A DNA stretch of 64,000 bases from a bacterium (GTDB lineage Bacteria; Patescibacteriota; Microgenomatia; JAMCZE01). Positions 1 to 64,000 of the stretch are shown one piece after another. A model generated the notes under the pieces. The model had not been told where the DNA came from and did not search any database. It was given only the letters and a program-made list of their open reading frames with translations. Location of the stretch: assembly GCA_021836035.1 (NCBI GenBank), contig JAKBJL010000002.1:71484-135483 (forward strand), in the 5' to 3' direction. Both the position numbers and the translations under genes were made by a program. How positions within the stretch are numbered: position 1 is the first letter of the stretch; every line of letters starts with the position of its first letter.

Positions 1-662
1 GTTTTTTACCTAAGAGAAAAACTTGGGAATATTTATCTTCACTGGATGTTTTTGGTTACCTTTTAGCGCCACATCATTATGGTACCTGTGATCAGTCACT
101 TCAGGAAAGCATGGCCGCTGGCGTAGTACCTGTCGTTCTGGCGAACCCCATGGAAAGTTATATGGTAAAAAACGGAATTACCGGTATTGTGGTTAAAAAT
201 CAAACTGAATACGTTAGGGCTTTGCATGACTTGTATCGCAACCACAAACTAAGGAAGGTGCTATCTAAAAACGCTAGGCAATACGCTCAGAATTTCTCTC
301 TGGAGAAGATGATCGCAGAGTGGGATAAGGTATTTAAAGAAGCTTTAAGACTGCCAAAAACCCAAAAACGATGGAAAATCAATAGAAAAAACAAATTAGC
401 ACCAAAAGATATTTTTTTGGAATCCCTTGGGAGTTACGGTAAGGTTTTCGCCTCCTACTGCAACTCCAAGACTGACGAGGAAAAAGAGAGAGCTCTCAAA
501 AAAATAATAAAATTGGGGCAATTACCCAGATGGCAATCAGAGACGAAAAGTACGGTGCATAATTTCAATTCTTTTTTGCCTGGAGACAATTACCTAGCTT
601 TCTGGAGCAAAATGATGAGGAAGGCTCAAACCAATTATCAAGCCCAGAATAATAATGTATAA
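1..662 (+). CDS. Glycosyltransferase family 4 (GT-B, group 1), C-terminal part; 5' end outside window
   Basis: The frame is open from position 3 with no stop, so the Met at 111 is internal. The translation ...HHYGTCDQSLQESMAAGVVPVVLANP... matches the conserved C-terminal E-x7-E / 'EAMAaGxPVV' region of GT4 enzymes. Confidence 0.7.
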   Translation, partial: FLPKRKTWEYLSSLDVFGYLLAPHHYGTCDQSLQESMAAGVVPVVLANPMESYMVKNGITGIVVKNQTEYVRALHDLYRNHKLRKVLSKNARQYAQNFSLEKMIAEWDKVFKEALRLPKTQKRWKINRKNKLAPKDIFLESLGSYGKVFASYCNSKTDEEKERALKKIIKLGQLPRWQSETKSTVHNFNSFLPGDNYLAFWSKMMRKAQTNYQAQNNNV

Positions 663-1536
663 CAAGAATTTAGTTAGCGTCGGCATTCCCGCTTTTAATC
701 GTGCCGATAAAATAGAAAGAACAATAGATTCTATCCTTGCCCAGTCTTACAAATATCTTGAGTTAATTATTTCCGATGACGCATCCACGGACTGCACGTG
801 GCAAATCTGCAATGAATATGCCCGAAAAGATAAAAGGGTAAGGTGTTTTAGGCAAAAAAGTAACCTCGGGCTTAACGAAAATTTCAGTTTTCTATTAAGG
901 CAAGGGCGAGGAGAATATTTTTTGTGGATAAACGATGACGATTATTGTCATCCGGATTTTTTGTTGAAGTTAAAGAACGCTTTGGATAAACATCGCAGTT
1001 ACGGTATTGCTATGAGTTCTTTAAAGCAAATATTTGACGACGGCCAAGTGAAAAATGAGATAATTTATAAAGGTAAGAATAACGTTACAAACTATAGTCC
1101 AGGGCAGATTTTTAACGCAGCTATTTTTTATAATCCGCGAATTCACCTTTTTACGCTTGGCCTTTGGCGCCGAAAAGTTCTAGATCAACTTTTTATTCGA
1201 CCACTTCCGGTTACTACTGGAGTTGATAAAATCCTAGTTTGCGAGGCATCTTTCATGACGCGTTTTTATTCTGTCCCAGAAATTCTTTTCTATAAAACGC
1301 TTTATAGGGTTAATATGTTTGAGCGCCCATCCTATGGAGATTACCGAAGATTATATTTGAAGGACAGGGTCAAAATAAACTATACCATTACGCTGATTTT
1401 GTGGCTATTGACATCTCCAAATATTAGCATTCAACAAAAGATATTCTCCTTACCACCAAAGTTATTTTTAATTTTATGGTCAATGAAGTTTGAGCTCCTT
1501 AAGGAGATATTAATTAATTTTAGGAATATTATCTAA
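655..1536 (+). CDS. Glycosyltransferase family 2 (GT-A fold)
   Basis: N-terminal ...SVGIPAFNRADKIERTIDSILAQSY...LIISDDASTDCT... plus a DDD acidic motif (WINDDDY) is typical of GT2. A 4-nt ATGT/TAA-type overlap with the upstream GT4 suggests translational coupling. Confidence 0.75.
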   Translation: MYNKNLVSVGIPAFNRADKIERTIDSILAQSYKYLELIISDDASTDCTWQICNEYARKDKRVRCFRQKSNLGLNENFSFLLRQGRGEYFLWINDDDYCHPDFLLKLKNALDKHRSYGIAMSSLKQIFDDGQVKNEIIYKGKNNVTNYSPGQIFNAAIFYNPRIHLFTLGLWRRKVLDQLFIRPLPVTTGVDKILVCEASFMTRFYSVPEILFYKTLYRVNMFERPSYGDYRRLYLKDRVKINYTITLILWLLTSPNISIQQKIFSLPPKLFLILWSMKFELLKEILINFRNII

Positions 1537-2792
1537 ACCCTATTAATATCCCAATCAAGCTTGGGACGAATTATACCAGGCCAACCAGTATGAACATAAC
1601 GGTGAGCGGTCTTTGGATCATCATTGTCAACAATTTCAAAAGAGAGGGCCTTCGGACATTCGACATTACAACCGCTTACTGGAAAGTAATAATTAATTAT
1701 TGGAGTTATAGAATAAAACCCTGGCGCTAAGAAATTTCCTGGAATCTTGCAAACCGAATTGTAAACACCCGGTATTCTTTGCTTACCTCCGTAAACGGAG
1801 TGTTGGAAATCAAACGATGATAGAAGATGAATTCCTTCTTGAGTTCGAAGATAAAAGCCGGCTGTTGGTCGATAATCACCACGCATAACCCAGTATTGAA
1901 TTTCAATCGAGAATGGATCAGTAATGTTTATCTTACCTGAGACTTGGCCGGATTTATTAAGAATCCTGACTGACTTAAGACGGGCATAGTTATCTCCTGG
2001 AGCTGAATTTTTAGATTTCCATTCTATCTTCGCTTGACTTGATAGTCCCCGTTCCAGATACGTTTCAATTACAAAGTCAGGATTACCAATTGTTACAACT
2101 TTTCCGCCATCCAGTAACATTACGCTATTACAAAGACGTTGAATCGTGGCTACACTATGTGAAACAACCAAAACTGTTCTGCCATCTTTTGCGACCTGCT
2201 CCATTTTTTCCAGGCTTTTTTTCTGAAAAACAACATCACCAGTGGCCAAGACTTCGTCGACAACAAGAATTTCTGAATCAAGATTTGCAGCTACAGCAAA
2301 AGCCAGGCGGGTATACATTCCAGAAGAATAGTATTTAACTGGCGTATCTAAAAAGTTTTCAATTTCAGAAAAGCCCACAATTTCATCAAACTTTCTAGCA
2401 ATAGTTTTTCGGTCCATCCCTAATATTGCCCCATTAAGAAAAACATTCTCTCTTCCAGTTAATTCCGGATGAAAACCGGTGCCAATCTCTAAAAGACTGG
2501 TTAGTCGGCCGGAAATTTCTGCCCGTCCACTAGTCGGGGCTGTGATACGACTTAAAATTTTAAGCAAGGTACTTTTACCCGCTCCGTTTCGGCCAATTAT
2601 CCCCAATATCTCTCCCTGCTTTACCTCAAAAGAAATATCTTTTAGTGCCCAAAACTCATGTTCCTGCAAAACCGGAGCCGACGAATTGGATACGGCTTCC
2701 ATGATGGAATCACGTAATGTATCCTTACGGCGCTTCCCCCCGATAGAATATTTTTTAGAGATCTTATTAACTTTAATAATGGCTTCAGACAT
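1533..2792 (-). CDS. wzt: ABC transporter ATP-binding protein, Wzt/TagH-type polysaccharide exporter with C-terminal extension
   Basis: Walker A GRNGAGKST, ABC signature YSSGM, Walker B ILVVDE and H-loop VVSHS are all present. About 170 beta-rich residues follow the nucleotide-binding domain, as in Wzt proteins with a C-terminal glycan-binding domain. It lies immediately downstream of the ABC-2 permease gene with 2-nt spacing. Confidence 0.85.
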   Translation of the reverse strand: MSEAIIKVNKISKKYSIGGKRRKDTLRDSIMEAVSNSSAPVLQEHEFWALKDISFEVKQGEILGIIGRNGAGKSTLLKILSRITAPTSGRAEISGRLTSLLEIGTGFHPELTGRENVFLNGAILGMDRKTIARKFDEIVGFSEIENFLDTPVKYYSSGMYTRLAFAVAANLDSEILVVDEVLATGDVVFQKKSLEKMEQVAKDGRTVLVVSHSVATIQRLCNSVMLLDGGKVVTIGNPDFVIETYLERGLSSQAKIEWKSKNSAPGDNYARLKSVRILNKSGQVSGKINITDPFSIEIQYWVMRGDYRPTAGFYLRTQEGIHLLSSFDFQHSVYGGKQRIPGVYNSVCKIPGNFLAPGFYSITPIINYYFPVSGCNVECPKALSFEIVDNDDPKTAHRYVHTGWPGIIRPKLDWDINRV

Positions 2793-2794
2793 AT

Positions 2795-3613
2795 TTAAAC
2801 ATAATCAGCAAAGTTGTCTTCAGATCGGGAAAAATAAAATAGTCCAAAGGTAAAGACGATTAAAGTGATTAATAGTGAAATTAACACTAGGCCAAAATCA
2901 ATGTTATTGCTGCCCGCAACTAATGTCCTAAACGTCTCAAAAATACCGGTCAGAGGATTGGCAATCAGAAACCACTTGCGGTAATCGTAAATTATACTTA
3001 GCGGGTAAATTACGGGAGTAACGAAGATCCCAATCTGAACGAAAAAAGGCACAAGAAAACGAATATCACGATAACGGACATTCAGAGTGGCTAAAAATAG
3101 ACCGAGACCCAAAGTATTTAGCGATAGCATAAAGAGAAGCAGCGGAAGGAATAGAATTAACAATGGGCTGGGAATAATTCTATAGTAAATAAACATTAAT
3201 ATTAAAGGTATAAGGGAAACGAAAAAATCGACAACACTGGTCAGTACCGCAGATAACGGGATGAATAATCTCGGAAAATAGATTTTTTTAATAACCGGGC
3301 CCATGAGAACAACACTATTACTCGCCAAAGTTAATCCGCCTGAAAAGAAATTCCATAGGATTAGGCTGGAAAAAGAAAAAAGAGGATAAGGGAGATCTCC
3401 TGACGGAATTTTAGCCAGTTTTCCAAAAAAGATACTAAAAACTGCCGTCGTGACTACCGGTTGAAATAGAACCCATGCAATTCCCAAAAATGTCTGTCGA
3501 TATCGGACTTTTATGTCCCGCCAAACAAATACAAAAAGAAGTTCCCGTGACCGCCAGAGGTCATGAAGATTAATATCCCAAGGGCTTCGTTTTGGTCTGA
3601 TAACTGTGGTCAT
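2795..3613 (-). CDS. wzm: ABC-2 type transporter permease (Wzm/TagG family)
   Basis: The N-terminal amphipathic segment ...LWRSRELLFVFVWRDIKVRYRQTFLGIAWVLFQP... is followed by about 6 hydrophobic helices. The 272-aa size and its pairing with wzt are classic for an O-antigen or teichoic-acid ABC exporter. Confidence 0.8.
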   Translation of the reverse strand: MTTVIRPKRSPWDINLHDLWRSRELLFVFVWRDIKVRYRQTFLGIAWVLFQPVVTTAVFSIFFGKLAKIPSGDLPYPLFSFSSLILWNFFSGGLTLASNSVVLMGPVIKKIYFPRLFIPLSAVLTSVVDFFVSLIPLILMFIYYRIIPSPLLILFLPLLLFMLSLNTLGLGLFLATLNVRYRDIRFLVPFFVQIGIFVTPVIYPLSIIYDYRKWFLIANPLTGIFETFRTLVAGSNNIDFGLVLISLLITLIVFTFGLFYFSRSEDNFADYV

Positions 3614-3849
3614 ATCGGTTAACTTTCTCGTATTAAGTCTAATATTCTCGTGGCTCTAATTTTCCAGGCATATTTCTGATTGATTTCTTTATTAGTAATA
3701 AAACTTAGCATTGCCTAATTGCTGACTATGATATGCCAAGACTTTCGTGATCCGCAACAACCACTTTATCTAAAATTTGCCAATTACCACCTATATTTTA
3801 AACTATTTACCCCCGGATGCCCTTTGCCAGTGCTATCATAAAAAATTCT
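3614..3849 (-). promoter_or_regulatory. AT-rich intergenic region upstream of wzm-wzt; probable promoter/terminator region
   Basis: This is the only non-coding stretch longer than 100 bp in the window, and it lies between the GT4 stop (3850) and the wzm start (3613). No convincing -35/-10 pair or hairpin could be assigned by eye. Confidence 0.25.
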
Positions 3850-5001
3850 TCAATCATACATAAAAAGCCTCAAAAATTTTCCAACACCCTTCAGCAAATC
3901 ATAACTTTTAACTTGTCTGCGCTCGATTTGAGACAGTTTGGTAGATGTTGCGGGCGAGTTAATAAGTTGAATTATTTTCTGAGCAAAGACGGAGGGATCA
4001 CTTGATTTAACAAGACTGCTGCGTTCCATTCCCGATAGTAGATAACGCGGTCCAACAGTATCTGTTGCCACAATAGGAACTCCTATAGCCATTGCTTCCA
4101 AAACCACCCGGGGAAATTCTTCTTCTTTTGAGGGCATAAAAAAAATATCTGCTATGGAAAAATATTTAGATATCTCTCGATTGCTAATTGGGCCAAGCAT
4201 TATAATTTCTTTATTTAAATGTTTTTTGCTCACTTCGGACTTTAAACTTGAGTATAAAGGCCCCCCACCTATGACAATAATAACCACATTTTTGATTCTT
4301 GACATTAACTTTTCGGCTATAGGTATAATCTTGTCGGCACCTTTTCGAGGTGACAACCAATGTACAAATAGCACTATCTTCTTATTCCGAACTCTGAGTT
4401 GTGCTTTTAGTTTATTTTTCTCTAAAGTAGAAAGTCTAGGAAATCTCCTCAAGTTAATCCAGAGCGGAAATATTTTAACTTTAATCTGATTGATATGATA
4501 TGTCGTTATAAAATACTCTTTCATGCCGGGGTTACTTGTGACCAGGAAGGAAACCAAATCCAAATTCAGACGAAAAGCGATTTCTTCCCATATTCTATGT
4601 TTGTGGTGTGAGTAAAACTGGGAGAACCAGAAAAATGATCTACCACCGAAAATTCTGACAATTATTGAGGCTATAATTGAAGAATAAAGAGAATAATGAA
4701 TATAAAAATTCTGATAACCTTTGAACTTTAGAATACTAAAAATGAACATTCTTTCTATAAGATTAAAAGGGGGGATACCAAAATGTGCAAGGTATGCATG
4801 CCCGAAAGGAGGCAGAGCAGAAGAAGGATTTTCCAAATAAATATAGAGATCAGACTTGCTAGACACATTTTCCAACAATTCATATATGTGGAAATAATGG
4901 CTACTAGAGTCAGGATTATATTCTGAAATAACATAACAAATTTTGGATTTCATAATTTTCTTAAAGCGTATAGGGAATATTCTCTGAAGGATATTTTGCA
5001 A
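3850..5001 (-). CDS. Glycosyltransferase family 4
   Basis: The N-terminal KICYVISEYNPDSSSHYFHIYEL and the C-terminal ...FMPSKEEEFPRVVLEAMAIGVPIVATDTVGP... E-x7-E motif are both GT4 hallmarks. Confidence 0.8.
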   Translation of the reverse strand: MQNILQRIFPIRFKKIMKSKICYVISEYNPDSSSHYFHIYELLENVSSKSDLYIYLENPSSALPPFGHAYLAHFGIPPFNLIERMFIFSILKFKGYQNFYIHYSLYSSIIASIIVRIFGGRSFFWFSQFYSHHKHRIWEEIAFRLNLDLVSFLVTSNPGMKEYFITTYHINQIKVKIFPLWINLRRFPRLSTLEKNKLKAQLRVRNKKIVLFVHWLSPRKGADKIIPIAEKLMSRIKNVVIIVIGGGPLYSSLKSEVSKKHLNKEIIMLGPISNREISKYFSIADIFFMPSKEEEFPRVVLEAMAIGVPIVATDTVGPRYLLSGMERSSLVKSSDPSVFAQKIIQLINSPATSTKLSQIERRQVKSYDLLKGVGKFLRLFMYD

Positions 5002-5203
5002 TCTTTCCGAAGAAGATACTGAATATCTCGGCAGTTACCAATGATTGAAATAATACCCAAGTAACCCCCAACAGGGTTTGTTTATATTTAGTTTTAATAT
5101 CCCGCAAGGCAAAAATATAAAATAGTTCTCGATATCGCCAAAGTTCGGACAAATCAATATTTAGTAACGAGGATTGGGGTTTAATAATAAATTCCCTGGT
5201 CAT
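4961..5203 (-). pseudogene. Truncated wzm-like ABC-2 permease remnant (N-terminal 80 codons only)
   Basis: The product MTREFIIKPQSSLLNIDLSELWRYRELFYIFALRDIKTKYKQTLLGVTWVLFQSLVTAEIFSIFFGKIAKYPSENIPYTL aligns over its full length with residues 1-80 of Wzm at 2795..3613 (about 50-60% identity by eye). It stops before any transmembrane helix, and its 3' end is overlapped by the GT4 start at 5001. Confidence 0.6.
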
Positions 5204-5251
5204 TAATTAAGATAAATTATAGCTTAAATATTTTTATATCCAAAATATATA

Positions 5252-5286
5252 TTTACATAAGTATCTTCCCCTGATATTATCATTTC
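5252..5286 (+). promoter_or_regulatory. Sigma70-like promoter for the epimerase gene, probably giving a leaderless transcript
   Basis: -35 TTTACA (5252-5257), an exact 17-nt spacer, an extended -10 TGaTATTAT (TG at 5272-5273, -10 at 5275-5280), and the ATG at 5287. There is no Shine-Dalgarno between the -10 and the ATG, so the predicted transcription start falls at or next to the start codon. Confidence 0.4.
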
Positions 5287-6210
5287 ATGAAAATTCTTAT
5301 CACCGGAGGCGCCGGATTTCAAGGCAGCCATCTTCTGGAGCACCTACTTCCCGGGAACCACCATATTACGATCTTAAATACCTATTCGGAAATCGCGGCC
5401 AGGAATATTAGTCTTTTATGTAAGGATATTAATTGTGTCTGGGGAAGTATTACTGATCCAGAGATAGTAGAAAAAACGATTAGAGGTCAGGACGTCATCG
5501 TTCATATGGCCGCAAGAATACATGTGGGAGAATCCATAAATAATCCCAGTGCCTTCATTGAGACTAACGTTAAGGGGACCCTTAATATTCTAGAGGCAAT
5601 GAGAAATGCCAATAGTAAAGCGCCAAGTTTAATTTATTGGAGTACCTGCGAAGTTTATGGAGCCCCGTTACAAGGCAAATTATCCGAGTGTTCCGAACTG
5701 AGGCCCCAAAGTCCCTACGCCGCCTCAAAAGCGGCTGCTGATCGCCTTTGCTATGCATACTATAAAACATATGGCTTAAATATTACGATCGTTCGACCAT
5801 TTAATATCTTCGGTGAACGACAAAAAATTGGGGTTGGTGGCGCGGTAATACCTACGTTCGTCGAACAAGCTATGAATAATCAACCGTTAACAATTTCCGG
5901 AAGCGGTAAGCAAACCAGAGATTATTTAAACGTCAAAGATGTCATACGCGCTTTTGATATTATTTTGCAAAACAAAAACTTATCCGGCCAGACCATTAAT
6001 TTTGCTACCGGGATAAACACCTCTATTTTAGAAATAGCAAGATACATTGCTAAAAAGTTTAATACCAAGATAATTCATACTAGTCCCAGACCGGGTGAGG
6101 TAATTGCCTTTCCTGCAGACTGCCATAAAGCAAAATCTTTGGGATTTCGACCCAGTATTCCAATTTGGGAAGGTATTGATAACTATATCAATTGGAGATT
6201 GCAGAAATAA
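5287..6210 (+). CDS. NAD-dependent epimerase/dehydratase (extended SDR; UDP-sugar 4-epimerase / NDP-sugar dehydratase-like)
   Basis: Rossmann motif ILITGGAGFQGSHL is present near the N-terminus. The catalytic Y-x3-K YAASK sits at the expected spacing after the S/T residue (WSTCEVYG). The 307-aa length fits the family. Confidence 0.85.
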   Translation: MKILITGGAGFQGSHLLEHLLPGNHHITILNTYSEIAARNISLLCKDINCVWGSITDPEIVEKTIRGQDVIVHMAARIHVGESINNPSAFIETNVKGTLNILEAMRNANSKAPSLIYWSTCEVYGAPLQGKLSECSELRPQSPYAASKAAADRLCYAYYKTYGLNITIVRPFNIFGERQKIGVGGAVIPTFVEQAMNNQPLTISGSGKQTRDYLNVKDVIRAFDIILQNKNLSGQTINFATGINTSILEIARYIAKKFNTKIIHTSPRPGEVIAFPADCHKAKSLGFRPSIPIWEGIDNYINWRLQK

Positions 6211-7396
6211 TTTTTTTACCTCTTTTTTTCCAGGTATATTCTCCTTTAACATCTATAAAAGCCCGACGTGAAATTTTACGGGCAAAATTCTGGTGCCCCA
6301 TAAGAAATACAATTTTATCTGCCAAATCCCGGGGATCATCGGGTTTGGCAAAAATAGCATTCTCTTTATCGTTCAGCACCTCTCTAACTGATGGTAAATT
6401 CGTGGCCAGAATAGGATTACCGCTAGCCATATATTCAAACATTTTTAAAGGGGCCATAGTATACGCATAGTGTTTGTTCCAGGGGAAAGGCATGGCGCAT
6501 ATATCGAAAGCACGCATATATAAATATAGAGTTTTAGGTGGGACATGGCCCAGGAAAAGAGCTTTGGCTTCCGGAATCTCTTCCTCCTCTAGCATTTTTT
6601 GATAGTTAATAATATTTTCCTGGGGCCCACCAACACAGACCAAGAACAAACCGGGATATTTTGGAATCAATAACCCCATCGCTTTAATCAGTTCGGGGAT
6701 TCCTTTTTCCATGCCCGCAGTTACAAAACGACCACCATAACCTACAATAAATTTATCCGTTGGTAAGGATAGTTTTTTCCTGATCCGTGGTTTGGTCGTT
6801 GTAAAATCAAAATCTTCCATGTTAATTCCGTTGGGTAATGTAATAATTTTTTCATTGGGGAATCCCTGCCGCCGATAATAATCGGCAATATTATGATTGG
6901 AGGTTATTAATAAATCTACTCTGTTTATCCCTAATTTCTCAGTCAAATCTTCATACCTGTTTTGTGGTGGGATATGTACTTCGTAAATTACCATGGGCTC
7001 ATAGAATAAACGCGCTATATTTAAAAGGATCAAGGCCTCCTTGCATTCTGTAAAAAGATGAATAATCCGTCTGTTTTTTGACCAGAGATAATAAAGTAGC
7101 GCTATACTGAATGACCAGCTCATGAAAAGATATCTTAAATGAAGGATAATTAGTTCTAATAGTGGTATGCGGGGAAGTTCCAAAGCAAATAATTTTTTAA
7201 TCGGATAAAAGCCTTTTTTAATTTGGTAGTAATCCCAGAAATTAGCTTTTTTCAGTGCAGACACCTGTTTGCGATCAGGAATAACCAATTCTACTTTCTG
7301 GTTATTATCTACATAGGATTTACACATTGAGGCGATAGCGAACGATACGCCCCGCTCCTCCGGCATTCTTATTTTGGTTATGAAAGATATTAGCAT
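6188..7396 (-). CDS. Glycosyltransferase family 4-like (GT-B)
   Basis: The C-terminal half ...GYGGRFVTAGMEKGIPELIKAM...FDICAMPF...MFEYMASGNPILATNLPSVREVL resembles the GT4 donor-binding domain. Its 3' end overlaps the epimerase convergently by 23 nt. Confidence 0.65.
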   Translation of the reverse strand: MLISFITKIRMPEERGVSFAIASMCKSYVDNNQKVELVIPDRKQVSALKKANFWDYYQIKKGFYPIKKLFALELPRIPLLELIILHLRYLFMSWSFSIALLYYLWSKNRRIIHLFTECKEALILLNIARLFYEPMVIYEVHIPPQNRYEDLTEKLGINRVDLLITSNHNIADYYRRQGFPNEKIITLPNGINMEDFDFTTTKPRIRKKLSLPTDKFIVGYGGRFVTAGMEKGIPELIKAMGLLIPKYPGLFLVCVGGPQENIINYQKMLEEEEIPEAKALFLGHVPPKTLYLYMRAFDICAMPFPWNKHYAYTMAPLKMFEYMASGNPILATNLPSVREVLNDKENAIFAKPDDPRDLADKIVFLMGHQNFARKISRRAFIDVKGEYTWKKRGKKIISAISN

Positions 7397-8190
7397 GATG
7401 CACTTATTAAACTACGTCCGCCTCTTAATGCTATCGCATTAAAATGAAAATTTTTAAAAATATCTCTGAATATTTCCAGTGATTTTCCCGTCAAATCTGG
7501 ATGATACTCACCTATATAATTTCGGGCGACCTTCATATCTTTTATTGTCAGAAACGCCCGATATTCTTCTCCCTCAATATCGAATTTAATTATATCCACA
7601 GTCTTTAATTTTAAATTCTTCAATATATCAGTTATTGTTTTACCCCTAACCCATATCGACCGCTGCCCCGCCTCCCTCTTCAAGAGCGATGACGACAAGT
7701 TATTATCCTGGTTTAGATAAAATTTATTATTACCGGATCTGTCGGTAATAGCCCAATTATATGCTTGAGCATTTGTTAACTGTTTTATATTCAACAATAG
7801 CAACTGATAATTTCCGGGGTTGGGTTCAAAACAAATTATTCTCGACTGGGTGAATTTCAGTTTGAAATAGATTACCGATATTCCGATATGCGAACCAAAA
7901 TCAAGAATAATAGGTTTAGAAGCTTTTATGTCATTACGGTAAATTTCTTTTAAAAACACGTCGTCAATAGCTACCAGGTCTGCATCATCTCTTATATAAA
8001 TAAAAAATTTGGTTCCCTTCCAGCACAGCTGCAACTTAACCGGGCTCGAGGTTAAATAGGGTAGTCTTCCCTTAAATAAGGACAGAAAAGACCTAAGGAT
8101 CAATTTGATTTTTGTGGATCTATCCGCACAAAGAAACAATAGTCTCTTGGTTCTATGTAAATTATCAGTAACGTTTTTCAGCAGTTGCAT
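7390..8190 (-). CDS. FkbM-family SAM-dependent methyltransferase
   Basis: ...IILDFGSHIGISVIYF...SRIICFEPNPGNYQLLLLNI...AITDRSGNNKFYL...VDIIKFDIEGEEYRAF... matches the Methyltransf_21/FkbM pattern (DxGAxxG...AFEP...N......KiDvEG.E). Confidence 0.65.
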   Translation of the reverse strand: MQLLKNVTDNLHRTKRLLFLCADRSTKIKLILRSFLSLFKGRLPYLTSSPVKLQLCWKGTKFFIYIRDDADLVAIDDVFLKEIYRNDIKASKPIILDFGSHIGISVIYFKLKFTQSRIICFEPNPGNYQLLLLNIKQLTNAQAYNWAITDRSGNNKFYLNQDNNLSSSLLKREAGQRSIWVRGKTITDILKNLKLKTVDIIKFDIEGEEYRAFLTIKDMKVARNYIGEYHPDLTGKSLEIFRDIFKNFHFNAIALRGGRSLISASC

Positions 8191-8219
8191 TCGTGTTCAA
8201 GAGATAAGATGAACCCTCA

Positions 8220-8864
8220 TTAAATTTTTTTTCCTACAAAAACGATGTCGTCGGCAAACAGATCCGGAAATGATTTTGCTAAAAAGTGGAATTTATCGAC
8301 TGTTAAAGCGTGTACCTCGACATCTGGAAATATGCTTTTAAAAACATTTCTTATAATACTTATTGAAAAAACGTTAAGATGTGTCGGATCGGAAATTGAA
8401 TTCGGAATTTGTCCTTTTAAAAATCTTACTCTTTCTAAAATATGAAAAGCATTCGGTACTGAACCTACGAATATGCCGCCGGGTTTTAGAATTCTAAATA
8501 CCTTCTTAATTACCTCCTTAGGGAAATAAAGATGTTCCAGAATTTCCCCTGCTACTATCACATCAAAGGAATTAGCAGTAAATGGCCAATTTCTGGAATT
8601 TAAATCAAATTGCCTAGTATTTATATATAGATTTTTTTTACAAATAGCTAGTAGTCTCTTATCAATATCTACTCCTAGGACGGTATTTCCTTTAGTAAAA
8701 TATTTCGTCATAGTACCATCACGACACCCAAGATCCAATACTCTTTTACCTCTGCCTATGATATCGGAAAACAATTTTCCGCGCTCTTTTTCAAAATAAG
8801 CAAAATATTCTCGGTGGTTATTCCGATGATGGTACTGATAAATATCGCTAATTACGGATTTCAT
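8220..8864 (-). CDS. Class I SAM-dependent methyltransferase
   Basis: Motif I VLDLGCRDGTMT, motif post-I VLGVDID and motif II/III FDVIVAGEILEHL...LKPGGIFV are all present. Confidence 0.7.
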   Translation of the reverse strand: MKSVISDIYQYHHRNNHREYFAYFEKERGKLFSDIIGRGKRVLDLGCRDGTMTKYFTKGNTVLGVDIDKRLLAICKKNLYINTRQFDLNSRNWPFTANSFDVIVAGEILEHLYFPKEVIKKVFRILKPGGIFVGSVPNAFHILERVRFLKGQIPNSISDPTHLNVFSISIIRNVFKSIFPDVEVHALTVDKFHFLAKSFPDLFADDIVFVGKKI

Positions 8865-8866
8865 GT

Positions 8867-9931
8867 TTATTGTAGGTTATCTACTATAGCGGCGACCAAT
8901 TTATTTTGTGAATAGCTTTCTTTCAGTTTTTTTTGACCTTCCATAACTAAATTCTTAATTTCATTTCGATTTCTCTCTAAACTTTTAATGGCGTTAAAGA
9001 TTTGTTTGATATTCCCCTGCTTACATACATAACCGCCGATTCTATTATTAACAACTTCTCCGGCGCAGCCGGTATCGGTCATGACCACCGGTAAACCGGC
9101 GGCAAGAGCCTCAATAGCACTTAAACCCCATCCTTCATAATTAGAAGTCAACAGGAAGATATCGGACTTCGCCAGGGTCTGTTTAACTTCCAGGCGGTTT
9201 TTCTGGCCAACCAAGAGAACCTTTCCTTCCAATCCTTTTTCGCTGATCAGTCCTTCCAGCTTTGGCCGTTCTTCTCCCTCGCCTACTACCACAAACTTCA
9301 TCTTTGGGTAAGTTTTGCACACTCGTTCCGCCACCCCTATTAATAATGGTATATTTTTCTGTTTAATTAGCCTGGCTACCGTTACAATTTGGTTAAAGCG
9401 CTTTACATGCGGTTTGGACCAAAAGTAGTCGAGGTCAACCGGCACGGGGGCTACGAAGGACTTGTGGCCGTATCCGAGCCTCTTGCTAACCACCCTAACC
9501 GAATCCGCAGAGAGCAAGGTAAGCCTTCCCAGCCAATAAAAGAGATAATTCTGCAGGCTTTCGCGGCGAAAATAAGGGGTCTTAAAATAATCGTTATGAA
9601 TTTGGATATTTAACTTAACCCCCCAGCGGAATTTAGCCAAAACCCCTACCAAAGCGCAGATAAAAGGATCTTGGGTAGAAATTATATCCAGACGGGGTAA
9701 AGCGGTTAATATTTTCAGAGAATCCCCAAGATAATGCCAGCGGCTTAGCGAGTTGGTGGGAATAATATGTAAATTCTCCGCATCGATTCGGGAAAATCCC
9801 GCCAGCTTTAGGGAAAAAACGATAAGGTACAACTCTTTAAAATAATTCGCGTATTCCCGGTGTCTTGCCAGCACGTCGGCGTTTTTACCGGTAAATAAGC
9901 TGGTATCGGTACTGATAAAAACTATCTTCAT
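8867..9931 (-). CDS. Glycosyltransferase family 4, compositionally chimeric
   Basis: EGWGLSAIEALAAGLPVVMTDTGCAGEVV is the E-x7-E motif. The last ~60 codons (8867..~9050) are K/N-rich and about 30-37% GC, while the rest of the gene is about 45-63% GC. Confidence 0.8.
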   Translation of the reverse strand: MKIVFISTDTSLFTGKNADVLARHREYANYFKELYLIVFSLKLAGFSRIDAENLHIIPTNSLSRWHYLGDSLKILTALPRLDIISTQDPFICALVGVLAKFRWGVKLNIQIHNDYFKTPYFRRESLQNYLFYWLGRLTLLSADSVRVVSKRLGYGHKSFVAPVPVDLDYFWSKPHVKRFNQIVTVARLIKQKNIPLLIGVAERVCKTYPKMKFVVVGEGEERPKLEGLISEKGLEGKVLLVGQKNRLEVKQTLAKSDIFLLTSNYEGWGLSAIEALAAGLPVVMTDTGCAGEVVNNRIGGYVCKQGNIKQIFNAIKSLERNRNEIKNLVMEGQKKLKESYSQNKLVAAIVDNLQ

Positions 9932-11751
9932 ATTATCCTCGCGTCTATTTTACCCTGATTATCATAGAATAAATCTATCTTTCGCAACCGGCTATCACCA
10001 CCGCATACCGTGTAGCGCTCCCGATATTGCCCGGGAAAGTAATATGCCCTTATTTTGTCGGAAATACCCAAATAGCGCCGCAGGGACAATTCCGAAATTC
10101 CCCTTTCGACTTTTAAGCAACTATCGGGGGAATAAATTGATTTAACTTTGCCATTGATATTTTTCCAGTTTTGTTCCTTTAGCCAGGCTTGGGTGGTTGA
10201 TGAATAAGTTATTGCGGCGCCGAAAGAATCCCAAGAAATTGCATCATCGTCCAAACCGTTGGACAGATAATTGAATCGGAAAACAGTATTCAGCGTATAG
10301 ACAAGAGACAGCAACCAAATGGCGGCAAACAAAGTAATAATTATGGCTTTAGATTTAAATAACAGTAATGAATCGACAAAGATAATCAGTAACGGCAGAG
10401 TAATAAAAGGCAGGTAATAAGTCCTGACCCCGTTAAGAAGAAATATTACTGCCGAACTGAGGATAAAAATAATTATCAGCAACATATTACCCCCCTGTTT
10501 GCGCGTTGTGCCCATAAGCAGAAATATAATCAGTAAAGAAAAAAGGATAACTCCGTATTGATCAGCTAAAATCAGCGATAAGCGGGTAAGATTGCCGGAC
10601 AAATTCAGGGAAGCCTGTGTGGCCCCCGGATGCGCCGGAGTCTTGAATATCCGGGAGAAAAAGATATCGGTGTATCCCGTTGCAAGATATGCGCCGATGT
10701 TATAAACAATTACCGGGGAAAAGACAGCCAGAGCCGGGACAAACACCCGCAGGCCGTTTTTAATCAGCTCGCGCCTCTTAACAAGAACCAACCCCGCGCT
10801 AATAACGGGAAGTATCACCAGAGCGCTTTCTTTAACCAGCATCGCTCCTCCGAAAAATATCCCGGTTAAAAGTAAATATCTGTTTTCCTTGCCGTTGAAA
10901 AAGCGGAGAAAAACATAGATCGTTATTGTTAAAAGAAAGGTTAAAAACATTTCCCGGTGAAAGATGCGGCTCATAAAAATATGGTAATTATTAACCGCCA
11001 GTAAAGCCGTAACCGCAAAGGCTATAGATTTTTTCTTAAGAATCTCTTCCGACAGAAGATAAGCGAGGGGCAGTAACATTATACCGACTAACGCCGGGCC
11101 AAAGCGAAACATCCAGTCGGATAAGGTAGAAAGCCCCCCGGGCGAAAGAATCTGCATCGTAAAGTGCTGGATATATAAAGCCAGCGGCGGATGGCCGGAA
11201 AAAGAGAGAACCAAAGCTTTGCGACCGGCAAATATTCCGTCCACCAGGTTATCAGCCTGGTAACCGAGGTCATACTCATCACCGTTCAAATCGGGGATAT
11301 TTAACGGCAAAAATATCAGCAACGCGGCGATAAATAATGGCGGAATCAGTAATTTCAGATCCGTCAAGGATACTTTCTCTATTTGATCTTTTTTTCCATA
11401 AAGATACAGGGCCACCAGCGTTGTCAGTATATACATAACCAGCAGTATGAATATGTCGCCGGTCAGATGGTAACCGAAGATAGCTTGCGCTGATCTTCCT
11501 TCATAGAGAACGTTTAAAAACCCCGCGGGATAAGTCAAAAGCAAACTTAACCCGAACGAGATCAGTATTCTTTCCATAAGATCCCGGGACTTCGGGAGCA
11601 AAATCAGACTAAGAGGGTAACCACTGAAGAAAAAAACGAAAAGGAAACCGCTCACCCATCTTAAATACACCAGCCGGCTGTCAAACGACAGCAGAAGCGA
11701 TAGCAGCCCGGAGACTAAACCTGCCAGGAGCAGCTTATTTCTTTTCATCAC
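9928..11751 (-). CDS. Polytopic membrane protein, putative GT-C fold glycosyltransferase (ArnT/PMT-like) with C-terminal extracytoplasmic domain
   Basis: The protein is 607 aa with more than 10 hydrophobic helices in the first ~450 aa. An acidic loop NGDEYDLGYQADN follows the first helices, and a soluble C-terminal domain of about 150 aa follows the membrane part. Confidence 0.45.
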   Translation of the reverse strand: MMKRNKLLLAGLVSGLLSLLLSFDSRLVYLRWVSGFLFVFFFSGYPLSLILLPKSRDLMERILISFGLSLLLTYPAGFLNVLYEGRSAQAIFGYHLTGDIFILLVMYILTTLVALYLYGKKDQIEKVSLTDLKLLIPPLFIAALLIFLPLNIPDLNGDEYDLGYQADNLVDGIFAGRKALVLSFSGHPPLALYIQHFTMQILSPGGLSTLSDWMFRFGPALVGIMLLPLAYLLSEEILKKKSIAFAVTALLAVNNYHIFMSRIFHREMFLTFLLTITIYVFLRFFNGKENRYLLLTGIFFGGAMLVKESALVILPVISAGLVLVKRRELIKNGLRVFVPALAVFSPVIVYNIGAYLATGYTDIFFSRIFKTPAHPGATQASLNLSGNLTRLSLILADQYGVILFSLLIIFLLMGTTRKQGGNMLLIIIFILSSAVIFLLNGVRTYYLPFITLPLLIIFVDSLLLFKSKAIIITLFAAIWLLSLVYTLNTVFRFNYLSNGLDDDAISWDSFGAAITYSSTTQAWLKEQNWKNINGKVKSIYSPDSCLKVERGISELSLRRYLGISDKIRAYYFPGQYRERYTVCGGDSRLRKIDLFYDNQGKIDARII

Positions 11752-12910
11752 TTAAATTTCTAAATTCCCGCAAAACCATTACGGCAATCCGACCCCAGTG
11801 ATATTTCGTCCGGGCCAGTTCCGCACCATTATCGCCCAGGGCAAGGCGGAGATTTTTATCCCTTGCCAACTTTTCGATCGCTTTGGCAAGGTCCTTGGGG
11901 TCGTTTGGCAAAACCAGCAGACCGGTTCGCCGGTCGGTTAAAAAATCCGTGATCCCTCCCACGGGCGTGCCGATTACCGGAAGCCCTACCGCCATTGCTT
12001 CGATAAAGGAAGAGCCGAAACCCTCGTGGCGGGACGGCCGGATAAAAACGGAGCTACGTGAAAGCAGGGCCGGGATGTCCTTATTACTTACTCTTCCTAA
12101 AAAAGTTACCCGGTCGGCAATCCGCAACGACCTTGCCATTTTCTGCAGCTGCTTAAAAAGCGGTCCCTCTCCGGCAATGGTTAATTTCCATTTTAGTCCC
12201 GCCGGAAGAAGGGCGCAGGCTTTAATTAAAATATCGATGCCGTTACGGGGAATAAGCGAGGAGGTAGTCACGATCTCCAGTAGCTTATCTTCACTATTTC
12301 TTACGGGACGAAATTTCTCGATATCTACCCCGTTGGGAATAATCACGATATTTCTTGCTCCCATCCTTTGGGTAATTTTAGCCGAATAACTGCTAACCGC
12401 CGCTACCGTGTCTGCTTTTCTAAAGGACCAGGCGATCAGGGGGGTAATTAAATCAGCAAGTTCCGCGCGCAATTTCATCGGTAGCCAACCCCGAAGAACC
12501 AGCTCTTCCCGGGCCAGCAGCGGGTTCTGGGAAGTTATATATAGCGGAATTCCGGTAAACTTTTTAACCAAAGCTCCGACCTGCGCCTGGGGGAACTCCT
12601 GTTTTGCCCAGACAAGGTCATACTTTTTTAGTTTCGCAAGAACTATGGATAGGGGGGCGGCAAAAAGGATAAACATGATACCGTAGAGATTGGGAATATG
12701 GGGGTAAATTACCCGGTAATAATTTATGTGGGAAAGGCCGGGAAATTCTTTTTTGATCGTGATCTCCGGCCCGGTAACCACCGTCACCGCTTCCAGGTCC
12801 GGAGCTACCCTTTTTAATACTTCCACAAAATGCATTTCCGCCCCACCCAATTTTTCGGGTGTGATATCAGCGGCGATAGCAAGAATCCTCATATAATATC
12901 CAACTACCAA
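11735..12910 (-). CDS. Glycosyltransferase family 4
   Basis: ...RHEGFGSSFIEAMAVGLPVIGTPVGGITDFL... is the E-x7-E motif, and the N-terminal ...GGAEMHF... matches the GT4 N-domain. The likely start is the Met at 12892 (MRILAIAAD...). Confidence 0.8.
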   Translation of the reverse strand: MVVGYYMRILAIAADITPEKLGGAEMHFVEVLKRVAPDLEAVTVVTGPEITIKKEFPGLSHINYYRVIYPHIPNLYGIMFILFAAPLSIVLAKLKKYDLVWAKQEFPQAQVGALVKKFTGIPLYITSQNPLLAREELVLRGWLPMKLRAELADLITPLIAWSFRKADTVAAVSSYSAKITQRMGARNIVIIPNGVDIEKFRPVRNSEDKLLEIVTTSSLIPRNGIDILIKACALLPAGLKWKLTIAGEGPLFKQLQKMARSLRIADRVTFLGRVSNKDIPALLSRSSVFIRPSRHEGFGSSFIEAMAVGLPVIGTPVGGITDFLTDRRTGLLVLPNDPKDLAKAIEKLARDKNLRLALGDNGAELARTKYHWGRIAVMVLREFRNLSDEKK

Positions 12911-12913
12911 TAA

Positions 12914-14281
12914 CTAATTTCTAATCAGGGTCAACGAGCCGTTCGGCAGATAAGTAACGATCTCATCATACGCCGATAATTTTTCGTCTGATGAAATTAC
13001 CCCGCCTTTAATTACCGAAATATTACGGTCGGAGTAGAAGGTTGTGTGCCAGCCTTCAAATTCCATATTCGGTTTTTTAAGTAACAGTAAAACCCTGTCG
13101 GAAATAGCACTGTTTTCCTTAATATACCGCCCGATAACAACCCCATCTTTAAAACGGTCCCCGTTAAGCAGCGTTGCCGTGTATTTAGAGCTTTGAATTA
13201 CCGACAGGGCAATAACCGCAACGGCAAAAAATGCTCCCGCCGGACGGCTTTTTAAAAGCATGCGGCTGATAAAAAACCCCGCGGTAACCGAGATGAACGG
13301 TAATAAATAATAAATTAAATAGTCATGGCGGTTAGCGGCTTCTTCAAAAAGCAGCGGGTGTAAAGACCCGAAAAGCAACAGCATTAAGGGGAATTGATAG
13401 GTTCTTTTGGCAAAAAACAGAAGCAGGCCGGCCAACGAGATCAAAACAAGCGGCTTAGTGAAATACAATAAAATATAGGTTGTTTCCAATTTTAAAAACG
13501 CGAGAAAATCCGGACGGCTGGAGCGGAGGGCGAAAGCGGAGTTAAATCCCCCGCCGGTAAAGGATCCGCTAAGAATAAAGGTTTGGGAAACATGCGCCAG
13601 AAATAACCCTAGCGGCACAATTATCAACCAGACTAACTTTTTCTCAAATTTACGATGAAGCAGGAAGTGGTAAACCAGAAGAGAAACCGGCGTATAGTAA
13701 CCCGGCCAACCGGAAAGGCAACCTAGAATTATTCCGATAATTAACCAGACAAAATTCCGCCTGCTGTTACCTTCGTTCCAGGCGAGATATCTCCAGAGCG
13801 AAAAGAGAAAGAAGAACAAAACCGGTATCTCGTGGACGGCCATTTTCCCGAAGTAAAGGTAAAGCGGCGTAATTATCCAGAAAACGGCAGCAAGAGCGGC
13901 AACGGCGGGGCTATAAAGCTTTTTAACTATTACATAGAGCAATAATACCGTCAAAACGGACAAGATGATGGGTACTAACCGGGTAGATATTTCCGTAATT
14001 CCGAAAAAATAATAGGAAAGAGTCAATAAGGTGATCAACAAACCCGGATGGTGGGTGTGATAGGAAAATTCCGAGGGCGTTACAATTCCGGAGTTTACTA
14101 CCTGCCCGAAACGGGTGACAACCACCCCATAGCGTAAAGTATTTCTGGCAATATTGCCGAAAAAGGCGTTATTGAAGTCGTGATGTCCCCAAAAGGGCTT
14201 GTCCGCCCTATAAAGTAAAGCTATAAAAGCTAAAATAAGGGTTAATAAGAGTATTAAATTATGACGACACAATATCCTCAT
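12914..14281 (-). CDS. Polytopic membrane protein, putative GT-C glycosyltransferase
   Basis: The protein is 455 aa and multi-helical. The first loop, ...YRADKPFWGHHDFNNAFFGNIARN..., carries D/H residues, and the overall architecture resembles ArnT/PMT-type transferases. Confidence 0.4.
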   Translation of the reverse strand: MRILCRHNLILLLTLILAFIALLYRADKPFWGHHDFNNAFFGNIARNTLRYGVVVTRFGQVVNSGIVTPSEFSYHTHHPGLLITLLTLSYYFFGITEISTRLVPIILSVLTVLLLYVIVKKLYSPAVAALAAVFWIITPLYLYFGKMAVHEIPVLFFFLFSLWRYLAWNEGNSRRNFVWLIIGIILGCLSGWPGYYTPVSLLVYHFLLHRKFEKKLVWLIIVPLGLFLAHVSQTFILSGSFTGGGFNSAFALRSSRPDFLAFLKLETTYILLYFTKPLVLISLAGLLLFFAKRTYQFPLMLLLFGSLHPLLFEEAANRHDYLIYYLLPFISVTAGFFISRMLLKSRPAGAFFAVAVIALSVIQSSKYTATLLNGDRFKDGVVIGRYIKENSAISDRVLLLLKKPNMEFEGWHTTFYSDRNISVIKGGVISSDEKLSAYDEIVTYLPNGSLTLIRN

Positions 14282-15398
14282 ATACTTTAAATATTTGCAT
14301 ACTGATATGCTTCCAGGTATAGTATTTTTCTACAAGTTTATAACCTTCCTCCCCCATTTCCCCGCCTATCGGCGATTCTAATATCTTTTCCATTTTAGCA
14401 GCTAAATCTTGGGGGTTACCGGGATCGGTTAAATATCCCGTTTTCCCGTCCTTAATCAACAGACCGACATCTCCGATATCGCTGGCAATTACGGGAAGCC
14501 GGCAGGCCATAGCATCGACAAGTGTCAAGGGAAATCCTTCCGCTGATAATGAAGGCAGAACAAAAGCGTGCGAAGACTTGTATTCCCGGATAAGATCTTC
14601 CCCGTAAAGAGCCGGTTTGATATCTACCTTCTTCTCCAGTTTGGTAGCTGCCACAAGGTCTTTTATCTTAGCTTTTTCCGGACCTTCACCTACCAGAGTT
14701 AAACGAAATCGGGGAAAACGGGAGGCAATATTTTGGGCCGCTTTAATAAGAACCGGGAGACCTTTAACCTCAACAAAACGACCTACCCAGAGAAAGCGAA
14801 AAGCCTTTTTATCCCGGTGCGCCGATAGACTTTTGAATTTTTGCAAATCCACCCCGTTGCCAATGATAAAGGTTTTGCGGGTAGCCACTTTACCGTTTAA
14901 GGATTTTCCCGCGACCGTAATCAAAGCATCATAACGATAAATGTTTACGATAAGATTGCTGAGTATGGCCGGAAGCCCGCTGCGGTTAATTAAACCCGCA
15001 CCCAAACCGCTGCTTCCTAAGCCGTGAAGCGTATAAACGGTCTTTTTGCGCTTCAGCAATCCCAGCAGGGGCAAAAATATTGTGGTCGAATAACTGTGGC
15101 TGTGATAAATATCATAACCGGCAAATAGCGTATAACGGAAAGCGTAAAGGATAAATAAAAGGCGTCCGAAAAACCGGGGAAAAATAAACCGGGGGCCGAG
15201 GCGAAGTACTTTCAGCCTGCCGTTTTCATAAACTTCCCTGCCGGGGTAAATCTTACCAGTTTTATCGGTAAGGTTCGGGACTACGATATCCACCAGGCAT
15301 CCATAATCTTTTACCAGACGCTGTGATACTTCCCAAATATGCGCTTGCCCCCCGCCCCACCAGGGCATCCAGGCGTCAGTCAACATGCAAATCTTCAT
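14259..15398 (-). CDS. Glycosyltransferase family 4
   Basis: The N-terminal MKICMLTDAWMPWWGGGQAHIWEV is a GT4 N-domain motif, and ...SAEGFPLTLVDAMACRLPVIASDIGD... is the E-x7-E motif. Confidence 0.8.
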   Translation of the reverse strand: MKICMLTDAWMPWWGGGQAHIWEVSQRLVKDYGCLVDIVVPNLTDKTGKIYPGREVYENGRLKVLRLGPRFIFPRFFGRLLFILYAFRYTLFAGYDIYHSHSYSTTIFLPLLGLLKRKKTVYTLHGLGSSGLGAGLINRSGLPAILSNLIVNIYRYDALITVAGKSLNGKVATRKTFIIGNGVDLQKFKSLSAHRDKKAFRFLWVGRFVEVKGLPVLIKAAQNIASRFPRFRLTLVGEGPEKAKIKDLVAATKLEKKVDIKPALYGEDLIREYKSSHAFVLPSLSAEGFPLTLVDAMACRLPVIASDIGDVGLLIKDGKTGYLTDPGNPQDLAAKMEKILESPIGGEMGEEGYKLVEKYYTWKHISMQIFKVYEDIVSS

Positions 15399-15425
15399 AA
15401 GCAGCTCAAAGCCAATAGCAAATAG

Positions 15426-16571
15426 CTAACGACTGAATAACGATTTATATACCCTCTCCGTTTCCCGGGCAACTTTCCCCCAGGTATGATTCCGGGCAAA
15501 TTTTAAACCGCTTTGGCTCAGTTTTTGATAGAGATCGTTATCTTTTAATAATTTTTCCAGCTTTTCTGCCAGATCTTCCGGATCTCCCAATTTAAATATT
15601 AACCCTCCGTGACTGGCTGTTTCTATTTCCCTGTTTACGTTAATATCGCTGTTCACAAACGGTATCCCCTGCGACATGGCTTCCAGAGAGACGATCCCAA
15701 AACCTTCGACCGCTGAGGGCAAGGAAAAAATATCCGCCCGGGATATTTCCTTTAGGACTTCCGGGTGGGGTAAATTACCTAAAAATTTGACCCGCTGAGA
15801 AACACCTAATTTTTCGGCTAAATCTTCCATTACCTTCCGCCGCTCCCCTTCGCCGATAATTCGGTAACGAAGATCATATCCGCGTTCCACCAGAATAGCC
15901 AAAGCCCGGATAACCGTGTCGGTTTTTTTATAATTAACCAGTCTTTGTACGGAAATAATAGTGGCCGGATTTCCTCTTGCCTTTTTTGCCTCCTTGGCGG
16001 TTTGCTTAACACCGGGATAAATAACTTCTACTTTTCCCTCCGGCAAGCCAAGCTTTTTAAGTTTATCGTAAGTTTGGTAACTTAAAGCAATATATTTATC
16101 GGCCGGCAAATATACCATTGATTTTTCGATTAAATTAGCCAGGTAACCCTTAATTCTTCCTGCCGCTTTCTGCCAGGTGATAAGCGCTACCACATCCGGC
16201 ACCCAATAAACCAGCTTTTTACCCCTGAGTCTGGCCGCCAGATATGCCGCCGCATAGACATTTCCGTTATTGCCGTCAACCAATTCATAATCCAAGGTCA
16301 GAGCTTTAAAGACTGCGGCAATAATAAAAACAAACCGGTTCAGCAGTTGCCCATAGCGGGTATAGGGGCGATTTAATCCCACCCTAAATATTTCTAAACC
16401 ATGCCAGTTGTCATACGCCGTTGTCCCCGGCAGACGGCAGGTAATCACTTTTATGCCGTGGGTCCGCAATAACAATTCTTGGGCCAGATAATAAGTACGG
16501 GCTTCCGCGCCGCCGGTAACCTTGCCGCTGTCTTCTGTGGGAAAAAATTCCGAAATAAAAAGGAGTTTCAC
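15426..16571 (-). CDS. Glycosyltransferase family 4
   Basis: ...FPTEDSGKVTGGAEARTYYLAQEL... at the N-terminus and ...SAVEGFGIVSLEAMSQGIPFVNSDI... at the C-terminus. Confidence 0.8.
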   Translation of the reverse strand: MKLLFISEFFPTEDSGKVTGGAEARTYYLAQELLLRTHGIKVITCRLPGTTAYDNWHGLEIFRVGLNRPYTRYGQLLNRFVFIIAAVFKALTLDYELVDGNNGNVYAAAYLAARLRGKKLVYWVPDVVALITWQKAAGRIKGYLANLIEKSMVYLPADKYIALSYQTYDKLKKLGLPEGKVEVIYPGVKQTAKEAKKARGNPATIISVQRLVNYKKTDTVIRALAILVERGYDLRYRIIGEGERRKVMEDLAEKLGVSQRVKFLGNLPHPEVLKEISRADIFSLPSAVEGFGIVSLEAMSQGIPFVNSDINVNREIETASHGGLIFKLGDPEDLAEKLEKLLKDNDLYQKLSQSGLKFARNHTWGKVARETERVYKSLFSR

Positions 16572-16921
16572 TTTGGCTTGTTTGCTTTGTTGCCGTTTTC
16601 GAGGGCAATTTTCCGAACTAGCTCCGTAATCTGGTGAGAAAGGTTTTCCATGAGAACATAAGCCCGGAAAATTAAATAGAAAAGGACAATAATGGAAACA
16701 TAAATAACCAGATCCGCTCCCCGCCCGATACCGAAAAGCCGCGCCAACCGCGTTGTTTCTCCCGGAAAAAGAACACCGAAGATAGCCGAGACAAAAACTA
16801 CCGACCAGAAAATAAACTCCTTATATTTAATTTGCCCGCCCCGGAAGCGCAGAAATACCCGGCTTAAGGCAAACAAAAGAAAAAGCAGCAGAATGAGCTG
16901 AATTATGATGATACTGCTCAT
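16568..16921 (-). CDS. Small 3-4 TM membrane protein, DUF2304-like
   Basis: The protein is 117 aa with hydrophobic segments MSSIIIIQLILLLFLLFAL, IFWSVVFVSAIFGVLF and LVIYVSIIVLFYLIF. Its size, topology and position in an operon with a Dpm1-type GT2 match what I recall of the DUF2304 family. Confidence 0.4.
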   Translation of the reverse strand: MSSIIIIQLILLLFLLFALSRVFLRFRGGQIKYKEFIFWSVVFVSAIFGVLFPGETTRLARLFGIGRGADLVIYVSIIVLFYLIFRAYVLMENLSHQITELVRKIALENGNKANKPK

Positions 16922-17679
16922 GTTTTTTGCGCGATAACAAAATTAGTCTGCCCTAATAACCGCCCCAAAAAACGATCCAGAAACTTATCCAACTTATCTA
17001 ATTGCCCGGGATAACGGTTAATTATTTTTTCCCGGACAAAGGGAAAAATCCGGCCGATATAAGCGGGCAGGACACCGCTTCTTCCCGCCTTAAGGATATT
17101 ATAACCGCTGTTGGCGATAAGCGATACAACTTCTCCCAGGCCCTGTCTCTCCAAACCCCGATGGGCACCCGGAAGCCCGAAAATACGATTTAGCAATTCC
17201 GCGGGCGCATATTTATTCGGGAAATTATAAATAAAAAGCAGGCCCCCCGTCTTTAAGACCTTTCGTATTTTTAAAAGGGCCAGACGCCGGTCCTGAAATA
17301 CCCGATAAGCGTCGCCTTTACCTAGATGTTCTAAAACGCCGAACATCACCACGGCATGAAAACAATCTTTGGGAAAAGGCAGAAGACCTCCGTCATAAGT
17401 CTTAAAATACGGCCCCGCCTTTCTCCAAATGGGGTGCGGGGCTACCTCTAGGCCCACTGTCTCCATTCCCAACTCCCGTAATATCAAAACATTCTGCCCC
17501 TCGCCGCAGCCGAAATCTAAAACCCGCCAATCCTCCCCGGGAAAATGCCTCTCCAGTGTTCGTCTGACCTCCCTGGCACTGCGGACATACCTGGATAAAT
17601 ACAGGAAGTTATGTACTGTTTCCCATTCCGAAGCGGTCATCTTTCGGGCGATACTTTGTATCAACTTCCCGTCGGTCAT
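16918..17679 (-). CDS. Class I SAM-dependent methyltransferase
   Basis: Motif I VLDFGCGEGQN and ...FHAVVMFGVLEHL...LKTGGLLFI are present. The start is assigned to the Met of MTDGKL at 17679; the ORF Met at 17727 would overlap the upstream GT2 by 47 nt. Confidence 0.65.
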   Translation of the reverse strand: MTDGKLIQSIARKMTASEWETVHNFLYLSRYVRSAREVRRTLERHFPGEDWRVLDFGCGEGQNVLILRELGMETVGLEVAPHPIWRKAGPYFKTYDGGLLPFPKDCFHAVVMFGVLEHLGKGDAYRVFQDRRLALLKIRKVLKTGGLLFIYNFPNKYAPAELLNRIFGLPGAHRGLERQGLGEVVSLIANSGYNILKAGRSGVLPAYIGRIFPFVREKIINRYPGQLDKLDKFLDRFLGRLLGQTNFVIAQKT

Positions 17680-17680
17680 A

Positions 17681-18370
17681 TCAACGAAATATCCGCAGCA
17701 GCATTTTAAAAGCGACCCGTACGGCATTCAGATTACCGAATCCCTCCTGACCTTTCTGCCGGCTATAATCGGTATAAATCGCCGGGATAGGAATTTCGCT
17801 AAACCGCAAGCCGTTCCTTTTCACTTCCCGGAAAAATTCACTGCTGACTTCCATCCGGTCCGTTTTGATATTAATTAAGGTTAAGGCTTTTTTATTAAAA
17901 GCCCGGAGTCCCGACTGGGAATCGGTCGTCCAAACACCATAGAGCAGATAAGTCAAAATATTGCTTAACCAATTTAAAATCTCCCGGTCTCTGGGCATCC
18001 GGCCGTCTTCGATAAGCCGGCTGCCGATAACCATATCGCTTTGCCCGGAGATTAAAGGCGAAATCAATCTTTTGATATCCGCGGCCCGGTGCTGGCCGTC
18101 GGCATCGAAAGTCACGGCAATATCGAAACCGTTTTTCCGGGCATATTCTAAACCGGAACCGAGAGCCGCGCCTAGTCCCCGGTTAATAATATGGGTTAAC
18201 ACGGGTTTGCCTTTTCTCCGGGCGATGTCCGCGGTTTGATCTCCCGAGCCGTCGTTAATCACTACTATATCCCGGAAACCGTTGGCCGCCAGATCGTCAA
18301 GAACCGCGCCGATTTTTTCCTGCTCATTGAAGGCCGGAACAATAACCAGTATTTTCATCAGCTTACCCAA
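17681..18370 (-). CDS. GT2 polyprenyl-phosphate sugar synthase (Dpm1/GtrB/ArnC-like), soluble form
   Basis: ILVIVPAFNEQEKIGAVLDDL...VVINDGSGDQTADIA...DIAVTFDADGQHRAADI... matches the Dpm1 pattern. The protein is 229 aa with no C-terminal transmembrane helices. Confidence 0.8.
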   Translation of the reverse strand: MGKLMKILVIVPAFNEQEKIGAVLDDLAANGFRDIVVINDGSGDQTADIARRKGKPVLTHIINRGLGAALGSGLEYARKNGFDIAVTFDADGQHRAADIKRLISPLISGQSDMVIGSRLIEDGRMPRDREILNWLSNILTYLLYGVWTTDSQSGLRAFNKKALTLINIKTDRMEVSSEFFREVKRNGLRFSEIPIPAIYTDYSRQKGQEGFGNLNAVRVAFKMLLRIFR

Positions 18371-19473
18371 TACCCCCTGACAAAAAACGTCGTCAATACC
18401 ACTTCCAGGAGCGCGAACAGTATCGCTAACCCGATCTTAAACGGGCGATTTTTTATTAGGGCCAGGCCGATAAAAACGGGAAAGACAGTCAACAGATAGC
18501 GCGGCAGGGAAGAGAGAGTACCGGAAAATACGGGTAAAACGAGAGCCGGCCAGGAGTAAACCAAATAAGATAAGGGCACCTTCCGCCGTACGGTCAGCCA
18601 GGTTAGGATTCCTACGCCGAAAAGAAAAGCGGTAAACTCCAGAACGGCAACCCAAAAATCATAGTGGGTAACACTGGCGGTCAGAAATATCCTCAGATAG
18701 CGGTAAAGGACCTGCGGCGGCGTTACCAAACCGGAAAGGGTATTCGCCCGGGCATTCTTAAACGCTCCCTGGTTAAATAAAAACAACAAGGGGTTGCCGA
18801 ACTGGCGCCAGAGGTAAAACATATAACTAAGAACTCCCCCGGCTGCGATTATTCTCCACCGGTTTAGGGGTTTAAATATTGCCGTCGGGGCGAGAAACGC
18901 CCCCACCAGCCTCACGCCCCCGGCTAATAACCCGGCTATCCCACCAGCGATACCCGGCAAAAAGAAAGCCAGCAGTAACAGCAGTAAAAATAGCGCTTCC
19001 GTATAAACCGCACCGAAAAAAAACGAAGTCGGAAAAGCAAAAAGAAAAATAACCGACCAGAAGGCTACGTTTTTATTCAGGTCCCGGCTGACCAATTTAT
19101 AAAGGAGGATAGCCGCAAGCAATGCGGAGACATTAGCAATCAGCAATCCCGCCAGAAATAAATTACCGGTAAGAAAGGAGACAAGCTTTATTAAAAGGGG
19201 ATAAACCGGGAAAAATACCTGCTCCCCGTTAATCAGACCGGCATAGCCGTGACGGGCTACCGTCAGATAATGAACCCCGTCAAAATTACCCCACTGCCAA
19301 AGCCACTGGGGATAACCGGAAATGATCAGGGACTCGTTAATCAGGGGAAAACTGGCCTTAAATTCCAGAAGACGGAGAGCGATTATTCCCCATAAAAAAA
19401 GCAGCCCGCGCCAGAGAAGGAAAGCAAGTATTACCGGCTTAAGCTCCGTTATTGATCTTTTCATAGACCGCAA
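18358..19473 (-). CDS. GT-C membrane mannosyltransferase, PIG-V/Gpi18-like
   Basis: ...WGNFDGVHYLTVARHGYAGLINGEQVFFPVYPLL... resembles the PIG-V family signature (WD..Y..IA..GY...AFFPLYP). The protein is 371 aa with about 8 helices. Confidence 0.55.
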   Translation of the reverse strand: MRSMKRSITELKPVILAFLLWRGLLFLWGIIALRLLEFKASFPLINESLIISGYPQWLWQWGNFDGVHYLTVARHGYAGLINGEQVFFPVYPLLIKLVSFLTGNLFLAGLLIANVSALLAAILLYKLVSRDLNKNVAFWSVIFLFAFPTSFFFGAVYTEALFLLLLLLAFFLPGIAGGIAGLLAGGVRLVGAFLAPTAIFKPLNRWRIIAAGGVLSYMFYLWRQFGNPLLFLFNQGAFKNARANTLSGLVTPPQVLYRYLRIFLTASVTHYDFWVAVLEFTAFLFGVGILTWLTVRRKVPLSYLVYSWPALVLPVFSGTLSSLPRYLLTVFPVFIGLALIKNRPFKIGLAILFALLEVVLTTFFVRGYWVS

Positions 19474-20500
19474 GTGTCCCGAGCGCCGTTTTTTCCCAAC
19501 TGAACTGTCCGGCTTGGGAGAGACAATTTCGGCTTAGGCTTTGATAGCCTTCGGGTGATAGGCTTAAAACCTGGACGACTTTGGCACATAAATCTTCAGG
19601 GCTTTTGATATCGGCATAAACACCGGCTTCTCCGGCAACCTCCGGCAGGCTGCTGTTCTTTCCACAGACCACCGGACAACCGCAGGCCATCGCCTCAACT
19701 ACCGGCAAACCGAATCCTTCATACAACGACGGTTGGACATAAACCTTTGCCAGGTTATAAAAAACCGCCAGGTCTTCCGGCGGGACAAAACCGGGTGAGA
19801 CGACTTTTTCCGCAATTCCCAAAGCCTCCGCCTCCCTTTTTATTTCCCCCGCCTCCGGAATTTCCAGAGAATTAAAAGACCTTCCCGCCAAAACCAGATT
19901 AACCCCCCGGTATTTTTTTAGACCTATCAGTTTGGCGAAAGCCCGTAACAGACCGGCCAGGTTTTTATTGTAATTGATGTCTCCGACATAAAGAATAAAC
20001 TCCTCAGGCAACTGATATTTATCCTTAACCGCGAACAACCTATCTCCGTCTTTAAGCGGTCTAAAATCCGCACCCGGAGCTTCATAAGTAACAAAGATTT
20101 TATTTTTGGGGAAACCAACCAGGCGGATGATATCGTTTTTAGATGAACGGGAAACGGTAATAAGAGCGTCGGAAAAACGCAGGGAAAATTTTTGGATTTG
20201 CCATTTTAATTTTCCCTTAAATCCCCGGGGGAATCCGGCGGGAAACAAAAGCGGCGTCAGGTCATGAACCGTAACCACCGAATTTTTCCGGATCATAAAC
20301 GGCAGGGTCAAAAAGAAAGTGTCGTAATAGGGAAAATGGACAATATCAAACTTTTTATACGGCGAGGACAGGTAAGAAAAATCGACCAGCTCGATATCGG
20401 CGTTAAGTTTTACTAAGGCTTCAAACAGTCTTTCCGTATAAAAGCCTACTCCCCTGACGGTATTGGCAAGATTCGGCGGCCGGACCAAAGCGATATTCAT
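19439..20500 (-). CDS. Glycosyltransferase family 4
   Basis: ...PSLYEGFGLPVVEAMACGCPVVCGKNSSLPEVAG... is the E-x7-E motif. Confidence 0.8.
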   Translation of the reverse strand: MNIALVRPPNLANTVRGVGFYTERLFEALVKLNADIELVDFSYLSSPYKKFDIVHFPYYDTFFLTLPFMIRKNSVVTVHDLTPLLFPAGFPRGFKGKLKWQIQKFSLRFSDALITVSRSSKNDIIRLVGFPKNKIFVTYEAPGADFRPLKDGDRLFAVKDKYQLPEEFILYVGDINYNKNLAGLLRAFAKLIGLKKYRGVNLVLAGRSFNSLEIPEAGEIKREAEALGIAEKVVSPGFVPPEDLAVFYNLAKVYVQPSLYEGFGLPVVEAMACGCPVVCGKNSSLPEVAGEAGVYADIKSPEDLCAKVVQVLSLSPEGYQSLSRNCLSQAGQFSWEKTALGTLAVYEKINNGA

Positions 20501-21240
20501 AATTTCTCCCGGGATTTAAAATAAGCGATCGGAAAATTCAAAGACGAAAAAAGCGCCCAGATAAAACCCGGAAAACCGTCCAGGAATCCCAGATGGCGGA
20601 AATATATAGTAAAAAAACCCTGCCGGCTGTCAAACAAAGGTCTAACCAGCATATTGGCTAAAAAACCGCCGCTTACCGTTTCCGCCCATAAATCCGTATA
20701 GCGGTTAAAGTGTTCCAGATAGCGGTAGAAGGTTTCATTGGCGTAGTGCAGCAAATCGTGTTTCAAATATCCGGTTTTTCCCGTAACTTCAGCCTGTTCG
20801 TGAACGCTTTTGCAGGGCAGGCGCCCCTTACCGCGGCGGTATAACCTTAAGGTATAGTCGGGATATGCTCCGCCTTTCTTTAAGAACTTTCCCAGAAAAA
20901 AATTACTCCGGGGCAGCCAAAAGCCGTTTTCCGGCGGATCCGCCGCTAAAACGCTGTCGATCTCTTTCTTTAAATCGGGGGTGACCACTTCGTCCGCGTC
21001 CAGCTGCAAAATCCAATCGCCGCGGGCCTGTTCAATGGCCTTTTGCTTATTGAGGTGAAAGATCGGCGGATTATCGGTAACCGTAACCTTGGCACCGTAT
21101 TTTTCGGCAATGGCCACCGTCTTATCCGTTGAGGTACCGTCAACAACGATAATCTCCCCGGCCCAGCCCTTTACCGCCGCGAGGCATCTGGCCAAGTTTT
21201 GTTCCTCGTTGAACGTTGCTAAGACTACCGAAAGCCTCAT
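20497..21240 (-). CDS. Glycosyltransferase family 2, WaaE/KdtX-like (paralog 1 of 3)
   Basis: RLSVVLATFNEEQNLARCLAAVKGWAGEIIVVDGTSTDKT...WILQLDADEVVT... is shared with the GT2s at 41008..41811 and 44385..45281. Confidence 0.7.
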   Translation of the reverse strand: MRLSVVLATFNEEQNLARCLAAVKGWAGEIIVVDGTSTDKTVAIAEKYGAKVTVTDNPPIFHLNKQKAIEQARGDWILQLDADEVVTPDLKKEIDSVLAADPPENGFWLPRSNFFLGKFLKKGGAYPDYTLRLYRRGKGRLPCKSVHEQAEVTGKTGYLKHDLLHYANETFYRYLEHFNRYTDLWAETVSGGFLANMLVRPLFDSRQGFFTIYFRHLGFLDGFPGFIWALFSSLNFPIAYFKSREKL

Positions 21241-22919
21241 ACTATGAATATTACCAAGGTTATGGCCAAAGCGCCAAGCGAAATAAGGTCGGAAAATTTT
21301 CTCACCGGAGTTTCTCCGAATTGGGCAGTCACATCGTGGGTGCCGGCGGGGACGCTAACGAGCATGGTACCGCTGTAATCGGTTCCGTCCGGAGATAGGG
21401 AACTGCCGCTGACGCTTAAACCGGAATCGAGCGGCACAGCTTTGCCGTCCAGATTTACCCGCCAGCCGGGAAAATAAAGCGTGTTTAAACGTAGGGAGGA
21501 GGCGGTGGCTACCGTAATTGTATATTCCTGAAAATGAGAGGTTATTTTGTCAACGATGATTTTCCCCTGTCCCCCGATAAGCTGAGCCCGCTGGGCAACC
21601 GGCGGAAAGGACATTGCCAAACGATCTTTAGGTGTAAATTCACCAAGCTGGGTTCCCGACTCAGCAAAGGAGAATAAAAAGTCATCACGGTAATTTAGCA
21701 CCTCGTTAATGCGCGTATGGTTACGGTTGGCGATAATTACGGCCATAACCAGCAAAACTGCGCCGCCCAGCTGCAGAATCCTTCCGGGTATTTGGCGTAC
21801 CAATAAAGCTCCGAGAATGGCCGAGGAAAAAACCGTTACCCCCAATAGCCTCCAGGGATAATCGATAGTGGATAAGGCGTTCACGTTTTTCCAGAGAAAA
21901 ACGACCGGAGGGATATCGGTCATCAAAATGACGGTTAAACCAAGGCAAAACAAAGCAAAAATAAATAAATATTTATCACCTCCGGTATATATTTTCTTTT
22001 TTAAAATTAAAGCGACGGGTACAACTATGACGGCTAAAAATACCGTAAGAATTTGTCCTAGTCCGATCTGAAAACTCATCATGTCATTTGCCGTCCCGGG
22101 AAAGGAAAAACCATAGCCCCAGGGTGAGCGGAAAAACTGCCAGAAGGCCACCAAGTGCTGCGCGGAGTAATTCATTACCTGATCAAAACGGACATCGGAC
22201 CGCTCCAGGACATCCGGAATATAAATAAAGGCTGCCAGGCAAAACCCCAATAAGGAAAATAGCGCATAATGAAAAATGCCGCTCCACTTCCTTGTCCGGT
22301 ACAAAAGCAACGCGGCATATAAAGATCCCAGCGGTAAAAAGATGAAAGCGACCAGATTATGGGCCAGCATAAGCAATCCGGTAGCGAAAGCGCCGACAGC
22401 TATCCACTTGCGATTTCCCGTCCCGAAGACTTCATCAATGGCTAAAAATACCGGCGGAATAAAAGCGTAGGCAATGCTTTCGGCGTAAGCGGCACGCACA
22501 AAAATCATTAAAAAGCGATAGGGCGCCCAGAGGTAAAATACCGCCCCGACCAGGGCCGGGATTTTTCCCAATTTCTTCTCCAGCCAGAGATAAAAAGTAA
22601 TTCCGGATAAAAGATAGGCGCCGCCCAGAACCGCTTTAAAACTATCAGTAACCGTGAGCCCGAGATAATGCAGTAAAGCTCCCAGAAAGTAGGGTAAAGG
22701 ATAGATATAGGAAAATATTGGTGAACCCAGAAATCCGTTCAAATTCTGCGCCCAACGGACGGGTAACTGACCGTCTTTTAACGCCAGGAAAAAGTTGGCG
22801 ATGCGGACCGTATGGTGCAAGCCGTCATGGCTGGTGTAAAAACCCGGTGTCAGCAAAGCTTTAATTCCCAATAGTCCCAGGAAAAATAGCAGGAAAATAA
22901 TTAAGGTTCTGTTTCTCAT
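21237..22919 (-). CDS. Polytopic membrane protein, short YfhO-related family (PTPS-related-like); putative GT-C
   Basis: The N-terminal ...FYTSHDGLHHTVRIANFFLALKDGQLPVRW... and C-terminal ...YFPGWRVNLDGKAV...HDVTAQFGETPVRKFSDLISLGALAITL are shared with 46704..48443 and 48440..49984. Confidence 0.5.
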   Translation of the reverse strand: MRNRTLIIFLLFFLGLLGIKALLTPGFYTSHDGLHHTVRIANFFLALKDGQLPVRWAQNLNGFLGSPIFSYIYPLPYFLGALLHYLGLTVTDSFKAVLGGAYLLSGITFYLWLEKKLGKIPALVGAVFYLWAPYRFLMIFVRAAYAESIAYAFIPPVFLAIDEVFGTGNRKWIAVGAFATGLLMLAHNLVAFIFLPLGSLYAALLLYRTRKWSGIFHYALFSLLGFCLAAFIYIPDVLERSDVRFDQVMNYSAQHLVAFWQFFRSPWGYGFSFPGTANDMMSFQIGLGQILTVFLAVIVVPVALILKKKIYTGGDKYLFIFALFCLGLTVILMTDIPPVVFLWKNVNALSTIDYPWRLLGVTVFSSAILGALLVRQIPGRILQLGGAVLLVMAVIIANRNHTRINEVLNYRDDFLFSFAESGTQLGEFTPKDRLAMSFPPVAQRAQLIGGQGKIIVDKITSHFQEYTITVATASSLRLNTLYFPGWRVNLDGKAVPLDSGLSVSGSSLSPDGTDYSGTMLVSVPAGTHDVTAQFGETPVRKFSDLISLGALAITLVIFIV

Positions 22920-24370
22920 TCTAAAAATTGCCTGGCATCAAACATCAGAGAATCTCCCAAGAGATGGCGATTATGGTCCGTATCCTCAAAGTATACTCCC
23001 CGGAAATTTTCCCCGAAATAGAGACGGAACATATCCGTCCCGCCGGTAGCGTAGGCCAATTCCCGGGAGGGATGTAATTTATTCCCGGTTAAAGCACAAA
23101 CCGGATTATTGTTATTGCGAAAATAAATATTAGGGTAAAAAACCGGCGACGAACCGCTCAAAACTAAAAGCCGCATGACCCTTTCGGCAGCAACCGCTCT
23201 TTTCACCGACCAATGGTTGGAGATATTGAAATTCAATGCGGAAAAACTTAATAACAGATAGATAAAACAGGCAAGAACGATCATTTGCCGCGAAAGATTC
23301 CGGACCACTACTGCCAGTATCAGGGCTAACCCGCAAAGCGGCAGAGTCAGGCTATAGGCAAACTTGTGAAAGGGATAAAAAGCCACGGGCAAAAGGAAAA
23401 CGACAAAAAAAACCACCCCGAAAATAAGTATGTTCACGGGTTCTTCTCTTATCCGGCGCCATCTGTCGCGGCTGTTTTCCCACATCCGGGCTAAACCTAA
23501 GGAAAGCAACCCGAAGAACCCGGCAAACATTCCTAAAACCCTGTTACCCCATAAACCAAATTCGGTAAAAATCGCCGGGTTAATTAGCAGGGGAAGCTTA
23601 AACAATTTAATGTTGACATAGGCTTCCGGCAACCCCAACCCCCAAAGTCCGTACCAGAAATAATTATTGAGAATTTGCTTCGGATTAAAGTTAAAAGCAT
23701 AAGCTTCCCCGGAAGCAAAACCGAAAAATTTAAGGCGCGCAATTACATATAAAGCAACTACCATCAAAGACGCGCCCAAAAGCGGCCACTTGATCTTTTT
23801 CTGCCATAACCAGTCTGCAAAAAATAAAACCGGCGGGATGACGACCGCCGTTTCTTTAGAGGCTAACGCCAACAGAAAACCAGCTAAAAATAACCAACTG
23901 CCGCGCAAATAAAAAATGACCGTTAAAAGTCCGAAAGTCGCTAAAGCCAATTCCTGTATCTGGGAGAGGAAAAAGAGGCGGTAAAAATGGGATCCCGAAA
24001 AGGCGTAAAAAAAGGATGTTAAAACAGCCAAGCCGTCGTTCCGGCAGAGAAGCTTTACTAACCAGAAAACCAGCAGGATATTAACTAGGAAGAAACCAAA
24101 AGCGATTAGATGATACCCCAGGGGTTGGAGACCGAAGAGATTTTGACCGAGGCGCCAAAACAGCTGCGTCGTCAACGGACGATAAAATTTAAAATCGAGG
24201 ACGGGGGCCTTAAAAATATTAAAAGCGTCACCCAGGCTTTGGCTGTTAGCCAGAAGCATATTAAAAAAATCGTCCTGGAAGAAAAAATTTCCTAATGCCT
24301 GCCGGTAGAATAAGGCGGCAACCGGAAGGAGCAAAACCAGCAGATATTGCGGTTTGGCAAAGGTTTTCAT
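22916..24370 (-). CDS. Polytopic membrane protein, putative GT-C glycosyltransferase
   Basis: The protein is 484 aa and multi-helical. The first extracytoplasmic loop, ...GNFFFQDDFFNMLLANSQSLGDAFN..., carries a DD motif. Confidence 0.4.
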   Translation of the reverse strand: MKTFAKPQYLLVLLLPVAALFYRQALGNFFFQDDFFNMLLANSQSLGDAFNIFKAPVLDFKFYRPLTTQLFWRLGQNLFGLQPLGYHLIAFGFFLVNILLVFWLVKLLCRNDGLAVLTSFFYAFSGSHFYRLFFLSQIQELALATFGLLTVIFYLRGSWLFLAGFLLALASKETAVVIPPVLFFADWLWQKKIKWPLLGASLMVVALYVIARLKFFGFASGEAYAFNFNPKQILNNYFWYGLWGLGLPEAYVNIKLFKLPLLINPAIFTEFGLWGNRVLGMFAGFFGLLSLGLARMWENSRDRWRRIREEPVNILIFGVVFFVVFLLPVAFYPFHKFAYSLTLPLCGLALILAVVVRNLSRQMIVLACFIYLLLSFSALNFNISNHWSVKRAVAAERVMRLLVLSGSSPVFYPNIYFRNNNNPVCALTGNKLHPSRELAYATGGTDMFRLYFGENFRGVYFEDTDHNRHLLGDSLMFDARQFLE

Positions 24371-25140
24371 GAACCTGAGGAAAATATCGGACTATGATAT
24401 ATCCCCCATCGATGGAGAAGATATAAAAACACTTCCCAGCAGCTTTCAAGACCGAACTTCAAACCGCGCCAGCCGCTGATGGAAGATTGCTGGTCGTGAT
24501 AGCGGGTCGGGATAGGGATTTCCCCGATCGCTAGCCCCGCGGCGACCGCCGAAATCGTAAATTGCTGATCGAAAACAAAATCGTTGGAAAAACGCTGAAA
24601 AGGAACTTTCTCCAGGCACTTGCGGCTGTAGGCGCGTAACCCGCTCATATATTCAGACAAATTTTCGCCGAGGATAATATTGGCAAAAAGCGTAAACAGG
24701 CGGTTAAAAAAATATTTTTGCTTCGGCATCCCGCCGGCCAGCGCCATCCCGCGGTTTTTTATCCGGCTGCCGAACATCATATCGTAATCCCCGTTTAAAA
24801 TCGGGTCGACCAAACCCTTGATTTTCGATCCGTCATACTGGTAGTCGGGATGAAGCATCACTACGACGTCCGGATTCCTTTTTAACGCTTCCCAATAACA
24901 GGTTTTTTGATTACCGCCGTACCCCAGGTTATGAGGATGCCTAAAAACCGTTAAGCCCAGTTTTTGCGCCGTCTCCGCCGTTTTATCCTTGCTTCCGTCA
25001 TCAACCAGAATTATTTCGCTTACTAACCCCGCCGGAATTTCCCGAAAAGTGCTCTCGACCGTCCGCTCGGCATAGTAAGCCGGCATAACGACGACAATTT
25101 TCGGTTTCGTTTTTGCCATCTTTTTACTCCATTCTAGCAA
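24367..25140 (-). CDS. GT2 polyprenyl-phosphate sugar synthase (Dpm1/Ppm1-like)
   Basis: KIVVVMPAYYAERTV...IILVDDGSKDKTAETA...VVVMLHPDYQYDGSKI... matches the Dpm1 pattern. It sits immediately downstream of a PMT_2-type GT-C gene. Confidence 0.8.
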   Translation of the reverse strand: MLEWSKKMAKTKPKIVVVMPAYYAERTVESTFREIPAGLVSEIILVDDGSKDKTAETAQKLGLTVFRHPHNLGYGGNQKTCYWEALKRNPDVVVMLHPDYQYDGSKIKGLVDPILNGDYDMMFGSRIKNRGMALAGGMPKQKYFFNRLFTLFANIILGENLSEYMSGLRAYSRKCLEKVPFQRFSNDFVFDQQFTISAVAAGLAIGEIPIPTRYHDQQSSISGWRGLKFGLESCWEVFLYLLHRWGIYHSPIFSSGS

Positions 25141-26725
25141 AATTAAAGGCCGGTGATCCGTCGGGGAAATTGATAGTTTTAAACACTGTTAGTCCCGAAG
25201 CGTTGTCTTTGGGCGAGAGGATATACAGACCGCCGGGATCGCGCCTATCCAGAGAAAACTGATATTTATCAAAGCCGGCGTAAAAATAACCGTTATTCTT
25301 AACTACCGGAGAAACCCGGCCGTAAAAAAGAAAATAAATATAGGGCTGATCGTAAGCGGAAGTGACATAAATCCGGTCGTAATTATTTTCCGTTGCCAGA
25401 ACGTCTTTTACCACTTCCCGGTATCCATACAGCCAGGCGGGAGCGTATTCTACCGGTAAATGCACAAAATACATATGCAAATAATAAAAGCTATTCAACA
25501 ACAGCATTAAACAAACAGACGATATTGCAAAACCCCGAGATAATCTTGGCCAAACCGTAGGCGACAGCACAGAGCTTTTAACCTTTAGCCTGAAGTTTTT
25601 GGCCAAATTAATAGTTTTAATCAACCCGTATCCCGTAATAATCTGGTAAGTCGGCAGATATAATAAAGCCCGGATGGCGTGGGGAGTTTCCGTAGTCACA
25701 GCGGCAGCAGACGGGGCGAGCAAAAACCACCAAGCCAGCGGGAAAAGCCACTTGGGCCTGCGAGCTAATAAAAAATAGCTCCCGGCCAAAAGGAAAGGCA
25801 GCTCCCAAAGATAGAGCATCCCCATATTCGGAGCATGGTGCCGAAAGTTAGCGTCCCCGTTTAGAAACAAAAAGTTAAAATCGAGGTGGTCTAGATAATT
25901 TTTGGCATAGCGCGCCGCTAAAGCCGGCGGATCGGAGGGCCCCGGTCCGGAAAAGATACTGACTTCTCCGAAACGGGCGCCCACGCTTCCGACATGCAGG
26001 GTGTTGCGCACCAGGGGGTAAAGTAAAATGAAAGCCATAATTACCCCCGCAAGGCTTATTTTCCAATGGGTGAAAAATATTTTCCGGTAATAAAAGGCTA
26101 TTCCCGCTAAAAAAAGCGGTACTACCAGGCGGCTGCTGTGATAACAATATAGCGACAGGATAAAAAAGAAAATTGAGAAAAAAAGGGAAAAATAAGAGGG
26201 CAGTCTAACAAACCGGAAAAGGAAAACACTGCCCGCGATAAAAAGAAAAAGTGCCAGATTAGCCTCAAAGGCTCCGCGGCTAAACTGGATCGACCAGGGA
26301 GAAATCGCTAAGAGGAAAGCCGCTAAAAACGGTAGGGCTTGCCATTTATCTCCCCCGGTGTCGTTATCCAAGGCTAGCCACTGCCGCACCAGAAAAAAAG
26401 TCGCTATCACCGCCAGCACCCCCGCCAAGGCCGAGGGAAACCGCACGGAAAATTCGTTTAATCCCTCCAGAGCGATTCCCGGAATGGCGGCATAAATATA
26501 AACCGGCGGCTTGTAATCGTTAAAAGAGCGGAAGGAAACGGGCAGTTTATTCCCATATTCGTCGCTGCCGGTAGCAAGCAAAGAATAGGCATTCCACCCC
26601 AGGGAAGCCTCATCCCAATCCAATCCCGGGGGATTAATCCCCAGCCGGTAAAACCGCAGCAAAAAAGCCAACAGGACAATTAGCGCCAGTATAAATAGAT
26701 ATTTCCCTTTCCCGATTGGTTTCAT
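25124..26725 (-). CDS. GT-C glycosyltransferase, PMT_2/ArnT family (GT39/GT83-like), paralog A1
   Basis: ...LRFYRLGINPPGLDWDEASLGWNAYSLLATGSDEYGNKLPVSF... carries the DE-A acidic motif after TM1. The start is placed at MKPIGKGKYLF (26725) by alignment with paralog N-termini; the ORF Met at 26803 adds a non-conserved 26-aa extension. Confidence 0.7.
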   Translation of the reverse strand: MKPIGKGKYLFILALIVLLAFLLRFYRLGINPPGLDWDEASLGWNAYSLLATGSDEYGNKLPVSFRSFNDYKPPVYIYAAIPGIALEGLNEFSVRFPSALAGVLAVIATFFLVRQWLALDNDTGGDKWQALPFLAAFLLAISPWSIQFSRGAFEANLALFLFIAGSVFLFRFVRLPSYFSLFFSIFFFILSLYCYHSSRLVVPLFLAGIAFYYRKIFFTHWKISLAGVIMAFILLYPLVRNTLHVGSVGARFGEVSIFSGPGPSDPPALAARYAKNYLDHLDFNFLFLNGDANFRHHAPNMGMLYLWELPFLLAGSYFLLARRPKWLFPLAWWFLLAPSAAAVTTETPHAIRALLYLPTYQIITGYGLIKTINLAKNFRLKVKSSVLSPTVWPRLSRGFAISSVCLMLLLNSFYYLHMYFVHLPVEYAPAWLYGYREVVKDVLATENNYDRIYVTSAYDQPYIYFLFYGRVSPVVKNNGYFYAGFDKYQFSLDRRDPGGLYILSPKDNASGLTVFKTINFPDGSPAFNFARME

Positions 26726-26726
26726 C

Positions 26727-27965
26727 TCAATATAAATTAAAATGCGGGTAAATACCCCAAAGACTTGAAAGATATAAAGCGTTAAATAAAATTCCCAGGA
26801 CAATTAGGGATTTGGCAAAAAGCGATAGCCGCGGCCGGAGATTCGGAAGCAGGGCTAAAAAGAGAAAGGGTAAAAAGTCCAGTGCATAGCGATAGCCGAA
26901 CTGGGTGAAACCGACTCCGTAATATAAGAGCGAAGGAACCGCCAGTACTAAAACACTTAGCCAGGCGGAGCGGGAATAAGCTTCCTTTTTAGCACGGAAA
27001 AGCAGGAGAAACAACGGGGAAGTAAACCAGAGGGCCATCCCCCAGCCATCAGCTTTCAGATAGGGAAACTTTAAGACAAAACCACCTCCCGGCGCTAAAA
27101 CCGGATCCGGAGCTTTCAGCAATAAGGAATAAAGATTGGCCGGCAGATGACTAAGGCTCATAAAACCATACCCGGCATTGACATTCATCGGATAATTTTT
27201 TAGCGTCAGATTATAACGGTATCCGGTTTCCCAGGGCGTCCGGAAACGTTTGTAATTATAAGCCCCCAAAATTAAAAGCGAAATAACGACCGGCAAAAAA
27301 AGAAGCAGGACCGCCCGGTAATTAAATTTCGTCCGGAAGATTTCCGCCAGGAAATAAACCAGCGAAAAATATAAAGTCATGCGGGTCAACCCGGCCAGCG
27401 CTACCAAAATCCCGATCAGCCACCAACGCCGACTGCCGAAATACTCCCCAAGCGCGAACAGAACGAAGGTAAAACCCACCGCCTGAACCAGATAAGCGGA
27501 AATATTCACCAGGCCGGCCCCGAAAAGCACGGTGGAAAAAACCAAAAAGAGCGCCAGCCAAAAGCTGTCGCTATCAGAAAACTTTAATTTTAGCGCGAGA
27601 AAATAGGCGGTACAAAAAGAAAACAAAAGCGCTCCCCAGCCTAAAACCTCCTGGAGCTGATTATTCTTTGTCAAGAAAGCCAGCGGCATAAGAAGTATGG
27701 AAGGCCAGGGACCGAAATAAATAAACCGCCTGTCAAAAAACGCGACAATATCCCCGTTCGGAAGCCCCAAAGGAGAGAGCTCCACGCTTCCCTTGAGAAA
27801 CTGCCGGGCCAGAAGCATCAGGTGGATATCCCCGCCGGCTTGCTTTGCCGCTATCGGCCCGAAAATCAAAATCGCGGAAAAAAGAGCAAAATAAAGCAAC
27901 AAAAAGGGCAGCCACCAAACTTTTAAAAAAGCTCTCATGCCCCGCACTCCCCCTTTATTGATCAT
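26727..27965 (-). CDS. Polytopic membrane protein, putative GT-C-like glycosyltransferase
   Basis: The protein is 412 aa with about 10 helices. It has a periplasmic-loop D (NGDIVAFFD) and an ArnT-like C-terminal helix bundle. Confidence 0.35.
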   Translation of the reverse strand: MINKGGVRGMRAFLKVWWLPFLLLYFALFSAILIFGPIAAKQAGGDIHLMLLARQFLKGSVELSPLGLPNGDIVAFFDRRFIYFGPWPSILLMPLAFLTKNNQLQEVLGWGALLFSFCTAYFLALKLKFSDSDSFWLALFLVFSTVLFGAGLVNISAYLVQAVGFTFVLFALGEYFGSRRWWLIGILVALAGLTRMTLYFSLVYFLAEIFRTKFNYRAVLLLFLPVVISLLILGAYNYKRFRTPWETGYRYNLTLKNYPMNVNAGYGFMSLSHLPANLYSLLLKAPDPVLAPGGGFVLKFPYLKADGWGMALWFTSPLFLLLFRAKKEAYSRSAWLSVLVLAVPSLLYYGVGFTQFGYRYALDFLPFLFLALLPNLRPRLSLFAKSLIVLGILFNALYLSSLWGIYPHFNLY

Positions 27966-29481
27966 TGCCCGGTAGAACCTGATATAACTGCAGATAGTCC
28001 CCGCTATTTCCCTGCTGATATTTGGCCAGAAGCTTCACTTTCCAGCTGATGGGAGGCTGGGGCCGTTGATAAACAACAAAAAAAGTGGGCTGGCTCTTTG
28101 CTGCCAGGGCAATCTCCGCGGGCACTTTTTCCGGCAGCGGCCAATAATCTTTAATCCGGACATTCGGATAATCTTTCTGATAAAGCTGCAGGGAATAAGG
28201 CATCAGGCCGAAAGTGCCCTCCGTTCCGATTAAGACTTCGGGGTATTGCTGTGACTGTGCAGTTAAAAAATCCCGGATCTCTTTTACTCCGTAACCCGCC
28301 GGCCAGCCGTTGATATATTGGTGGGAATCGCCGTCAGGGATAGGAGCCCCGGGCGGGTCAGTGACCAGCTTAAAGTCGGTAAATAGTGGGATAAATAAAA
28401 CCCCGGCGGTAATAAGAAGCAGCAGCTTGGGCGGGGACAGAAACTTAATCTTGGGTAAATGACTAAACTTTACTATTCCCGCTGCCGCCAGAACCAAAAG
28501 CGGCGGAGTAAAAGTCAATAAAAAACGCGGAAAAATGCTTTTGTTAAAACTGGCCATCGCGATAAAAAAACAAAGGTAAACGGCAAGTAAGACAAAAGCG
28601 GTAATATTTTTACGCACTATTGCCAAAGCGGCGCCGAATAAAGTGAAAAAAGCTACGGGCACCGTCAGATAACCTATCTGCCAACGTAAGAGCGTAAGCG
28701 CGTTATCGCGAAATAAACTGAAGGGGTGCCTTAAAAATTCCCCGAAGGAAACGACAAATTCCGCGTTCTTTTGGGCAACCATATGGAATAAAGGAAATAA
28801 ACGTAAAATCCCGTAAATCAACTCCGCTTCGAATAATGCCACCCCCAGGAGACCGGCCCAGATCAATAACCGGGTAGGCCGCCGCTCCTTTTGCCAATCA
28901 AAAAATACCAGTAGCAGCGGTTGGAAAAGAAGAAAAAAAAGTGCCGGAGTTTTAGTCAACAAGCCAAAACCGACGGCCCAGCCCAAGAGCAGGGCTGCAT
29001 CCGGACGCAGGCTGCGGGCCAACCAGATGCCCAAAACCAGACTCCAGGTGGCCCACATGGCAAGCATCGTATCCGCCAAACCGAAACGATCGTAAAAAAA
29101 AGTGAAAGGCACCAGAAGGTAAAGCACCGCGGATAAATAAGCAATCTTCCGATCGCCAAAAACCTGGCGGGCCAATAAATAGATACCGACCATGCCCCCG
29201 AACCCGGCAGCAACCGAAACCAAACGCCCGGAAATAACCGGATCGAACACGGGCAGCAGCCTCAATACGCCGGATACCGCCCACATAAAAAGCGGCGGTT
29301 TTCCGTCCACCAGCGGTAAATAGCGTAAAGAGGCATCGTAAGCCATAATCTGGCTCCAGCGCAGATAAATTGCCTCGTCGGTAAATATAGGTATTATTCC
29401 GAGGTTAACCAGCCTGGTAAGAACATAAACGACGCATAGCGCCGCCCAGGCTAAAATTACCGTTCTATATCTTTTCCACAT
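27955..29481 (-). CDS. GT-C glycosyltransferase, ArnT-like (GT83-like)
   Basis: ...LTRLVNLGIIPIFTDEAIYLRWSQIM... resembles the ArnT DEaRYa first-loop motif. The protein is 508 aa and multi-helical with a C-terminal soluble domain. Confidence 0.55.
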   Translation of the reverse strand: MWKRYRTVILAWAALCVVYVLTRLVNLGIIPIFTDEAIYLRWSQIMAYDASLRYLPLVDGKPPLFMWAVSGVLRLLPVFDPVISGRLVSVAAGFGGMVGIYLLARQVFGDRKIAYLSAVLYLLVPFTFFYDRFGLADTMLAMWATWSLVLGIWLARSLRPDAALLLGWAVGFGLLTKTPALFFLLFQPLLLVFFDWQKERRPTRLLIWAGLLGVALFEAELIYGILRLFPLFHMVAQKNAEFVVSFGEFLRHPFSLFRDNALTLLRWQIGYLTVPVAFFTLFGAALAIVRKNITAFVLLAVYLCFFIAMASFNKSIFPRFLLTFTPPLLVLAAAGIVKFSHLPKIKFLSPPKLLLLITAGVLFIPLFTDFKLVTDPPGAPIPDGDSHQYINGWPAGYGVKEIRDFLTAQSQQYPEVLIGTEGTFGLMPYSLQLYQKDYPNVRIKDYWPLPEKVPAEIALAAKSQPTFFVVYQRPQPPISWKVKLLAKYQQGNSGDYLQLYQVLPGNDQ

Positions 29482-30832
29482 TGCTTTGATAAAAATAAAA
29501 CAGCGCCGGCGGAACAGCCAGCAGTAAATATATTATACCCGTCCCGGCGAAACTTTGCGGATTAAGCCGCAAGACGCCCCAATATACGGCATAGGCCAAT
29601 AGTGAGGTGAAAGAAAAGAGCAAAAAAGTTTTCGCCAACCTGCCGAAAGGCAGAAGCGGTATAAAAACCAAACCCCAGAGAACATACCAGTTCCAGTAAA
29701 AAGTGGTCACAAACAGCAAATAAACCAGAATAGCCCGCAAATAGAGGGATAACGGTTCTTCTTTGCCCAGAAAATTTCGCCGCAACAACCAAAGGAAATA
29801 AATTAGAAAACCGGCGGTAATGATTACCCTGCTGCCCGGAATTATGGGGGTTAGTAACATCGGCAGGGATTGCCAGTAAATACCCGAGCCGTAAACCAAG
29901 CGGTCGAGAAAACCCGTTAAACCGTTCCCCAATAGCGCCAGACCGGTAAGATTAGCCGCTAAAAAAGCGCCGGTAAAAGTAATCAACGGTTTCCGCTTTA
30001 GCTCTTTAACCAGCCCGGCAAAGAGAAAGACCGCAAGGACAACGGCGATAAATTTCGCCTGGACCGCCGCTCCCAAGAGCAGCCCGGCCCAAAGGTACTT
30101 TTTCCCCAGATAAAAATATAAACCCGCCAGGAGGCAGAAAAGCATAATGATATCGTTATGCGCCGAGCCGGCAAGTTCCCAAACGAAGAGCGGATTCCAA
30201 CCGACCAATACCAGTCCCTGTTCTACCCGGTCAGGAAAAAAGCGGGATAACGTTTGGAAAAGCAAAATAAGAAACCCGGCAGCAAAAATTATGGCTACTA
30301 ATTTATGGGTAATGACACTGAGTAATAAACTATTGCCGCCGGCCAAACCAGCCAGGGTGTAAAAAAACTGGTTTACCGGCCCGTAGGGATTTACCGTAGT
30401 CTGCCAACTGGCCAGTTGATAAAAAGGGTCCTTGGGATAAGCCGCCGGAGCGGTTACCCAAATGTTCTGGTGATAAACGTTAACTATCCGGTCTTCTAAA
30501 ATGTAATCAAAAATATCCGTGGAAAGCACGGGATAAGAGAAAAAAACAATACCCAGGAAAAGAAAGCTGAAAAACAGAATCTTTTTCGCAGATATCCGGC
30601 AGCGCAGCGCCCGGTAATAAAAATAAAATGCGCCGCTAACCAGTGCGGCAAATAAAGCGGTAGGGACCGTATTTAGGTGAAGGGAAAGCAATAAAGTCCG
30701 GCCGGAAACAAGAAGCGCACCCAGATGCGGATATAATTTTTCGTACACGGCGAGCGCTCTTTCGTCCCGGAAGAGAATTATCCAGGAAAGCAGGGTATAA
30801 AGCGTATAGAATATGGCTAAATAAATACCCAT
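29465..30832 (-). CDS. Polytopic membrane protein, GT87/DUF2029-like putative glycosyltransferase
   Basis: ...LSTDIFDYILEDRIVNVYHQN...VNPYGPVNQFFY... resembles the DUF2029/PimE-type D..Y...NPY motif. Confidence 0.4.
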   Translation of the reverse strand: MGIYLAIFYTLYTLLSWIILFRDERALAVYEKLYPHLGALLVSGRTLLLSLHLNTVPTALFAALVSGAFYFYYRALRCRISAKKILFFSFLFLGIVFFSYPVLSTDIFDYILEDRIVNVYHQNIWVTAPAAYPKDPFYQLASWQTTVNPYGPVNQFFYTLAGLAGGNSLLLSVITHKLVAIIFAAGFLILLFQTLSRFFPDRVEQGLVLVGWNPLFVWELAGSAHNDIIMLFCLLAGLYFYLGKKYLWAGLLLGAAVQAKFIAVVLAVFLFAGLVKELKRKPLITFTGAFLAANLTGLALLGNGLTGFLDRLVYGSGIYWQSLPMLLTPIIPGSRVIITAGFLIYFLWLLRRNFLGKEEPLSLYLRAILVYLLFVTTFYWNWYVLWGLVFIPLLPFGRLAKTFLLFSFTSLLAYAVYWGVLRLNPQSFAGTGIIYLLLAVPPALFYFYQSNVEKI

Positions 30833-32470
30833 TTAAGTTTTGGCAGAAATTTCCCAGATACTCCGGCCGTCCGGGGCGGAAATCGTTTTTAATAATTTTG
30901 CGTCTTTGGGTGTAGCCCCCGGCTCACGCAAATAAAGCCAGCGCCCGTTATCCCCTGACGTTGTTCCGAATAACAGCTTAGCGAAACCGTGAACATACCA
31001 AAAACCGTACCAATCCCGATCCGCGGATCTGGTAGCCCAATATTTCTCCGGAGGATATTGCTCGTAAAAAAGAAAAAAGATATAAGGACGCCCATAGGCC
31101 TCGCTGACGCTGATATGATCATACTCATCAGCGTGCGCGGCAACATACGCTACCGCTTCTTTATAACCGTATTGCCAATCCAGGGCATATTTTTCCGGAT
31201 AAGTGAAATAATAATCCCGAAGGTAAACAAGCAGGGACAAAGCATAGATTACGGCGACGGTCAAACCCAGGGCTCTTTGGAAGCGGGAACTTCCCGCTAT
31301 TTCCCAAATTGCCGCCAGCCCCCAGGCGGCAATTACCGACCATATGGGAAGTACCGGCAGAATCCTTAGAGCGTGCGGTGTTTCCCGCGCAACAGCCGCC
31401 GGTATGGGCGCAATTAACAGCCAGGCAAAAATTACTCCCGTCGCTTTACTCCGCCTCCGCAGGAGATAATATATTCCCGGAATGATCAATAACAAATCGG
31501 CCCAGTACAATTCGCCTACGGATTGGACGGATAACCGCGGATTAACATCACCGTGATAGAAAAGAAAATCACCGCGGAAATGATCAGTATAATGCTGTAA
31601 AAATTCCCAGGTATAAACTACTCTGCGGTTGTGCAGGATCTTAGACCACCAGGTATCGCCGTCTTGTGTGATCCTGGCGTTAGAAAGTTCGATCGGTTTT
31701 AGGTCGTTAAGCCAGGTAACCTCATAAAAACGCAGACGCCCCTCCCGCGAAAATATATGGGGCAACATAGGTAGAAGCAATAAGGCGGTGACTGTGCCAA
31801 AAACAATAAATTGCCGCCGGTTTGACCAAATATTCCGATAAAAAATAAGTAAAAGGGCGGCTATCATTAAGGGTACAAAAACACGGTGGGAATTGAAAGT
31901 ATACATGGAAAGAGCAAAAAAGATACCCGATAAAAGACAACTTAGCCATCCCCGGGTACGAATTGTGCGCAAAAATAAATAAATACCCAGGCCGCTGAAA
32001 AGAGTTGCCAAGTTTGCTTCAAACGCCCCGCGGCTAAACTGCAACGCCCAGGGGGATATCGCTAAAAACAGAGCTGCTAGGGCGGGTAAATATTTATTCC
32101 GCCCCCGGGCCATCGATTTACCACCGTCCAAATAGAGCAATTCCCGGGTTAAATAATAAGAAACCATGACTAAAAGTGCGCCGGCCAACGCCGAAGGCAA
32201 TCTGACGCTGAATTCAGATAGGCCGAGAATTTTTACAAAGAGAGCGTCGAGATAAATATAGCCGGGAGGTTTATAATCACCGAAGGCGATAAAGCGCGCT
32301 ATGGGCAGAAATTCTCCGTGTTCGTCGCGCAGGGTTTGAGAAATCGCGTAAGCGTTATAACCCAGCGAAGCCTCATCCCAATTAAGGCTGGGCGGAATAC
32401 TTCCGAGATCATATAGCCTTAAGACAAGCGCGAGGAAGATAATCAGTGCCGGAAATAATATTTTTTTCAT
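30833..32470 (-). CDS. GT-C glycosyltransferase, PMT_2/ArnT family, paralog A2
   Basis: MKKILFPALIIFLALVLRLYDLGSIPPSLNWDEASLGYNAYAISQTLRDEHGEFLPIARF... carries the family motif. Confidence 0.7.
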   Translation of the reverse strand: MKKILFPALIIFLALVLRLYDLGSIPPSLNWDEASLGYNAYAISQTLRDEHGEFLPIARFIAFGDYKPPGYIYLDALFVKILGLSEFSVRLPSALAGALLVMVSYYLTRELLYLDGGKSMARGRNKYLPALAALFLAISPWALQFSRGAFEANLATLFSGLGIYLFLRTIRTRGWLSCLLSGIFFALSMYTFNSHRVFVPLMIAALLLIFYRNIWSNRRQFIVFGTVTALLLLPMLPHIFSREGRLRFYEVTWLNDLKPIELSNARITQDGDTWWSKILHNRRVVYTWEFLQHYTDHFRGDFLFYHGDVNPRLSVQSVGELYWADLLLIIPGIYYLLRRRSKATGVIFAWLLIAPIPAAVARETPHALRILPVLPIWSVIAAWGLAAIWEIAGSSRFQRALGLTVAVIYALSLLVYLRDYYFTYPEKYALDWQYGYKEAVAYVAAHADEYDHISVSEAYGRPYIFFLFYEQYPPEKYWATRSADRDWYGFWYVHGFAKLLFGTTSGDNGRWLYLREPGATPKDAKLLKTISAPDGRSIWEISAKT

Positions 32471-32913
32471 TTACGCGGCAAAAATATTTTAAATATACCG
32501 TAAACCAACTGCCAAACAGCATAGATTATTACCAGGCCTTCGACAACATATAAAATAACGGCTTCCGCAGAGATATTATTAGGTATCTTAAATAAAGGAA
32601 GCAACGGAACTATCAGTAACACGGCCAAGAGCAACCAGCGTCTATTAAAGACCAGGTAAAATACACCCGCCAGAAAGAAGACCATGCCGATAAAAGAAAA
32701 AGCGCCGGTAATAAAATCCGGCGAGAGATAGGAGAGATAACAGCGCAAAATATTGTCCGGATAGAACAGGAATTTGTTGTGAAAAAGCCGCGTCAGAAAA
32801 GTATGGGCCCGGATACCGTCCGCGGTTTGCGCTTCCCATATTTGGTGGGGAACATCCAGCTTGATCCACTCCCAGTTGCAGGTAAAATCAGTACTCATAT
32901 ACCCGGAAAGCAA
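32467..32913 (-). CDS. Hypothetical small membrane protein (2-3 C-terminal TM helices)
   Basis: The 148-aa product has a soluble N-terminal half and a hydrophobic C-terminal half (IGMVFFLAGVFYLVF..LLLAVLLIVPLLPLF..AVILYVVEGLVIIYAVW). It couples to the downstream PMT_2 paralog by a 4-nt overlap. I recognise no family. Confidence 0.35.
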   Translation of the reverse strand: MLSGYMSTDFTCNWEWIKLDVPHQIWEAQTADGIRAHTFLTRLFHNKFLFYPDNILRCYLSYLSPDFITGAFSFIGMVFFLAGVFYLVFNRRWLLLAVLLIVPLLPLFKIPNNISAEAVILYVVEGLVIIYAVWQLVYGIFKIFLPRK

Positions 32914-34390
32914 TATCGCCGTTTACCATTCTGATCGGTGCCAGTTCTTTCTTCGTGGCTATCCCCATCCAGGAGGGCGTGATAGCCAACGATTTTTCTA
33001 AAGGCCTCGGCCTTGTCGGTTCGGTCTTAAAATCCACGATATAATATTTGTCCAGAAAGCGGGTCAAATTATGCCCGCTTCTCTGGAGAGCGAGCGGGTC
33101 ATAAGGCAAATATAAGGCTAAATACACCGGATTGAGATCTTGGGTAATAAATATCTGGCCGTAGTTACCCTGTACGCGCTTCAGATAGCTGACTAGTTGT
33201 TTGCTGCCGTCCTGCCAGTCGGGAGCATAAGCTTTTGGGTAATGGATAAAATAAATATGCAGGTATACTAAAAAGGCAAAAACAAATAAAACCATAAATA
33301 CGGGCCTGCTTACTAACGGAAATTTGGACAATAAAAACACCATTCCTATTGCCGATAAGATCTGCCAGCCGATTACGGAATCCAGACCTCTTAGCGCGTG
33401 AGGAGATACCCTGGTTAAGGCGACGGGAAGGGCTGCGGAGAGGATTAATAAAATAAGAATTAATCCCCCCCTGCCGCGGCGGCGGAAAATCAGGTATGCT
33501 CCGGCCAGGACAGCGGGCAATTGCCAGATATATAATTCCCCAATCTTTTTTACCGAGTGTCTGCCCTCCTGGTCTCCTTTGAAAAAAAGATAATCGCTGC
33601 TGAAATTGGCGACATAATTATTGACCACGTTGGTCAACAGATCGCCCGGTTCCTGTTGCACGCTCTCCGCGCGGAAACGTGACCCCCCCTCGGGGGAAAA
33701 TACATAGGTCTGTAAATAGGGCCATAATAAAATGCCGGCAAGTAGAATTGCCACTAAAACCGTCTTCCAGGCGGCCAGCAGTTTTCGCGCGTACGCCATA
33801 CTCAAACCTAAAAACACTAAGGGAATAGTAACGGCCGGGCTCAGATAAGTATAAAAACAAAGCACCAGGGAAAAAGCGGAAGCGAAAAGATAATTAATAT
33901 TTTCTCTCACCGCCAGCAGAAAAAATAATATGCCCATACTTAAAAAGAACAACGCCAGGTTGGCTTCAAATCCCGCCCGGCTGAATTGTATATGCCAGGG
34001 AGAAACGGCCAGAAATAAAGCGGACAGCAGGGCCAATTTGGCACGGTAGGGAAACAACTGCCTGACCAAATAAAAAATTAGCGCAACCGTGGCCGTCCCC
34101 GCCAGTACGGAAGGGAAACGTACCGCAAAATCTTTCAGCCCGAAAACCTTCTCCGAGACAGCAACCGCGTAAACATATAGGGGTAATTTAAAATCTCCGA
34201 AGGACTTGATCGTCAACGGGTAAGCTATCCCCCATTCGTCTTTACCCGTCTGCAGAAGGGAATAGGCATTGTAAGCGATAGAGGCTTCATCCCAATAAAG
34301 CGACGGCGGATTAACCGTAAACTTATAAATACGCAAAATAAACGCCAGCAGTACGGTCAGCCCCAACAACAAGCCATAGGTTTTATTCAT
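32888..34390 (-). CDS. GT-C glycosyltransferase, PMT_2/ArnT family, paralog A3
   Basis: ...LRIYKFTVNPPSLYWDEASIAYNAYSLLQTGKDEWGIAYPLTIKSFGDFKLPLYVYA... carries the family motif. Confidence 0.7.
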   Translation of the reverse strand: MNKTYGLLLGLTVLLAFILRIYKFTVNPPSLYWDEASIAYNAYSLLQTGKDEWGIAYPLTIKSFGDFKLPLYVYAVAVSEKVFGLKDFAVRFPSVLAGTATVALIFYLVRQLFPYRAKLALLSALFLAVSPWHIQFSRAGFEANLALFFLSMGILFFLLAVRENINYLFASAFSLVLCFYTYLSPAVTIPLVFLGLSMAYARKLLAAWKTVLVAILLAGILLWPYLQTYVFSPEGGSRFRAESVQQEPGDLLTNVVNNYVANFSSDYLFFKGDQEGRHSVKKIGELYIWQLPAVLAGAYLIFRRRGRGGLILILLILSAALPVALTRVSPHALRGLDSVIGWQILSAIGMVFLLSKFPLVSRPVFMVLFVFAFLVYLHIYFIHYPKAYAPDWQDGSKQLVSYLKRVQGNYGQIFITQDLNPVYLALYLPYDPLALQRSGHNLTRFLDKYYIVDFKTEPTRPRPLEKSLAITPSWMGIATKKELAPIRMVNGDIAFRVYEY

Positions 34391-36045
34391 TTATTTCTCC
34401 CGACAATATAAACCGATTCCTGCCCATTCAAATAATAATACTTTTTCAGAACCGGGGCATCCGGCGGGAACTCGGAAGGTTTACCCACGGCCAATATTTC
34501 CGCATGGTCCTTGATTGTTCCCCAATCAATCGGTTGAAAATAATATTTTCCGAAATGATTGCCGGTTTCCCTGAATCCTCCGGAAACAGTCCCCCCGTCT
34601 TGAGAAAGATAGGTCCGCGGATCGTAGCGGAGGAAAAAGGTAAAAAAATTCTGGGGCTGGCGGAGATTAGTGGAAACTATGATCTTTTGATATTTTCTGC
34701 CAAGGCGATCGGTATCGGCTACGACCTCTTTATACCCGTAAAACCACAATTGCGAATAATCCGCCGGAGCATGAATCAACATCATGTGCAGATACAAAAT
34801 TATACCCCCCATAACCAGAAGGGGGAAAAGGTACCTTAAGCGCTGCAGCAAAAACCGCTCTCCGGCATATTCCCATAATCTGAAAAGGCCGAATGCCGAG
34901 AGCAATTGGTAAGCCGGTAAGACCGCCGTGGTGCGGATAGAACTGGGCGTGGCGGAAGTCACTGCCGCCGGAAGCGGTGCCAAAAGAATCCAACCGCTAA
35001 GCAGCCAGGCCAATTGTTTGTGATTGCGCCAAACATCGAAAAGTCCGATTAAAAGCAGGGGCATTTCCCAAAGATAGAGCAAGCCGATATTAGCAACATA
35101 ATTTACCGGCGGTCCGCTCTCTCCCAAAAAAAGAAAGTCCGGACGGAAATGGGACAAATAACTTACCGCCGCTTTTTGGGCATAGGCCAAAATCTGGGGA
35201 TGGAAAAGAACCAGGGCGTTATTATCGCCTTTTGCTTGGTCATAAAAGCGCCAGGAAAGATTAATTTCCCGGGGTTTTGGATCCTGAAGAATACTGGTTC
35301 CCTGTAAACGCATTTGGCCGGCGGTGGTTGTTGCTAAAAGCAGCGTAGGCAATAACAGCAAGCCGAACAGTAACAGGGGTAAAGATATTTTTTTACGCTG
35401 CGGCCACAGCGTGCGGAAAAAAACCCAAAAAAGCAGGAGAATAAACAAGGGAACAAAAACCCTGGCGGCCTGATATAAATATAGTTCCGTACCGAAAAAG
35501 AGAAAAGCCAGTAACCAGAGGTATAATCTCGCCATTCTAAGACCCCGCAGCCACAACCATAAGCCGGTGGCAGTCATGAAAACGACGCTGCCGGACTCGA
35601 AGGCTACCCGCGTAAACTGCAAATGCCAGGGGGCAATGGCTAACAAGAAGGCGGCCGTGAAGGGAACAACCCAAAACAATTTCGGGTCCGGATTGGGCCT
35701 GCCGAGATACAAGAGCTCCCGTGCAAGCAGGTAAGTGGCTGCAACAGCCAGGACTCCCAAAAGCGCGGAGGGAAAACGTACCGCATATTCAGTTAACCCG
35801 AAAACCGCGACAGCAGGCACTGTCAGATAAATATATAAAGGAGGCTTGTAATCATCATGGGAACGAAAAACCAGCGGCAGAAATTGACCGTACTCATCAC
35901 GACCGGTTTTTAAAATGCTGTAGGCATTCCAGCCGATTGCTGCTTCGTCGAGATTGATGCCCGGCGGAATTTTACCCAATTGATAAAAACGCAGGACAAA
36001 AGCCAACAAAAGGATGAATATGAACAATAATCCTTTTCGGTTCAT
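34387..36045 (-). CDS. GT-C glycosyltransferase, PMT_2/ArnT family, paralog A4
   Basis: ...LRFYQLGKIPPGINLDEAAIGWNAYSILKTGRDEYGQFLPLVFRSHDDYKPPLYIYL... carries the family motif. Confidence 0.7.
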   Translation of the reverse strand: MNRKGLLFIFILLLAFVLRFYQLGKIPPGINLDEAAIGWNAYSILKTGRDEYGQFLPLVFRSHDDYKPPLYIYLTVPAVAVFGLTEYAVRFPSALLGVLAVAATYLLARELLYLGRPNPDPKLFWVVPFTAAFLLAIAPWHLQFTRVAFESGSVVFMTATGLWLWLRGLRMARLYLWLLAFLFFGTELYLYQAARVFVPLFILLLFWVFFRTLWPQRKKISLPLLLFGLLLLPTLLLATTTAGQMRLQGTSILQDPKPREINLSWRFYDQAKGDNNALVLFHPQILAYAQKAAVSYLSHFRPDFLFLGESGPPVNYVANIGLLYLWEMPLLLIGLFDVWRNHKQLAWLLSGWILLAPLPAAVTSATPSSIRTTAVLPAYQLLSAFGLFRLWEYAGERFLLQRLRYLFPLLVMGGIILYLHMMLIHAPADYSQLWFYGYKEVVADTDRLGRKYQKIIVSTNLRQPQNFFTFFLRYDPRTYLSQDGGTVSGGFRETGNHFGKYYFQPIDWGTIKDHAEILAVGKPSEFPPDAPVLKKYYYLNGQESVYIVGRNK

Positions 36046-36746
36046 TAGCCGATAAATCGATATTTAACTAATGTCCAAACGGCGGCAAAACCATCATGCC
36101 AGCGGATTTTTTTGCCTTCGGAAAAACCCCGCTTGCGATAGCTAATCGGTAATTCCCGGATGGGAATTTTCTTTTTTAGCAGTTTTGCGGTTATCTCCGG
36201 CTCAAAATTAAACCGCCGGCTATTAATTTCGATCCCCCTTAAAGACGCCCGGGGAATTAATTTGTAACAAGTCTCCATATCCGAGATCCGGCAGCCGTAA
36301 AGGAAATTGGTTAGCCAGGTAAGCAGCATATTGCCGAATTTATGTCCTGGTACCGTATCCTCATACGGTCCGGTAAAACGGGAGCCGTAGATTGCCGTTC
36401 CGGGCAGGTTTTTTGCCAACGTCACCATTCTCCGGATATCCCGGGGGTCGTATTCCAGATCGGCATCCTGAATAATTACGTGAGTACCGTTAGCATGCCG
36501 TAAGCCGCTTTTAATCGCCGCTCCTTTGCCGTAATTTTGGGCATGATTAACCACAAACAATTTTTTCCGCCGCCGGTAAGCGGCCAAAATTTTATCGGAC
36601 CCGTCGCTGGAACAATCATTCACCGCAATTATTTCCCGGTCCCAACCGTCAAGGTCCAGTGAGAGTAACCGATCAATAACCGTACCGACAGTCCGCGCCT
36701 CATTAAAAACCGGAACAATTACCGAAAGCTTAGAAGAGCTCTTCAT
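36045..36746 (-). CDS. GT2 polyprenyl-phosphate sugar synthase (Dpm1/ArnC-like)
   Basis: KLSVIVPVFNEARTVGTVIDRL...IIAVNDCSSDGSDKIL...HVIIQDADLEYDPRDI... matches the Dpm1 pattern. It lies directly downstream of the three tandem PMT_2 paralogs. Confidence 0.8.
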   Translation of the reverse strand: MKSSSKLSVIVPVFNEARTVGTVIDRLLSLDLDGWDREIIAVNDCSSDGSDKILAAYRRRKKLFVVNHAQNYGKGAAIKSGLRHANGTHVIIQDADLEYDPRDIRRMVTLAKNLPGTAIYGSRFTGPYEDTVPGHKFGNMLLTWLTNFLYGCRISDMETCYKLIPRASLRGIEINSRRFNFEPEITAKLLKKKIPIRELPISYRKRGFSEGKKIRWHDGFAAVWTLVKYRFIG

Positions 36747-37695
36747 TTTTCAGCGGCCGGGCAAAGGCAAAATATTTCCCAACTTCCCGATCGGAAAGGA
36801 TAAATTTTTTTCCGGTCTGTAAACGGCGCCTAAACGCCTGGGGTATTTTAAATATCGCCAGGATTAAACCGTAAACCATCGCCCCGTCCCCTCTTAAAAT
36901 CGCCCTTAAAAGGTGGAAGGGCAGCCAGTAAAAATAGTTGAAAATATATCCCGGATCCGTAATATCTTTCCACACGATTATATTTTGATTACGGAATGCT
37001 ACCGCCCGGCGATAAAAGGGGGAAAAATGTCCCCGGATAGGACCCTCTTCGTGGAAATGGCCTACGACAATCCGCGGATCAAATATTATGCGGTAACCGC
37101 TTTTCCAGGCGCGATAACCTAAATCCAGGTCTTCACCGTAAAAAGGATCAAGTATTGTGTCCAAACCTCCCAAATCCTGCCATTTTCGGCGATGGAAAGC
37201 CCCGCTGCCGCCGTTGGCCCAAAGACTGACCCCGGGCTTAATTTCCCCTAAATTATGCATCAAAAACCCGCGGGCGAATCGGCCTACCGCCCTGCCCCGT
37301 TCCACGATCCTCCCTTTTTCGTAACTGCGATCTAAAAAACCTACGGCAAAAATACGGTCGTCGCCGAAGTCTGCCGGCAGATACTGAAGGAAATTATTTT
37401 CCGGACGAACATCGGTATTTAACAAAACGACAATCTCTCCCCGCGCTTTACTAACTCCCGCATTGACCGCGCTGGAAAAACCGCTATTTTTTTTCTGGAC
37501 AATTAATTTTAAATTCTCAAAGCGTCCGGCCAATTCCCGGACCACTTCCCGGCTATTATCCCGGGAGCCGTCATCGACAACAATCACTTCCGTCTCCGGC
37601 CCGGCGGCAGTTAACACCGCCGGTAAATTTTTCGCCAGCAAGGCGGCACCGTTCCAATTGGGAATCACGATACTAATCGCGTTATTTGCTTGCAC
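36730..37695 (-). CDS. Glycosyltransferase family 2 (WbbL/rhamnosyltransferase-like)
   Basis: ISIVIPNWNGAALLAKNL...VIVVDDGSRDNS...LNTDV...YGEDLDLGYRAWKSGYRI matches the GT2 Glyco_tranf_2_3 pattern. Confidence 0.7.
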   Translation of the reverse strand: MQANNAISIVIPNWNGAALLAKNLPAVLTAAGPETEVIVVDDGSRDNSREVVRELAGRFENLKLIVQKKNSGFSSAVNAGVSKARGEIVVLLNTDVRPENNFLQYLPADFGDDRIFAVGFLDRSYEKGRIVERGRAVGRFARGFLMHNLGEIKPGVSLWANGGSGAFHRRKWQDLGGLDTILDPFYGEDLDLGYRAWKSGYRIIFDPRIVVGHFHEEGPIRGHFSPFYRRAVAFRNQNIIVWKDITDPGYIFNYFYWLPFHLLRAILRGDGAMVYGLILAIFKIPQAFRRRLQTGKKFILSDREVGKYFAFARPLKNEELF

Positions 37696-37709
37696 AAGAT
37701 TTCCGCTGC

Positions 37710-39953
37710 CTACCAGCCCATATTATATTCTACTTTATGTTTCCCCGCGGGCACGATTAAACCGCGGAAATTATAATCGCTTAAATATATTTTGCTCTCT
37801 TTACCGTCAATCATTGCCTGCCAGCCGGGATAAAAACTATCTGTTAAAATAAGAAATGACTCGCCCGGACTCTGCGTAAATATTTCTATCCTGTTTGCGG
37901 AATAATAGCTGATCTCAGCGCGTCCGGCGGTAAATTCCCCCGCCGGCACCGCTTCTTCGATAACCGCGGTGTTTCTTAAATCAACGGTGAACATCTTTTC
38001 CAATACCGCCTGTTTTGAGCCGGCAGTTACGACACTACCGACCATGAATGCCCGGGGAAAGGCCCCGCTATCCTCATAAACTTTTGTATTTCCCTCAGAC
38101 ATTACCTCTTTTAGGTTTATATCGGACAGGGGCCCCAAAGATAAAAGATACCTGACGCCCAGAAGTTTGAGGAACGGGCTCCGATAATTTTTGGGAACTA
38201 TTATGCGGTTAAAGCCCCAGGGAGTATGGATATCGGCCCTGTTTCTTTCTGAAGCTGCCATCAGTTCTCCGTATCTTTTAAGATACAGCGGGTCGTAACC
38301 TCCGGGCATACTCAAGCCGTAAACAGAATTAAAATTAGGCGGAAAGATACGGTCATCAAGGGCTAATATTCTGCTATGATCACTTCCCGTATGCGTTTGC
38401 AGATATCGGGTAATTATAGTATCCGGATATAAGTAAGACCTGTCTGTGAACGGCGTATATTTAGTCCCAAACCTCAGTAAATCGAGCAATAAAATAAATA
38501 TCAAGCCGTACTTGGCAATTTGAGAAAGCAAACGGTTACGAACCGCAAACATGACGACCAACAGGCATAAAAATACGGAAAACGCGAAAAATAAGGCGGG
38601 GAAATAAAGATTTCTTTCGCTAATTAAAAAGTTTCCCGTCCGGTGGTTCAACACCCAAATCCACAGCGCGAGGATGGCCGTGCCCGGAATCGCCAGGGGG
38701 ACAAGGATCATTTTTAAGCGTTTTTTTAAGGTAAATTCGTGTCCTAAAAAATAATCTAACCCCAGCGATGCCAAAACGGCCAAGCTAAAGTCGACAATCA
38801 TGATAATTCTGGAAGGCTGGGCGGTAGAAATAAAAGGCAGGTTTAGCATATAGGGAAGTTTCGCCGGCAGTGTAGGAAGGGCCAGCAATAAAGCCGATAG
38901 ACCAACAACAGTATAATAAAATGTTTTGCGGTCCCGGCGAAAGATTACGGCGAAGATAGCAAAAACCAAAGGAAGCAAGCCGATATAGCCGACAAACTCC
39001 TGGTAATTCCAAACCCCAAAATAATTTAAAGTGGCTGGATTACCAAAGAAATCCGGGGCTACAAACTGAATTAAATTCTGCCATGGTAGAAACCAGTCGG
39101 GCCGCTGCCAATTAGCCTGATCGATATTGCGCGCTGATTGCAGGATAAATTGCAGGGTTGGTATCCATTGGACAGCGGTCAAAAATAAAAAGACCACGAA
39201 ACAAATAGCCAGGAGGGGAATTTTTCTCAGGCTCCCGGTAATCCGGACTTTGGCCAGTATATACAGAAAAGTAAAGGTAATGACATAAAAAGCGGGCTGT
39301 AAATAACCCGCCAATAAACTGGCCGACAAGGCAAAGACCAGTATTGCCGCCCACCTAAGGCTTTTCCCCCCCGCCATGATTTTATCGACAGTAAGGAGTA
39401 TCAGCGGAAGCCATAGGTATGCCTGCACCGTAGTATTCCAAACCAGCCAGGCAATAAAAAAACCGCTCCCGATAAAAACCAGGGAACCGAAAGAGGCGGA
39501 AAAGGGAGTAACACGCTGCTGGCGCAGATATAAATACATAAACACGCCTCCCATTAACATTTGTAAAAGAACCTGCCAACTCCAGGCGTCGGCAAATCTT
39601 AAAAATACATATAAAATATTTAGGGGGTAAAACGGGGCTGCCTGCATATTAGCCAGAAGCGGGGTTCCGGAGAAATTGTAAGGGTTCCAAAGCGGCAATT
39701 GCCCTTTTTTAAGGCTGTCCCAAGCAAGCAGCCGCCAGGGATACTGTTGTCTGACCGCATCGGTAATCTGAAAATTTTTAAACGGAACTCCGTTGGGAAA
39801 TTCACTCTGCCGGGAATCAATCCAGGGGTGATACATTCCCATAATTGTATCCGCGGGAATGGGTAACCTGCCCCGTAGGATAAACGGGGAGAAAAATAAC
39901 AGGATGAATAAGATCACAATACCAAAAGGGAAATTACGCTTAAACGTCTTCAT
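37710..39953 (-). CDS. YfhO-family GT-C membrane glycosyltransferase, paralog Y1
   Basis: The protein is 747 aa with about 12-14 helices. The N-terminal ...MGMYHPWIDSRQSEFPNGVPFK...LWNPYNFSGTPLLANMQAAPFYP and the C-terminal ...FYPGWQAMIDGKESKIYLSDYNFRGLIVPAGKHKVEYNMGW match what I recall of the YfhO signature. Confidence 0.6.
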   Translation of the reverse strand: MKTFKRNFPFGIVILFILLFFSPFILRGRLPIPADTIMGMYHPWIDSRQSEFPNGVPFKNFQITDAVRQQYPWRLLAWDSLKKGQLPLWNPYNFSGTPLLANMQAAPFYPLNILYVFLRFADAWSWQVLLQMLMGGVFMYLYLRQQRVTPFSASFGSLVFIGSGFFIAWLVWNTTVQAYLWLPLILLTVDKIMAGGKSLRWAAILVFALSASLLAGYLQPAFYVITFTFLYILAKVRITGSLRKIPLLAICFVVFLFLTAVQWIPTLQFILQSARNIDQANWQRPDWFLPWQNLIQFVAPDFFGNPATLNYFGVWNYQEFVGYIGLLPLVFAIFAVIFRRDRKTFYYTVVGLSALLLALPTLPAKLPYMLNLPFISTAQPSRIIMIVDFSLAVLASLGLDYFLGHEFTLKKRLKMILVPLAIPGTAILALWIWVLNHRTGNFLISERNLYFPALFFAFSVFLCLLVVMFAVRNRLLSQIAKYGLIFILLLDLLRFGTKYTPFTDRSYLYPDTIITRYLQTHTGSDHSRILALDDRIFPPNFNSVYGLSMPGGYDPLYLKRYGELMAASERNRADIHTPWGFNRIIVPKNYRSPFLKLLGVRYLLSLGPLSDINLKEVMSEGNTKVYEDSGAFPRAFMVGSVVTAGSKQAVLEKMFTVDLRNTAVIEEAVPAGEFTAGRAEISYYSANRIEIFTQSPGESFLILTDSFYPGWQAMIDGKESKIYLSDYNFRGLIVPAGKHKVEYNMGW

Positions 39954-41011
39954 AGCGCAAGCAGTTTCTCCAATTCCCCGAAGAATTTCTCTTTGCTAAA
40001 ATACCCGCTCCTTATGACTGCGCCTGAGGATAACTGCTGCCACAAATCGAAATCTTTAATAAGATTAAGGGTCTTCTCTTTTAATTCTTCCGGGGTTTTC
40101 CAAAGAAAACCGGACTTGCCGTCTTCAATTATTTCCAGTTGCCCCCCGCCGGCAAAACTTAAGGGAACACACCCGGCCGCCATGGCTTCCACAGTAGCGA
40201 TACCGAAATGTTCGGCTTTATCGGGGTATTTCTCCAAGTTCTCTCCATATCCTGCAGCGTGCCAGAATATTTTGGCTTTACTATAATATTCCTGTAAAAC
40301 CGGAAAAGCGCTATCGGCGATAATTTTTATAGGAAAGCCCGTGCTTTTTTTGCGGAGCCGGTCGATTTCCTTACGCGACCCCGCAGTAATCCCCCCGATA
40401 AGCACCAGCCGCCAGCCACGCAGTTTATTTTTATATAAATCCACAAATTCCCTAATCAGTATTTCCTGTTTTTTAGGATTTGCGGGGGCAAAAAACCGCC
40501 CGACAGCAAGAATGATATTTTCCTTAACCCCCGGCCGGAAAGACTCTACATCCACCGGCGGATAAATTACCCGGCTTTGTACATGGTAGCTTTCGTCAAT
40601 ATATTTCTTGGTAAAATAAGAATTACAAATCACCGTATTTATACGGCGCAGTTTTAGCCAATCCAGGATATTTACTCCCTTAGCGGGGATCGGCATCTGG
40701 AAATGAAGTATATTTTTGGCAGCGAAACTTAAGGGGATACTGCCGTCCGAGAGGAACAAAATCAGATCATATGGTCGGGTCCGGGATATCTTCTCACGGT
40801 AATTTCCCCTTTGAGCAAATACATTTTTAACGAATTTTAAACCCGTCAGGTCAAGATTAAAACGATCTTTGATTTGGGAAGTGCTTGCTTCCCCCTCCCC
40901 GAAAATATCTACTTCATCACCGCGGCGTAAAAAGAATTCCGCCGCCGTAAGCATGTACCTTTCGCCTCCCCCCATGGTGGCAACATAAGGAGTGAACAGC
41001 CCGACTTTCAT
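39950..41011 (-). CDS. Glycosyltransferase family 4
   Basis: MKVGLFTPYVATMGGGERYMLTAAEFF... at the N-terminus and ...KAEHFGIATVEAMAAGCVPLSFAGGGQLEII at the C-terminus. Confidence 0.8.
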   Translation of the reverse strand: MKVGLFTPYVATMGGGERYMLTAAEFFLRRGDEVDIFGEGEASTSQIKDRFNLDLTGLKFVKNVFAQRGNYREKISRTRPYDLILFLSDGSIPLSFAAKNILHFQMPIPAKGVNILDWLKLRRINTVICNSYFTKKYIDESYHVQSRVIYPPVDVESFRPGVKENIILAVGRFFAPANPKKQEILIREFVDLYKNKLRGWRLVLIGGITAGSRKEIDRLRKKSTGFPIKIIADSAFPVLQEYYSKAKIFWHAAGYGENLEKYPDKAEHFGIATVEAMAAGCVPLSFAGGGQLEIIEDGKSGFLWKTPEELKEKTLNLIKDFDLWQQLSSGAVIRSGYFSKEKFFGELEKLLAL

Positions 41012-41811
41012 ATTTCCGCCGCCAAGATTTTTTTATCAATATTTCTGTAAGTTTCCGCCAGCGGCTCTTTCCTTTGCAGCTCCCAGAGACGCACATAGAC
41101 GATAAAAAAGGAAAAAACCTGGAAAAGGCCGTCAAGCCATCCCTCGGTACCCTGTCGCCAGGCTTGGTATTTGATAAATCTTTGCCAAAATTCCGTAGCC
41201 ATTATCCGTAACAACCGCCACCAGGAAACGGGCGGATGGTTATTAGCAAAGCGCAATTTGGCTTCGTGATCGGAAAAATTAATGGTTTTAGCCATCATGG
41301 TATAAATATCCCGGTGCGTGAGATGATAAAGCGGCTTATAAAGCTCGCCTATCGGGCCATCCACCCGGGAAGTTTCATGTATCTCGCCGCTCCATCCTTT
41401 GAGCTTATCCTTTTTAAAGAGCCTGGTAAGATAATCCGGGTAACGGTCGCCGTAGCGCACTTCTTTTCCCAGGAAAAAATTTACCCGACGTAACTTATAA
41501 GCACAATATTGGGGGTTCTTCAATTCCTTTTGCATTTCCTCCCGCAACGTAGCTGATACCCGCTCGTCAGCGTCCAGATACAAAAGCCAGTCTCCCCCGG
41601 CTTTTTCTTTTCCCAGGTTATGGCGCTGGGAAAAATCAGTTGAGCTGCTGGGGTAAATTTTGTCGGTATATTTTCGCACGATGTTAAGAGTATCCGCATC
41701 TGCGCCGTTATCAATAACGATAATCTCGTTGGCCCATTTTACCGACTCGAGGGCTGCGGAAATATATTCCTTTTCTTCCGGCCAAAAAGTAAATAAAATT
41801 ACGGTTAACAT
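41008..41811 (-). CDS. Glycosyltransferase family 2, WaaE/KdtX-like (paralog 2 of 3)
   Basis: MLTVILFTFWPEEKEYISAALESVKWANEIIVIDNGADADT...WLLYLDADERVS.... Confidence 0.7.
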   Translation of the reverse strand: MLTVILFTFWPEEKEYISAALESVKWANEIIVIDNGADADTLNIVRKYTDKIYPSSSTDFSQRHNLGKEKAGGDWLLYLDADERVSATLREEMQKELKNPQYCAYKLRRVNFFLGKEVRYGDRYPDYLTRLFKKDKLKGWSGEIHETSRVDGPIGELYKPLYHLTHRDIYTMMAKTINFSDHEAKLRFANNHPPVSWWRLLRIMATEFWQRFIKYQAWRQGTEGWLDGLFQVFSFFIVYVRLWELQRKEPLAETYRNIDKKILAAEI

Positions 41812-43535
41812 TAATTTTCCCTCTCAAAAACCAGAGCGCTTTCGTTCTCAAAAACGATTTTAAACCTTCCGGCTTCTACCATTTTAGCAAAATCGATCGC
41901 TTCGGGCCTCAGGAAGAACAGATAATCATAATTTGCCGACGGCGGAGTAACCGCCCCTACTTGTTGGTTAAAATCCTCTCCGGCCCCGATAGTCCGGCGT
42001 TCGGCAAGAGAGCTAAACCATAGATACCTTCTGTTGAAATCATTCGGGGGTAAATAAAATACTGCCGACGGGGGGGTCTTAGTTTTAACATAATCCACGG
42101 CCGCTAAGACCTTCCGGGGGATGACAATCGGTTCACGGTTGGGTTGCCATCTCGAGGATAATTCTTCCCGATCAGACCATAAGACAAATATTACTAAAAG
42201 TCCCAGCAGCAGAGCTTTGCTTTTCCCGGTCCCTACAGAAATAATTTTAAACACGGCCACCGTGAACATAATCCCCATAAGGGTCGTAAAATAGGGCGTA
42301 AACTGAACCACGTCATAGGCTTTTTTCATCTGGTTAAAAAACAAAGGGATTAGCAAAGAAATGAAACCGGCACATAAAAGAAACGCTTCCGCAGCGGTAA
42401 TCTTGGTAGTTTTTTTAAGGATCGCCACCAGAGATATGATTCCCATGAGCCTTATCCCCAAACTACCTACCAGATAAAAAAGGAGAGCGTAGCTATATAA
42501 AATAATTAAGCGCCAATAGCTGTGGATCAGAAGATATTGATCCCGGGCAATTAAAAATCGGGGCGTATTCAACCGGTCAAGATCAATCATCATTTTATCC
42601 AGGAGCCAAAAGGGTGCGAATTGTAAACCGGCTACTCCCCTGTCTATCGTGAGGAAAAACCATATCCCCATAACTATCCCTCCAAAAATCCCGAACCAGA
42701 GGATTTTTTGATCCCTGCGGAAAATTAATTGCCAGACCCCGGCCAATAATACTGCCGGCAGCATAACAATCCCCCCATAGGCTTTTATGCCGAAGGATAA
42801 TCCCAGAAGCAGCGCCATTAAGACCAAATTGCCTACTCTTCCGGTTTCCTGGTATTTGCTCAACAGGAGAAAAATAACCAGAAACAGTATTAATCCCACC
42901 AGGGCCTGGGGATTAACCATCATTCCCAATAACTGATCGGTCATAAAAAGATTGCTGGCTGAGTGATTGGGGTGCAAACCGAAGCGGTACCAAAATGACG
43001 GATCCAGGGTTCCGAAACCGGTTCCGAAGATGGTAAAAAATATCGCCGTCGCGGCACAAAGCGTGTTCCCCGTCAGCCTTTTAGTCGTAAAATAAACGGC
43101 TGCCGCCAGGCTAACGGATATAACCGCCGGAATAATCCGAAAATATAAGTCCAGCACGGAAAAGGGGGAAACCTTGCTTATTAAAGCCACCCCGGCGTCA
43201 AAGAGATAGTGGTAATTTTTAAGAGGTGTCGTTCCGCCAGCGGCAAAGTTGGTCGGCGGAAAACGGTGCCGCATTTCCGCAATTAAAGACAGATGAACGT
43301 TGCTGTCGTGGAAAAGGACATAACCGTTGAACAGCAAATTTCCTTCTTGGTCTCTTAATCCGCTTCTGGCTATCTCAGAGCCCTGGGCCCAAACCGACAG
43401 CAAGGTAAAAAGGACGGCGATAATAAAAACCATGATTGGCTTGGGACGAGAAGGAAATTTAAAAGCCGATCTTTTGGGAGACGACATAATAGGGGCGGTG
43501 TTTGACTTCATCATAAATTCTGCCGATATATTCAC
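41811..43535 (-). CDS. Polytopic membrane protein, putative GT-C (GtrC-like partner of adjacent GtrB-like GT2)
   Basis: The ORF is 574 aa with more than 10 helices and a ...FHDSNVHLSLIAEMRHRFPPTNFAAGG... loop. The true start is probably an internal Met (for example 43433), because the annotated 5' end overlaps the upstream GT2 by 77 nt. Confidence 0.4.
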   Translation of the reverse strand: MNISAEFMMKSNTAPIMSSPKRSAFKFPSRPKPIMVFIIAVLFTLLSVWAQGSEIARSGLRDQEGNLLFNGYVLFHDSNVHLSLIAEMRHRFPPTNFAAGGTTPLKNYHYLFDAGVALISKVSPFSVLDLYFRIIPAVISVSLAAAVYFTTKRLTGNTLCAATAIFFTIFGTGFGTLDPSFWYRFGLHPNHSASNLFMTDQLLGMMVNPQALVGLILFLVIFLLLSKYQETGRVGNLVLMALLLGLSFGIKAYGGIVMLPAVLLAGVWQLIFRRDQKILWFGIFGGIVMGIWFFLTIDRGVAGLQFAPFWLLDKMMIDLDRLNTPRFLIARDQYLLIHSYWRLIILYSYALLFYLVGSLGIRLMGIISLVAILKKTTKITAAEAFLLCAGFISLLIPLFFNQMKKAYDVVQFTPYFTTLMGIMFTVAVFKIISVGTGKSKALLLGLLVIFVLWSDREELSSRWQPNREPIVIPRKVLAAVDYVKTKTPPSAVFYLPPNDFNRRYLWFSSLAERRTIGAGEDFNQQVGAVTPPSANYDYLFFLRPEAIDFAKMVEAGRFKIVFENESALVFEREN

Positions 43536-44388
43536 CGATTATTCCCAAGATAATCAATTGGCCACCCCCGACAATCAAAATGGAAAGCATGGGTCCGGAC
43601 CAACCCAAAATAGCGGTATGGCTGATAAACTTCTGATAGAAAACATCCAGAATTCCGGCTATAGCCCCCAGGGAAATAAGTAAGCCGAAGATAGTCGCCG
43701 CCCGCAGCGGTACGTAAGAAAAAGAAAACAGGGCATCAAACCCCATAGCAAGCAATTTCCGAAAGGTCTGCGGCGGTTTACCGGCAAACCGCTCCTGTTT
43801 CTCATAAACCAATTCCGTCTGGCGAAAACCGACCCATGCCCGCAGCCCCGCAACATAGCGGTTGCGCTCGGAGAGGGATACTAATATGTCCACCACGGGG
43901 CGGCGCATTACGGAAAAGGCTCCCACATTGGCGGGCATTTTGTATGAAGCCAGTCTGTCCATTAACAGATAGAAGGAACGGAAAAGGAACATTCTTAAGA
44001 GCGGGTCCCTGCGTTTATCATGGGTAGCCAAAACTACATCATAACCTTCGTTCAGTTTGGCAAGCAAGTTGGGAATAAACTCCGGAGCATCCTGAAGATC
44101 TCCGTCCATTAAAACCACTGTTTCTCCGCTGGTATTGTCCAGCGCCGCCGTAACCGCGGCTTCGTGACCGAAATTCCGGGAAAGAGAAACCACCCTGACA
44201 TTTTTGTCTCGTTCATGAATACTTTCCAGTTTAGCCAGCGTTGTATCCCGGCTGCCATCATCTACCGCTACGATTTCATAGCTTTTGCCCAAATCCTTAA
44301 GCACGACACTTACGCGGCGGTAAAACTCCTCCACGTTCTGTTCCTCATTATAAAAAGGCACCGCCACCGACAAGCTTAAATTGTTCAT
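43459..44388 (-). CDS. GT2 polyprenyl-phosphate glycosyltransferase, GtrB/ArnC type with C-terminal TM helices
   Basis: SVAVPFYNEEQNVEEF...IVAVDDGSRDTT...VVLMDGDLQDAPEFIP... matches the GtrB pattern. Two C-terminal hydrophobic helices (ATIFGLLISLGAIAGIL, LSILIVGGGQLIILGIIGEYI) are typical of bactoprenol-phosphate glucosyltransferases. Confidence 0.8.
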   Translation of the reverse strand: MNNLSLSVAVPFYNEEQNVEEFYRRVSVVLKDLGKSYEIVAVDDGSRDTTLAKLESIHERDKNVRVVSLSRNFGHEAAVTAALDNTSGETVVLMDGDLQDAPEFIPNLLAKLNEGYDVVLATHDKRRDPLLRMFLFRSFYLLMDRLASYKMPANVGAFSVMRRPVVDILVSLSERNRYVAGLRAWVGFRQTELVYEKQERFAGKPPQTFRKLLAMGFDALFSFSYVPLRAATIFGLLISLGAIAGILDVFYQKFISHTAILGWSGPMLSILIVGGGQLIILGIIGEYIGRIYDEVKHRPYYVVSQKIGF

Positions 44389-45281
44389 AAAAGCGGCAGT
44401 TTATTTCTTAATTTATAGTACAACTTTTTTAGGGGATTCGTGCTTTTAACCATTAGCCAGTAACGGAAGTCATGGGCGGTCTTTTTCGCCTCTATGGTAA
44501 TCTGGTCCATAAAATCGCCGCTATCGTAGGCGGTAAACCCCTGCATTTCCCATAGCTTAGCAAAAACAATTAAACGATTGGATGCTTGTAATAAAGAAAG
44601 AACCAAGCCATGCAGACCGTCTAAATAACCCTCCCAAAAGAAAAAACGCTTGAAGAACTCATCGGTGGGAAATTTAATAGCGTCCGACCAGACAACCCTT
44701 TCTCCCTTTTCCTTTAAATAGCGGGCATCATCCGTAGTATAGCGGTTCAGGCGGTCTACATACTGGAAGACGGAACTATAATGATTATGAACCAGGTCGC
44801 TTTTCAGGACTCCCGGATTCCCGACTATTTCTATCTGCTCATGAACCGATTTACAGGGATATTTACCCTTCCCCTTTTTAAACAATTTTATCTGGTAATC
44901 GGGGTACCATCCGGAATGTTCTATCCATTTACCGAAAATGTAATTTTTCCGGGGAATCTGATATCCGAAAGATTGCCCGTTACCGCTTATCACCTTCCTG
45001 ATTTCCTGCTCCAGATCCGCCGTAACCACTTCGTCCGCGTCCAGCTGTAAAATCCATTCCCCGCTACAGGCATCAACCGCTTTCTGCTTCGTCCGGTGGA
45101 ACATTTCCTGATGTTCCGTAATAAACACCTTATCGGTAAATTTTTTGGCGATAGCTACAGTTCCGTCCGAAGAGTTTTCGTCAAACAGCACAACTTCATC
45201 CGCCCATTTGACTGATGCCAGGCAGTCGGCAATATTATTTTCTTCATTGCGGGCGGCAATCGCCACCGATAGTTTCTTCAT
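44385..45281 (-). CDS. Glycosyltransferase family 2, WaaE/KdtX-like (paralog 3 of 3)
   Basis: KLSVAIAARNEENNIADCLASVKWADEVVLFDENSSDGT...WILQLDADEVVTADL.... Confidence 0.7.
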   Translation of the reverse strand: MKKLSVAIAARNEENNIADCLASVKWADEVVLFDENSSDGTVAIAKKFTDKVFITEHQEMFHRTKQKAVDACSGEWILQLDADEVVTADLEQEIRKVISGNGQSFGYQIPRKNYIFGKWIEHSGWYPDYQIKLFKKGKGKYPCKSVHEQIEIVGNPGVLKSDLVHNHYSSVFQYVDRLNRYTTDDARYLKEKGERVVWSDAIKFPTDEFFKRFFFWEGYLDGLHGLVLSLLQASNRLIVFAKLWEMQGFTAYDSGDFMDQITIEAKKTAHDFRYWLMVKSTNPLKKLYYKLRNKLPLL

Positions 45282-46729
45282 TTCCGGTATGCCTGATAAA
45301 TCAGATTAAAATTCTCGCGTATTTTTCTTCCGTCCAGTAACCAAATCGCCGATAAGTAAATTATAGCACCGGTAAGGCCCGCCAAAATGAAAGTGAGGTA
45401 GGTAACCGGCAAAAAGCGCCATAATCCCCAAAGCACCGCAGCCATAATAAGGCTGGCCAGGGCAGGTTTAAGAACGTTCCCCAGAAAATTAAACGTGACC
45501 ACCCGTTTGACCAGATAGATAGTCAGAAATATGGTTAAACTGACTACCAGGGGGGCGACGGCTACCCCGTTATACCCGTAGAGGGAAACAAAAAAGATGG
45601 TAAGCGGCCAGATAAGCAATATCCATAAAACCATCAGCCCCAGGGTTTTGCGGACATTGCCGGTCGCGTCTAAAGCATTAACTAAAATCCCGGAAAGCGA
45701 GGAAACCGCCGCCCCGGCCAGAAAAAAATAAAATAGCGGCAAACCCGGAGCCCATTTCTGGTATTTGGGTAAAAGGAAAAGCAGCTTGTCAATCAATACC
45801 GCCATGAGCGTCAGAACCGGAAACATGATCAGGCTCACCCCATATAAAGAGCGTTCAATCCCCGATTGTAATTTTCCCGCCTGATCCTGGACCCGCGCAT
45901 AGGTCGGAAAAGTAACTTTGGTTACGCTGCTGACAATAAAATTAAAAGGGCTATATGCCCACCTTTGCCACCAGCCGACATAACCCAATCCGACGGTTCC
46001 TACGGCAGGCAAACCCGAGAGAAAAACTACCAAAAGATTATCCTTAATCAAAGCCAGGCCGTTTTTGGCTTGATACATAATTCCGAAAGATAATAACCGC
46101 CGGGCCCGGCCCCAAGACAAACCGAAAGACACTTTCCAGGGCGACAGCAAATAATAAAGAGGCAAGCCTGCCAGGGCGGAAATAAGGTAAGCCCAGGAGT
46201 ATGCGGCCACCTGAAACTTATTATAAGCCAAAATCACGACGATCACGCTGAAAACAAATTGCTCCACGAGAGACGGAATAATCTGGGTTTCAAAAGCGAT
46301 TTTCCTCTCCAGGAGTATTGAGGGAATAGATTTCAGGGAAGAAATGAATAAAACCAGGAGAAAGACATAGTAAAGATTAATGCCGTCAGTTCCCAGCCGC
46401 GCAAAGGAAGCAATAAAAGGAGTTAAAAGCCATCCCACGGCGATGACCAGGAAAACAAGAATTTCCTGGAGCGTAAAGACGGTCCGGAGATCATTTTCTT
46501 CCAGGTTTTCGTGTTTCTGCACCAGCGCGGCTCCCAAACCCAGATCAACGAAAAAATTAAAGAAGGGGTAAATGGCGGAGACGGCAACATAAGTACCGAA
46601 GGCCTGCTGGGACAAAAACAATCCCAGAGGAATAAGCGTCAGCATGGTAATGACCTGGTTGATCATCTGCCGGCTTGTCAGGGCGACAATACTCCGGATG
46701 GTTTTATTTTTTATTTCTTCTGATTCCAT
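45278..46729 (-). CDS. wzx: Wzx-type oligosaccharide/polysaccharide flippase (MOP superfamily)
   Basis: The protein is 483 aa with about 12-14 helices. The N-terminal ...RSIVALTSRQMINQVITMLTLIPLGLFLSQQAFGTYVAVSAIYPFFNFFVDLGLGAALVQ... matches the Polysacc_synt family pattern. Confidence 0.7.
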   Translation of the reverse strand: MESEEIKNKTIRSIVALTSRQMINQVITMLTLIPLGLFLSQQAFGTYVAVSAIYPFFNFFVDLGLGAALVQKHENLEENDLRTVFTLQEILVFLVIAVGWLLTPFIASFARLGTDGINLYYVFLLVLFISSLKSIPSILLERKIAFETQIIPSLVEQFVFSVIVVILAYNKFQVAAYSWAYLISALAGLPLYYLLSPWKVSFGLSWGRARRLLSFGIMYQAKNGLALIKDNLLVVFLSGLPAVGTVGLGYVGWWQRWAYSPFNFIVSSVTKVTFPTYARVQDQAGKLQSGIERSLYGVSLIMFPVLTLMAVLIDKLLFLLPKYQKWAPGLPLFYFFLAGAAVSSLSGILVNALDATGNVRKTLGLMVLWILLIWPLTIFFVSLYGYNGVAVAPLVVSLTIFLTIYLVKRVVTFNFLGNVLKPALASLIMAAVLWGLWRFLPVTYLTFILAGLTGAIIYLSAIWLLDGRKIRENFNLIYQAYRK

Positions 46730-48443
46730 AAATTAATACCGCTAACCCTCCCAGGGAAATAAGAGACAGCGTATTCCCCGCAGTTCTTACCGGGGTATTT
46801 GTAAATTTCCCGGCAATCCCATGGTTCCCCGGGGGGACCATAACCGAGATCAGTTTATATTGATTGGCGTCGTTTATCGCTGCCGGCTTATTATCGATCC
46901 AAACTTTCCAACCGGGGAAATCAGCAAGATGGAACTGTAACTGCGCCCCGTAGGCAGAATTTCCGCTCAGCAAAAAACGATCCGGGGCGAATTGGGAGCT
47001 GCTTGGGGTAAAATCGCCGGATAAAATCCGGAATTTTTCGTTCCACGAAGGCGAAACAACCTCGTTTTCATTGATATCCACCAATACGGTTCCGAGGGGG
47101 CTAATTTTGGTAGCAATTCCAAAAGGCAGATACTCAAAAGAGCTGTTGCTGACGTGCCATTTAACCTGTTGGTCGGTTAGGAGACTGTTATCGGTGGCGG
47201 CGGTCAAATATTTTTGGGGTACAAAGAGTTTAGCGTTGTAAAAAAGTAGTCCGGCCAATACTACTATGGCAGTCAGTATCTTGAGATAAAACTTATTGAG
47301 CAGGAGAAACAGGGATCCGGCAAGCAAGGAGGCAAATAAGGCGGTAAACTCTAAAAAACGCCAGGGAAACTGCAGGTACCACAAGGGAGGAAGGTTATCC
47401 CAAATAAAGCCGGAATAAGCGGTGGTCATCCAGGCAGAAAAAATCAACAGCAAAAAGAGAGAAAACAGCAATCCGGCGGCTTTTTTCCGCTTTCTTAACC
47501 ACAACCAGATAGCGGCGGGTAAGGAAAGAAAAGCCAAAATTAAATGCAGCTTGCCGATTTTAAAAGACATCCCGTCCAGGCAGCCCGGCCCGGATCCCCC
47601 GTAACCCCAAAGGCTGTTCCAGAGTTGTTCAGGACAGACAAAATGAATCCGATAAGAAGCCAGGTTTTTAATCAGCAATTGGTCCACTAGGGTATCTTGT
47701 TTTTCGGTAAGCGCGGGCAGCCAAAAAAAAGCCGTCAGCGAGAAAGTAATAAAAGTTAAAAGCAAATAGCTAAAAGCAAATAGCTTGATGTTCCCTTTAC
47801 CGTAAATCAAATATATAAGTACATACCAGAGGGAAAATACACCAAAAAAGGGCAGGAATACTAAATTGTGGGTAATCATGAGAAGTGCAAAAAATATTCC
47901 CGTTAATACGGCCCATTGCCACTTCCCTTCTTTAATTAGCTTATAGGAAGTTAAAAGAATTAAGGGGAGCCAGACAAAGGAGAAGAGTTCCGCCAGGGCG
48001 CCGCGGACGTAGGCGTCCACGGCGTGGTAAGGCGCGTAAAGATAAAACAACGCGGCAACTCCTCCTCCTATCCGACCGAAAAGTTCTTTCGCCAGCAGGT
48101 ACATTGAGACCACCGATCCGGCGAGAGCCAGGAACCAGACAATTTTTGTGGAGTCCAAAAATCCCGTTCCCAAAAACAGGTGTACGGCCTCTCCCAAGTA
48201 GTAAACCAAAGGCGGGTAAAAATTAAAGAGGGGATAACCAAGCCCGAAGCCGAGATCCGGTACCCAACGAACCGGGAATTGGCCGGCAGAGAGCGATTTG
48301 TCCAGCTGCGCGAGACGCGCTACCTGTTGGTCATCATGCATGACAAAATAGCCCTGATGCACCAATGGCTGCCAGGCAAAATAACTTAATACCAAAACTG
48401 CCAATAAAATCCCCAGGCCGCGCTTGTTTAATAGGATATTCAC
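46704..48443 (-). CDS. Polytopic membrane protein, short YfhO-related family, paralog S2
   Basis: ...FVMHDDQQVARLAQLDKSLSAGQFPVRWVPDLGFGLGYPLFNFYPPLVYYLGE... and the C-terminal ...FPGWKVWIDNKPAA...TNTPVRTAGNTLSLISLGGLAVLIYG are shared with 21237..22919 and 48440..49984. Confidence 0.5.
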   Translation of the reverse strand: MNILLNKRGLGILLAVLVLSYFAWQPLVHQGYFVMHDDQQVARLAQLDKSLSAGQFPVRWVPDLGFGLGYPLFNFYPPLVYYLGEAVHLFLGTGFLDSTKIVWFLALAGSVVSMYLLAKELFGRIGGGVAALFYLYAPYHAVDAYVRGALAELFSFVWLPLILLTSYKLIKEGKWQWAVLTGIFFALLMITHNLVFLPFFGVFSLWYVLIYLIYGKGNIKLFAFSYLLLTFITFSLTAFFWLPALTEKQDTLVDQLLIKNLASYRIHFVCPEQLWNSLWGYGGSGPGCLDGMSFKIGKLHLILAFLSLPAAIWLWLRKRKKAAGLLFSLFLLLIFSAWMTTAYSGFIWDNLPPLWYLQFPWRFLEFTALFASLLAGSLFLLLNKFYLKILTAIVVLAGLLFYNAKLFVPQKYLTAATDNSLLTDQQVKWHVSNSSFEYLPFGIATKISPLGTVLVDINENEVVSPSWNEKFRILSGDFTPSSSQFAPDRFLLSGNSAYGAQLQFHLADFPGWKVWIDNKPAAINDANQYKLISVMVPPGNHGIAGKFTNTPVRTAGNTLSLISLGGLAVLIYGIRRNKK

Positions 48444-49984
48444 TGCTCGTCTTTAGCTAACTTCTTATTGTAGGCTTTCAGAAGAAAAAATAATAATCCC
48501 CCCAGGCTTAATAAACTTACTAAATCAGCCAATTGTCTTACGGGAGTTTCCCGGAAACGGGCGTTTATCTCATGTTCTCCCACCGGTATACTAATATCCA
48601 GAAACCCCTCGTTTTCATAACGGATATTTACCGGTGCTCCGTCGACTAAAACCTGCCAGCCGGGAAAATAAATCCTGTTAATCCGCAATTTTAAAGGGGT
48701 ATCAGCAATTACCTGTCGATCGGAAACAATAGTCCCCATGCCCGATAAGATCGTTAATTTACCCGGCGGCAAGGTTAAAAATTCATTCTTCACCCAGCGA
48801 CTCAGGTATTCATTCTTAACCGTGGTCGTATCGTCTTTTCCGGTATAGTAAGTTTCCGGATAAAAGATTTTATCGATTTTATAGCTTTGAAGCCCGTTGA
48901 TTATGATAATACCCATGACAAGCAACACTGCCGGCCATTTTCCCCATCGCTTTATTACCGCACCGGCAAGAACCGATCCCAGAAAAACCGTGACCGAAAG
49001 AAAGCGCCAGGGAAACTGGACCAGCCGGGGTAAAAATCCGTATCGCCAAACAGGAGTAAATAACGGCAGGGCGGGGACAAGCGATAATATTGTCAGCGCA
49101 ATTAAAATAAATAAAGATCGGTTATGGTTCTTAACGGCGATCAGCAATGCCGCAAGGACCGCGAATGGCAAAGCAGGACCCAATAAATAATTAAGATTAT
49201 CCGGGTAAAGAAAATAATTTTTAAACTCGGCAATCTGCACACTTGCGGCCCGGGTATATTGCAGATCATAAAATGCCGGCAGCCAGAAAAACGTTGTTAA
49301 ACCGACGCCAAGCGCCAGGGAAACAACCTCCAGGACAAATCCGGAAACATCCCGGTCTTTTTTAGTTAACGGCTGGAGGACAAAAAGAACGATCAGCGGA
49401 GTGAAAATAAAAGCCAGGACATTATGCGAAGTTATTAAGGCGGCGTAAAAAAAAGCGCCCAAAGCGATATCGACCCCGCGGTGTTTTTCCCTGACGCGAA
49501 AGAGGTAATAAATAATCAACGGGAGAAAAATAAAAGCCAGCGCTTCACCCAACGACCCGCGTTTATAAACGTCAAATACCCGGTAGGGAGCGTAGGTATA
49601 AAGAACGGCCGAAACCAACCCGGCTTTTACACCCCATTTGGAAGCAACCAGACGGTACATGGCAAAAGCAGAGAGCAGAAAGCTTAAGGCAAAAAGCAAC
49701 TTTATCGAATCCATAAAGGAAAAACCCGCCAGATGGATTAATTCACCGATATAAAAAGGCAACGGATAGAGAAAATCCAATACGGGATAGCCATACCCGT
49801 GGTTGATCGTTTCCAGAAAACGCACGGGAAACTGCCCGGTTTTGAGGGTTTCATGAAACGCAAAAAGACGGGTAATCATAAATCCACCGTCATCCGTCCG
49901 AAAAAAACCCGCGGTAAGAATCGGCTGGATAAGCGGAAGCGTAAACAGGAAAAGCAACAGTAAGGGCATCAACTTCTTGATCAT
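48440..49984 (-). CDS. Polytopic membrane protein, short YfhO-related family, paralog S3
   Basis: ...FFRTDDGGFMITRLFAFHETLKTGQFPVRFLETINHGYGYPVLDFLYPLPFYIGE... and the C-terminal ...YFPGWQVLVDGAPV...RFRETPVRQLADLVSLLSLGGLLFFLL. Confidence 0.5.
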   Translation of the reverse strand: MIKKLMPLLLLFLFTLPLIQPILTAGFFRTDDGGFMITRLFAFHETLKTGQFPVRFLETINHGYGYPVLDFLYPLPFYIGELIHLAGFSFMDSIKLLFALSFLLSAFAMYRLVASKWGVKAGLVSAVLYTYAPYRVFDVYKRGSLGEALAFIFLPLIIYYLFRVREKHRGVDIALGAFFYAALITSHNVLAFIFTPLIVLFVLQPLTKKDRDVSGFVLEVVSLALGVGLTTFFWLPAFYDLQYTRAASVQIAEFKNYFLYPDNLNYLLGPALPFAVLAALLIAVKNHNRSLFILIALTILSLVPALPLFTPVWRYGFLPRLVQFPWRFLSVTVFLGSVLAGAVIKRWGKWPAVLLVMGIIIINGLQSYKIDKIFYPETYYTGKDDTTTVKNEYLSRWVKNEFLTLPPGKLTILSGMGTIVSDRQVIADTPLKLRINRIYFPGWQVLVDGAPVNIRYENEGFLDISIPVGEHEINARFRETPVRQLADLVSLLSLGGLLFFLLKAYNKKLAKDEQ

Positions 49985-52353
49985 TTATTTAGCCGGCTCC
50001 TTTTTTGCCGGAATATTTCCCAAAGGATTCCTCCCACGATGACTAACAAACCCAGGGCAGTCAGCAACCCGCCGTAACGGAAACTTTGAGGGTCATAATT
50101 AAATTCGACGGTATGTTTTCCCGCCGGTACGGGTACAGCCCGGAAAGCATAATCCGCCCGATAAATTTTAGTTCCCCGGCCGTCAATCATCGCCTGCCAG
50201 CCGGGAAAATAAGTGTCGGAGAGAAATAGCAATTTGGGCTTGTCCGCCCTGGTTTCAATTACCACTTTATCGGGTTGGTATTTAATAATCTTCACCGAGG
50301 CTGCGCCTCCTTCTGAGGGGACCAGGCCTGGTTCTTCTTCCAGAATCAAAGTGGAACGCAGATTTGCACCCGGACGATAAATTGCTGCGAGAATTTTTCC
50401 CGGATCCTTCTCTACCAGGTAGTTGTCGGCCAGAAAAGCCCGCGGCAGGACAGTTTTGCGCTCGTAGGCTTTCCATTTAAAATTCTGCCAAAAAAGCGCA
50501 TATTTCTGCGGAGAAAATTTCGCCGTTTCCGGTTCCCAATTGGATTGGGGAAAATCATTCTTATCTAAAATATATTTCACTCCCAAAAGATCAAAAAGTC
50601 GGTTGCGGTAAGCATTATCCTGCGAGGGGAAAACGGCATCTGAACGCAAGACCGACCGGGGGAACTTTCCGTCAGCAGCGGAAGCTAACAATTCTCCGTA
50701 GCGCTTGATATAGAGCGAATCCCATCCCTCAGGGGAATAAACAGCGAAATAAGTCGTAAAATTATTATCGATGTAAGCCGTACCGAAGCCGTAAAAACGG
50801 TCTAAACCCGCTTTCTGCTGTAAAAAATTCGTGACCGGATGATGGGGAAAAACAAATTTCTCCGGCGCAAAGGGCTGGTATTTATTAAAAAAATAAGCAT
50901 ACTCTAACACGGCCAGGGTCGTCAAAACTCCGGCGGATAGCCAAATTATTTTCCGGCGGATTTTAACCGCTAGAAACGCTAAAGCCGTTATCACAAAAGT
51001 AGCGCTGGGCAGAAGCAAATTATTACGGGCGATGCGGAATTCCCAGGTGTGGTGCCCCAAAACTACGACCCACAACAGCAAATATGCCAAGCCGACTGCG
51101 GCTATCGGAAAAATAATATTTCTGTCCGTCTTTTGCTCTGTCCACCAACAATGGAAACCGTATGCCGCAAGGACCACCGCCGAGAATTGGAAAATAAAGA
51201 GGCTGCGCGCCGGTACCCCGGTGGCTAAAATAGGAATACGCAGAAGATGCGGCAGATAAACCAGCGGCGCCAAAGCGAAAAGTAAGCCGACAACTCCCAG
51301 GATAAAGAACAATTTCATCTCCTTGACCGCTAAACTCCGGACCGCCCCGATCAGGGTGAAAACAAAGGCGACAACTCCGAAATAAACCTGGAAATCACCG
51401 TACTGCTTGCCCCAAAAATTTCCGCTCGCCGGATTGCCGAAAAAATCCGGAGCCAGAATAGTAATTAAATTAGACCAGGGGAGGATAAAAGGGGCGAAAA
51501 GCTGCCGTGTTGCTTCCCCTTCCCGGGCGGAATGCAGATATATTTCCAGAGTCGGCAGCAACTGGATTGCCCCGATAAGAAAGCCGCATCCCAGACAAAA
51601 AGCAATTTCTCTAAGCGTCAGTTTCCGCAAGAACATATAAGGGACGGCTATTATCAATAAATAGATATAGGTTTGGGCATGCCCTCCGAAAATGGCAAAA
51701 GCGAATAAAAGCGGCAGGAAAAGCAAATAGATTAAGCGGCGTTTGTTACTGTATTGATTGACCACCCAGAGAATCAGCGGTAGAAAAAGCACGACCTGGC
51801 TGATGATCAGTTGCTCGTGCCATACCACCAGGTAGCCGATATTGGCCATGGCAATGCCCCCGAAAACCGCCGCGGGGCGGGAAAGTTTCAGGGAACGGAA
51901 AAAAAGATAAGTAAACACCGTCAGCAAAAAAGGAAGAGATATAACCAGAGCAATCCAGGCCTTAAGGGTAGGTAAGCATAAGAAAAGGACATTGCCCGGA
52001 AAGAAGATCGAAGATTGCAGGTCGGCAATTAAAGGATAGCCGGAAAAATTATAAGGATCCCAAAGCGGCCAGCGGAAATTTCTGATTTGTTCAAAAGCGA
52101 AAACCTTCCAGGGATACATCTGGCGGATCACATCCGCGGCAATTACCGCTTTATGGGTTGTCCAGGAATTGTACCCGGCGAACCCTCCGGAATTCCAGGG
52201 AAAGAAAAAGGAAACCAGCAAATCTCCGGGAAAAGGAAGCAAACCTTTAAAATAAAACTGCCAGAATACGGCCAGATGGGCAAAAAGAATTATCAGTCCG
52301 ACCAGAACTATCTGGTAGCGGCGAACCAGCTTTTTAATAACAGCCATAGCCAT
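49981..52353 (-). CDS. YfhO-family GT-C membrane glycosyltransferase, paralog Y2
   Basis: The protein is 790 aa. ...LLPFPGDLLVSFFFPWNSGGFAGYNSWTTHK...LWDPYNFSGYPLIADLQSSIFFPGN... and the C-terminal ...YFPGWQAMIDGRGTKIYRADYAFRAVPVPAGKHTVEFNYDPQSFRYGG... match the family. Confidence 0.65.
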   Translation of the reverse strand: MAMAVIKKLVRRYQIVLVGLIILFAHLAVFWQFYFKGLLPFPGDLLVSFFFPWNSGGFAGYNSWTTHKAVIAADVIRQMYPWKVFAFEQIRNFRWPLWDPYNFSGYPLIADLQSSIFFPGNVLFLCLPTLKAWIALVISLPFLLTVFTYLFFRSLKLSRPAAVFGGIAMANIGYLVVWHEQLIISQVVLFLPLILWVVNQYSNKRRLIYLLFLPLLFAFAIFGGHAQTYIYLLIIAVPYMFLRKLTLREIAFCLGCGFLIGAIQLLPTLEIYLHSAREGEATRQLFAPFILPWSNLITILAPDFFGNPASGNFWGKQYGDFQVYFGVVAFVFTLIGAVRSLAVKEMKLFFILGVVGLLFALAPLVYLPHLLRIPILATGVPARSLFIFQFSAVVLAAYGFHCWWTEQKTDRNIIFPIAAVGLAYLLLWVVVLGHHTWEFRIARNNLLLPSATFVITALAFLAVKIRRKIIWLSAGVLTTLAVLEYAYFFNKYQPFAPEKFVFPHHPVTNFLQQKAGLDRFYGFGTAYIDNNFTTYFAVYSPEGWDSLYIKRYGELLASAADGKFPRSVLRSDAVFPSQDNAYRNRLFDLLGVKYILDKNDFPQSNWEPETAKFSPQKYALFWQNFKWKAYERKTVLPRAFLADNYLVEKDPGKILAAIYRPGANLRSTLILEEEPGLVPSEGGAASVKIIKYQPDKVVIETRADKPKLLFLSDTYFPGWQAMIDGRGTKIYRADYAFRAVPVPAGKHTVEFNYDPQSFRYGGLLTALGLLVIVGGILWEIFRQKRSRLNK

Positions 52354-54653
52354 AAGAAAAAACCCAGGCCGGAAATAATTGCACCCGCTAAAAACGATAG
52401 CGGACGATAGGCAAATAAAACCATCTGCTCGCCCGCGGGAAGAGCAACCGCACGGAAAGTATAATCGGCCCGCAATACCGTCCAGGGAATGCCATTAACC
52501 TCGGCCTGCCACCCGGGATAAAAAGTATCGGATAAAAAAAGAAGTTTTGGTTTATCTGTCCTGGTTTTGATCATAACTTCTCCGGGTCCGTAAGAAATTA
52601 TTTCCGCAGAAGCAGCGCCGCCCGCTTCCGGTTTAATACCCGGCTCCCCCTCTAAAATTAGGCGGTTATGATAATCAAAAGCCGGGTCATACAATCTTTT
52701 AATTATCTCCCCTTTTCCCCTAATTATCTCATAATTGCCGGTTAAAAACGCCCGGGGCAGGGCGGTTTTTCTTTCGTAGGCTATCCATTTGTCCTGTTTC
52801 CAGGCGAGGGTATAAAGCTCCGCCGGGAATTTACCCCTGTCGGGTTGCCAATCGGGTTTGATATCTTCCTTTTTATCCAATAAGTATTTAACCCCAAGCA
52901 AATCCAGCAGCCTTTCTTTGCCGGGGCTCTCCGACGGGGGCAGCATGGCATCTGCGCGGGAAAAATCCTGCGTCGCTTCGCCCTTTTGGGACGCAGCCAG
53001 TAACTCTCCGTACCGGCGGATATACAACGGATCGTAGCCCTGGGGATCATAGATGCCGTAATAGGTTGCAAAATTAACATCTATTTGCGCCGTCCCCTGC
53101 CCGGCAAAACGGTTAAAACCTGCCGTCTTTTGCAGAAATTGCAAGACCGGATGCTCCGGATAGGCAAATGCCTGCGGCGCAAACGGCTCAATTTTATTAA
53201 AATAACGGGCATACTCCCAAATCGCCAAAGTAAAAATCGCCAGCGCCGCGAAATACCACAATCTCCGAATTGTCCCCGGTATAGCTAAAATAACCACCGT
53301 GAGGATAAATATTCCCGAAGGCAAGAGAAGATTACGGCGCGAAACGGCCAGCTGTTCGCCCCCTTTTATAAAAACAAAGAGCCAAAGTATCAGATAAGAG
53401 AGGAAAAGCAGCAAAAGAGGGCGGCTGATTTCTTTAAGGACCGCCCCTCTCTTTTTGAGCCACCAATTCAAACCGTAAGCCGCGAGAATACAAAAACCGA
53501 ATTGAAAAAGAAAAATCGTCCGGGCGGCGATACCCGTAGAAAAAATCGGGATCCGCAAGATTATGAAAAGATAGGCCAGCGGAGCAAGAGAAAAGGCTGC
53601 TCCCAAAAAGGAAAGCAGCAAAAAAAAGCGCACATTCCGGTCCGATCCGGATTTAACGATTGCCAGCAAAGCAAAGACTAAAGCGACAATTCCGACATAG
53701 GTCAGCGAATTATGATAATCCCAACCCCAGAAATTCCCCGTCACCGGATTGCCGAAAAAATCCGGTGCCAAGATAGTAATTAAATTACGCCAGGGGAAAA
53801 TATGTTCCGCAAATAATTTAGCGGTATTTGCTCCCTCCCGGGCCGAAAAGAAATATAGCTCCAGGGAGGGTCCCAGTTGTATAGCCGCCAGGATCAGAGA
53901 AAAAAAGACCGTAAAAAGCAGCCACTTTATAGGCACCCGGCGAAACAGAGCAAATAAAAATATAATGGCGTAAAAATACAAGGCCGTCTGGGCGTGGCCG
54001 CCGAAAACAGCTAAAGTCAAAACCGGGGCTAAAAGCAGGAGATAAAAATTCCACTGTTTTTCCCGATATTTGTTGACCAGCCATAGACCCAGCGGTAAAA
54101 ATAACAGCGTCTGGGTAATCACCAGCAGCTCATGCCAGTTAAGAAGATAGGTGATATTGGATACCGCCAATCCCCCGAAAGCCGCAGCGAGGGCTGATAA
54201 ACCCTGCGAGCGCAGAAAAATATAAGTGAAGATTCCGAGCAGAAAAAGCAAAGTCAATACCTGTAAAATCCAGGCGGACAGCGGCGGCATCAGAAAATAA
54301 AAAATATTTCCGGGGAAAAACACCGACGACTGGAGATTGGCTAATAAAGGCGTTCCGGAAAAGTTGTAAGGGTTCCAAAGAGGAAAATGTCCTGCCAGGA
54401 TCTGTTCCATCACCAAATTCTTCCAGGGGAATAATGCCCGGATGGCATCTGAAGCGATTAACTCCTTGTGGGTTGTCCAGGAGTTGTATCCGGCAAACCC
54501 CCCGGAATTCCAGGGAAAATAAAAGGAAACCAGCAAGTCTCCGGGGAAGGGAAGCAAACCCCGGAAATAAAACGGGCGGAAGGAGATAATATTTGCGGCA
54601 ACTAAAAAAAGAACCGGCCAGTGCTGCTTAATAAGATTTTTAAGAAAAGACAT
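52308..54653 (-). CDS. YfhO-family GT-C membrane glycosyltransferase, paralog Y3 (recent tandem duplicate of Y2)
   Basis: ...LLPFPGDLLVSFYFPWNSGGFAGYNSWTTHK... and the C-terminal ...FYPGWQAEVNGIPWTVLRADYTFRAVALPAGEQMVLFAYRPLSF.... It is about 70% identical in protein to Y2, with roughly 85-90% nucleotide identity over patches. The start is placed at MSFLKNL (54653) by alignment to Y2. Confidence 0.65.
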   Translation of the reverse strand: MSFLKNLIKQHWPVLFLVAANIISFRPFYFRGLLPFPGDLLVSFYFPWNSGGFAGYNSWTTHKELIASDAIRALFPWKNLVMEQILAGHFPLWNPYNFSGTPLLANLQSSVFFPGNIFYFLMPPLSAWILQVLTLLFLLGIFTYIFLRSQGLSALAAAFGGLAVSNITYLLNWHELLVITQTLLFLPLGLWLVNKYREKQWNFYLLLLAPVLTLAVFGGHAQTALYFYAIIFLFALFRRVPIKWLLFTVFFSLILAAIQLGPSLELYFFSAREGANTAKLFAEHIFPWRNLITILAPDFFGNPVTGNFWGWDYHNSLTYVGIVALVFALLAIVKSGSDRNVRFFLLLSFLGAAFSLAPLAYLFIILRIPIFSTGIAARTIFLFQFGFCILAAYGLNWWLKKRGAVLKEISRPLLLLFLSYLILWLFVFIKGGEQLAVSRRNLLLPSGIFILTVVILAIPGTIRRLWYFAALAIFTLAIWEYARYFNKIEPFAPQAFAYPEHPVLQFLQKTAGFNRFAGQGTAQIDVNFATYYGIYDPQGYDPLYIRRYGELLAASQKGEATQDFSRADAMLPPSESPGKERLLDLLGVKYLLDKKEDIKPDWQPDRGKFPAELYTLAWKQDKWIAYERKTALPRAFLTGNYEIIRGKGEIIKRLYDPAFDYHNRLILEGEPGIKPEAGGAASAEIISYGPGEVMIKTRTDKPKLLFLSDTFYPGWQAEVNGIPWTVLRADYTFRAVALPAGEQMVLFAYRPLSFLAGAIISGLGFFLWLWLLLKSWFAATR

Positions 54654-56833
54654 AAGGTTACCGCCAACCCTACAGTGCTTAGCCACAAGCCGTAACGAAA
54701 ACTGTCCGGTTCGTAGCTAAATACTACCTCATTTTGACCCGGGGGTACAGATACCGCCCGGAAAGCATAATCCGCCAGCAAAATTTTTGTGGCTTTGCCC
54801 CCGACCGTTGCCTTCCACCCCGGATAATAGGTGTCGGAGAGGAAAAGCAAACTCCGGCCGGGGGAGTCGGTCTTTATGGAAACTTTCCCGGGGGTATAGT
54901 TTGTAATTTCCGCGGTACCCGGGCCGATTACCCCGGATAACGGTTCGTTTAGTATCACTGTTTTGCTTAGGTCCGTTGCCCCGGCATAAAAAGTTCTGAT
55001 CGTTTCCTCTTTACGTCTGACCAGATAATTTTCCGCTAAAAAGACCCTGGGCAAAGCTTCCCGATTTTCATAAACGGCTGCTTCTCCCCAATGTTTTAAA
55101 AAATTAAACTGCTCCGGAGGATATTTCAGCAAATTCGGTTTGTCGGTTTCTTGCGGATTTTCGGCCCGGTCGAAGAAGTACTTAACTCCCAATAAATTTA
55201 ATAATTTACGGCGATAGGGGGTATCCGCTTCGGTTAAAAAAATATCCGCCCGGTTTACTTTCTCCGGAATTGTCCCCGTCTCCGCCGAAGCGATCAATTG
55301 GCCATACCAGCGCGGCGATAGACTATCGTAACCCTCCGGACTATAAATCCGGTAGAAAGTAGCAAAATTGGTAGCGAAGCGGGAGGAACCATATCCGAAA
55401 ACCCGGTTATATCCGCCGTAATTTTGCACAAAACCCAGCAGGGGATGACGGGGATAAAAATACTTGCTGTCTCCGAAGGGGCTGACCTTTAAAAGAAAGA
55501 TACCCCCGCTGACCAGCAGCAGAAGAAGCACGGCTCCGGAAAATAATTTCCGGGGAAGTAGCAGGCTGAAGATAAAGAGCAAAAGCCACGCCAGCTGTAA
55601 TAAAGTGTTGCGGACCGCCGTCGACGATTGCCGCCCGAAAAACAGAAGTCCTAACGCCGCTGCTAAAATTATCAGTGTGATGGGAAGAACGCGGCGGGGG
55701 TTTTTCGGCAAAACTTTATTTAATCCCCAGCCAGCCAGAACCGCGGCGGCAAATTGAAAAAGAAAAAGGCTGTTCCAGGGGCCGCCGCTGGAGAGAATCG
55801 GGATACGCAAAAACCTCGGCAAGTAAGCGATCGGATTCCGGAAAGAGAGTAATAAACCGGCTGCGGCTACGGCAGCCCAAAAGGCGATTTCCTTCTGCTT
55901 TCTCAGGGAGAACAACGCGTAAACGGCAAAAATCAGCGGGATAACCCCGAAATAAGCGTTTACCCCGCTGTAATCCTGTCCGCCTTCGTAATTATTGGTT
56001 GCCGGACTGCCCCAAAAGTCCGGAGAAATTATTTGCACCAGGTGCTTCCATTCGACAATTGAACCGTTATAGGCATCATTTGTAGCTTTCCCCTCCCGCA
56101 GCGAGTTTTGGTAAAGCTCGGCTGTCGGCAACAGCTGCACGGCACAAACCATTAGCGTTAATAAAACCGCCGCTGTTAACGGCAGCATTCTTTTTATGCC
56201 CGCCCGGAATAAAAAATAGCTGCCGGCGATGAGAAATCCGAAGACAGCATCCTGCGGATACCCTCCCAGAACGTTCAAAACCAATAGCGGCGAGAGAAAG
56301 GCGATGAATTTTAACCCGCCTATCTTGGTATCTGCGAACTTATCCACCACCAGAAGTTCCAGCGGCAGCCAAATTAAAGGGTGCAGATACACCCCCCAAA
56401 AATAGCGGGTGGCAAAAAAGGCGCAAAAGATCAAAGTCAATGCTCCGAAAAGGGCAGCCGTTTTTGACTGCAGTTTATTTTTAAGAAACCAGAACATAAA
56501 AATGCCCGCTAAAACCGGTTGGGAAAATATATAAATAGACCAGGCAGCTATTGCCGGCAGGAAAAGAAATCCCCAGCTTAGGGGATAAAAAACCGAAGAC
56601 TGGAAATTAGCCAAGAGCGGCTGACCGGAAAAGTTATAAGGGTTCCAAAGGGGCCATGTTCCCTGCCGCAAAAGGGAAAAAGCATATTCTTTCCAGATAA
56701 AAATCTGGCGCAGGGCGTCAACCGCCAGCAATTCTTTATGTGCCACAAAAGGGGTAAAGCCCGGCCAGGAGGGCGTATTCCAGGGGAAAAACCAGAAAGG
56801 CAAAAGATTGGTCTGTAAAGGCAACCAGTTCAT
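54602..56833 (-). CDS. YfhO-family GT-C membrane glycosyltransferase, paralog Y4 (lacks the N-terminal helix seen in Y2/Y3)
   Basis: The protein is 743 aa and begins directly at MNWLPLQTNLLPFWFFPWNTPSWPGF..., which corresponds to residue ~35 of Y2/Y3. The C-terminal ...YYPGWKATVGGKATKILLADYAFRAVSVPPGQNEVVFSYEPDSFRYG... matches the family. It overlaps the upstream gene by 4 nt. Confidence 0.6.
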   Translation of the reverse strand: MNWLPLQTNLLPFWFFPWNTPSWPGFTPFVAHKELLAVDALRQIFIWKEYAFSLLRQGTWPLWNPYNFSGQPLLANFQSSVFYPLSWGFLFLPAIAAWSIYIFSQPVLAGIFMFWFLKNKLQSKTAALFGALTLIFCAFFATRYFWGVYLHPLIWLPLELLVVDKFADTKIGGLKFIAFLSPLLVLNVLGGYPQDAVFGFLIAGSYFLFRAGIKRMLPLTAAVLLTLMVCAVQLLPTAELYQNSLREGKATNDAYNGSIVEWKHLVQIISPDFWGSPATNNYEGGQDYSGVNAYFGVIPLIFAVYALFSLRKQKEIAFWAAVAAAGLLLSFRNPIAYLPRFLRIPILSSGGPWNSLFLFQFAAAVLAGWGLNKVLPKNPRRVLPITLIILAAALGLLFFGRQSSTAVRNTLLQLAWLLLFIFSLLLPRKLFSGAVLLLLLVSGGIFLLKVSPFGDSKYFYPRHPLLGFVQNYGGYNRVFGYGSSRFATNFATFYRIYSPEGYDSLSPRWYGQLIASAETGTIPEKVNRADIFLTEADTPYRRKLLNLLGVKYFFDRAENPQETDKPNLLKYPPEQFNFLKHWGEAAVYENREALPRVFLAENYLVRRKEETIRTFYAGATDLSKTVILNEPLSGVIGPGTAEITNYTPGKVSIKTDSPGRSLLFLSDTYYPGWKATVGGKATKILLADYAFRAVSVPPGQNEVVFSYEPDSFRYGLWLSTVGLAVTLCLFLKILLSSTGRFFF

Positions 56834-58638
56834 TTATCCGTTACTAAGGAAACCAGATCGGTATTCGCCGGTACTTCCGCTTCGATCAGGCGGAAAGCGG
56901 GAGTATTATCAGGATAAGAGATAGTTTGCCAGACTTTCATCCGCGGCCTGACTTCCGCAGGTTTATAACTCCTTTGAAGATCCCCTTTAATAAAACCGGG
57001 CGGCAAATCTTCATCCCAGTCGATAAGCAGCAGGCGCTTAGACGGTGCCTCAAGAAAACGCGAGGCGTCATAAATTTTACCCCAGGCAATCGATCCGGGA
57101 AAATAATAATTCGCAAAACTGCGGACATGAACAAAACCCTCGCTGGTTGCCGGATACCTTACGGCCTCTTGCCAGTAAAGTGCGGGCGGAAAACTCTGAT
57201 AAAAAAGGAAAAAAATGTAAGGCGAACGGTCGGGATGAGGTACCACGACCATATCAAATTCCTTTTGCCGGCTGATTGCCGATTTCACCGCTTCTCTTAA
57301 GCCATAATTCCAGGCTCCGGCGCGCTGGGCCGCTTCCAGGGGTCCGTAATTCCAAATCTCGGGAGATGTTTGGGGGAAGTGCACAAAATAAGCATCCACA
57401 AAAAGCAAATTGCCGTATATATAGGCGCCGCCCAGAAACGCCAGGCCGGCCAAGGACAGAACCCGGGACAAATTTCTTAATATCCGGTAAATAAACAACA
57501 ATCCGTAGGCGGAAATGAGGGGAATTACTCCCGCGGCGAAAATCGACCGGCTGAAATGGGGCGCATCCCGGGTTATGGTTGCCGGCAACGGAGCTAACAG
57601 CAACCACGAAAGTAAAATCCATTTATTAGACAGCCGGCTATTTAACAAACCTAAGATCCCGGCAAGAAGCAAAAAGTAATCGAGGTAATTTAAGTTGCCC
57701 CGATCGGGAAGATTATGTTGAATGTTAGTACCGCCGCCTTCTACTAAAAATTGGGGCGAGAAAAAGTTGAGATAATTATTGGCGGATTGCTGCAGCATAT
57801 AAACCAGTCGGTTGTGAAGCAGGGGAACCAGCGGCTCCAATATTCCGTGCGGTTGACTACGCGGTAAATCAATAATTTTATTTAATTGAGCCCGGTCGCT
57901 TAATAAGCCGATTCCGGAAATTTTCACCACATCCGCCCCGGTTAAAGTGGTCAGTAAACTTAAGGCCCACAAAACGATAAAAACTAGCCCGGTTGTTAGG
58001 CTTAACCAACCCCGCGGCAGATTTTTCCTTTGCAGAAAGAGAAAAATAACCAGGAATGCCGGAATGAAAACATGGCTGGCATGATAGGAAAAAAGGGTAG
58101 CGGCCATTAGTAAAGCCGATAAAACCAGTAAAACACGGTGCCTGTCAGAATCATAAAAAGAAAGCACAGCGCCTAAAAATAAAGCCAAAGCAAAGTTTGC
58201 TTCATAAGCCGCCCTGCTGAAAAAAACGCTCCAGGGCAAAAAAGCGAAAAGGGCTGCCGAAATCAGCGCCAAAATATCCCGGTATTTATCCTCCGGATAG
58301 ATTTTGCGGGCCAGGAAAAAAAGCAGAATAACGCTAAGTACCCCGGAGGTGGCGGATACAAAGCGAACGGCAAACTCCGTTAAAGAAAACAGCTTTACCG
58401 CCGGAATAGTAGCAAAAACGTAAAGCGGCAATTTCCAGTCGCCGAAAGATTCGAGCGACAACGGAAAAAACCGCCCGTACTCATCCCGGCCGGTGGTTAA
58501 GAGGGAATAGGCCGTGTAGCCGATTGAGGCCTCGTCGCGGTTTAATCCTACCGGAACGGTCCCCAGCTCGTAAAAACGCAATAATATAGCCATCAGCAGG
58601 ACTAACCCCAGGGAAAAACCCAGCAATTTTTTGCTCAT
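56830..58638 (-). CDS. GT-C glycosyltransferase, PMT_2/ArnT family, paralog A5
   Basis: ...LRFYELGTVPVGLNRDEASIGYTAYSLLTTGRDEYGRFFPLSLESFGDWKLPLYVFA... carries the family motif. The protein is 602 aa with a C-terminal soluble domain. Confidence 0.7.
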   Translation of the reverse strand: MSKKLLGFSLGLVLLMAILLRFYELGTVPVGLNRDEASIGYTAYSLLTTGRDEYGRFFPLSLESFGDWKLPLYVFATIPAVKLFSLTEFAVRFVSATSGVLSVILLFFLARKIYPEDKYRDILALISAALFAFLPWSVFFSRAAYEANFALALFLGAVLSFYDSDRHRVLLVLSALLMAATLFSYHASHVFIPAFLVIFLFLQRKNLPRGWLSLTTGLVFIVLWALSLLTTLTGADVVKISGIGLLSDRAQLNKIIDLPRSQPHGILEPLVPLLHNRLVYMLQQSANNYLNFFSPQFLVEGGGTNIQHNLPDRGNLNYLDYFLLLAGILGLLNSRLSNKWILLSWLLLAPLPATITRDAPHFSRSIFAAGVIPLISAYGLLFIYRILRNLSRVLSLAGLAFLGGAYIYGNLLFVDAYFVHFPQTSPEIWNYGPLEAAQRAGAWNYGLREAVKSAISRQKEFDMVVVPHPDRSPYIFFLFYQSFPPALYWQEAVRYPATSEGFVHVRSFANYYFPGSIAWGKIYDASRFLEAPSKRLLLIDWDEDLPPGFIKGDLQRSYKPAEVRPRMKVWQTISYPDNTPAFRLIEAEVPANTDLVSLVTDK

Positions 58639-60212
58639 TAAATTCCCTCCAGTTTTACTACGGAAATATTTCCCGGAAAATCTTTCTGCTCAAGAATCTT
58701 CCCCATTCTCTGTAGCCCTTTTTGCCACTCTGCCCTCGCTGCCGGCCTGTCCCTGTCCGGCTCTAAGATTAAATAGTATAACCCTCCGATCTTTCGGGGA
58801 ATTTTAACCTGCTCTCCGATTCCTAACGGCGGTACCGCCACATTTAAATTCTGCGGCGCATAGCCGTAAGTTTTCCGGCCGTACCAATAAAAATCATATT
58901 GCCAGATATAATCATAGACCGGCGGGGTATAGGCAAAAAAAGCAAATTTATTTCCTCCTGCCGAATGGTACACGTAATCTACCACCCGGATTTGGTTGCG
59001 GAGAGTCCCGGTATCCCCCGGACCGGGATTGGTTAGGCCGGCTAAACCTTCGCCGCTGACCAGGCTGGCCGAGAGCCCCCAAATGCTCAGGCCCAGTATT
59101 AAATAACGGGTCAGATTGGCGCTCTGCCAAAGCACGGCAAAGGGGATAACGATTAAAAGGGCATAAACTACCGGTAATCCGGCACGGTACCAAGCCCAAA
59201 GCGGTCCCGGATATAAGCTGAAACCAAGGTAAAATACCGCCAGAACCGTAAGGAGAATTTTTAAAACATTTAAACAGGGTACTAATTTTTGGCGATAAGC
59301 GGTAATCCAACCCCAGAGGGCCAGCAAGGTCACCGGCAAAATAAAATACCAGGCAGATAGCGGCATGGCCATTTGGATAAAATCGGCGGCCATGGTTTTA
59401 GCGCGTTCCCAGAACCGAAGATAGAGAGGCAGGGCTGAGCCGTAAAGGCTGCGGTTCTCGCCGGTCAGAAAATGCAGCAAACTGTTAGCCATTAAAAAGC
59501 GGTGCCGGATATCGAAAATCACCTGGGGTAAAAATGTCAGCAACAGGATACCTAAACCCAGGAAAAAATAGCGGGACTTTAAAGTATTTGTTTTTTTAAA
59601 AATTAACAGCAGCGCCAATATCACCGGAAGAGTAAAAACGGCAAAGCCGATCTCCAACTGGAAAAAGACACCAACCAATAACCACCAAAGCAGCCAAAAA
59701 ACATCCCGCCGGTTAACCATAATTTCGTAGGCGCACCAGATAAAGAAAAAGAACAGATAGGCTAGCGGCAGAGGACTTAAAACCACCTGAGAACCGCCGA
59801 TAAAATGCGGGCTCAGCAGCAGAAAAATATAAGTGGCGACAGCTTCCTTTTCTCCCCATATCCGACGCACGATAAAGTAAGCCGCAACTGTTGCCGCCAG
59901 ACTAAAAATTACCAGATAGAGCATATTAGCTGCGGGATTACCGCCGCTTAAAAGGAACGGCACGGCTAAAAACCAGGTCCAGAGCGGTCCCATCAGCACC
60001 CCTTCCAAACCGCTGTATCGGCTGATCAGGTTGAGCTTATGATCTACAACCAGCTGCTTGACCATGATCATATCCAGGCCCTGATCAAAACCGAAAAAAA
60101 CGCCGTTGTGGATGAGCGGAATAATCCGCAGGAATGCTGCCAGCAGAAAAACAACTATTAAAACAAGTGGTTTAATCTTTGAACGCATAGCAGTCATACA
60201 AATCATTAGCAT
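58638..60212 (-). CDS. Polytopic membrane protein, FGFDQ-motif family (putative GT-C), paralog F1
   Basis: The protein is 524 aa. ...LRIIPLIHNGVFFGFDQGLDMIMVKQLVVDHKLNLISRYSGLEGVLMGPLWTW... is shared with 61061..62581 and 62594..63895. Confidence 0.4.
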   Translation of the reverse strand: MLMICMTAMRSKIKPLVLIVVFLLAAFLRIIPLIHNGVFFGFDQGLDMIMVKQLVVDHKLNLISRYSGLEGVLMGPLWTWFLAVPFLLSGGNPAANMLYLVIFSLAATVAAYFIVRRIWGEKEAVATYIFLLLSPHFIGGSQVVLSPLPLAYLFFFFIWCAYEIMVNRRDVFWLLWWLLVGVFFQLEIGFAVFTLPVILALLLIFKKTNTLKSRYFFLGLGILLLTFLPQVIFDIRHRFLMANSLLHFLTGENRSLYGSALPLYLRFWERAKTMAADFIQMAMPLSAWYFILPVTLLALWGWITAYRQKLVPCLNVLKILLTVLAVFYLGFSLYPGPLWAWYRAGLPVVYALLIVIPFAVLWQSANLTRYLILGLSIWGLSASLVSGEGLAGLTNPGPGDTGTLRNQIRVVDYVYHSAGGNKFAFFAYTPPVYDYIWQYDFYWYGRKTYGYAPQNLNVAVPPLGIGEQVKIPRKIGGLYYLILEPDRDRPAARAEWQKGLQRMGKILEQKDFPGNISVVKLEGI

Positions 60213-61083
60213 AATAAGGAACTATTAAACGCGGCAAACCAAAAGTTTTTATCGCACCTTGCGCTACCGCGGCTAATTTTTTGTTGATCGCCTTTAGGCG
60301 GGAGGCCAGATAACCCAGGGAAAGGCGGCGCCAATGCGGGCGGAAGATTACTTTGGAAAAACCGATGCGCTGAAGATAACTATCCGCTGTCCGGCGGCTT
60401 AAAAAGACCCGGTGCATTTCCATATACCAGGGCCATTTACTGCCCATAAATCTCGCCAGGGGGCTCTCCGGATCAACAGTTGAAAAGGCCAATACTCCCC
60501 CGGATTTTAAATACCGGCAAACTTTTTTTAACTCGGCTACGGGGTCGGCAAAGTGTTCGATTACGTCCCACATGGTAATAACATCAAAACTGTTTTCAGG
60601 AAATACGCCCGAGGCGAAAGGTTTATTAATTAAATCAATTTGGTAGTTCTTCAGGGCAAACTCTACCGCCCAACGGTTGGGCTCCAGTCCCCGGGCGTTC
60701 CAACCGCGATCGCGGGCAATTTTGACAAAAAGCCCGGTATTGGTGCCCACGTCCAACAGCTTTCCCCGCTCCGGGTAAATTTTTTCCAGCTTAGAGAGAT
60801 AAATTTCAAAAGTCTTGCGGCGGGCTTCTTGTTCCGCAAAATAAAGGGGATCCTGGGAAACTTCATAATAGGTACTGATCCGTTCCTGGGATAGGTTTTC
60901 ATTGCTGTAGATCATTCCGCAAAGGTCGCATTTTACAATCGGTCCGTGCATCCCGAAGCCGCAGTTGGTACAGGAAAATTCCCCGGCCTTCAGGGAACCG
61001 GTATTATTAGTCGGAGGATAAATCAGCTTTACCGCCCCTTGGCCGCAAAAACGGCAATGATCAGTTTTTTTCCGTACATCCAT
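60172..61083 (-). CDS. SAM-dependent methyltransferase with N-terminal Cys4 zinc-ribbon
   Basis: N-terminal C-x2-C...C-x2-C (CRFCGQG...CTNCGFG) and a further C-x2-C (CDLCG). Motif I LLDVGTNTGLF. ...FDVITMWDVIEHF...LKSGGVLAFS. The architecture resembles the zinc-binding domain plus Methyltransf_23 of NDP-sugar/polysaccharide methyltransferases. Confidence 0.6.
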   Translation of the reverse strand: MDVRKKTDHCRFCGQGAVKLIYPPTNNTGSLKAGEFSCTNCGFGMHGPIVKCDLCGMIYSNENLSQERISTYYEVSQDPLYFAEQEARRKTFEIYLSKLEKIYPERGKLLDVGTNTGLFVKIARDRGWNARGLEPNRWAVEFALKNYQIDLINKPFASGVFPENSFDVITMWDVIEHFADPVAELKKVCRYLKSGGVLAFSTVDPESPLARFMGSKWPWYMEMHRVFLSRRTADSYLQRIGFSKVIFRPHWRRLSLGYLASRLKAINKKLAAVAQGAIKTFGLPRLIVPYYANDLYDCYAFKD

Positions 61084-62581
61084 AGGCGACTCTCTTCTGA
61101 ACGGTAAATTGCCCGAATCTCTTTTCGGAAATTAAATTGGATTCCCGGTTTTCGCCGTCATAAAACTCACTGACAAACCATCCGGCGATACCTCTTTGCG
61201 GCTCCGCAATAACATACCGCCGGCAAGTCCCCTCCGCCCCCTCGGGTAAACTGCCCGGAAACTGTGGATTATTGCCCCAGGAAAAAGCAGGAAAGTAGCC
61301 GTAGGATTTTCCGTATTGCCGGTAAAGATAAGCCCAGGTGGTTTGAATCTTGAGCGGCATGGAAAGAGTTTTAATCTGGAATTTTTCTCCCGCGGCTTCA
61401 CGGTAAGTATAATCCACAACCGCCCGTTCATCCCGCAGCATCATGCCGTTTTGAACCGCCAATAATCCCCAGACCAGCCCGTTTCTTCCCTGGCTAAGCA
61501 ATAATTTAATATTACCAAGGAGTATGAGGATAATCAGCAAAGTTAAAACCGCTTTATTCCTTATTAGCTTCAACATTAAAAATACCGTAAGGAGGGTAAG
61601 GGGTATGGCAACGCCGATATTGGTCATAAAATAACCCAGGGTGGCAATATTGGCAAAATACAGAACCAGCGGACCGGCAACCCAGACCAGTAAAAAAAGC
61701 ATTTCCCGGCGGTAGCGTTGCTCTTTTAAAGCAAGATAAAGGAGAAGGAAAAAAACCAATGCCGAGAAAAATAAGCTGAAACCAAATAAATTAAGATAAA
61801 TATGCTGGAAATATTTCTCGAGAATGACGGTTAGATGATCGCTTACCCGGTAAAGTTCCTGCCCGGAGGAAGCAAAAAACTTTAACAAGGATACGGTCAT
61901 TCTGAGCGGATACTTAATTTCAGCTAGAAGATAATTTCCGATTGTCCCCCCAAAAACCAGGAGGGAAATAAGCAGCCACTTCCGGTTAATTTCAACAGTC
62001 TTGTGATATAAAAATAAATTGACCGGGGGAATAATCGCCAGGTATATTAAAAAAAATTCGAAATGGATAGCCGTCCCCAGGCCCGCGGCTAACAGCACCA
62101 GGCCCCAGGGTTTGTTTTTTAAAAAGAAAAGCAGGCAGCCGAGGTAAAATATCAAAACGGATATCATTGCGGGTGAAGGATTGGCCGCGTAATAGGAATA
62201 CTGGTATTGCTCAAAGGAAAAAGCATAAAAAAGGGCCGCCAGGAGTCCCGCCTTTTTCCCGAACAAAAGGCTTCCGATAAGATAGACCAGAAATACCCCG
62301 CCGGCATTTAAGACCATAAGCGCGGCAAACGGCAATTGCGGATCGCCGCGGGACAAAGCGTAAAAAGGGCCGATTAAATAATAGTAAAGCGGCCCCTGGA
62401 AGACACCGCTAATATCCGTGGGCGGACCGAGAAGCTTAATACTGCGATCCCCTATCCATTGCCGGGAAACATAAGCATCCCTCGCCTGATCAAAGCCGAA
62501 ATAAATATTGCCCGGGAAGTAGACAAAACGATAGAGCAGAGCGCCAGCAAAAACCGCTAGCAGGATAAGCCAATACTTCAC
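61061..62581 (-). CDS. Polytopic membrane protein, FGFDQ-motif family (putative GT-C), paralog F2
   Basis: ...LYRFVYFPGNIYFGFDQARDAYVSRQWIGDRSIKLLGPPTDISGVFQGPLYYYLIGPFY.... Confidence 0.4.
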   Translation of the reverse strand: MKYWLILLAVFAGALLYRFVYFPGNIYFGFDQARDAYVSRQWIGDRSIKLLGPPTDISGVFQGPLYYYLIGPFYALSRGDPQLPFAALMVLNAGGVFLVYLIGSLLFGKKAGLLAALFYAFSFEQYQYSYYAANPSPAMISVLIFYLGCLLFFLKNKPWGLVLLAAGLGTAIHFEFFLIYLAIIPPVNLFLYHKTVEINRKWLLISLLVFGGTIGNYLLAEIKYPLRMTVSLLKFFASSGQELYRVSDHLTVILEKYFQHIYLNLFGFSLFFSALVFFLLLYLALKEQRYRREMLFLLVWVAGPLVLYFANIATLGYFMTNIGVAIPLTLLTVFLMLKLIRNKAVLTLLIILILLGNIKLLLSQGRNGLVWGLLAVQNGMMLRDERAVVDYTYREAAGEKFQIKTLSMPLKIQTTWAYLYRQYGKSYGYFPAFSWGNNPQFPGSLPEGAEGTCRRYVIAEPQRGIAGWFVSEFYDGENRESNLISEKRFGQFTVQKRVAYGCTEKN

Positions 62582-62593
62582 TAGGCTATTCTA

Positions 62594-63895
62594 TCAGAAA
62601 TTTTTAACTACCTTAATATCCCCGAAAGTTGCCCCGCTTTCAGAGCTTAAATCCCCGGGGAGAAAGAGGGTGTAACGGGAATTAACAGCGCCGGATTGAG
62701 CCTGAGGATCGCGTAGCCAAAACAGGTAGGGAAAACCGTTATTTAATCCCGGTGCCGCCATAACCCCGTAAGTCACCTGGGGGCACTGACAGTTTGCCAA
62801 AACATAATTTACCGCCCGCTCTTTAGAAAGGAGGCTATAGGGATTTGCCGCGACCATAAAACTCCTGAGATTAAGATAAAAAAACACCGCGGCTGCGATT
62901 GGCAATAACGCCCGTCCGACCCCGCTTCCGGCCAGACGACGGGCGAGGGTAGCGTAAATTAAAATAATCGCGGGAAAAGTTAACAAAAAATAATATTCCG
63001 GAACGGGACCGGGATAAAAAGAGAACACTAAAAGCGGGACGGCGATCCAGATTAAATATTCCCGGATGTGCTGCCGGGCCAACCATATTACCGCCGCTAT
63101 CATAATTATCCCCTGCCAGGCACCCGGTAAGCCGAAAATGGCCAAAAAATTCTGGATATTAATCCTGGCCAGGAGCAGCATTTTAAAAATAAACGGATAA
63201 GCTGCGCCCGGCTGCGCGCCCGCCGTAAAAATCTCCCCAAATCTCTGAACCTCCCCGAATCCGTGCCTCAGTTCAAAAAGAAGCGAAGGCAGGATAAGGA
63301 GGATAAAACCGGCTAACCCCAGATAAACCGAGCTACGGGAGGCTTTGAATTTATGGCCCAAGCCCTCCGCAAGAGATACCGGCAACATTAACATTCCGGT
63401 AGGATGAAAATTCCAGCTGACGCCTGATAATAAGAAACTCACGGGGATATTCTGCCGGAATTCCCAGGCTAATAACGCCAGGAAAATCAAGGGATTGGAA
63501 GGCGCGCTACCCCGGTCTACTAAAATAATCCGGAAGGAAAAAATATAGATAAAGAGGGCCCATATCCCGCCGAGCCGATAGATCAAAACCATGCTCCCGA
63601 GAGCGAAAAACATCTGCAAGACATTTCCCGCTAACGGGTTCATTCCCCCCAGAAAATAAAAAACGCTTAACAGGTAATAATACCCCGGGCCGGTAAATAT
63701 CCCGCCGAGGGAAATTTGCTGCCCGATGAGGGAAATTTTATGATCCACTAAAAAACTTTTTATCCACCAAGCGGCAGCTTCCTGGTCAAAATCAAAGCCG
63801 GCAAAGCGCTCAATTTGATAAAAGCGAATAGCTAAACCCAAAGCCATAAATCCGGCCGCCAAAAAAAACTTCAGAAAACGCTTATTTTTAATCAC
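62594..63895 (-). CDS. Polytopic membrane protein, FGFDQ-motif family (putative GT-C), paralog F3; GTG start or 5' end outside window
   Basis: ...IRFYQIERFAGFDFDQEAAAWWIKSFLVDHKISLIGQQISLGGIFTGPGYYYLLSVFY.... The codon at 63893-63895 is GTG. The frame stays open to the window edge (no in-frame stop in 63896-64000), so the true N-terminus is uncertain. Confidence 0.4.
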   Translation of the reverse strand: MIKNKRFLKFFLAAGFMALGLAIRFYQIERFAGFDFDQEAAAWWIKSFLVDHKISLIGQQISLGGIFTGPGYYYLLSVFYFLGGMNPLAGNVLQMFFALGSMVLIYRLGGIWALFIYIFSFRIILVDRGSAPSNPLIFLALLAWEFRQNIPVSFLLSGVSWNFHPTGMLMLPVSLAEGLGHKFKASRSSVYLGLAGFILLILPSLLFELRHGFGEVQRFGEIFTAGAQPGAAYPFIFKMLLLARINIQNFLAIFGLPGAWQGIIMIAAVIWLARQHIREYLIWIAVPLLVFSFYPGPVPEYYFLLTFPAIILIYATLARRLAGSGVGRALLPIAAAVFFYLNLRSFMVAANPYSLLSKERAVNYVLANCQCPQVTYGVMAAPGLNNGFPYLFWLRDPQAQSGAVNSRYTLFLPGDLSSESGATFGDIKVVKNF

Positions 63896-64000
63896 AGTTT
63901 TATGATGCCGACGGCACCGAAGCGGGTTGCCAGAGCATTTGTATCTACTAAAAAATAAGGCAGGATAATCTTGTAAGTTCGGTGGGTGGCAACGGACATG

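Follow-up and report, generated by a model that had tools for sequence, protein, structure and literature searches.

A candidate polyprenyl-phosphate sugar synthase with a DUF2304 partner, beside a small GT-C glycosyltransferase, in a Microgenomates glycosylation island

What is the function of a bacterial gene block that places a GT-C membrane glycosyltransferase beside a soluble lipid-sugar synthase, a methyltransferase, a small DUF2304 membrane protein, and two GT4 genes? The question is raised by a stretch of 64,000 nucleotides (the window) from the genome of an uncultured Microgenomates (CPR) bacterium. The original prediction took the GT-C for a homolog of the eukaryotic mannosyltransferase PIG-V, and the DUF2304 protein for a small flippase or scaffold. 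Our best reading is that the block is a lipid-monophosphate glycan branch, similar to the Wps and Gac systems, within a glycosylation island of ~58 kb. It represents a local form of a synthase-activator system that has been characterised before, and is ordinary in kind. Its unusual traits are the position of the methyltransferase gene and the poorly studied GT-C transferase that neighbours it.

Results

The reading frames of the module were found at the predicted coordinates, all on the minus strand, co-directional and tightly coupled, and the junction sequences revealed stop/start overlaps throughout the whole gene block. Two of the predicted starts were revised. The GT-C gene more likely begins at the ATG at 19464 than at 19473, the start of its longest reading frame, which gives a protein of 368 aa (18358..19464) and an overlap of 26 nt with the 3' end of an upstream GT4 gene (GT4up, 19439..20500, minus strand, 353 aa, Glycos_transf_1 1.5e-32). 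The GT2 gene more likely begins at the ATG at 18358, with a 1-nt overlap with the GT-C stop (TGATG) in place of the proposed 13 nt. The other junctions stood. The methyltransferase start (ATG 17679), 1 base past the TGA of the GT2, is backed by the junction sequences and by an independent gene call in the same genome (L001). The DUF2304 gene is flanked by 4-nt overlaps, ATGA with the methyltransferase and GTGA with the first of two downstream GT4 genes. Both of these, GT4a (15426..16571, 381 aa) and GT4b (14259..15398, 379 aa), were matched by Glycos_transf_1 in a profile search (7.7e-41 and 1.2e-40), as expected from the prediction.

The GT2 (17681..18358, 225 aa) was rightly described as soluble and Dpm1-like. 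It matches PF00535 (8.6e-20), its maximum 19-residue Kyte-Doolittle mean of 1.19 leaves no transmembrane (TM) segment, and its closest solved relatives in the PDB are the Dol-P-Man synthase DPMS (5mlz) and ArnC. It has the traits of its class, i.e., a GT-A GT2 domain, a DxD(xQ) metal site, a size of ~225-235 aa, and the lack of TM segments. All of 30 paired sequences carry the motif D85-x-D87-x-Q89, which resembles the D96-x-D98 motif with Gln100 of WpsA (PMC10821137). The best NCBIfam model is PpgS (2.2e-46, full length), with AglJ and dolichyl-phosphate hexose transferase also among the top models. The protein scores 158 bits against a PpgS equivalog cut-off of 370; orthology with PpgS is therefore rejected, and the GalNAc specificity of the latter is not implied. 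We regard it as a candidate polyprenyl-phosphate glycosyl synthase of the GacI/WpsA/PpgS type.

The 117-aa product of 16568..16921 is a DUF2304 protein, as proposed: it matches PF10066 at positions 1-104 of 106 (E 1.7e-26, 93 bits for a cut-off of 25.5). Hydropathy places hydrophobic segments at 1-19, 36-54, and 62-89, and an AF2 model (pLDDT 86.8) has helices at 2-27, 33-51, 53-62, and 68-113. This corresponds to three TM segments and a long C-terminal helix, fits the size class of the family (~110-120 aa), and is the four-helix plan of the WpsB model (PMC10821137). We also compared the protein with two peptides of Rv3632, taken from the sequence printed in PMC6487176. In an ungapped alignment, residues 44-63 pair with Rv3632 41-60; 8 of 20 positions are identical, and none of 2000 shuffled sequences reaches the score. 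The second peptide (81-100) gave no significant alignment.

The family had been described as having no known function, which does not hold. GacJ, WpsB, EpaJ, and Rv3632 all belong to DUF2304, and they bind to and stimulate polyprenyl-phosphate HexNAc synthases of the GacI/WpsA/PpgS type. [quoted passage not shown] PpgS is stimulated by Rv3632 (10.1101/180810; PMC3485146). WpsB boosts the activity of WpsA, a WpsB-WpsA fusion is active, and the resulting GlcNAc-P-C55 is extended by the cytoplasmic glycosyltransferase WpsC (PMC10821137). The characterised systems are completed by separate Wzx flippases and GT-C enzymes.

The synthase, the DUF2304 protein, and the GT-C are conserved neighbours across species, in agreement with their proposed pairing. 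In 73 of 78 loci, the gene immediately upstream of DUF2304 encodes a homologous GT2, which confirms that the two habitually go together, whereas here they are split by the methyltransferase gene within one coupled operon. The DUF2304 gene had been placed between the synthase and its GT-C user, an arrangement that does not describe the other loci: there, no gene separates GT2 from DUF2304, and the GT-C lies upstream of the two. A GT4 directly follows DUF2304 in 44 of 74 loci, and many loci have homologs of GT4a and then GT4b. Conservation of the GT2-DUF2304-GT4 triad, with its translational coupling, is wide and extends to lineages lacking this GT-C. A member of the GT-C family is found upstream of DUF2304 in 30/67 loci; conversely, GT2-DUF2304 is downstream of the GT-C in 21/42 GT-C loci, and the other half have no GT2-DUF2304 nearby. 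Wherever a locus has both, they share one orientation without exception and are separated by 0.6-3.5 kb, among relatives down to ~35% identity, with one or two inserted genes in some loci. The GT-C is more tightly bound to the upstream GT4, whose homolog directly precedes it in 39 of 61 testable loci, than to GT2-DUF2304. Most related loci also have upstream of the GT-C a homolog of a further GT2 (GT2up, 20497..21240, minus strand, 247 aa, PF00535 6.5e-20), a conserved companion of the GT4-GT-C pair that NCBIfam models do not assign to the polyprenyl-phosphate synthase type.

The product of 16918..17679 (253 aa) is a class I SAM methyltransferase (Methyltransf_11, 1.7e-11), as predicted. Its subfamily is tiny: a set of 1.84 billion proteins contains only 8 representatives at E <= 1e-30. 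The three relatives that we looked up all stand among homologs of the GT4 genes of the module, and two of them (L169, L171) are in a GT2-DUF2304-GT4-GT4 module with GT2-DUF2304 upstream on the same contig. The GT4b homolog directly precedes the methyltransferase in L169 and in the third locus (L170), and a small Trm112p-like gene lies between them in L171. The usual place of this gene is after the second GT4 of the same module, and a methyltransferase between GT2 and DUF2304 was found at no other locus compared.

PIG-V/Gpi18 (GT76, PF04188) is the alpha-1,6-mannosyltransferase II of GPI synthesis in eukaryotes. GPI synthesis is not known from bacteria, where no GPI is expected. The window protein has 368 aa (493 aa in human PIG-V) and is a polytopic protein that shares the GT-C fold with PIG-V; in both, the outside loop after TM1 holds an invariant Asp that stands ahead of an aromatic residue. 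It has no match to PF04188 even at E <= 1, in the 371-aa or the 368-aa version, and matches PMT_2 below threshold (21 bits against 26.1). At the family level, PF04188 matches 28 of 44 members, and 9 of the 10 relatives scanned individually pass its gathering score of 22.4 (24.5-42.6 bits), with matches that span only profile positions ~38-206 of 443, in the N-terminal third of the model. Some members pass PMT_2 or GT87 equally well. In the family motif F61-D62-G63-V64-H65-Y66, D62 is present in all 44 sequences and V64 in 43; these lack the second acidic residue of the PIG-V signature, in which D/ExE stands before an aromatic residue in the first luminal loop (PMC6056205). The assignment to PIG-V/GT76 is thus not sustained, and the protein is best described as a small member of a CPR-wide GT-C family, distantly related to PIG-V, PMT_2, and GT87. 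The presentation of a eukaryotic PIG-V homolog in a bacterium as noteworthy was overstated, since the link is partial, at family level only, and databases already contain hundreds of CPR members of this family. Some entries of the family in NCBI and JGI are labelled "mannosyltransferase family protein" or "Gpi18-like".

We found no flippase gene, of Wzx or GtrA type, adjoining the module. A MOP/Wzx-type gene (45278..46729, minus strand; Polysacc_synt_3 6.6e-42, NCBIfam MOP flippase 6.9e-24) lies 26 kb upstream, close to a PgfS/ArnC-like synthase (43459..44388), and can be named only as a candidate flippase for the lipid-linked product. The window also carries a Wzm/Wzt ABC transporter pair with a Wzt_C domain (1533..3613), and the island encodes several scattered methyltransferases, ~17 other GT-C-like proteins, and at least one other lipid-sugar synthase, with candidates at 24367..25140 and 36045..36746 besides the PgfS/ArnC-like one. 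This abundance of GT-C-like genes and the presence of another synthase make the pairing of donors and users ambiguous.

Discussion

Based on the family memberships, the gene coupling and synteny, and on analogy with characterised systems, we give a probability of about 70% to a Wps-like pathway. The long C-terminal helix of the DUF2304 protein, on the cytoplasmic side, would dock the TM-less GT2 onto the membrane, and the partner would raise the efficiency of the enzyme towards polyprenyl phosphate. Together, they would produce a polyprenyl-monophosphate sugar at the cytoplasmic face. Judging from GacI, WpsA, and PpgS, the sugar is probably a HexNAc. The lipid-sugar would then be elaborated by GT4a and GT4b and methylated in the cytoplasm, as in the Lactococcus WpsA/B/C scheme. 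We consider this course the most likely because most relatives have a GT4 coupled immediately after DUF2304 and because the rare methyltransferase accompanies the two GT4 genes, but the GT4s could build a different chain instead. A separate flippase would act next, and a GT-C would transfer the sugar outside the membrane. The adjacent 368-aa protein is the best candidate for this, with D62, in the first outside loop, as the putative catalytic base.

The module might instead work as a single-sugar decoration system of the Gac type, in which the polyprenyl-phosphate monosaccharide is flipped unchanged and the GT-C adds side-chain residues to a polymer built elsewhere. GacI/J/K/L and PpgS/Rv3632/Rv3779 operate in this way (10.1101/180810; PMC3485146). 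The polymer could leave by Wzm/Wzt, a pair comparable to GacD/E in the polyrhamnose pathway, and the GT4s and the methyltransferase would act on the main chain, a role compatible with the scattering of methyltransferases in the island. We find this possible but rather unlikely, given that the triad remains coupled in lineages without this GT-C, that the methyltransferase subfamily tracks the GT4 pair, and that no flippase gene follows DUF2304, unlike gacK. It is also doubtful, though conceivable, that the GT-C has nothing to do with the GT2/DUF2304 product and transfers mannose or another hexose with another synthase of the island and with GT2up-GT4up, its adjacency being a by-product of a dense island. 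The absence of GT2-DUF2304 from half of the GT-C loci, the intervening genes, the overlap with GT4up, and the three other synthase candidates favor this idea. Yet the constant orientation and short distance persist among distant relatives, and a co-occurrence of ~50% within 5 kb seems to be more than one would expect of unrelated genes.

The role of the DUF2304 protein in the original prediction, flippase or scaffold, has to be divided. The scaffold is close to what these proteins do. A flippase analogous to GtrA/GtcA, moving the lipid-linked sugar to the GT-C, would suit a small polytopic protein encoded beside the synthase in a module without an adjacent flippase gene, but we consider it very improbable. 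Characterised members work directly on the synthase, as seen from the complexes that they form, the effect on Km, and active fusions (10.1101/180810; PMC10821137), and their systems have separate Wzx flippases, while the island has its own MOP gene. Furthermore, three TM segments and one cytoplasmic helix are a thin scaffold for lipid translocation, and the natural fusions at the N-terminus of the GT2 are more in keeping with an anchor than with a transporter.

The Wps-like pathway that we favor has a close counterpart in WpsA/WpsB/WpsC...WpsG/WpsJ of Lactococcus, where the pellicle polysaccharide is built on GlcNAc-P-C55: cytoplasmic glycosyltransferases come directly after a synthase-activator pair, and the order GT2-DUF2304-GT is that of wpsA-wpsB-wpsC. 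The module differs in that GT4s are the proposed elongating enzymes, a SAM methyltransferase gene is present as well, no flippase gene adjoins, and there is no evidence of polymerase or chain-length genes. The system of M. tuberculosis, PpgS (Rv3631)/Rv3632/Rv3779, places GalN on arabinogalactan with a GT-C as user; its likeness lies in the full-length PpgS match of the GT2 and the Rv3632 alignment, whereas the distance to the equivalog cut-off and the envelope context set it apart. GacI/GacJ(/GacK/GacL), which makes the GlcNAc side chain of the Group A carbohydrate in S. pyogenes, and EpaI/EpaJ of E. faecalis also encode together a TM-less GT2 and a three-TM DUF2304 protein (~113-117 aa). The Gac system further shares a GT-C as the user of the lipid-monophosphate sugar, a role only proposed here, and a Wzm/Wzt-like ABC-transporter pathway in the same region. 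In the window, GT4 genes take the place of a Wzx gene after DUF2304 and a methyltransferase splits the pair, the host is a CPR bacterium, and the adjacent GT-C is short, in contrast to the 12-13 TM segments described for GacL.

A GacI/GacJ-type module in Microgenomatia

The module adds a new CPR member to the known multi-component glycosylation systems of the GacI/GacJ type, and its local peculiarities are a rare, relocated methyltransferase and an uncharacterised GT-C family. It comprises eight co-directional ORFs on the minus strand (14259..21240), which Pfam assigns, in transcription order, to a GT2 (GT2up, 20497..21240), a GT4 (GT4up, 19439..20500), a polytopic GT-C (18358..19473 for the longest ORF), another GT2 (17681..18370), a class I methyltransferase (16918..17727), a DUF2304 protein (16568..16921), and two GT4 (GT4a, 15426..16571, and GT4b, 14259..15398). 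The starts and junctions were checked with the gene call of the same genome in another assembly (L001) and by reading the junction sequences directly. Both approaches place the methyltransferase start at ATG 17679, one base past the GT2 stop, in agreement with the reassigned start of the original prediction. The reading of the junctions also recovers the expected 4-nt overlaps on either side of DUF2304 (ATGA with the methyltransferase and GTGA with the GT4). The 13-nt overlap previously proposed between GT2 and GT-C has to be revised, as ATG 18358 is more probably the start of GT2, leaving a 1-nt overlap (TGATG). For the GT-C, the more probable start is ATG 19464, which would result in a protein of 368 aa starting 26 nt within the upstream GT4. 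A scan of the region from 11 to 26 kb revealed no promoter-like or terminator-like signals above chance, and the block is devoid of an intergenic terminator. There were no Rfam matches and no tRNA genes. We read the block as a single operon segment. Plus-strand ORFs over it (e.g., 17429..17878) were treated as shadows, since the minus-strand genes they overlap all have homologs.

The DUF2304 protein and its synthase

The ORF at 16568..16921 had been tentatively assigned to DUF2304, and it does match PF10066 over its full length (E 1.7e-26, 93 bits vs a cut-off of 25.5). The accompanying statement that such proteins have no known function is outdated, because GacJ, Rv3632, and WpsB have published roles with GT2 synthases (10.1101/180810, PMC10821137). 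The Streptococcus pyogenes GacJ is a DUF2304 protein that co-purifies with the GT2 GacI, a GlcNAc-P-undecaprenol synthase, whose apparent Km for Und-P falls from 18.7 to 1.1 uM with GacJ (Rush et al., 10.1101/180810). PpgS is likewise stimulated by Rv3632 in Mycobacterium tuberculosis, and in some bacteria the DUF2304 protein and the GT2 are fused (10.1101/180810). The flippase proposed in that study is the Wzx protein GacK, and the sugar is transferred by the GT-C GacL (10.1101/180810). The mycobacterial triad includes PpgS, Rv3632, and the GT-C Rv3779 (PMC3485146). Lactococcal WpsA/WpsB behave in the same way as GacI/GacJ (Guerin et al., PMC10821137). In the modelled complex, WpsB consists of a helical hairpin and a short helix followed by a long fourth helix whose C-terminal part touches WpsA, residues 93-115 of WpsB packing on residues 58-87 of WpsA; a WpsB-WpsA fusion is active, and the cytoplasmic glycosyltransferase WpsC then elongates GlcNAc-P-C55 (PMC10821137). 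We found no support for the suggestion that the DUF2304 protein is itself a flippase.

The window protein resembles these partners. It has three hydrophobic segments in hydropathy analysis, and its AF2 model (pLDDT 86.8) shows helices at residues 2-27, 33-51, 53-62, and 68-113, the same arrangement as in the published description of WpsB (PMC10821137). The peptide 41-60 of Rv3632 aligns without gaps to residues 44-63, with 8 identities in 20 positions including the family-invariant P53, a score that none of 2000 shuffles reached. A second Rv3632 peptide (81-100) gave no alignment at the expected place. Among 30 relatives, a GIGRGAD loop motif and 14 other positions are invariant. A tblastn search of the protein against plasmids gave no match.

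The GT2 at 17681..18358 lacks hydrophobic segments. Among NCBIfam models it matches PpgS best (2.2e-46, full length), and its best solved relatives are the Pyrococcus Dol-P-Man synthase and ArnC. The motif D85-x-D87-x-Q89, invariant in a paired alignment of 30 sequences, matches D96-x-D98 and Gln100 of WpsA (PMC10821137). Given the missing hydrophobic segment, these PpgS, DPMS, and ArnC relatives, and the DxDxQ motif, calling it a soluble Dpm1-like GT2 was fair; more precisely, it is a member of the GacI/WpsA/PpgS group of TM-less synthases. Its score of 158 bits, well below the PpgS equivalog cut-off of 370, does not define the sugar.

Conservation of the neighbourhood

A scan of one genome per species yielded 456 confirmed DUF2304 loci, of which the best 80 were analysed with an ORF and HMM script. 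In 73 of the 78 testable loci, DUF2304 is immediately preceded by a homolog of the window GT2; two more have this homolog within 1 kb, and three lack it. In 44 of 74 loci, a GT4 follows directly downstream, and a member of the window GT-C family occurs at most 5 kb upstream in 30 of 67. For the reverse test we used 77 distinct GT-C loci from metagenomes: GT2-DUF2304 is found downstream of the GT-C in 21 of the 42 loci with at least 4 kb of downstream sequence, and a GT4up homolog precedes the GT-C directly in 39 of 61. The genes are thus neighbours in other genomes, as anticipated, and the adjacency counts show that the conserved core is GT2-DUF2304, often with a GT4, the GT-C being a frequent but non-obligate partner.

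Many of the contigs with a Microgenomates-type module (among loci L009-L088) are titled "uncultured Gammaproteobacteria", "Pseudomonadales", or "Methanosarcinales" (TPA), which is probably placeholder or wrong taxonomy. In a Woesearchaeota bin (L061, 1819..5336), DUF2304 has no GT2 neighbour; the gene next to it, in divergent orientation, encodes 991 aa including a WWDFGHW motif and resembles an AglB/STT3 oligosaccharyltransferase. Another locus (L069) has an epimerase upstream of DUF2304 and a 730-aa double GT4 downstream. Two candidate GT2-DUF2304 fusions (L059 and L082) were discarded, as the long "DUF" ORFs were stop-free upstream extensions in another frame overlapping a separate GT2 ORF.

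A rare methyltransferase

None of around 160 loci has a homolog of the methyltransferase between GT2 and DUF2304. Its subfamily is very small: a word-indexed search found three relatives, and among 1.84 billion proteins there were eight 50%-identity representatives at E <= 1e-30, after which the score drops from 149 to 91 bits. The three relatives inspected are all among homologs of the module GT4 genes. The gene orders, with MT for the methyltransferase, are GT2-DUF2304-GT4a-GT4b-MT (locus L169), GT4b-MT (L170), GT-C-epimerase-GT2-DUF2304-GT4a-epimerase-GT4b-Trm112-like-MT-GT4 (L171), and GT4-MT-GT4-GT4 (L172). Because its relatives sit among these GT4 homologs, the methyltransferase is a module member that has been relocated to the GT2/DUF2304 junction. 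Its best solved relative is, weakly, a glucose O-methyltransferase (1.2e-4). In L171, the methyltransferase relative has a 53-aa Trm112p-like gene (5593..5754) immediately upstream. Proteins of the Trm112 type are known to act as activator partners of methyltransferases; no such gene was called next to the window methyltransferase.

Other lineages have different sugar-modifying genes at this junction, judged by sequence alone and not by profile search: an NAD-dependent epimerase-like gene in L093 (5104..7418, with an additional 453-aa membrane protein), L098 (5265..6278), and L106 (8061..9056), and an acyltransferase-like membrane protein in L077 (4111..4974).

The GT-C family and PIG-V

The 368-aa protein is a bona fide small GT-C, modelled confidently by AF2 (pLDDT 93.2). 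Its family is CPR-wide, with at least 644 detectable relatives, nearly all from CPR. The original prediction described it as PIG-V-like. PIG-V is indeed the nearest Pfam model of the family: among 44 aligned relatives, PF04188 matches 28, PMT_2 12, and GT87 5. In individual scans, nine of 10 relatives exceeded the gathering score of PF04188 (24.5-42.6 bits vs 22.4), with matches spanning only profile positions ~38-206 of 443, and some pass PMT_2 or GT87 too. However, two tests of PIG-V membership were negative. The window protein has no PF04188 match even at E <= 1, only a sub-threshold one to PMT_2, and in place of the PIG-V signature, D/ExE with an aromatic residue after it (PMC6056205), its family has an invariant F-D62-G-V64-H-Y. 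A family profile search against PDB sequences gave nothing meaningful. The initial observation of the module was largely correct, while its interpretation was outdated for DUF2304 and overstated for PIG-V. A false lead is removed: the GT-C cannot be called a clear ortholog of PIG-V, nor is DUF2304 of unknown function.

A model for the pathway

From the family memberships, folds, coupling, and synteny observed here, we infer the following steps. The DUF2304 protein would anchor and activate the GT2 at the inner membrane face, where a polyprenyl-monophosphate sugar would be formed. Its fate could follow either precedent. We prefer the Wps-like one, with the lipid-sugar elaborated in the cytoplasm by GT4a, GT4b, and the methyltransferase; alternatively, it might be used as a single-sugar donor, flipped unchanged as in the Gac system. 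A separate flippase would move the lipid product; the sole candidate seen is at a distance of 26 kb, close to another lipid-sugar synthase, which is PgfS/ArnC-like. A GT-C, most plausibly the adjacent one via D62, would then transfer the product outside the membrane.

A joint reading goes further: the GT-C family would be a prokaryotic sister of eukaryotic PIG-V/GT76, transferring a methyl-capped polyprenyl-monophosphate oligosaccharide built by the GT2, DUF2304, the two GT4, and the methyltransferase. We regard it as unlikely (probability around 0.15). If true, it would represent a CPR-specific surface-glycan pathway with a methyltransferase acting on a lipid-linked intermediate.

The GacI/GacJ-type synthase-activator pair, on which work has so far dealt with Firmicutes and mycobacteria, is a standard component of very large CPR/Microgenomates glycosylation islands. 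For a GT-C enzyme that, like many in CPR genomes, is an orphan, the module offers a concrete candidate donor pathway. CPR surface glycans probably matter for the episymbiotic life style.

The surrounding glycosylation island

Metagenome bins of Patescibacteria (CPR), Microgenomates among them, hold the closest protein relatives. The whole window forms a single large glycosylation island, where all Pfam-assignable ORFs of at least 150 aa between 6188 and 63895 are on the minus strand. Around 17 GT-C-like polytopic proteins form one co-directional array (9928..62581, minus strand), of types PMT_2, YfhO (four or five; 37710..39953 and 49981..56833), and PTPS_related (three), an unusually dense set of paralogous lipid-donor glycosyltransferases. 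There are also around ten GT2 and around nine GT4 genes, together with five methyltransferases. Transport functions are represented by a MOP/Wzx flippase (45278..46729, minus strand) and a Wzm/Wzt ABC exporter (1533..3613) that includes a Wzt_C domain. Among the window ORFs of at least 150 aa, we saw no priming enzyme of the WecA or WbaP type. The second lipid-sugar synthase candidate (43459..44388, minus strand), one gene apart from the flippase, belongs to the classical GtrB/ArnC/PgfS type and matches NCBIfam PgfS over its full length (2.4e-76). Short AglJ-like GT2s are found at 24367..25140 and 36045..36746.

Five large minus-strand ORFs (412-574 aa; 22916..24370, 26727..27965, 29465..30832, 41811..43535, and 62594..63895) have no Pfam match at E <= 0.001; where the 484-aa ORF lies, related islands have a conserved counterpart of 485 aa. 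In Microgenomates GW2011_GWA1_48_10, whose island (L002) is 60% identical, the glycosylation array is interrupted on the opposite strand by a gene of 215 aa (1479..2126, minus strand) that matches PaaX_M and, weakly, Cas2; this gene is absent from the window. The G+C content rises from 0.37-0.39 (1..10000) to 0.45-0.50 (10000..64000) at around 10 kb. The low-GC part encodes the Wzm/Wzt exporter with its carbohydrate-binding Wzt_C domain, GT4s, a plus-strand epimerase, an FkbM methyltransferase, and another methyltransferase, and may be a separately acquired polysaccharide cassette of the ABC-transporter type.

Follow-up and report, generated by a model that had tools for sequence, protein, structure and literature searches.

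A 62-kb co-directional array of GT-C-like glycosyltransferase genes in a Microgenomates genome may encode extracytoplasmic glycan assembly

A MAG of an ultrasmall Microgenomates (CPR) bacterium contains a co-directional glycosylation array of ~62 kb and ~47 genes. We put at about 60% the probability that this array encodes a polyprenyl-phosphate-sugar-dependent machinery for extracytoplasmic glycan assembly, similar to that for mycobacterial LAM and arabinogalactan. Its donors would be lipid-phosphate sugars and its acceptor a glycopolymer, not a protein. Glycopolymer assembly is favoured over protein mannosylation by the genetic context, which comprises a Wzx flippase, GT4/GT2 enzymes, MptA/B-like enzymes and methyltransferases. 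Most of the array lies within the window, i.e. the whole 64,000-nucleotide stretch of DNA that was analysed:

9928..63895, (-) strand: in-window part of the array, a run of 40 genes that includes about 23 GT-C-like ones

Past the end of the window the array continues for about 8 kb, up to its start next to a TrmD gene of divergent orientation; its other end is at about position 9928. As a whole it holds ~27 GT-C-like genes from at least eight families: five famA genes (see below), four YfhO, three PTPS_related, six PMT_2 genes termed famD (three of them in the window), two MptA/B-like genes and singletons. In addition, it encodes seven GT2 proteins resembling polyprenyl-phosphate-sugar synthases, the Wzx flippase, cytoplasmic transferases of the GT4/GT2 type (five GT4s among them) and two methyltransferases. 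A priming phosphoglycosyltransferase, a Wzy-type polymerase, a ligase or an LCP transferase was not recognised in the array.

In the window, array genes overlap or are spaced by at most 27 bp, with a single exception (a gap of 346 bp), and this packing suggests an operon. When the region from 22 to 39 kb was scanned, promoter-like sites occurred at shuffle expectation, and terminator-like matches were inflated by the T-rich coding sequence of membrane proteins. A GC shift was considered as a sign that the GT-C array is of foreign origin, but could be dismissed as such since the flank past the array has an equal GC content (0.477). The GC outlier in the window is its first 10 kb, which is low in GC. 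There, an ABC-transporter glycan locus adjoins the array, with Wzm/Wzt (including Wzt_C) alongside; this low-GC locus was probably acquired.

The original prediction was centred on the interval 24367-36746, described as a cluster bracketed by two GT2 genes. All ten ORFs of this interval are present on the (-) strand with unchanged coordinates, in agreement with the public annotation of the MAG, which gives 25124..26725 a length of 533 aa, the GT2 at 24367 one of 250 aa and the small ORF one of 143 aa. The bracketing itself is an arbitrary slice: these GT2s are two of the seven in the array, and the four paralogs between them are four of ~27 GT-Cs.

With a more distant gene, these paralogs had been counted as five related enzymes. 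BLAST indeed unites exactly five proteins in a single family, which we propose to be a distinct GT-C family (famA):

25124..26725, (-) strand: famA paralog a, 533 aa; PMT_2 21.2 bits, below the gathering score
30833..32470, (-) strand: famA paralog b, 545 aa; GT-C, the member modelled structurally
32888..34390, (-) strand: famA paralog c, 500 aa; PMT_2 6.7e-12
34387..36045, (-) strand: famA paralog d, 552 aa; PMT_2 24.7 bits, below the gathering score
56830..58638, (-) strand: famA paralog e (the fifth), 602 aa; PMT_2 27.9 bits

The five are 30–37% identical over their full length (E-values from 1e-41 to 1e-95), with 31–36% for paralog d and 30–33% for paralog e against the other members. Paralog a is the conserved final member of famA arrays and is followed by a GT2 gene. 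Paralogs b, c and e exceed the Pfam gathering score for PMT_2, a and d stay below it. The PMT model (PF02366) is matched above its gathering score solely by b (32 bits) and is not reached by the other four. No PMT_4TMC or MIR domain was matched by Pfam in any paralog.

The N-terminal motif said to be shared by all five is real, with WDEA and DE-G as its core, although single letters deviate: the sequence reads NLDEAA in 34387 and PV..RDEAS in 56830. In an alignment of 65 sequences, R18, P26, D32, E33, D49, E50, P56, D65, K67, R90 and others are invariant; the two acidic pairs, D32-E33 and D49-E50, are also present in all five paralogs. Acidic EL1 motifs following TM1 occur in nearly all GT-C-like genes of the array. 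As had been proposed, famA proteins are GT-C enzymes, having a polytopic fold, a conserved N-terminal module and a conserved acidic EL1 motif. Like ArnT, they combine the GT-C fold with a C-terminal domain in the periplasm and have a Lys (KPP) conserved at TM2.

At the sequence level, famA matched no curated NCBIfam family, ArnT included, and no solved structure; when PDB sequences were searched with the famA profile, the only match, a marginal one, was to ArnT (E = 0.013 over 70 residues). The 'KPP' phosphate-binding region of ArnT aligns with the invariant K67. Structural comparison placed STT3B (24.5) and ArnT (23.5) ahead of Pmt4 (22.7), hence PMT is not the closest structural relative. 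Within famA, the loop at 241–322 is 29% identical between paralogs and 59% among orthologues; the values for EL1 are 53% and 67%.

Four further membrane proteins are encoded between the famA genes:

26727..27965, (-) strand: polytopic membrane protein, 412 aa, about 8 TM helices
27955..29481, (-) strand: PMT_2/PMT GT-C singleton, 508 aa; PMT_2 3.2e-13; 'FTDEAIY' in EL1
29465..30832, (-) strand: MptA/MptB-like GT-C, 455 aa, about 12 TM helices; PF26314 MptA_B_family
32467..32913, (-) strand: small membrane protein, 143–148 aa; central extracytoplasmic loop of famA and the following TM helices

Three of them had been predicted to be GT-C singletons. This holds for 27955, which aligns with famA (hhalign, 99%), and for 29465, which matches MptA in NCBIfam with 1.5e-12 and MptB with 34.9 bits (cut-off 40). 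Support is weak for 26727, which has no match in Pfam or NCBIfam; hhalign values of 25–38% to GT-C families, against 0.8% to a Wzx control, point to a possible GT-C as far as can be judged from sequence. The fourth, taken to be an orphan of 148 aa, is instead a famA-derived mini-protein. It matches positions 263–342 of the famA profile, lacks the catalytic N-terminus and is conserved in nine other loci, where it likewise forms an ORF of its own flanked by copies of famA, with the motifs 'WE..T.DG', 'TR.FHNK' and 'RCY'. We also considered this ORF as the missing GtrA-type flippase, which is ruled out by its alignment to the famA loop and TM helices; it has no match in Pfam or NCBIfam.

Candidate enzymes for donor synthesis are the GT2 proteins, four of which are encoded in the window:

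17681..18370, (-) strand: TM-less GT2, the third of the class of 24367 and 36045, 229 aa; 'DADGQH' motif
24367..25140, (-) strand: TM-less GT2, 250–257 aa; Pfam GT2 1.8e-19; divergent 'HPDYQYD' motif
36045..36746, (-) strand: TM-less GT2, polyprenyl-phosphate-sugar-synthase-like, 233 aa; 'QDADLEYDP' motif
43459..44388, (-) strand: canonical GtrB/ArnC/PgfS-type polyprenyl-phosphate glycosyltransferase, 309 aa, 2 C-terminal TM helices

The proteins at both ends of the interval are, as anticipated, Glycos_transf_2 proteins without a TM helix, and no membrane anchor is visible in the TM-less GT2s. Nor are the two of the processive type: QxxRW is absent, and with their GT-A fold and DxD motif they are closest to DPMS/ArnC/GtrB, for 24367 on the basis of sequence only (best PDB match PfDPMS, 3.6e-6). 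The DxD motif is DAD in 36045 and 17681 and takes the variant form 'PDYQYD' in 24367. All NCBIfam matches of these synthases are far below the equivalog cut-offs: AglJ (1e-17), Dol-P-hexose transferase (4e-15) and PpgS (8e-15) for 24367, AglJ for 36045 (89 bits, cut-off 325) and, over the full length, PpgS (polyprenyl-P-GalNAc synthase) for 17681 (2.2e-46; 158 bits, cut-off 370). The latter is 29–30% identical to 24367 and 36045. Orthologues of 24367 were found in the collected loci (n = 34, median identity 56%). Outside CPR, homologues of 36045 adjoin a PMT/PMT_2 gene in Margulisiibacteriota, and in an Actinomycetota MAG one lies between UDP-Glc dehydrogenase and an EamA/SMR-type small transporter.

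The protein encoded at 43459, outside the interval 24367-36746, matches GtrB sll0501 (3e-76) and ArnC (6e-50) from PDB over their full length, and PgfS from NCBIfam (2.4e-76). Immediately upstream, outside the window, the array encodes three further donor-synthase GT2s, one of them fused to GtrA_DPMS_TM, the sole domain of this kind; a stand-alone GtrA or an SMR/MATE flippase was not found in the window. The original prediction had overlooked the GT2 at 17681, the synthase at 43459 and three paralog sets, namely the four YfhO genes, the three PTPS_related genes and the three famD genes of the window.

The YfhO set, whose proteins are mutually 31–50% identical, and the flippase are located as follows:

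37710..39953, (-) strand: YfhO-family GT-C, first of four; Pfam YfhO
45278..46729, (-) strand: Wzx-type flippase; Polysacc_synt_3 6.6e-42, about 12 TM helices
49981-52353, 52308-54686 and 54602-56833: remaining YfhO genes; Pfam YfhO

Synteny blocks of the array were found again in 79 loci, which belong to Gottesman-, Chisholm-, Levy- and Curtissbacteria, among other groups, and together contain 286 famA genes. The recurring blocks include famA...famA-GT2-PTPS_related-GT2-PMT_2-GT2 and MptAB-PMT_2; the latter pair, represented here by 29465 and 27955, is conserved in many loci. In three loci (L003, L021 and L055) famA orthologues occur in the order d-c-b-a. Orthologues of a, b and d in other genomes are 40–58% identical and keep their order. 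The copy number of famA varies from two to seven per 20-kb locus across genomes, with many lineage-specific copies that are only 25–35% identical.

A route of assembly following the logic of mycobacterial LM/LAM/arabinogalactan can be proposed. At the cytoplasmic face, the seven GT2s would charge polyprenyl phosphate with different sugars; these are the PpgS/AglJ/DPMS-like 17681, 24367 and 36045, the GtrB/ArnC-type 43459 and the three upstream of the window. A lipid-linked primer would be built by GT4/GT2 enzymes and exported by Wzx, and the adjacent Wzm/Wzt might export a second glycan. At the outer face, a surface glycopolymer (a lipoglycan or a polysaccharide of the wall) would be extended by the ~27 GT-Cs of at least eight families, every one of them responsible for a single sugar and a single linkage; this polymer may be modified by the methyltransferases. 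In famA, D32-E33 and D49-E50 together with K67 and R90 are candidates for donor binding and catalysis of transfer, while the long paralog-specific loop (~241–322) and the C-terminal domain may set acceptor or linkage specificity. The earlier suggestion that several acceptor or linkage specificities are fed by lipid-sugar donors is reasonable.

Mycobacterial and corynebacterial LM-LAM and arabinogalactan synthesis (Ppm1, PpgS/Rv3779, MptA/MptB/MptC, PimE, EmbA-C, AftA-D) likewise uses many outer-face GT-Cs and polyprenyl-phosphate sugars made by small GT2s. Further parallels are the MptA/B-like genes, the PpgS-like TM-less GT2 and possibly methyl modification, with the likeness to the named mycobacterial enzymes below curated cut-offs throughout. 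Unlike the mycobacterial genes, which to our knowledge are dispersed around a far larger genome, those described here form one ~62-kb co-directional array in a CPR host with a probable ~1-Mb genome. The GT-C families also differ (famA, famD, YfhO and PTPS_related), and a PRPP/DPA pathway was not seen. ArnT (GT83) resembles famA in its KPP segment and itself matches the Pfam PMT_2 model, but the two are only 12% identical and their DE motifs differ. The acceptor of ArnT is lipid A, which would not be expected in CPR.

GT39 mannosyltransferases (yeast Pmt1/2/4, actinobacterial Pmt), which act with Dpm1/Ppm1, have a DE motif in the first extracytoplasmic loop and would be the model for protein O-glycosylation by Pmt-like famA enzymes. 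Mannose or another hexose from the polyprenyl-P donors of the adjacent GT2s would be transferred to Ser/Thr of surface or secreted proteins (pilins, S-layer, adhesins), with one acceptor class per paralog. The invariant DE motif in EL1, the PMT match of 30833, the DPMS-like adjacent GT2 36045 and the name 'glycosyltransferase family 39 protein' given by NCBI to many famA orthologues are in line with this, as is the fact that the protein-acting STT3, PglB and AglB are equally good structural neighbours. Nevertheless, we regard it as unlikely. STT3B and ArnT score above Pmt4, PMT_4TMC and MIR are lacking, and four of the five paralogs fall short of the PMT model. Neither the amplification of famA nor its polysaccharide-type context is known for Pmt: one Pmt suffices in actinobacteria, whereas here ~27 GT-Cs accompany Wzx, GT4s, MptA/B-like polymerase-type enzymes and methyltransferases, as is typical of a polysaccharide locus. 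Moreover, the array lacks a gene for any candidate acceptor protein. Protein O-mannosylation by a Ppm1/Pmt-like pairing, which had been predicted for the interval, is less likely in this context.

On sequence grounds alone, the array could also be a collection of independent decoration modules, each with a GtrB-type synthase, a flippase and a GT-C, which add side-branch sugars to polymers made beforehand (teichoic-acid-like ones or the glycan exported by Wzm/Wzt) and were amplified for surface variation, host attachment or phage evasion. Such three-component systems are known as GtrA/GtrB/Gtr*, CsbB/GtcA/YfhO, ArnC/ArnE-F/ArnT, PgfS/PgfM and GT136 (PMC11127046; reviewed in PMC8035078). They combine a GT2 polyprenyl-P-sugar synthase with a GT-C, and the array has a GtrB/PgfS-type synthase, four YfhO genes and a GtrA-type domain in the fusion upstream of the window. 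Divergent lineage-specific famA copies in varying number and the probably acquired ABC-transporter locus next to the array would suit amplified modules as well. However, ~27 GT-Cs and seven synthases are far from the one-to-one ratio of these systems, most synthases here have no TM helices and the window has no stand-alone flippase of the GtrA/SMR type. The core gene order (d-c-b-a and the two recurring blocks named above) is kept across several candidate phyla, which argues for an old, fixed pathway over rapidly shuffled modules. Characterised relatives of the MptA/B-like enzymes are backbone polymerases in LM/LAM biosynthesis, which does not suit side-branch decoration either, and we consider this explanation doubtful. 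That many of the paralogs have no function of their own, being redundant or decaying copies that arose by neutral amplification or as an assembly artefact, is highly improbable and largely refuted. The truncated famA-like mini-ORF and the members below Pfam thresholds might be seen as signs of decay. Yet all five famA proteins are full length with intact catalytic residues, a, b and d have ordered orthologues elsewhere, the mini-ORF itself is kept with conserved motifs, and the contig was recovered in seven assemblies or records.

CPR/Patescibacteria account for a large share of bacterial diversity, yet next to nothing is known of the chemistry of their envelope. In the literature searched, GT-C/PMT_2/YfhO arrays were not described for CPR. 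The only related remark was '29 genes of glycosyl transferases' for one Microgenomates genome (PMC7143001), and glycans are absent altogether from a recent perspective on CPR/Patescibacteria biology. That so large an array is conserved in a minimal genome implies a costly product under strong selection.

The array provides a defined gene set for metatranscriptomics and supplies glycoengineering with new linkage-specific enzymes. For the new GT-C family famA, a high-confidence model with candidate catalytic residues is available, and its paralogs form a series with one loop that follows specificity, useful for studying acceptor choice in GT-Cs. The product is probably the surface layer for host attachment, phage recognition and survival. 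More tentatively, a ~1-Mb Microgenomates genome that devotes ~6% of its DNA to one conserved array might build an extramembrane, lipoarabinomannan-like heteropolysaccharide coat that evolved independently of the mycobacterial one. The array would then be the densest GT-C assembly line we know of. This coat would be a lineage-defining component of the envelope and perhaps the interface with the host.

The flagged interval (24367–36746) proved to be a slice of a ~62-kb array of ~47 genes, ~27 of them GT-C-like and 7 encoding candidate lipid-sugar synthases. The bracketing of a PMT_2 cluster by two Dpm1-like genes, as noted in the original prediction, is thus an accident of how the interval was cut. 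The predicted ORFs are all present on the minus strand with their coordinates unchanged, and agree with the public gene calls of GCA_027371575.1 (DAHXMT010000003.1, a 236-kb MAG contig). Genes are named here by start coordinate.

ORFs of the flagged interval (Pfam)
24367–25140 and 36045–36746, minus strand: Glycos_transf_2
27955, 30833 and 32888, minus strand: PMT_2, with or without PMT
25124 and 34387, minus strand: PMT_2 under the gathering score
26727, 29465 and a 148-residue ORF, minus strand: no Pfam assignment

Between 9928 and the end of the window lie 40 consecutive minus-strand genes that overlap or are spaced by at most 27 bp, with one exception. This 346-bp gap (16572–16917) is the sole sizeable one within the window's 54-kb part of the array and a possible site of an internal promoter or regulatory element.

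In-window array content (Pfam, BLAST and hhalign; all minus strand)
25124, 30833, 32888, 34387 and 56830: famA (five genes)
37710, 49981, 52308 and 54602: YfhO (four genes)
21237, 46704 and 48440: PTPS_related (three genes)
58638, 61061 and 62594: famD, a further PMT_2 family (three genes)
9928, 12914, 18358 and 27955: PMT_2 singletons
29465: MptA/B-like
22916, 26727 and 41811: polytopic, GT-C-like at differing confidence (hhalign)
17681, 24367 and 36045: GT2 without TM helices, one family
20497, 41008 and 44385: second GT2 trio
36730: further GT2
43459: canonical GtrB/ArnC-type enzyme
45278: Wzx-type flippase
interleaved: five GT4 genes
interleaved: two SAM methyltransferases

The GT-C-like total in the window is ~23 genes with ~38 kb of coding sequence, and in nearly all of them an acidic motif directly follows TM1. 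By hhalign, 41811 and 22916 matched famD at 87% and 72%; 26727 reached just 25–38% against the GT-C families. Upstream, the array extends past the window end by seven co-directional genes (L083:1781–9956, ~63.9–72.1 kb in window-equivalent coordinates): three GT2s resembling lipid-sugar synthases, one of them a GtrA_DPMS_TM fusion, three famD genes and the array's second MptA/B-like gene. It is bounded by a divergently oriented gene for the tRNA methyltransferase TrmD, beside that of a 344-residue RmlC-domain protein.

At the other end, the minus-strand genes 6188–9931 lead straight into the array. The region 1–9900 has a GC content of 0.37–0.39, compared with 0.45–0.50 elsewhere in the window and 0.477 past the array. 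It is an ABC-transporter-dependent glycan locus with Wzm (2795–3613), Wzt carrying a Wzt_C carbohydrate-binding domain (1533–2792), GT4s, a GT2, FkbM-type and SAM methyltransferases and an epimerase, and was probably acquired laterally. Within the array, the adjacent YfhO paralogs 49981–52353 and 52308–54686 (minus strand) are 50% identical, far closer than other paralog pairs, which suggests a comparatively recent tandem duplication.

All-against-all BLAST of the 50 window proteins united exactly the five genes claimed as paralogs into one family, famA, whose members are mutually 30–37% identical over their full length. The N-terminal motif reported for them is genuine. An alignment of 65 sequences (the five paralogs and 60 homologues) revealed R18, P26, D32, E33, D49, E50, P56, D65, K67, R90, S93, G97, W141 and E151 as invariant. 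As D32, E33, D49 and E50 are among these, the conservation of DE on which the original prediction had staked its case holds throughout the alignment.

In public annotations famA is labelled ‘GT family 39’, ‘phospholipid carrier-dependent glycosyltransferase’ or ‘Ara4N transferase-like’. Its profile gave no convincing match to PDB sequences, the sole one being ArnT (E 0.013) over the ‘KPP’ segment, and no curated NCBIfam family beyond a weak match to Agl23; homologues number more than 3000 at E ≤ 1e-10. Membership in GT39 or GT83 is not demonstrable. Judged from its structural neighbours, famA is very likely a lipid-phosphate-sugar-dependent GT-C.

Structural neighbours of famA (score)
STT3B: 24.5
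ArnT (417 residues aligned): 23.5
Pmt4: 22.7
Pmt2: 21.4
ALG12: 21.0
AglB: 20.8
PglB: 19.8

Regional identity of 30833 (between window paralogs; to 30833 orthologues)
TM1 and EL1 (1–68): 53%; 67%
long extracytoplasmic loop (241–322): 29%; 59%
C-terminal domain (428–545): 28%; 45%

The loop 241–322 was ranked as least conserved across paralogs, yet second-best among orthologues. Such low paralog and high orthologue identity is what a specificity determinant would be expected to show. The proposal that specificity varies in the extracytoplasmic parts is thus partly supported, although the C-terminal domain shows the pattern less markedly than the loop.

The 148-residue membrane protein (32467–32913, minus strand), described as an orphan, is a stand-alone famA homologue. 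It aligns with famA profile positions 263–342, i.e. the paralog-specific central extracytoplasmic loop and the TM helices after it, and lacks the catalytic N-terminus; with this alignment, its identification as a GtrA-type flippase was rejected. In nine other Microgenomates loci, too, it is encoded on its own between famA copies, with the conserved motifs WE..T.DG, TR.FHNK and RCY. It is probably a functional famA-derived subunit rather than debris, and may have an accessory or specificity role.

The GT2s 17681, 24367 and 36045 contain neither TM helices nor QxxRW. A DAD motif is found in 36045 and 17681, and a variant of it in 24367. The best PDB sequence matches were ArnC, GtrB and PfDPMS for 36045 (~1e-11 to 1e-12) and PfDPMS for 24367 (3.6e-6). 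Their best NCBIfam matches (AglJ, PpgS, Dol-P-hexose transferase, ArnC) were all far under the equivalog cut-offs, including the full-length match of 17681 to PpgS (2e-46). These GT2s are likely lipid-sugar synthases. ‘Dpm1-like’ is acceptable as a class label, but does not imply mannose. The sole canonical GtrB/ArnC/PgfS-type polyprenyl-phosphate glycosyltransferase in the window (43459–44388, minus strand; E 3e-76 to GtrB sll0501; two C-terminal TM helices) lies outside the flagged interval and adjoins the Wzx flippase region.

Homologues of 36045 with ~50% identity occur outside the Patescibacteria (CPR) at L085:5001–5690 and L086:3411–5678. On a Margulisiibacteriota contig the homologue directly follows a PMT/PMT_2 gene inside a heptosyltransferase (GT9) cluster; in an Actinomycetota MAG it is flanked by UDP-glucose dehydrogenase and an EamA/SMR-type small transporter. 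These neighbours fit a lipid-sugar donor role, and the ~228-residue GT2 family of 36045 may represent a widespread unnamed class of lipid-sugar synthases.

The members of the second GT2 trio (20497–21240, 41008–41811 and 44385–45281, minus strand) are 30–42% identical and share the motif ‘LDADE’; their sole matches, all weak, are arsenosugar-type and SunS-type GT2 models. Directly upstream lie PTPS_related 21237, GT-C-like 41811 and Wzx 45278, respectively. The PTPS_related–GT2 pairing is repeated in many other loci.

We favour, with a probability of about 0.6, an extracytoplasmic glycan assembly in which the GT-Cs build a surface glycopolymer from lipid-linked sugars. Several GT2 synthases would attach different sugars to polyprenyl phosphate. 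The resulting lipids, together with a primer made by GT4/GT2 enzymes, would then be brought to the outer face; Wzx is present, and the GtrA-domain fusion is the only candidate flippase for the monophosphate donors. Many GT-Cs would extend and branch the glycopolymer, which would then be methylated. Within the array, neither a priming phosphoglycosyltransferase nor a polymerase, ligase or LCP enzyme could be recognised.

Pmt-like protein O-glycosylation, the original proposal, appears unlikely: the nearest structural neighbour of famA is not a PMT, and famA has no PMT_4TMC domain. That the genes represent several independent modules for decoration or variation is likewise doubtful.

A search for famA patterns across GTDB, at one genome per species, yielded more than 532 confirmed relatives, and profiles built from the window's own families were searched over the 79 best loci (286 famA genes). 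Three arrangements recur: two to seven tandem famA genes followed by GT2 (24367-type), PTPS_related, GT2, PMT_2 (18358-type) and GT2 (17681-type); MptA/B-like followed by PMT_2 (27955-type); and YfhO, GT2 (36730-type) and GT2 followed by famA. About half of the loci carry titles of Microgenomates/Patescibacteria MAGs (Gottesman-, Chisholm-, Levy-, Collier-, Curtiss-, Roizman- and Woesebacteria). Most others are co-assembly TPA MAGs labelled ‘uncultured Gammaproteobacteria’ or ‘Pseudomonadales’, which we take as placeholders because gene content and order match the Microgenomates loci; a few are otherwise labelled (one Bacteroidota, one Saccharibacteria, some plain ‘bacterium’).

Redundant, decaying duplicates are a highly improbable explanation. 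Paralogs 30833 and 25124 form the conserved final two of the famA run in many genomes, and the order 34387–32888–30833–25124 is retained in three loci (L003, L021, L055). The famA duplications are therefore old, with lineage-specific copies added later.

Assembly of mycobacterial LM/LAM/arabinogalactan employs Ppm1, PpgS/Rv3779, MptA/B/C, Emb and Aft, and follows the same logic as the glycan assembly proposed here. This reading also fits the known three-component periplasmic glycosylation systems (PMC11127046), for which there is reportedly a review (PMC8035078).

The components of the array are of known kinds (GT-C, GT2 lipid-sugar synthases, Wzx). No prior description of such an array was found in open-access papers and bioRxiv; what comes closest is a single line noting 29 glycosyltransferase genes in a complete Microgenomates genome (PMC7143001), and a 2024 perspective on Patescibacteria biology does not mention glycans. 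Given the sizes of relatives (one complete 1.09-Mb chromosome and contigs of 0.95–1.02 Mb), such an array would occupy ~6% of a ~1-Mb genome. Unusual features are the abundance and dense packing of GT-C genes within a single conserved array, its occurrence in minimal CPR genomes, and famA itself, a large family without a curated or structural home.

Follow-up and report, generated by a model that had tools for sequence, protein, structure and literature searches.

The flippase encoded in the Gtr operon, GtrA, is a small protein of about 120 amino acids with four transmembrane (TM) helices. Other described systems employ flippases of the Wzx or MATE type. In the model of the lactococcal PSP pathway (WpsA/WpsB, WpsC-F, WpsG and WpsH/WpsJ), WpsA and WpsB make GlcNAc-P-C55, which is extended by cytoplasmic glycosyltransferases (GTs); the Wzx-type protein WpsG flips the product, and the GT-C enzymes WpsH and WpsJ polymerize and transfer it (PMC10821137). 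In the GacI/GacJ/GacK/GacL system of S. pyogenes, GacL adds a single GlcNAc, and GacI requires the DUF2304 protein GacJ (bioRxiv 10.1101/180810; PMC8035078). The pentofuranose system of Citrobacter youngae comprises a PRPP-dependent synthase, a MATE flippase and the biochemically validated GT136 (PMC11127046).

We analyzed a 64,000-nt stretch of DNA (hereafter, the window) from a Microgenomates-type genome (Patescibacteria/CPR). Patescibacteria have tiny genomes, yet more than 50 kb here is spent on about 20 GT-C enzymes; almost nothing is known of the envelope glycans of these bacteria. The subject of this study, a polytopic protein that we call X, is encoded mid-way in one long, dense minus-strand operon. 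The original prediction had grouped X (ORF 41811..43535) with a GtrB-like enzyme (43459..44388) and a flippase (45278..46729) in a three-component, Gtr-like module. All three ORFs were confirmed, each on the minus strand, but the module proved to be a different one: two GT-C enzymes, a MOP-superfamily flippase and three soluble enzymes, of which two are GT2s and one is a GT4. A plain Gtr annotation of the locus is attractive but over-simple, and it is corrected here.

Gene content of the block

The genes of the block, all on the minus strand, overlap by 1–56 nt throughout. Upstream lies a PTPS_related-type GT-C (46704..48443; 579 aa, polytopic), which matches Pfam PF10131 (2.3e-7) and, weakly, an NCBIfam archaeal STT3 model (1.2e-3). 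Its 3' end overlaps by 26 nt the start of the flippase gene (45278..46729; 483 aa). The predicted identity of the latter as a Wzx-type flippase with 14 TM helices was upheld as to type: the protein is a MOP-superfamily (Wzx/PST-type) flippase, as evidenced by matches to Polysacc_synt_3 (6.6e-42), Polysacc_synt (1.6e-18) and the NCBIfam MOP flippase PRK10459 (6.9e-24, residues 21–464), and also to WzxC and TuaB models. The helix number is less exact, at about 13–14 hydrophobic stretches in a crude hydropathy count.

Two soluble GT2s of the GmaR/SunS-like subgroup, both devoid of TM helices, surround the GtrB-like gene and X. The first (GT2_298; 44385..45281, 298 aa; Pfam GT2 1.7e-17) sits between the flippase and the GtrB-like gene and was not named in the original prediction; in the PDB it comes closest to GmaR (2.2e-16) and SunS (1.7e-5). 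The second (GT2_267; 41008..41811, 267 aa; Pfam GT2 3.2e-9) follows X and also matches GmaR in the PDB (2.6e-12). Next come a soluble GT4 with the GT-B fold (39950..41011, 353 aa; Glycos_transf_1 5.6e-19, Glyco_transf_4 1.4e-9) and a YfhO-family GT-C (37710..39953, 747 aa; Pfam YfhO 4.6e-19, with a weak PgfM2 match). This last gene ends the block in the close subclade; it stands after the GT4 in L003, L005, L008, L010 and L011.

The 309-aa product of 43459..44388 is, as predicted, a genuine GtrB/ArnC-type polyprenyl-phosphate glycosyltransferase. It has a GT-A domain (Pfam GT2, 4e-32) with the motif MDGDLQDAPEF, followed by two C-terminal TM helices at residues ~226–250 and ~267–285. Over its full length it matches NCBIfam PgfS (2.4e-76) and ArnC (1.6e-49), both under the equivalog cut-offs, and in the PDB it matches Synechocystis GtrB (5EKP, 3.2e-76, residues 4–306) and ArnC (6e-50).

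The block is part of a larger array that comprises some 20 GT-C genes, 11 of them of the PMT_2/ArnT type, and four or more candidate synthases of lipid-phosphate sugars. A search covering about 56 of the 58 window ORFs of at least 120 aa yielded no GtrA-family Pfam match; the only small, 3-TM minus-strand ORFs in the window encode a DUF2304 protein, two genes downstream of a PpgS-like GT2, and one unassigned 148-aa protein. Searches of the window and of 87 loci by single-sequence phmmer, a method that may miss a divergent WecA, turned up no priming phosphoglycosyltransferase (WecA- or WcaJ-like); as a positive control, E. coli WzxC matched 65 ORFs in related loci. The gene for a priming enzyme might lie in another part of the genome. 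We found no enrichment of promoter-like or terminator-like sites.

Start codon of X

A 77-nt overlap between X and the GtrB-like gene had been proposed. That figure holds for the longest ORF, which begins at GTG 43535 and encodes 574 aa (the numbering used for residues below). There are, however, in-frame ATGs at 43514 (56-nt overlap), 43487 (29 nt) and 43433 (the candidate raised originally, which leaves a gap of 25 nt and no overlap). The start is probably 43514, since public gene calls use it (P0001, 567 aa; 41811..43514), the resulting 56-nt overlap recurs in three to four relatives (L003, L008, L012 and L088), and residues 1–32 of the longer ORF are disordered in the structural model. In L003, the start that gives this overlap is the sole canonical one ahead of TM1.

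Fold and conserved residues of X

X had been described as a protein of unrecognized family, and indeed it matches nothing in Pfam or NCBIfam, nor any PDB sequence even when the family profile is used at E<=10. X is a GT-C-fold glycosyltransferase, as anticipated from its GtrC-like position, and does not have a Wzy, ligase or transporter fold. It displays the features of the GT-C_A class, namely a polytopic helical membrane domain, an outer loop or domain after TM1, and similarity to solved GT-C structures. There are about 11 TM helices, with the N-terminus inside and the C-terminus outside, and an alpha/beta outer domain of about 110 aa at the C-terminus, after the membrane part.

Across 46 X-family sequences, down to 22% identity, nine positions are invariant and 26 are near-invariant. 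The first outer loop, between TM1 (33–56) and TM2 (127–155), carries the invariant residues D77, H81 and N107-Y108-H109 and the near-invariant D113 (in at least 90% of the 46 sequences); K251 and W310 are also invariant. D77 and D113 would thus supply the conserved acidic residue expected in the first outer loop of a GT-C enzyme. The motifs of the outer loops are HDxxVHLSL, NYHYLxD, KAYGG and PFW. Because the invariant polar residues all fall in predicted outer loops, chiefly the one after TM1, X is most likely catalytic, with a putative outward-facing active site. We considered whether X might instead be a non-catalytic GT-C-like scaffold (in the manner of PIG-U/GAB1) or a degenerate paralogue. 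This is very improbable: the conserved positions cluster on the outward side, which in GT-C enzymes holds the active site, and the family is large (at least 1000 sequence clusters, mostly from Patescibacteria) and under clear constraint.

The position of X, adjoining a Wzx flippase and soluble GTs, is the one in which a Wzy would be expected. It is nevertheless exceedingly unlikely that X is a transporter, or a polymerase or ligase of the Wzy or WaaL type, as this is contradicted by the GT-C fold. When X was considered as a Wzy or WaaL protein, neither a Wzy_C-type profile match nor a WaaL/SEDS-like fold was found. Polymerase activity on a GT-C fold is a separate matter and falls under the mechanism that we favor below.

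In profile comparisons, homology to X could be detected in one family only, the PMT_2/ArnT-type enzymes (PF13231; hhalign, 92.5%; colinear over X residues 87–494), and just one of the 46 members touches Pfam PMT (E 1e-3). The X family had been proposed as a new GtrC-like family. Its novelty stands, at the sequence level and within a known kind of enzyme. The likeness to GtrC fared less well in searches of phage sequences and viral models: tblastn found nothing similar to X in 50,697 phage records, and the best Foldseek match among viral predicted structures (BFVD) was weak (E 2.4e-3, TM 0.35).

Conservation of the neighborhood of X

To characterize the genomic context of X, we used 46 X-family loci that are flanked on either side by 5 kb or more of sequence. 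The flippase is present in 42 and adjoins X in 34. GT2_298 occurs in 41/46 loci, the PTPS-type GT-C in 37/46, GT2_267 in 35/46 and the GT4 in 34/46. The conserved module therefore consists of the PTPS_related-type GT-C, the MOP/Wzx flippase, X, the two GmaR/SunS-like GT2s and the GT4, and this module is also present in a TM6 genome (L052). In one protein (P0107, 1639 aa), a MOP domain is fused to an X domain. Association with GtrB-like genes, which the original prediction had proposed to check, was not general: the membrane-anchored enzyme is encoded in only five of the 46 loci and adjoins X in two. Adjacency of the two genes is confined to the close subclade (L003, L008, L011, L012 and L088). 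Of the relatives of the GtrB-like enzyme encoded in 80 metagenomic loci, only the closest (67% identity) has an X-family neighbor. In L039, as in the window, a membrane-anchored GtrB-like gene stands among soluble GT genes, directly after GT2_298. The constant partner of X is a Wzx-type flippase with three soluble glycosyltransferases, not a GtrB-like enzyme.

These data bear on a Gtr-like decoration reaction, in which the GtrB-like enzyme would make a polyprenyl-P-hexose, the MOP protein would flip it, as has been proposed for GacK, and X would transfer this one sugar to a polymer at the surface or to a flipped lipid-linked intermediate. The GT-C fold of X is consistent with this reaction, as is its homology to PMT_2/ArnT-type enzymes, which use monophosphate donors. 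Proposals exist for the export of lipid-P-monosaccharides by flippases of the Wzx type and by those of the MATE type (PMC8035078, PMC11127046). The adjacency of the two genes, with the 56-nt overlap kept in the window and in the four relatives named above, implies translational coupling and fits a direct donor relationship from GtrB to X. If soluble enzymes of ~255 aa and GT2_233-type genes are included, a GtrB-type GT2 of any sort lies within 8 kb of X in 19/46 loci. However, 41/46 loci, among them L009 (43% identity) and L010 (36%), have no membrane-anchored GtrB, and such a reaction leaves the flippase and the three soluble GTs unexplained as conserved partners. The gene for X belongs to a conserved core and does not vary in the manner of serotype genes. 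Equally, the GtrB product may be used by the YfhO-family GT-C that is encoded four genes downstream; the best NCBIfam match of the GtrB-like enzyme, PgfS, partners the YfhO-like PgfM1/2. We thus regard Gtr-like decoration as possible but doubtful.

Proposed mechanism

We give about even chances to a mechanism in which X and/or the PTPS-type GT-C transfer or polymerize a flipped, lipid-linked glycan in a Wzx-dependent, six-gene module. The soluble GTs would assemble a short glycan on polyprenyl phosphate at the inner membrane face; in the window's subclade, priming would probably fall to the GtrB-like enzyme, like that by WpsA/GacI in lactococci. The MOP protein would flip the lipid-linked glycan, and X and/or the PTPS-type GT-C would then carry out en bloc transfer or polymerization onto an extracytoplasmic acceptor. 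The product may be decorated by the roughly 20 other GT-Cs of the array, drawing on lipid-phosphate sugars from several nearby GtrB/PpgS/AglJ-like synthases. Donor, acceptor, step order and the division of labor among the GT-Cs are inferred. Three observations sit less easily with this mechanism: X lacks WWDYG, the hallmark of oligosaccharyltransferases (OSTs); the substrates of GmaR and SunS, the nearest solved relatives of the soluble GT2s, are proteins or peptides rather than lipid-linked sugars; and X is coupled to the GtrB-like gene in the window and close relatives.

A protein acceptor is conceivable. X might be an OST-like glycosylase of S-layer or pilin proteins, resembling PglB/AglB in function but lying outside GT66. 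We consider this unlikely. Even WWD is absent from the sequence of X and from the family consensus, X has no DK or MI motif, none of the 46 members matches an STT3 model in Pfam or NCBIfam, and the C-terminal domain is short. The outer domain of long family members weakly matches DUF3863 (E ~1e-3), a carbohydrate-esterase-like domain; this match is a hint that the acceptor is a polysaccharide and not a protein.

A broader form of the favored mechanism is tentative. The X family as a whole may comprise en-bloc transferases or polymerases of a Wzx-dependent polyprenyl mono- or diphosphate pathway that has no Wzy, WaaL or LCP-type step, nearest in structure to OSTs and common to most Microgenomates. 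If so, it would constitute a CPR-specific, OST-like route to a surface glycan or glycoprotein layer in ultra-small bacteria. In any case, a large unannotated family is now tied to the GT-C fold and is a candidate new CAZy GT family, and the flippase with its fixed set of soluble GTs around X offers a testable core module for surface-glycan assembly in CPR bacteria.

Comparison with known systems

The locus does not represent a new type of system. A Wzx-type flippase had been thought unusual for a Gtr-like system, but GacK and WpsG are of this type and a MATE protein accompanies GT136 (PMC8035078, PMC10821137, PMC11127046); the use of such flippases was already published. Like the phage GtrA-GtrB-GtrC systems, which glucosylate the O-antigen in Shigella and Salmonella, the block has a full-length GtrB-type match with a polytopic GT-C gene immediately downstream. 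Unlike them, it has at least eight genes and neither GtrA nor a prophage context, and X differs from a serotype-specific GtrC accessory in its conservation.

With respect to STT3/AglB/PglB (GT66) and DPY19, X has no sequence-level similarity, a much smaller C-terminal domain and 11 rather than 13 predicted TM helices. It falls under every Pfam threshold, and its outer-loop motifs differ from the DE and KPP motifs of PMT_2/ArnT-type proteins (GT39/GT83-like). The C. youngae system resembles the block in combining a synthase of lipid-phosphate sugars with a flippase of the MOP superfamily and a GT-C unlike earlier GT families; it differs in its PRPP-dependent synthase, its proteobacterial O-antigen context and the biochemical validation of its GT136.

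Gac- and Wps-type systems have in common a synthase for the lipid-P-sugar, a flippase of the Wzx family and a GT-C transferase; here, too, these three are encoded, in one overlapping gene run. The block departs from GacI/GacJ in that the window's DUF2304 gene is 25 kb away. It departs from Wps in that its GT2 has its own TM helices and no GacJ/WpsB partner, its soluble GT2s are GmaR/SunS-like, no rhamnan genes were seen, and most X-family loci have no nearby GtrB-type gene. X is likened to WpsH/WpsJ by its GT-C fold. Like Wps, the block combines a GtrB/GacI-type GT2 that would prime polyprenyl monophosphate, soluble GTs, a Wzx-type flippase and two GT-C-fold membrane enzymes as proposed polymerases and transferases of the glycan, with no priming phosphoglycosyltransferase. 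Among the systems compared, the lactococcal Wps/streptococcal Gac scheme is the closest analogue of the module of X.

Organization of the gene block

All four open reading frames placed by the original prediction, which proposed a Gtr-like module of a Wzx flippase, a GtrB-like GT2 and a GtrC-like membrane partner (here termed X), were found at their positions on the minus strand. They lie inside an almost unbroken co-directional gene run that spans roughly 63.9 to 7.4 kb. The window sequence is identical to that of DAHXMT010000003.1 (assembly GCA_027371575.1), and its proteins have named relatives in MAGs of Gottesmanbacteria, Shapirobacteria, Daviesbacteria and other Microgenomates/Patescibacteria. 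Adjacent genes of the block overlap by 1–56 nt (minus-strand junctions 48443/48440, 46729/46704, 45281/45278, 44388/44385, 43514/43459, 41811/41811, 41011/41008 and 39953/39950), and promoter-like and terminator-like motifs at 37000..50500 were not enriched relative to shuffled sequence. On these two grounds, the genes are best regarded as a single polycistronic unit.

The GtrB-like gene (43459..44388; 309 aa) was correctly described: its product has a Pfam GT2 match, the motif MDGDLQDAPEF and two hydrophobic helices at the C-terminus. The NCBIfam models PgfS (2.4e-76) and ArnC (1.6e-49) align with it end to end, as do the solved structures of Synechocystis GtrB (5EKP, 3.2e-76) and ArnC (6e-50). 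Both NCBIfam scores fall below the equivalog cut-offs; the protein is thus a relative rather than an orthologue. The Wzx-type assignment of the flippase (45278..46729; 483 aa) was likewise borne out. Pfam and NCBIfam identify it as a Polysacc_synt_3/MOP-family protein with approximately 13–14 transmembrane (TM) helices by crude hydropathy, and an E. coli WzxC query detects its homologues in related loci.

Where does X begin? The predicted 77-nt overlap with the GtrB-like gene holds for the longest reading frame (41811..43535; 574 aa) and fails for starts at the in-frame ATGs at 43514, 43487 and 43433. In public gene calls X starts at 43514 (567 aa), the resulting 56-nt overlap recurs in three related loci (L003, L008 and L012), and in L003 this ATG is the sole canonical start before TM1. 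Residues 1–32 of the long form are disordered in the AlphaFold2 (AF2) model. Conserved codons of GtrB (IYDEV) give rise to the ATG at 43514, and the conservation of this ATG alone is therefore no proof of its use. The “MMK...” N-termini common to several homologues were set aside as a sign of a conserved start, as they may mirror the conserved IYDEVK codons at the C-terminus of GtrB in another frame.

X represents a new family with a predicted GT-C fold

In agreement with the original description, X matches no Pfam or NCBIfam family, and its family profile hit no PDB sequence, even at E ≤ 10. None of 54 relatives from a word-indexed search carried a Pfam domain. An exhaustive profile search retrieved 3271 clusters at E ≤ 1e-3 (1011 at E ≤ 1e-30). 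Across 46 aligned members, Pfam yielded a single signal: DUF6798, which matched the C-terminal domain of 17 of them weakly and below threshold (best 4.6e-4) and on which we found nothing relevant in the literature. The family comes in three sizes: ~560 aa, ~650 aa with added N-terminal TM helices, and ~1140 aa, the last with a signal anchor, an outer domain of ~460 aa and added TM helices ahead of the X domain. In these long forms, the outer domain has a weak DUF3863 match (E about 1e-3), and neither it nor the N-terminal halves of the 1140-aa members showed a relationship to any local GT-C profile. Many Daviesbacteria-type loci (L014–L019, L025, L029 and others) carry tandem X-family genes, one of them ~1140 aa; L019:4163-7588 and the proteins P0059 and P0072 exemplify these tandem or long forms.

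The AF2 model is confident (pLDDT 91.9, pTM 0.91). In it, TM1 leads into a structured loop of ~70 residues, there are about 11 TM helices in all, and the chain closes with an alpha/beta C-terminal domain of ~110 aa. G59, D77, H81, L84, N107, Y108, H109, K251 and W310 are invariant in the 46-sequence alignment, with 26 further near-invariant positions; if the basic N-terminus lies inside, we infer from a map of secondary structure that all of the invariant polar residues would be on the outer face. In Foldseek, the top 18 entries were OST and DPY19 (E 2e-9 to 1e-6), followed, after a thousand-fold gap in E, by Emb and AftD; all transporter hits had E > 0.1 and TM-scores close to 0.1. The transporter, Wzy or ligase fold that would have contradicted the original prediction thus did not emerge. 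Profile-profile comparison, for which alignments of the neighbouring gene families were used, gave a colinear match of X residues 87–494 to the PMT_2-type GT-Cs (92.5% probability, E 4.7e-7; MOP control, 0.2%). X is therefore predicted to be a divergent GT-C_A-type enzyme. An OST-like, protein-glycosylating role for it is possible; the GT66 motifs are absent from X, which argues against such a role.

The flippase, not the GtrB-like enzyme, is the conserved partner of X

If X were a GtrC, its homologues would be expected next to GtrB-like genes. We assembled 80 genome loci and several metagenome loci, assigned their ORFs to the best-matching window protein by BLASTP, and counted neighbours in the 46 loci whose X homologue is flanked by 5 kb or more on both sides. 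The MOP flippase was present in 42 of 46, lying within 300 nt of the X-family gene in 34. Corresponding counts were 41 and 10 for the 298-aa-type GT2 (44385..45281 in the window), 37 and 3 for the PTPS_related-type GT-C (46704..48443), 35 and 4 for the 267-aa-type GT2 (41008..41811), and 34 and 0 for the GT4 (39950..41011). By contrast with the expected constant adjacency, a membrane-anchored GtrB-like GT2 occurred in only five loci and adjoined X in two. A soluble ~255-aa GT2 with its best match to the GtrB-like protein was present in eight (none within 300 nt), and any GtrB-type GT2 (membrane-anchored, soluble ~255-aa or GT2_233-type) in 19.

In gene order, Shapirobacteria-type loci usually read (GT2)-PTPS-MOP-X-GT2-GT2-GT2-GT4 and Daviesbacteria-type loci PTPS-MOP-X(1140)-X(660)-PMT-GT2-GT2-GT4; MOP-GT2-GtrB-X-GT2-GT4-YfhO was confined to a close subclade (L003, L005, L008, L011, L012 and L088). 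L009 and L010, two loci at 43% and 36% identity, keep this block but lack its GtrB gene. Among 80 metagenomic loci with GtrB-like relatives (40–67% identity), X was a neighbour in one, the closest. The conserved partner of the X family is the flippase with three soluble glycosyltransferases, and the GtrB-like gene is a lineage-specific addition. One library protein, P0107 (1639 aa), joins a MOP/Polysacc_synt_3 domain (50–333) to a long X form (X domain 1069–1633); either a genuine flippase-transferase fusion or the loss of a stop codon could explain it.

A link to phage GtrC proteins was also considered and dropped: tblastn of phage records with X found nothing similar, and viral predicted structures gave no good match. 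The family is essentially confined to Patescibacteria. A complete TM6 (Dependentiae) genome (CP011212.1) carries the MOP/X/PTPS/GT2/GT2/GT4 module too, as does a contig assigned to an archaeal bin (labelled Bathyarchaeia), a pattern suggestive of horizontal transfer or mis-binning. Many further loci bear the title “uncultured Gammaproteobacteria” yet are Microgenomates-like in gene content.

A large GT-C array surrounds the block

Pfam and NCBIfam scans covered nearly all large ORFs of the window. They revealed about 20 recognisable GT-C genes (11 PMT/PMT_2-type, three PTPS_related-type, four YfhO-type, one MptA/B-like and X) in one co-directional run of more than 50 kb (7390..63895, minus strand), which takes up a very large part of a genome of CPR size. 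Three polytopic proteins without a family (22916..24370, 26727..27965 and 62594..63895, all minus strand), several GT4s and GT2s, and methyltransferases are also encoded. The scanned ORFs contain one MOP flippase and no GtrA, which was likewise absent from 87 X-family loci. A 148-aa minus-strand ORF between PMT_2-type genes (32467..32913) was rejected as a GtrA-like flippase: its N-terminal half is soluble, it has three C-terminal TM helices, and it matches no Pfam or NCBIfam family. L001 and L003 have called genes of like size (143 and 134 aa) in this position.

The window holds at least four candidate lipid-phosphate-sugar synthases, including the GtrB-like protein. A 229-aa GT2 (17681..18370, minus strand) matches PpgS, a polyprenyl-phospho-GalNAc synthase, over its full length (2.2e-46). 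Two genes downstream is a 117-aa DUF2304 protein of the GacJ/Rv3632 family with three TM helices (16568..16921, minus strand; PF10066, 1.7e-26); from their sequences, the two look like a second, GacI/GacJ-type synthase pair. Two short soluble minus-strand GT2s (36045..36746 and 24367..25140) resemble archaeal AglJ/dolichyl-phosphate hexose transferases (2.9e-25 and 1.1e-17) and may belong to further synthase/GT-C sets; the former is directly upstream of three PMT_2-type GT-C genes. Given these several synthases and some 20 GT-Cs, it is solely gene position that pairs the GtrB-like enzyme specifically with X. The YfhO-type GT-C four genes downstream (37710..39953) would be an equally conventional partner, since CsbB/YfhO and PgfS/PgfM provide the precedent (PMC8035078).

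The left end (1..10000) has a GC content of 0.37–0.39, vs. 0.45–0.50 in the remainder, and is possibly of different origin. It is a separate ABC-dependent glycan locus, with a Wzm/Wzt-type exporter (1533..3613, minus strand; ABC2_membrane, ABC_tran + Wzt_C), a sugar epimerase/dehydratase, GT4s and one GT2.

Possible pathway and comparison with known systems

The original prediction had called a Wzx-type protein an unusual flippase choice. It is not new: multi-component GT-C systems with the Wzx-type GacK or WpsG, or with a MATE flippase, are published (PMC8035078, PMC10821137, PMC11127046), and GT136 exemplifies a new GT-C family founded on this kind of protein (PMC11127046). X belongs to a large family that is new in sequence; its fold and its kind of pathway are both known ones. 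We found no relevant paper on GT-Cs in CPR/Patescibacteria; the X family, through its steady association with a flippase, offers a good way into the otherwise uncharted envelope glycobiology of these bacteria.

What might the block do? In a simple Gtr scheme, a single sugar would pass from GtrB via the MOP protein to X. We regard this scheme as the less likely reading; it keeps some weight because the translational coupling of GtrB and X is conserved in the close subclade. The set conserved across loci is the flippase, the two GT-Cs on its flanks and three soluble glycosyltransferases, with no Wzy, WaaL or priming phosphoglycosyltransferase. For the last, E. coli WecA and WcaJ were searched against all window and locus ORFs, and no WecA/WbaP-type enzyme was found in the window or the 87 X-family loci (the WzxC control worked). 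In some lineages (the window and L039), a GtrB-type gene is inserted among the soluble glycosyltransferase genes.

At roughly even chances, we favour a Wzx-dependent, lipid-linked glycan route. In the window lineage, the GtrB-like enzyme would prime the lipid-linked glycan, the MOP/Wzx flippase would flip it, and X and/or the PTPS-type GT-C would transfer the flipped product. The main weakness of this model is the similarity of the soluble GT2s to GmaR and SunS, both of which glycosylate proteins or peptides. We prefer it because the conserved gene set most resembles lactococcal PSP synthesis, the published system most like the X block. There, the GacI/GacJ homologues WpsA/WpsB produce GlcNAc-P-C55, which cytoplasmic glycosyltransferases lengthen while it is on the monophosphate carrier; the Wzx-type WpsG flips the product, and of two GT-C-fold enzymes, WpsH polymerises it and WpsJ transfers it to rhamnan (PMC10821137).
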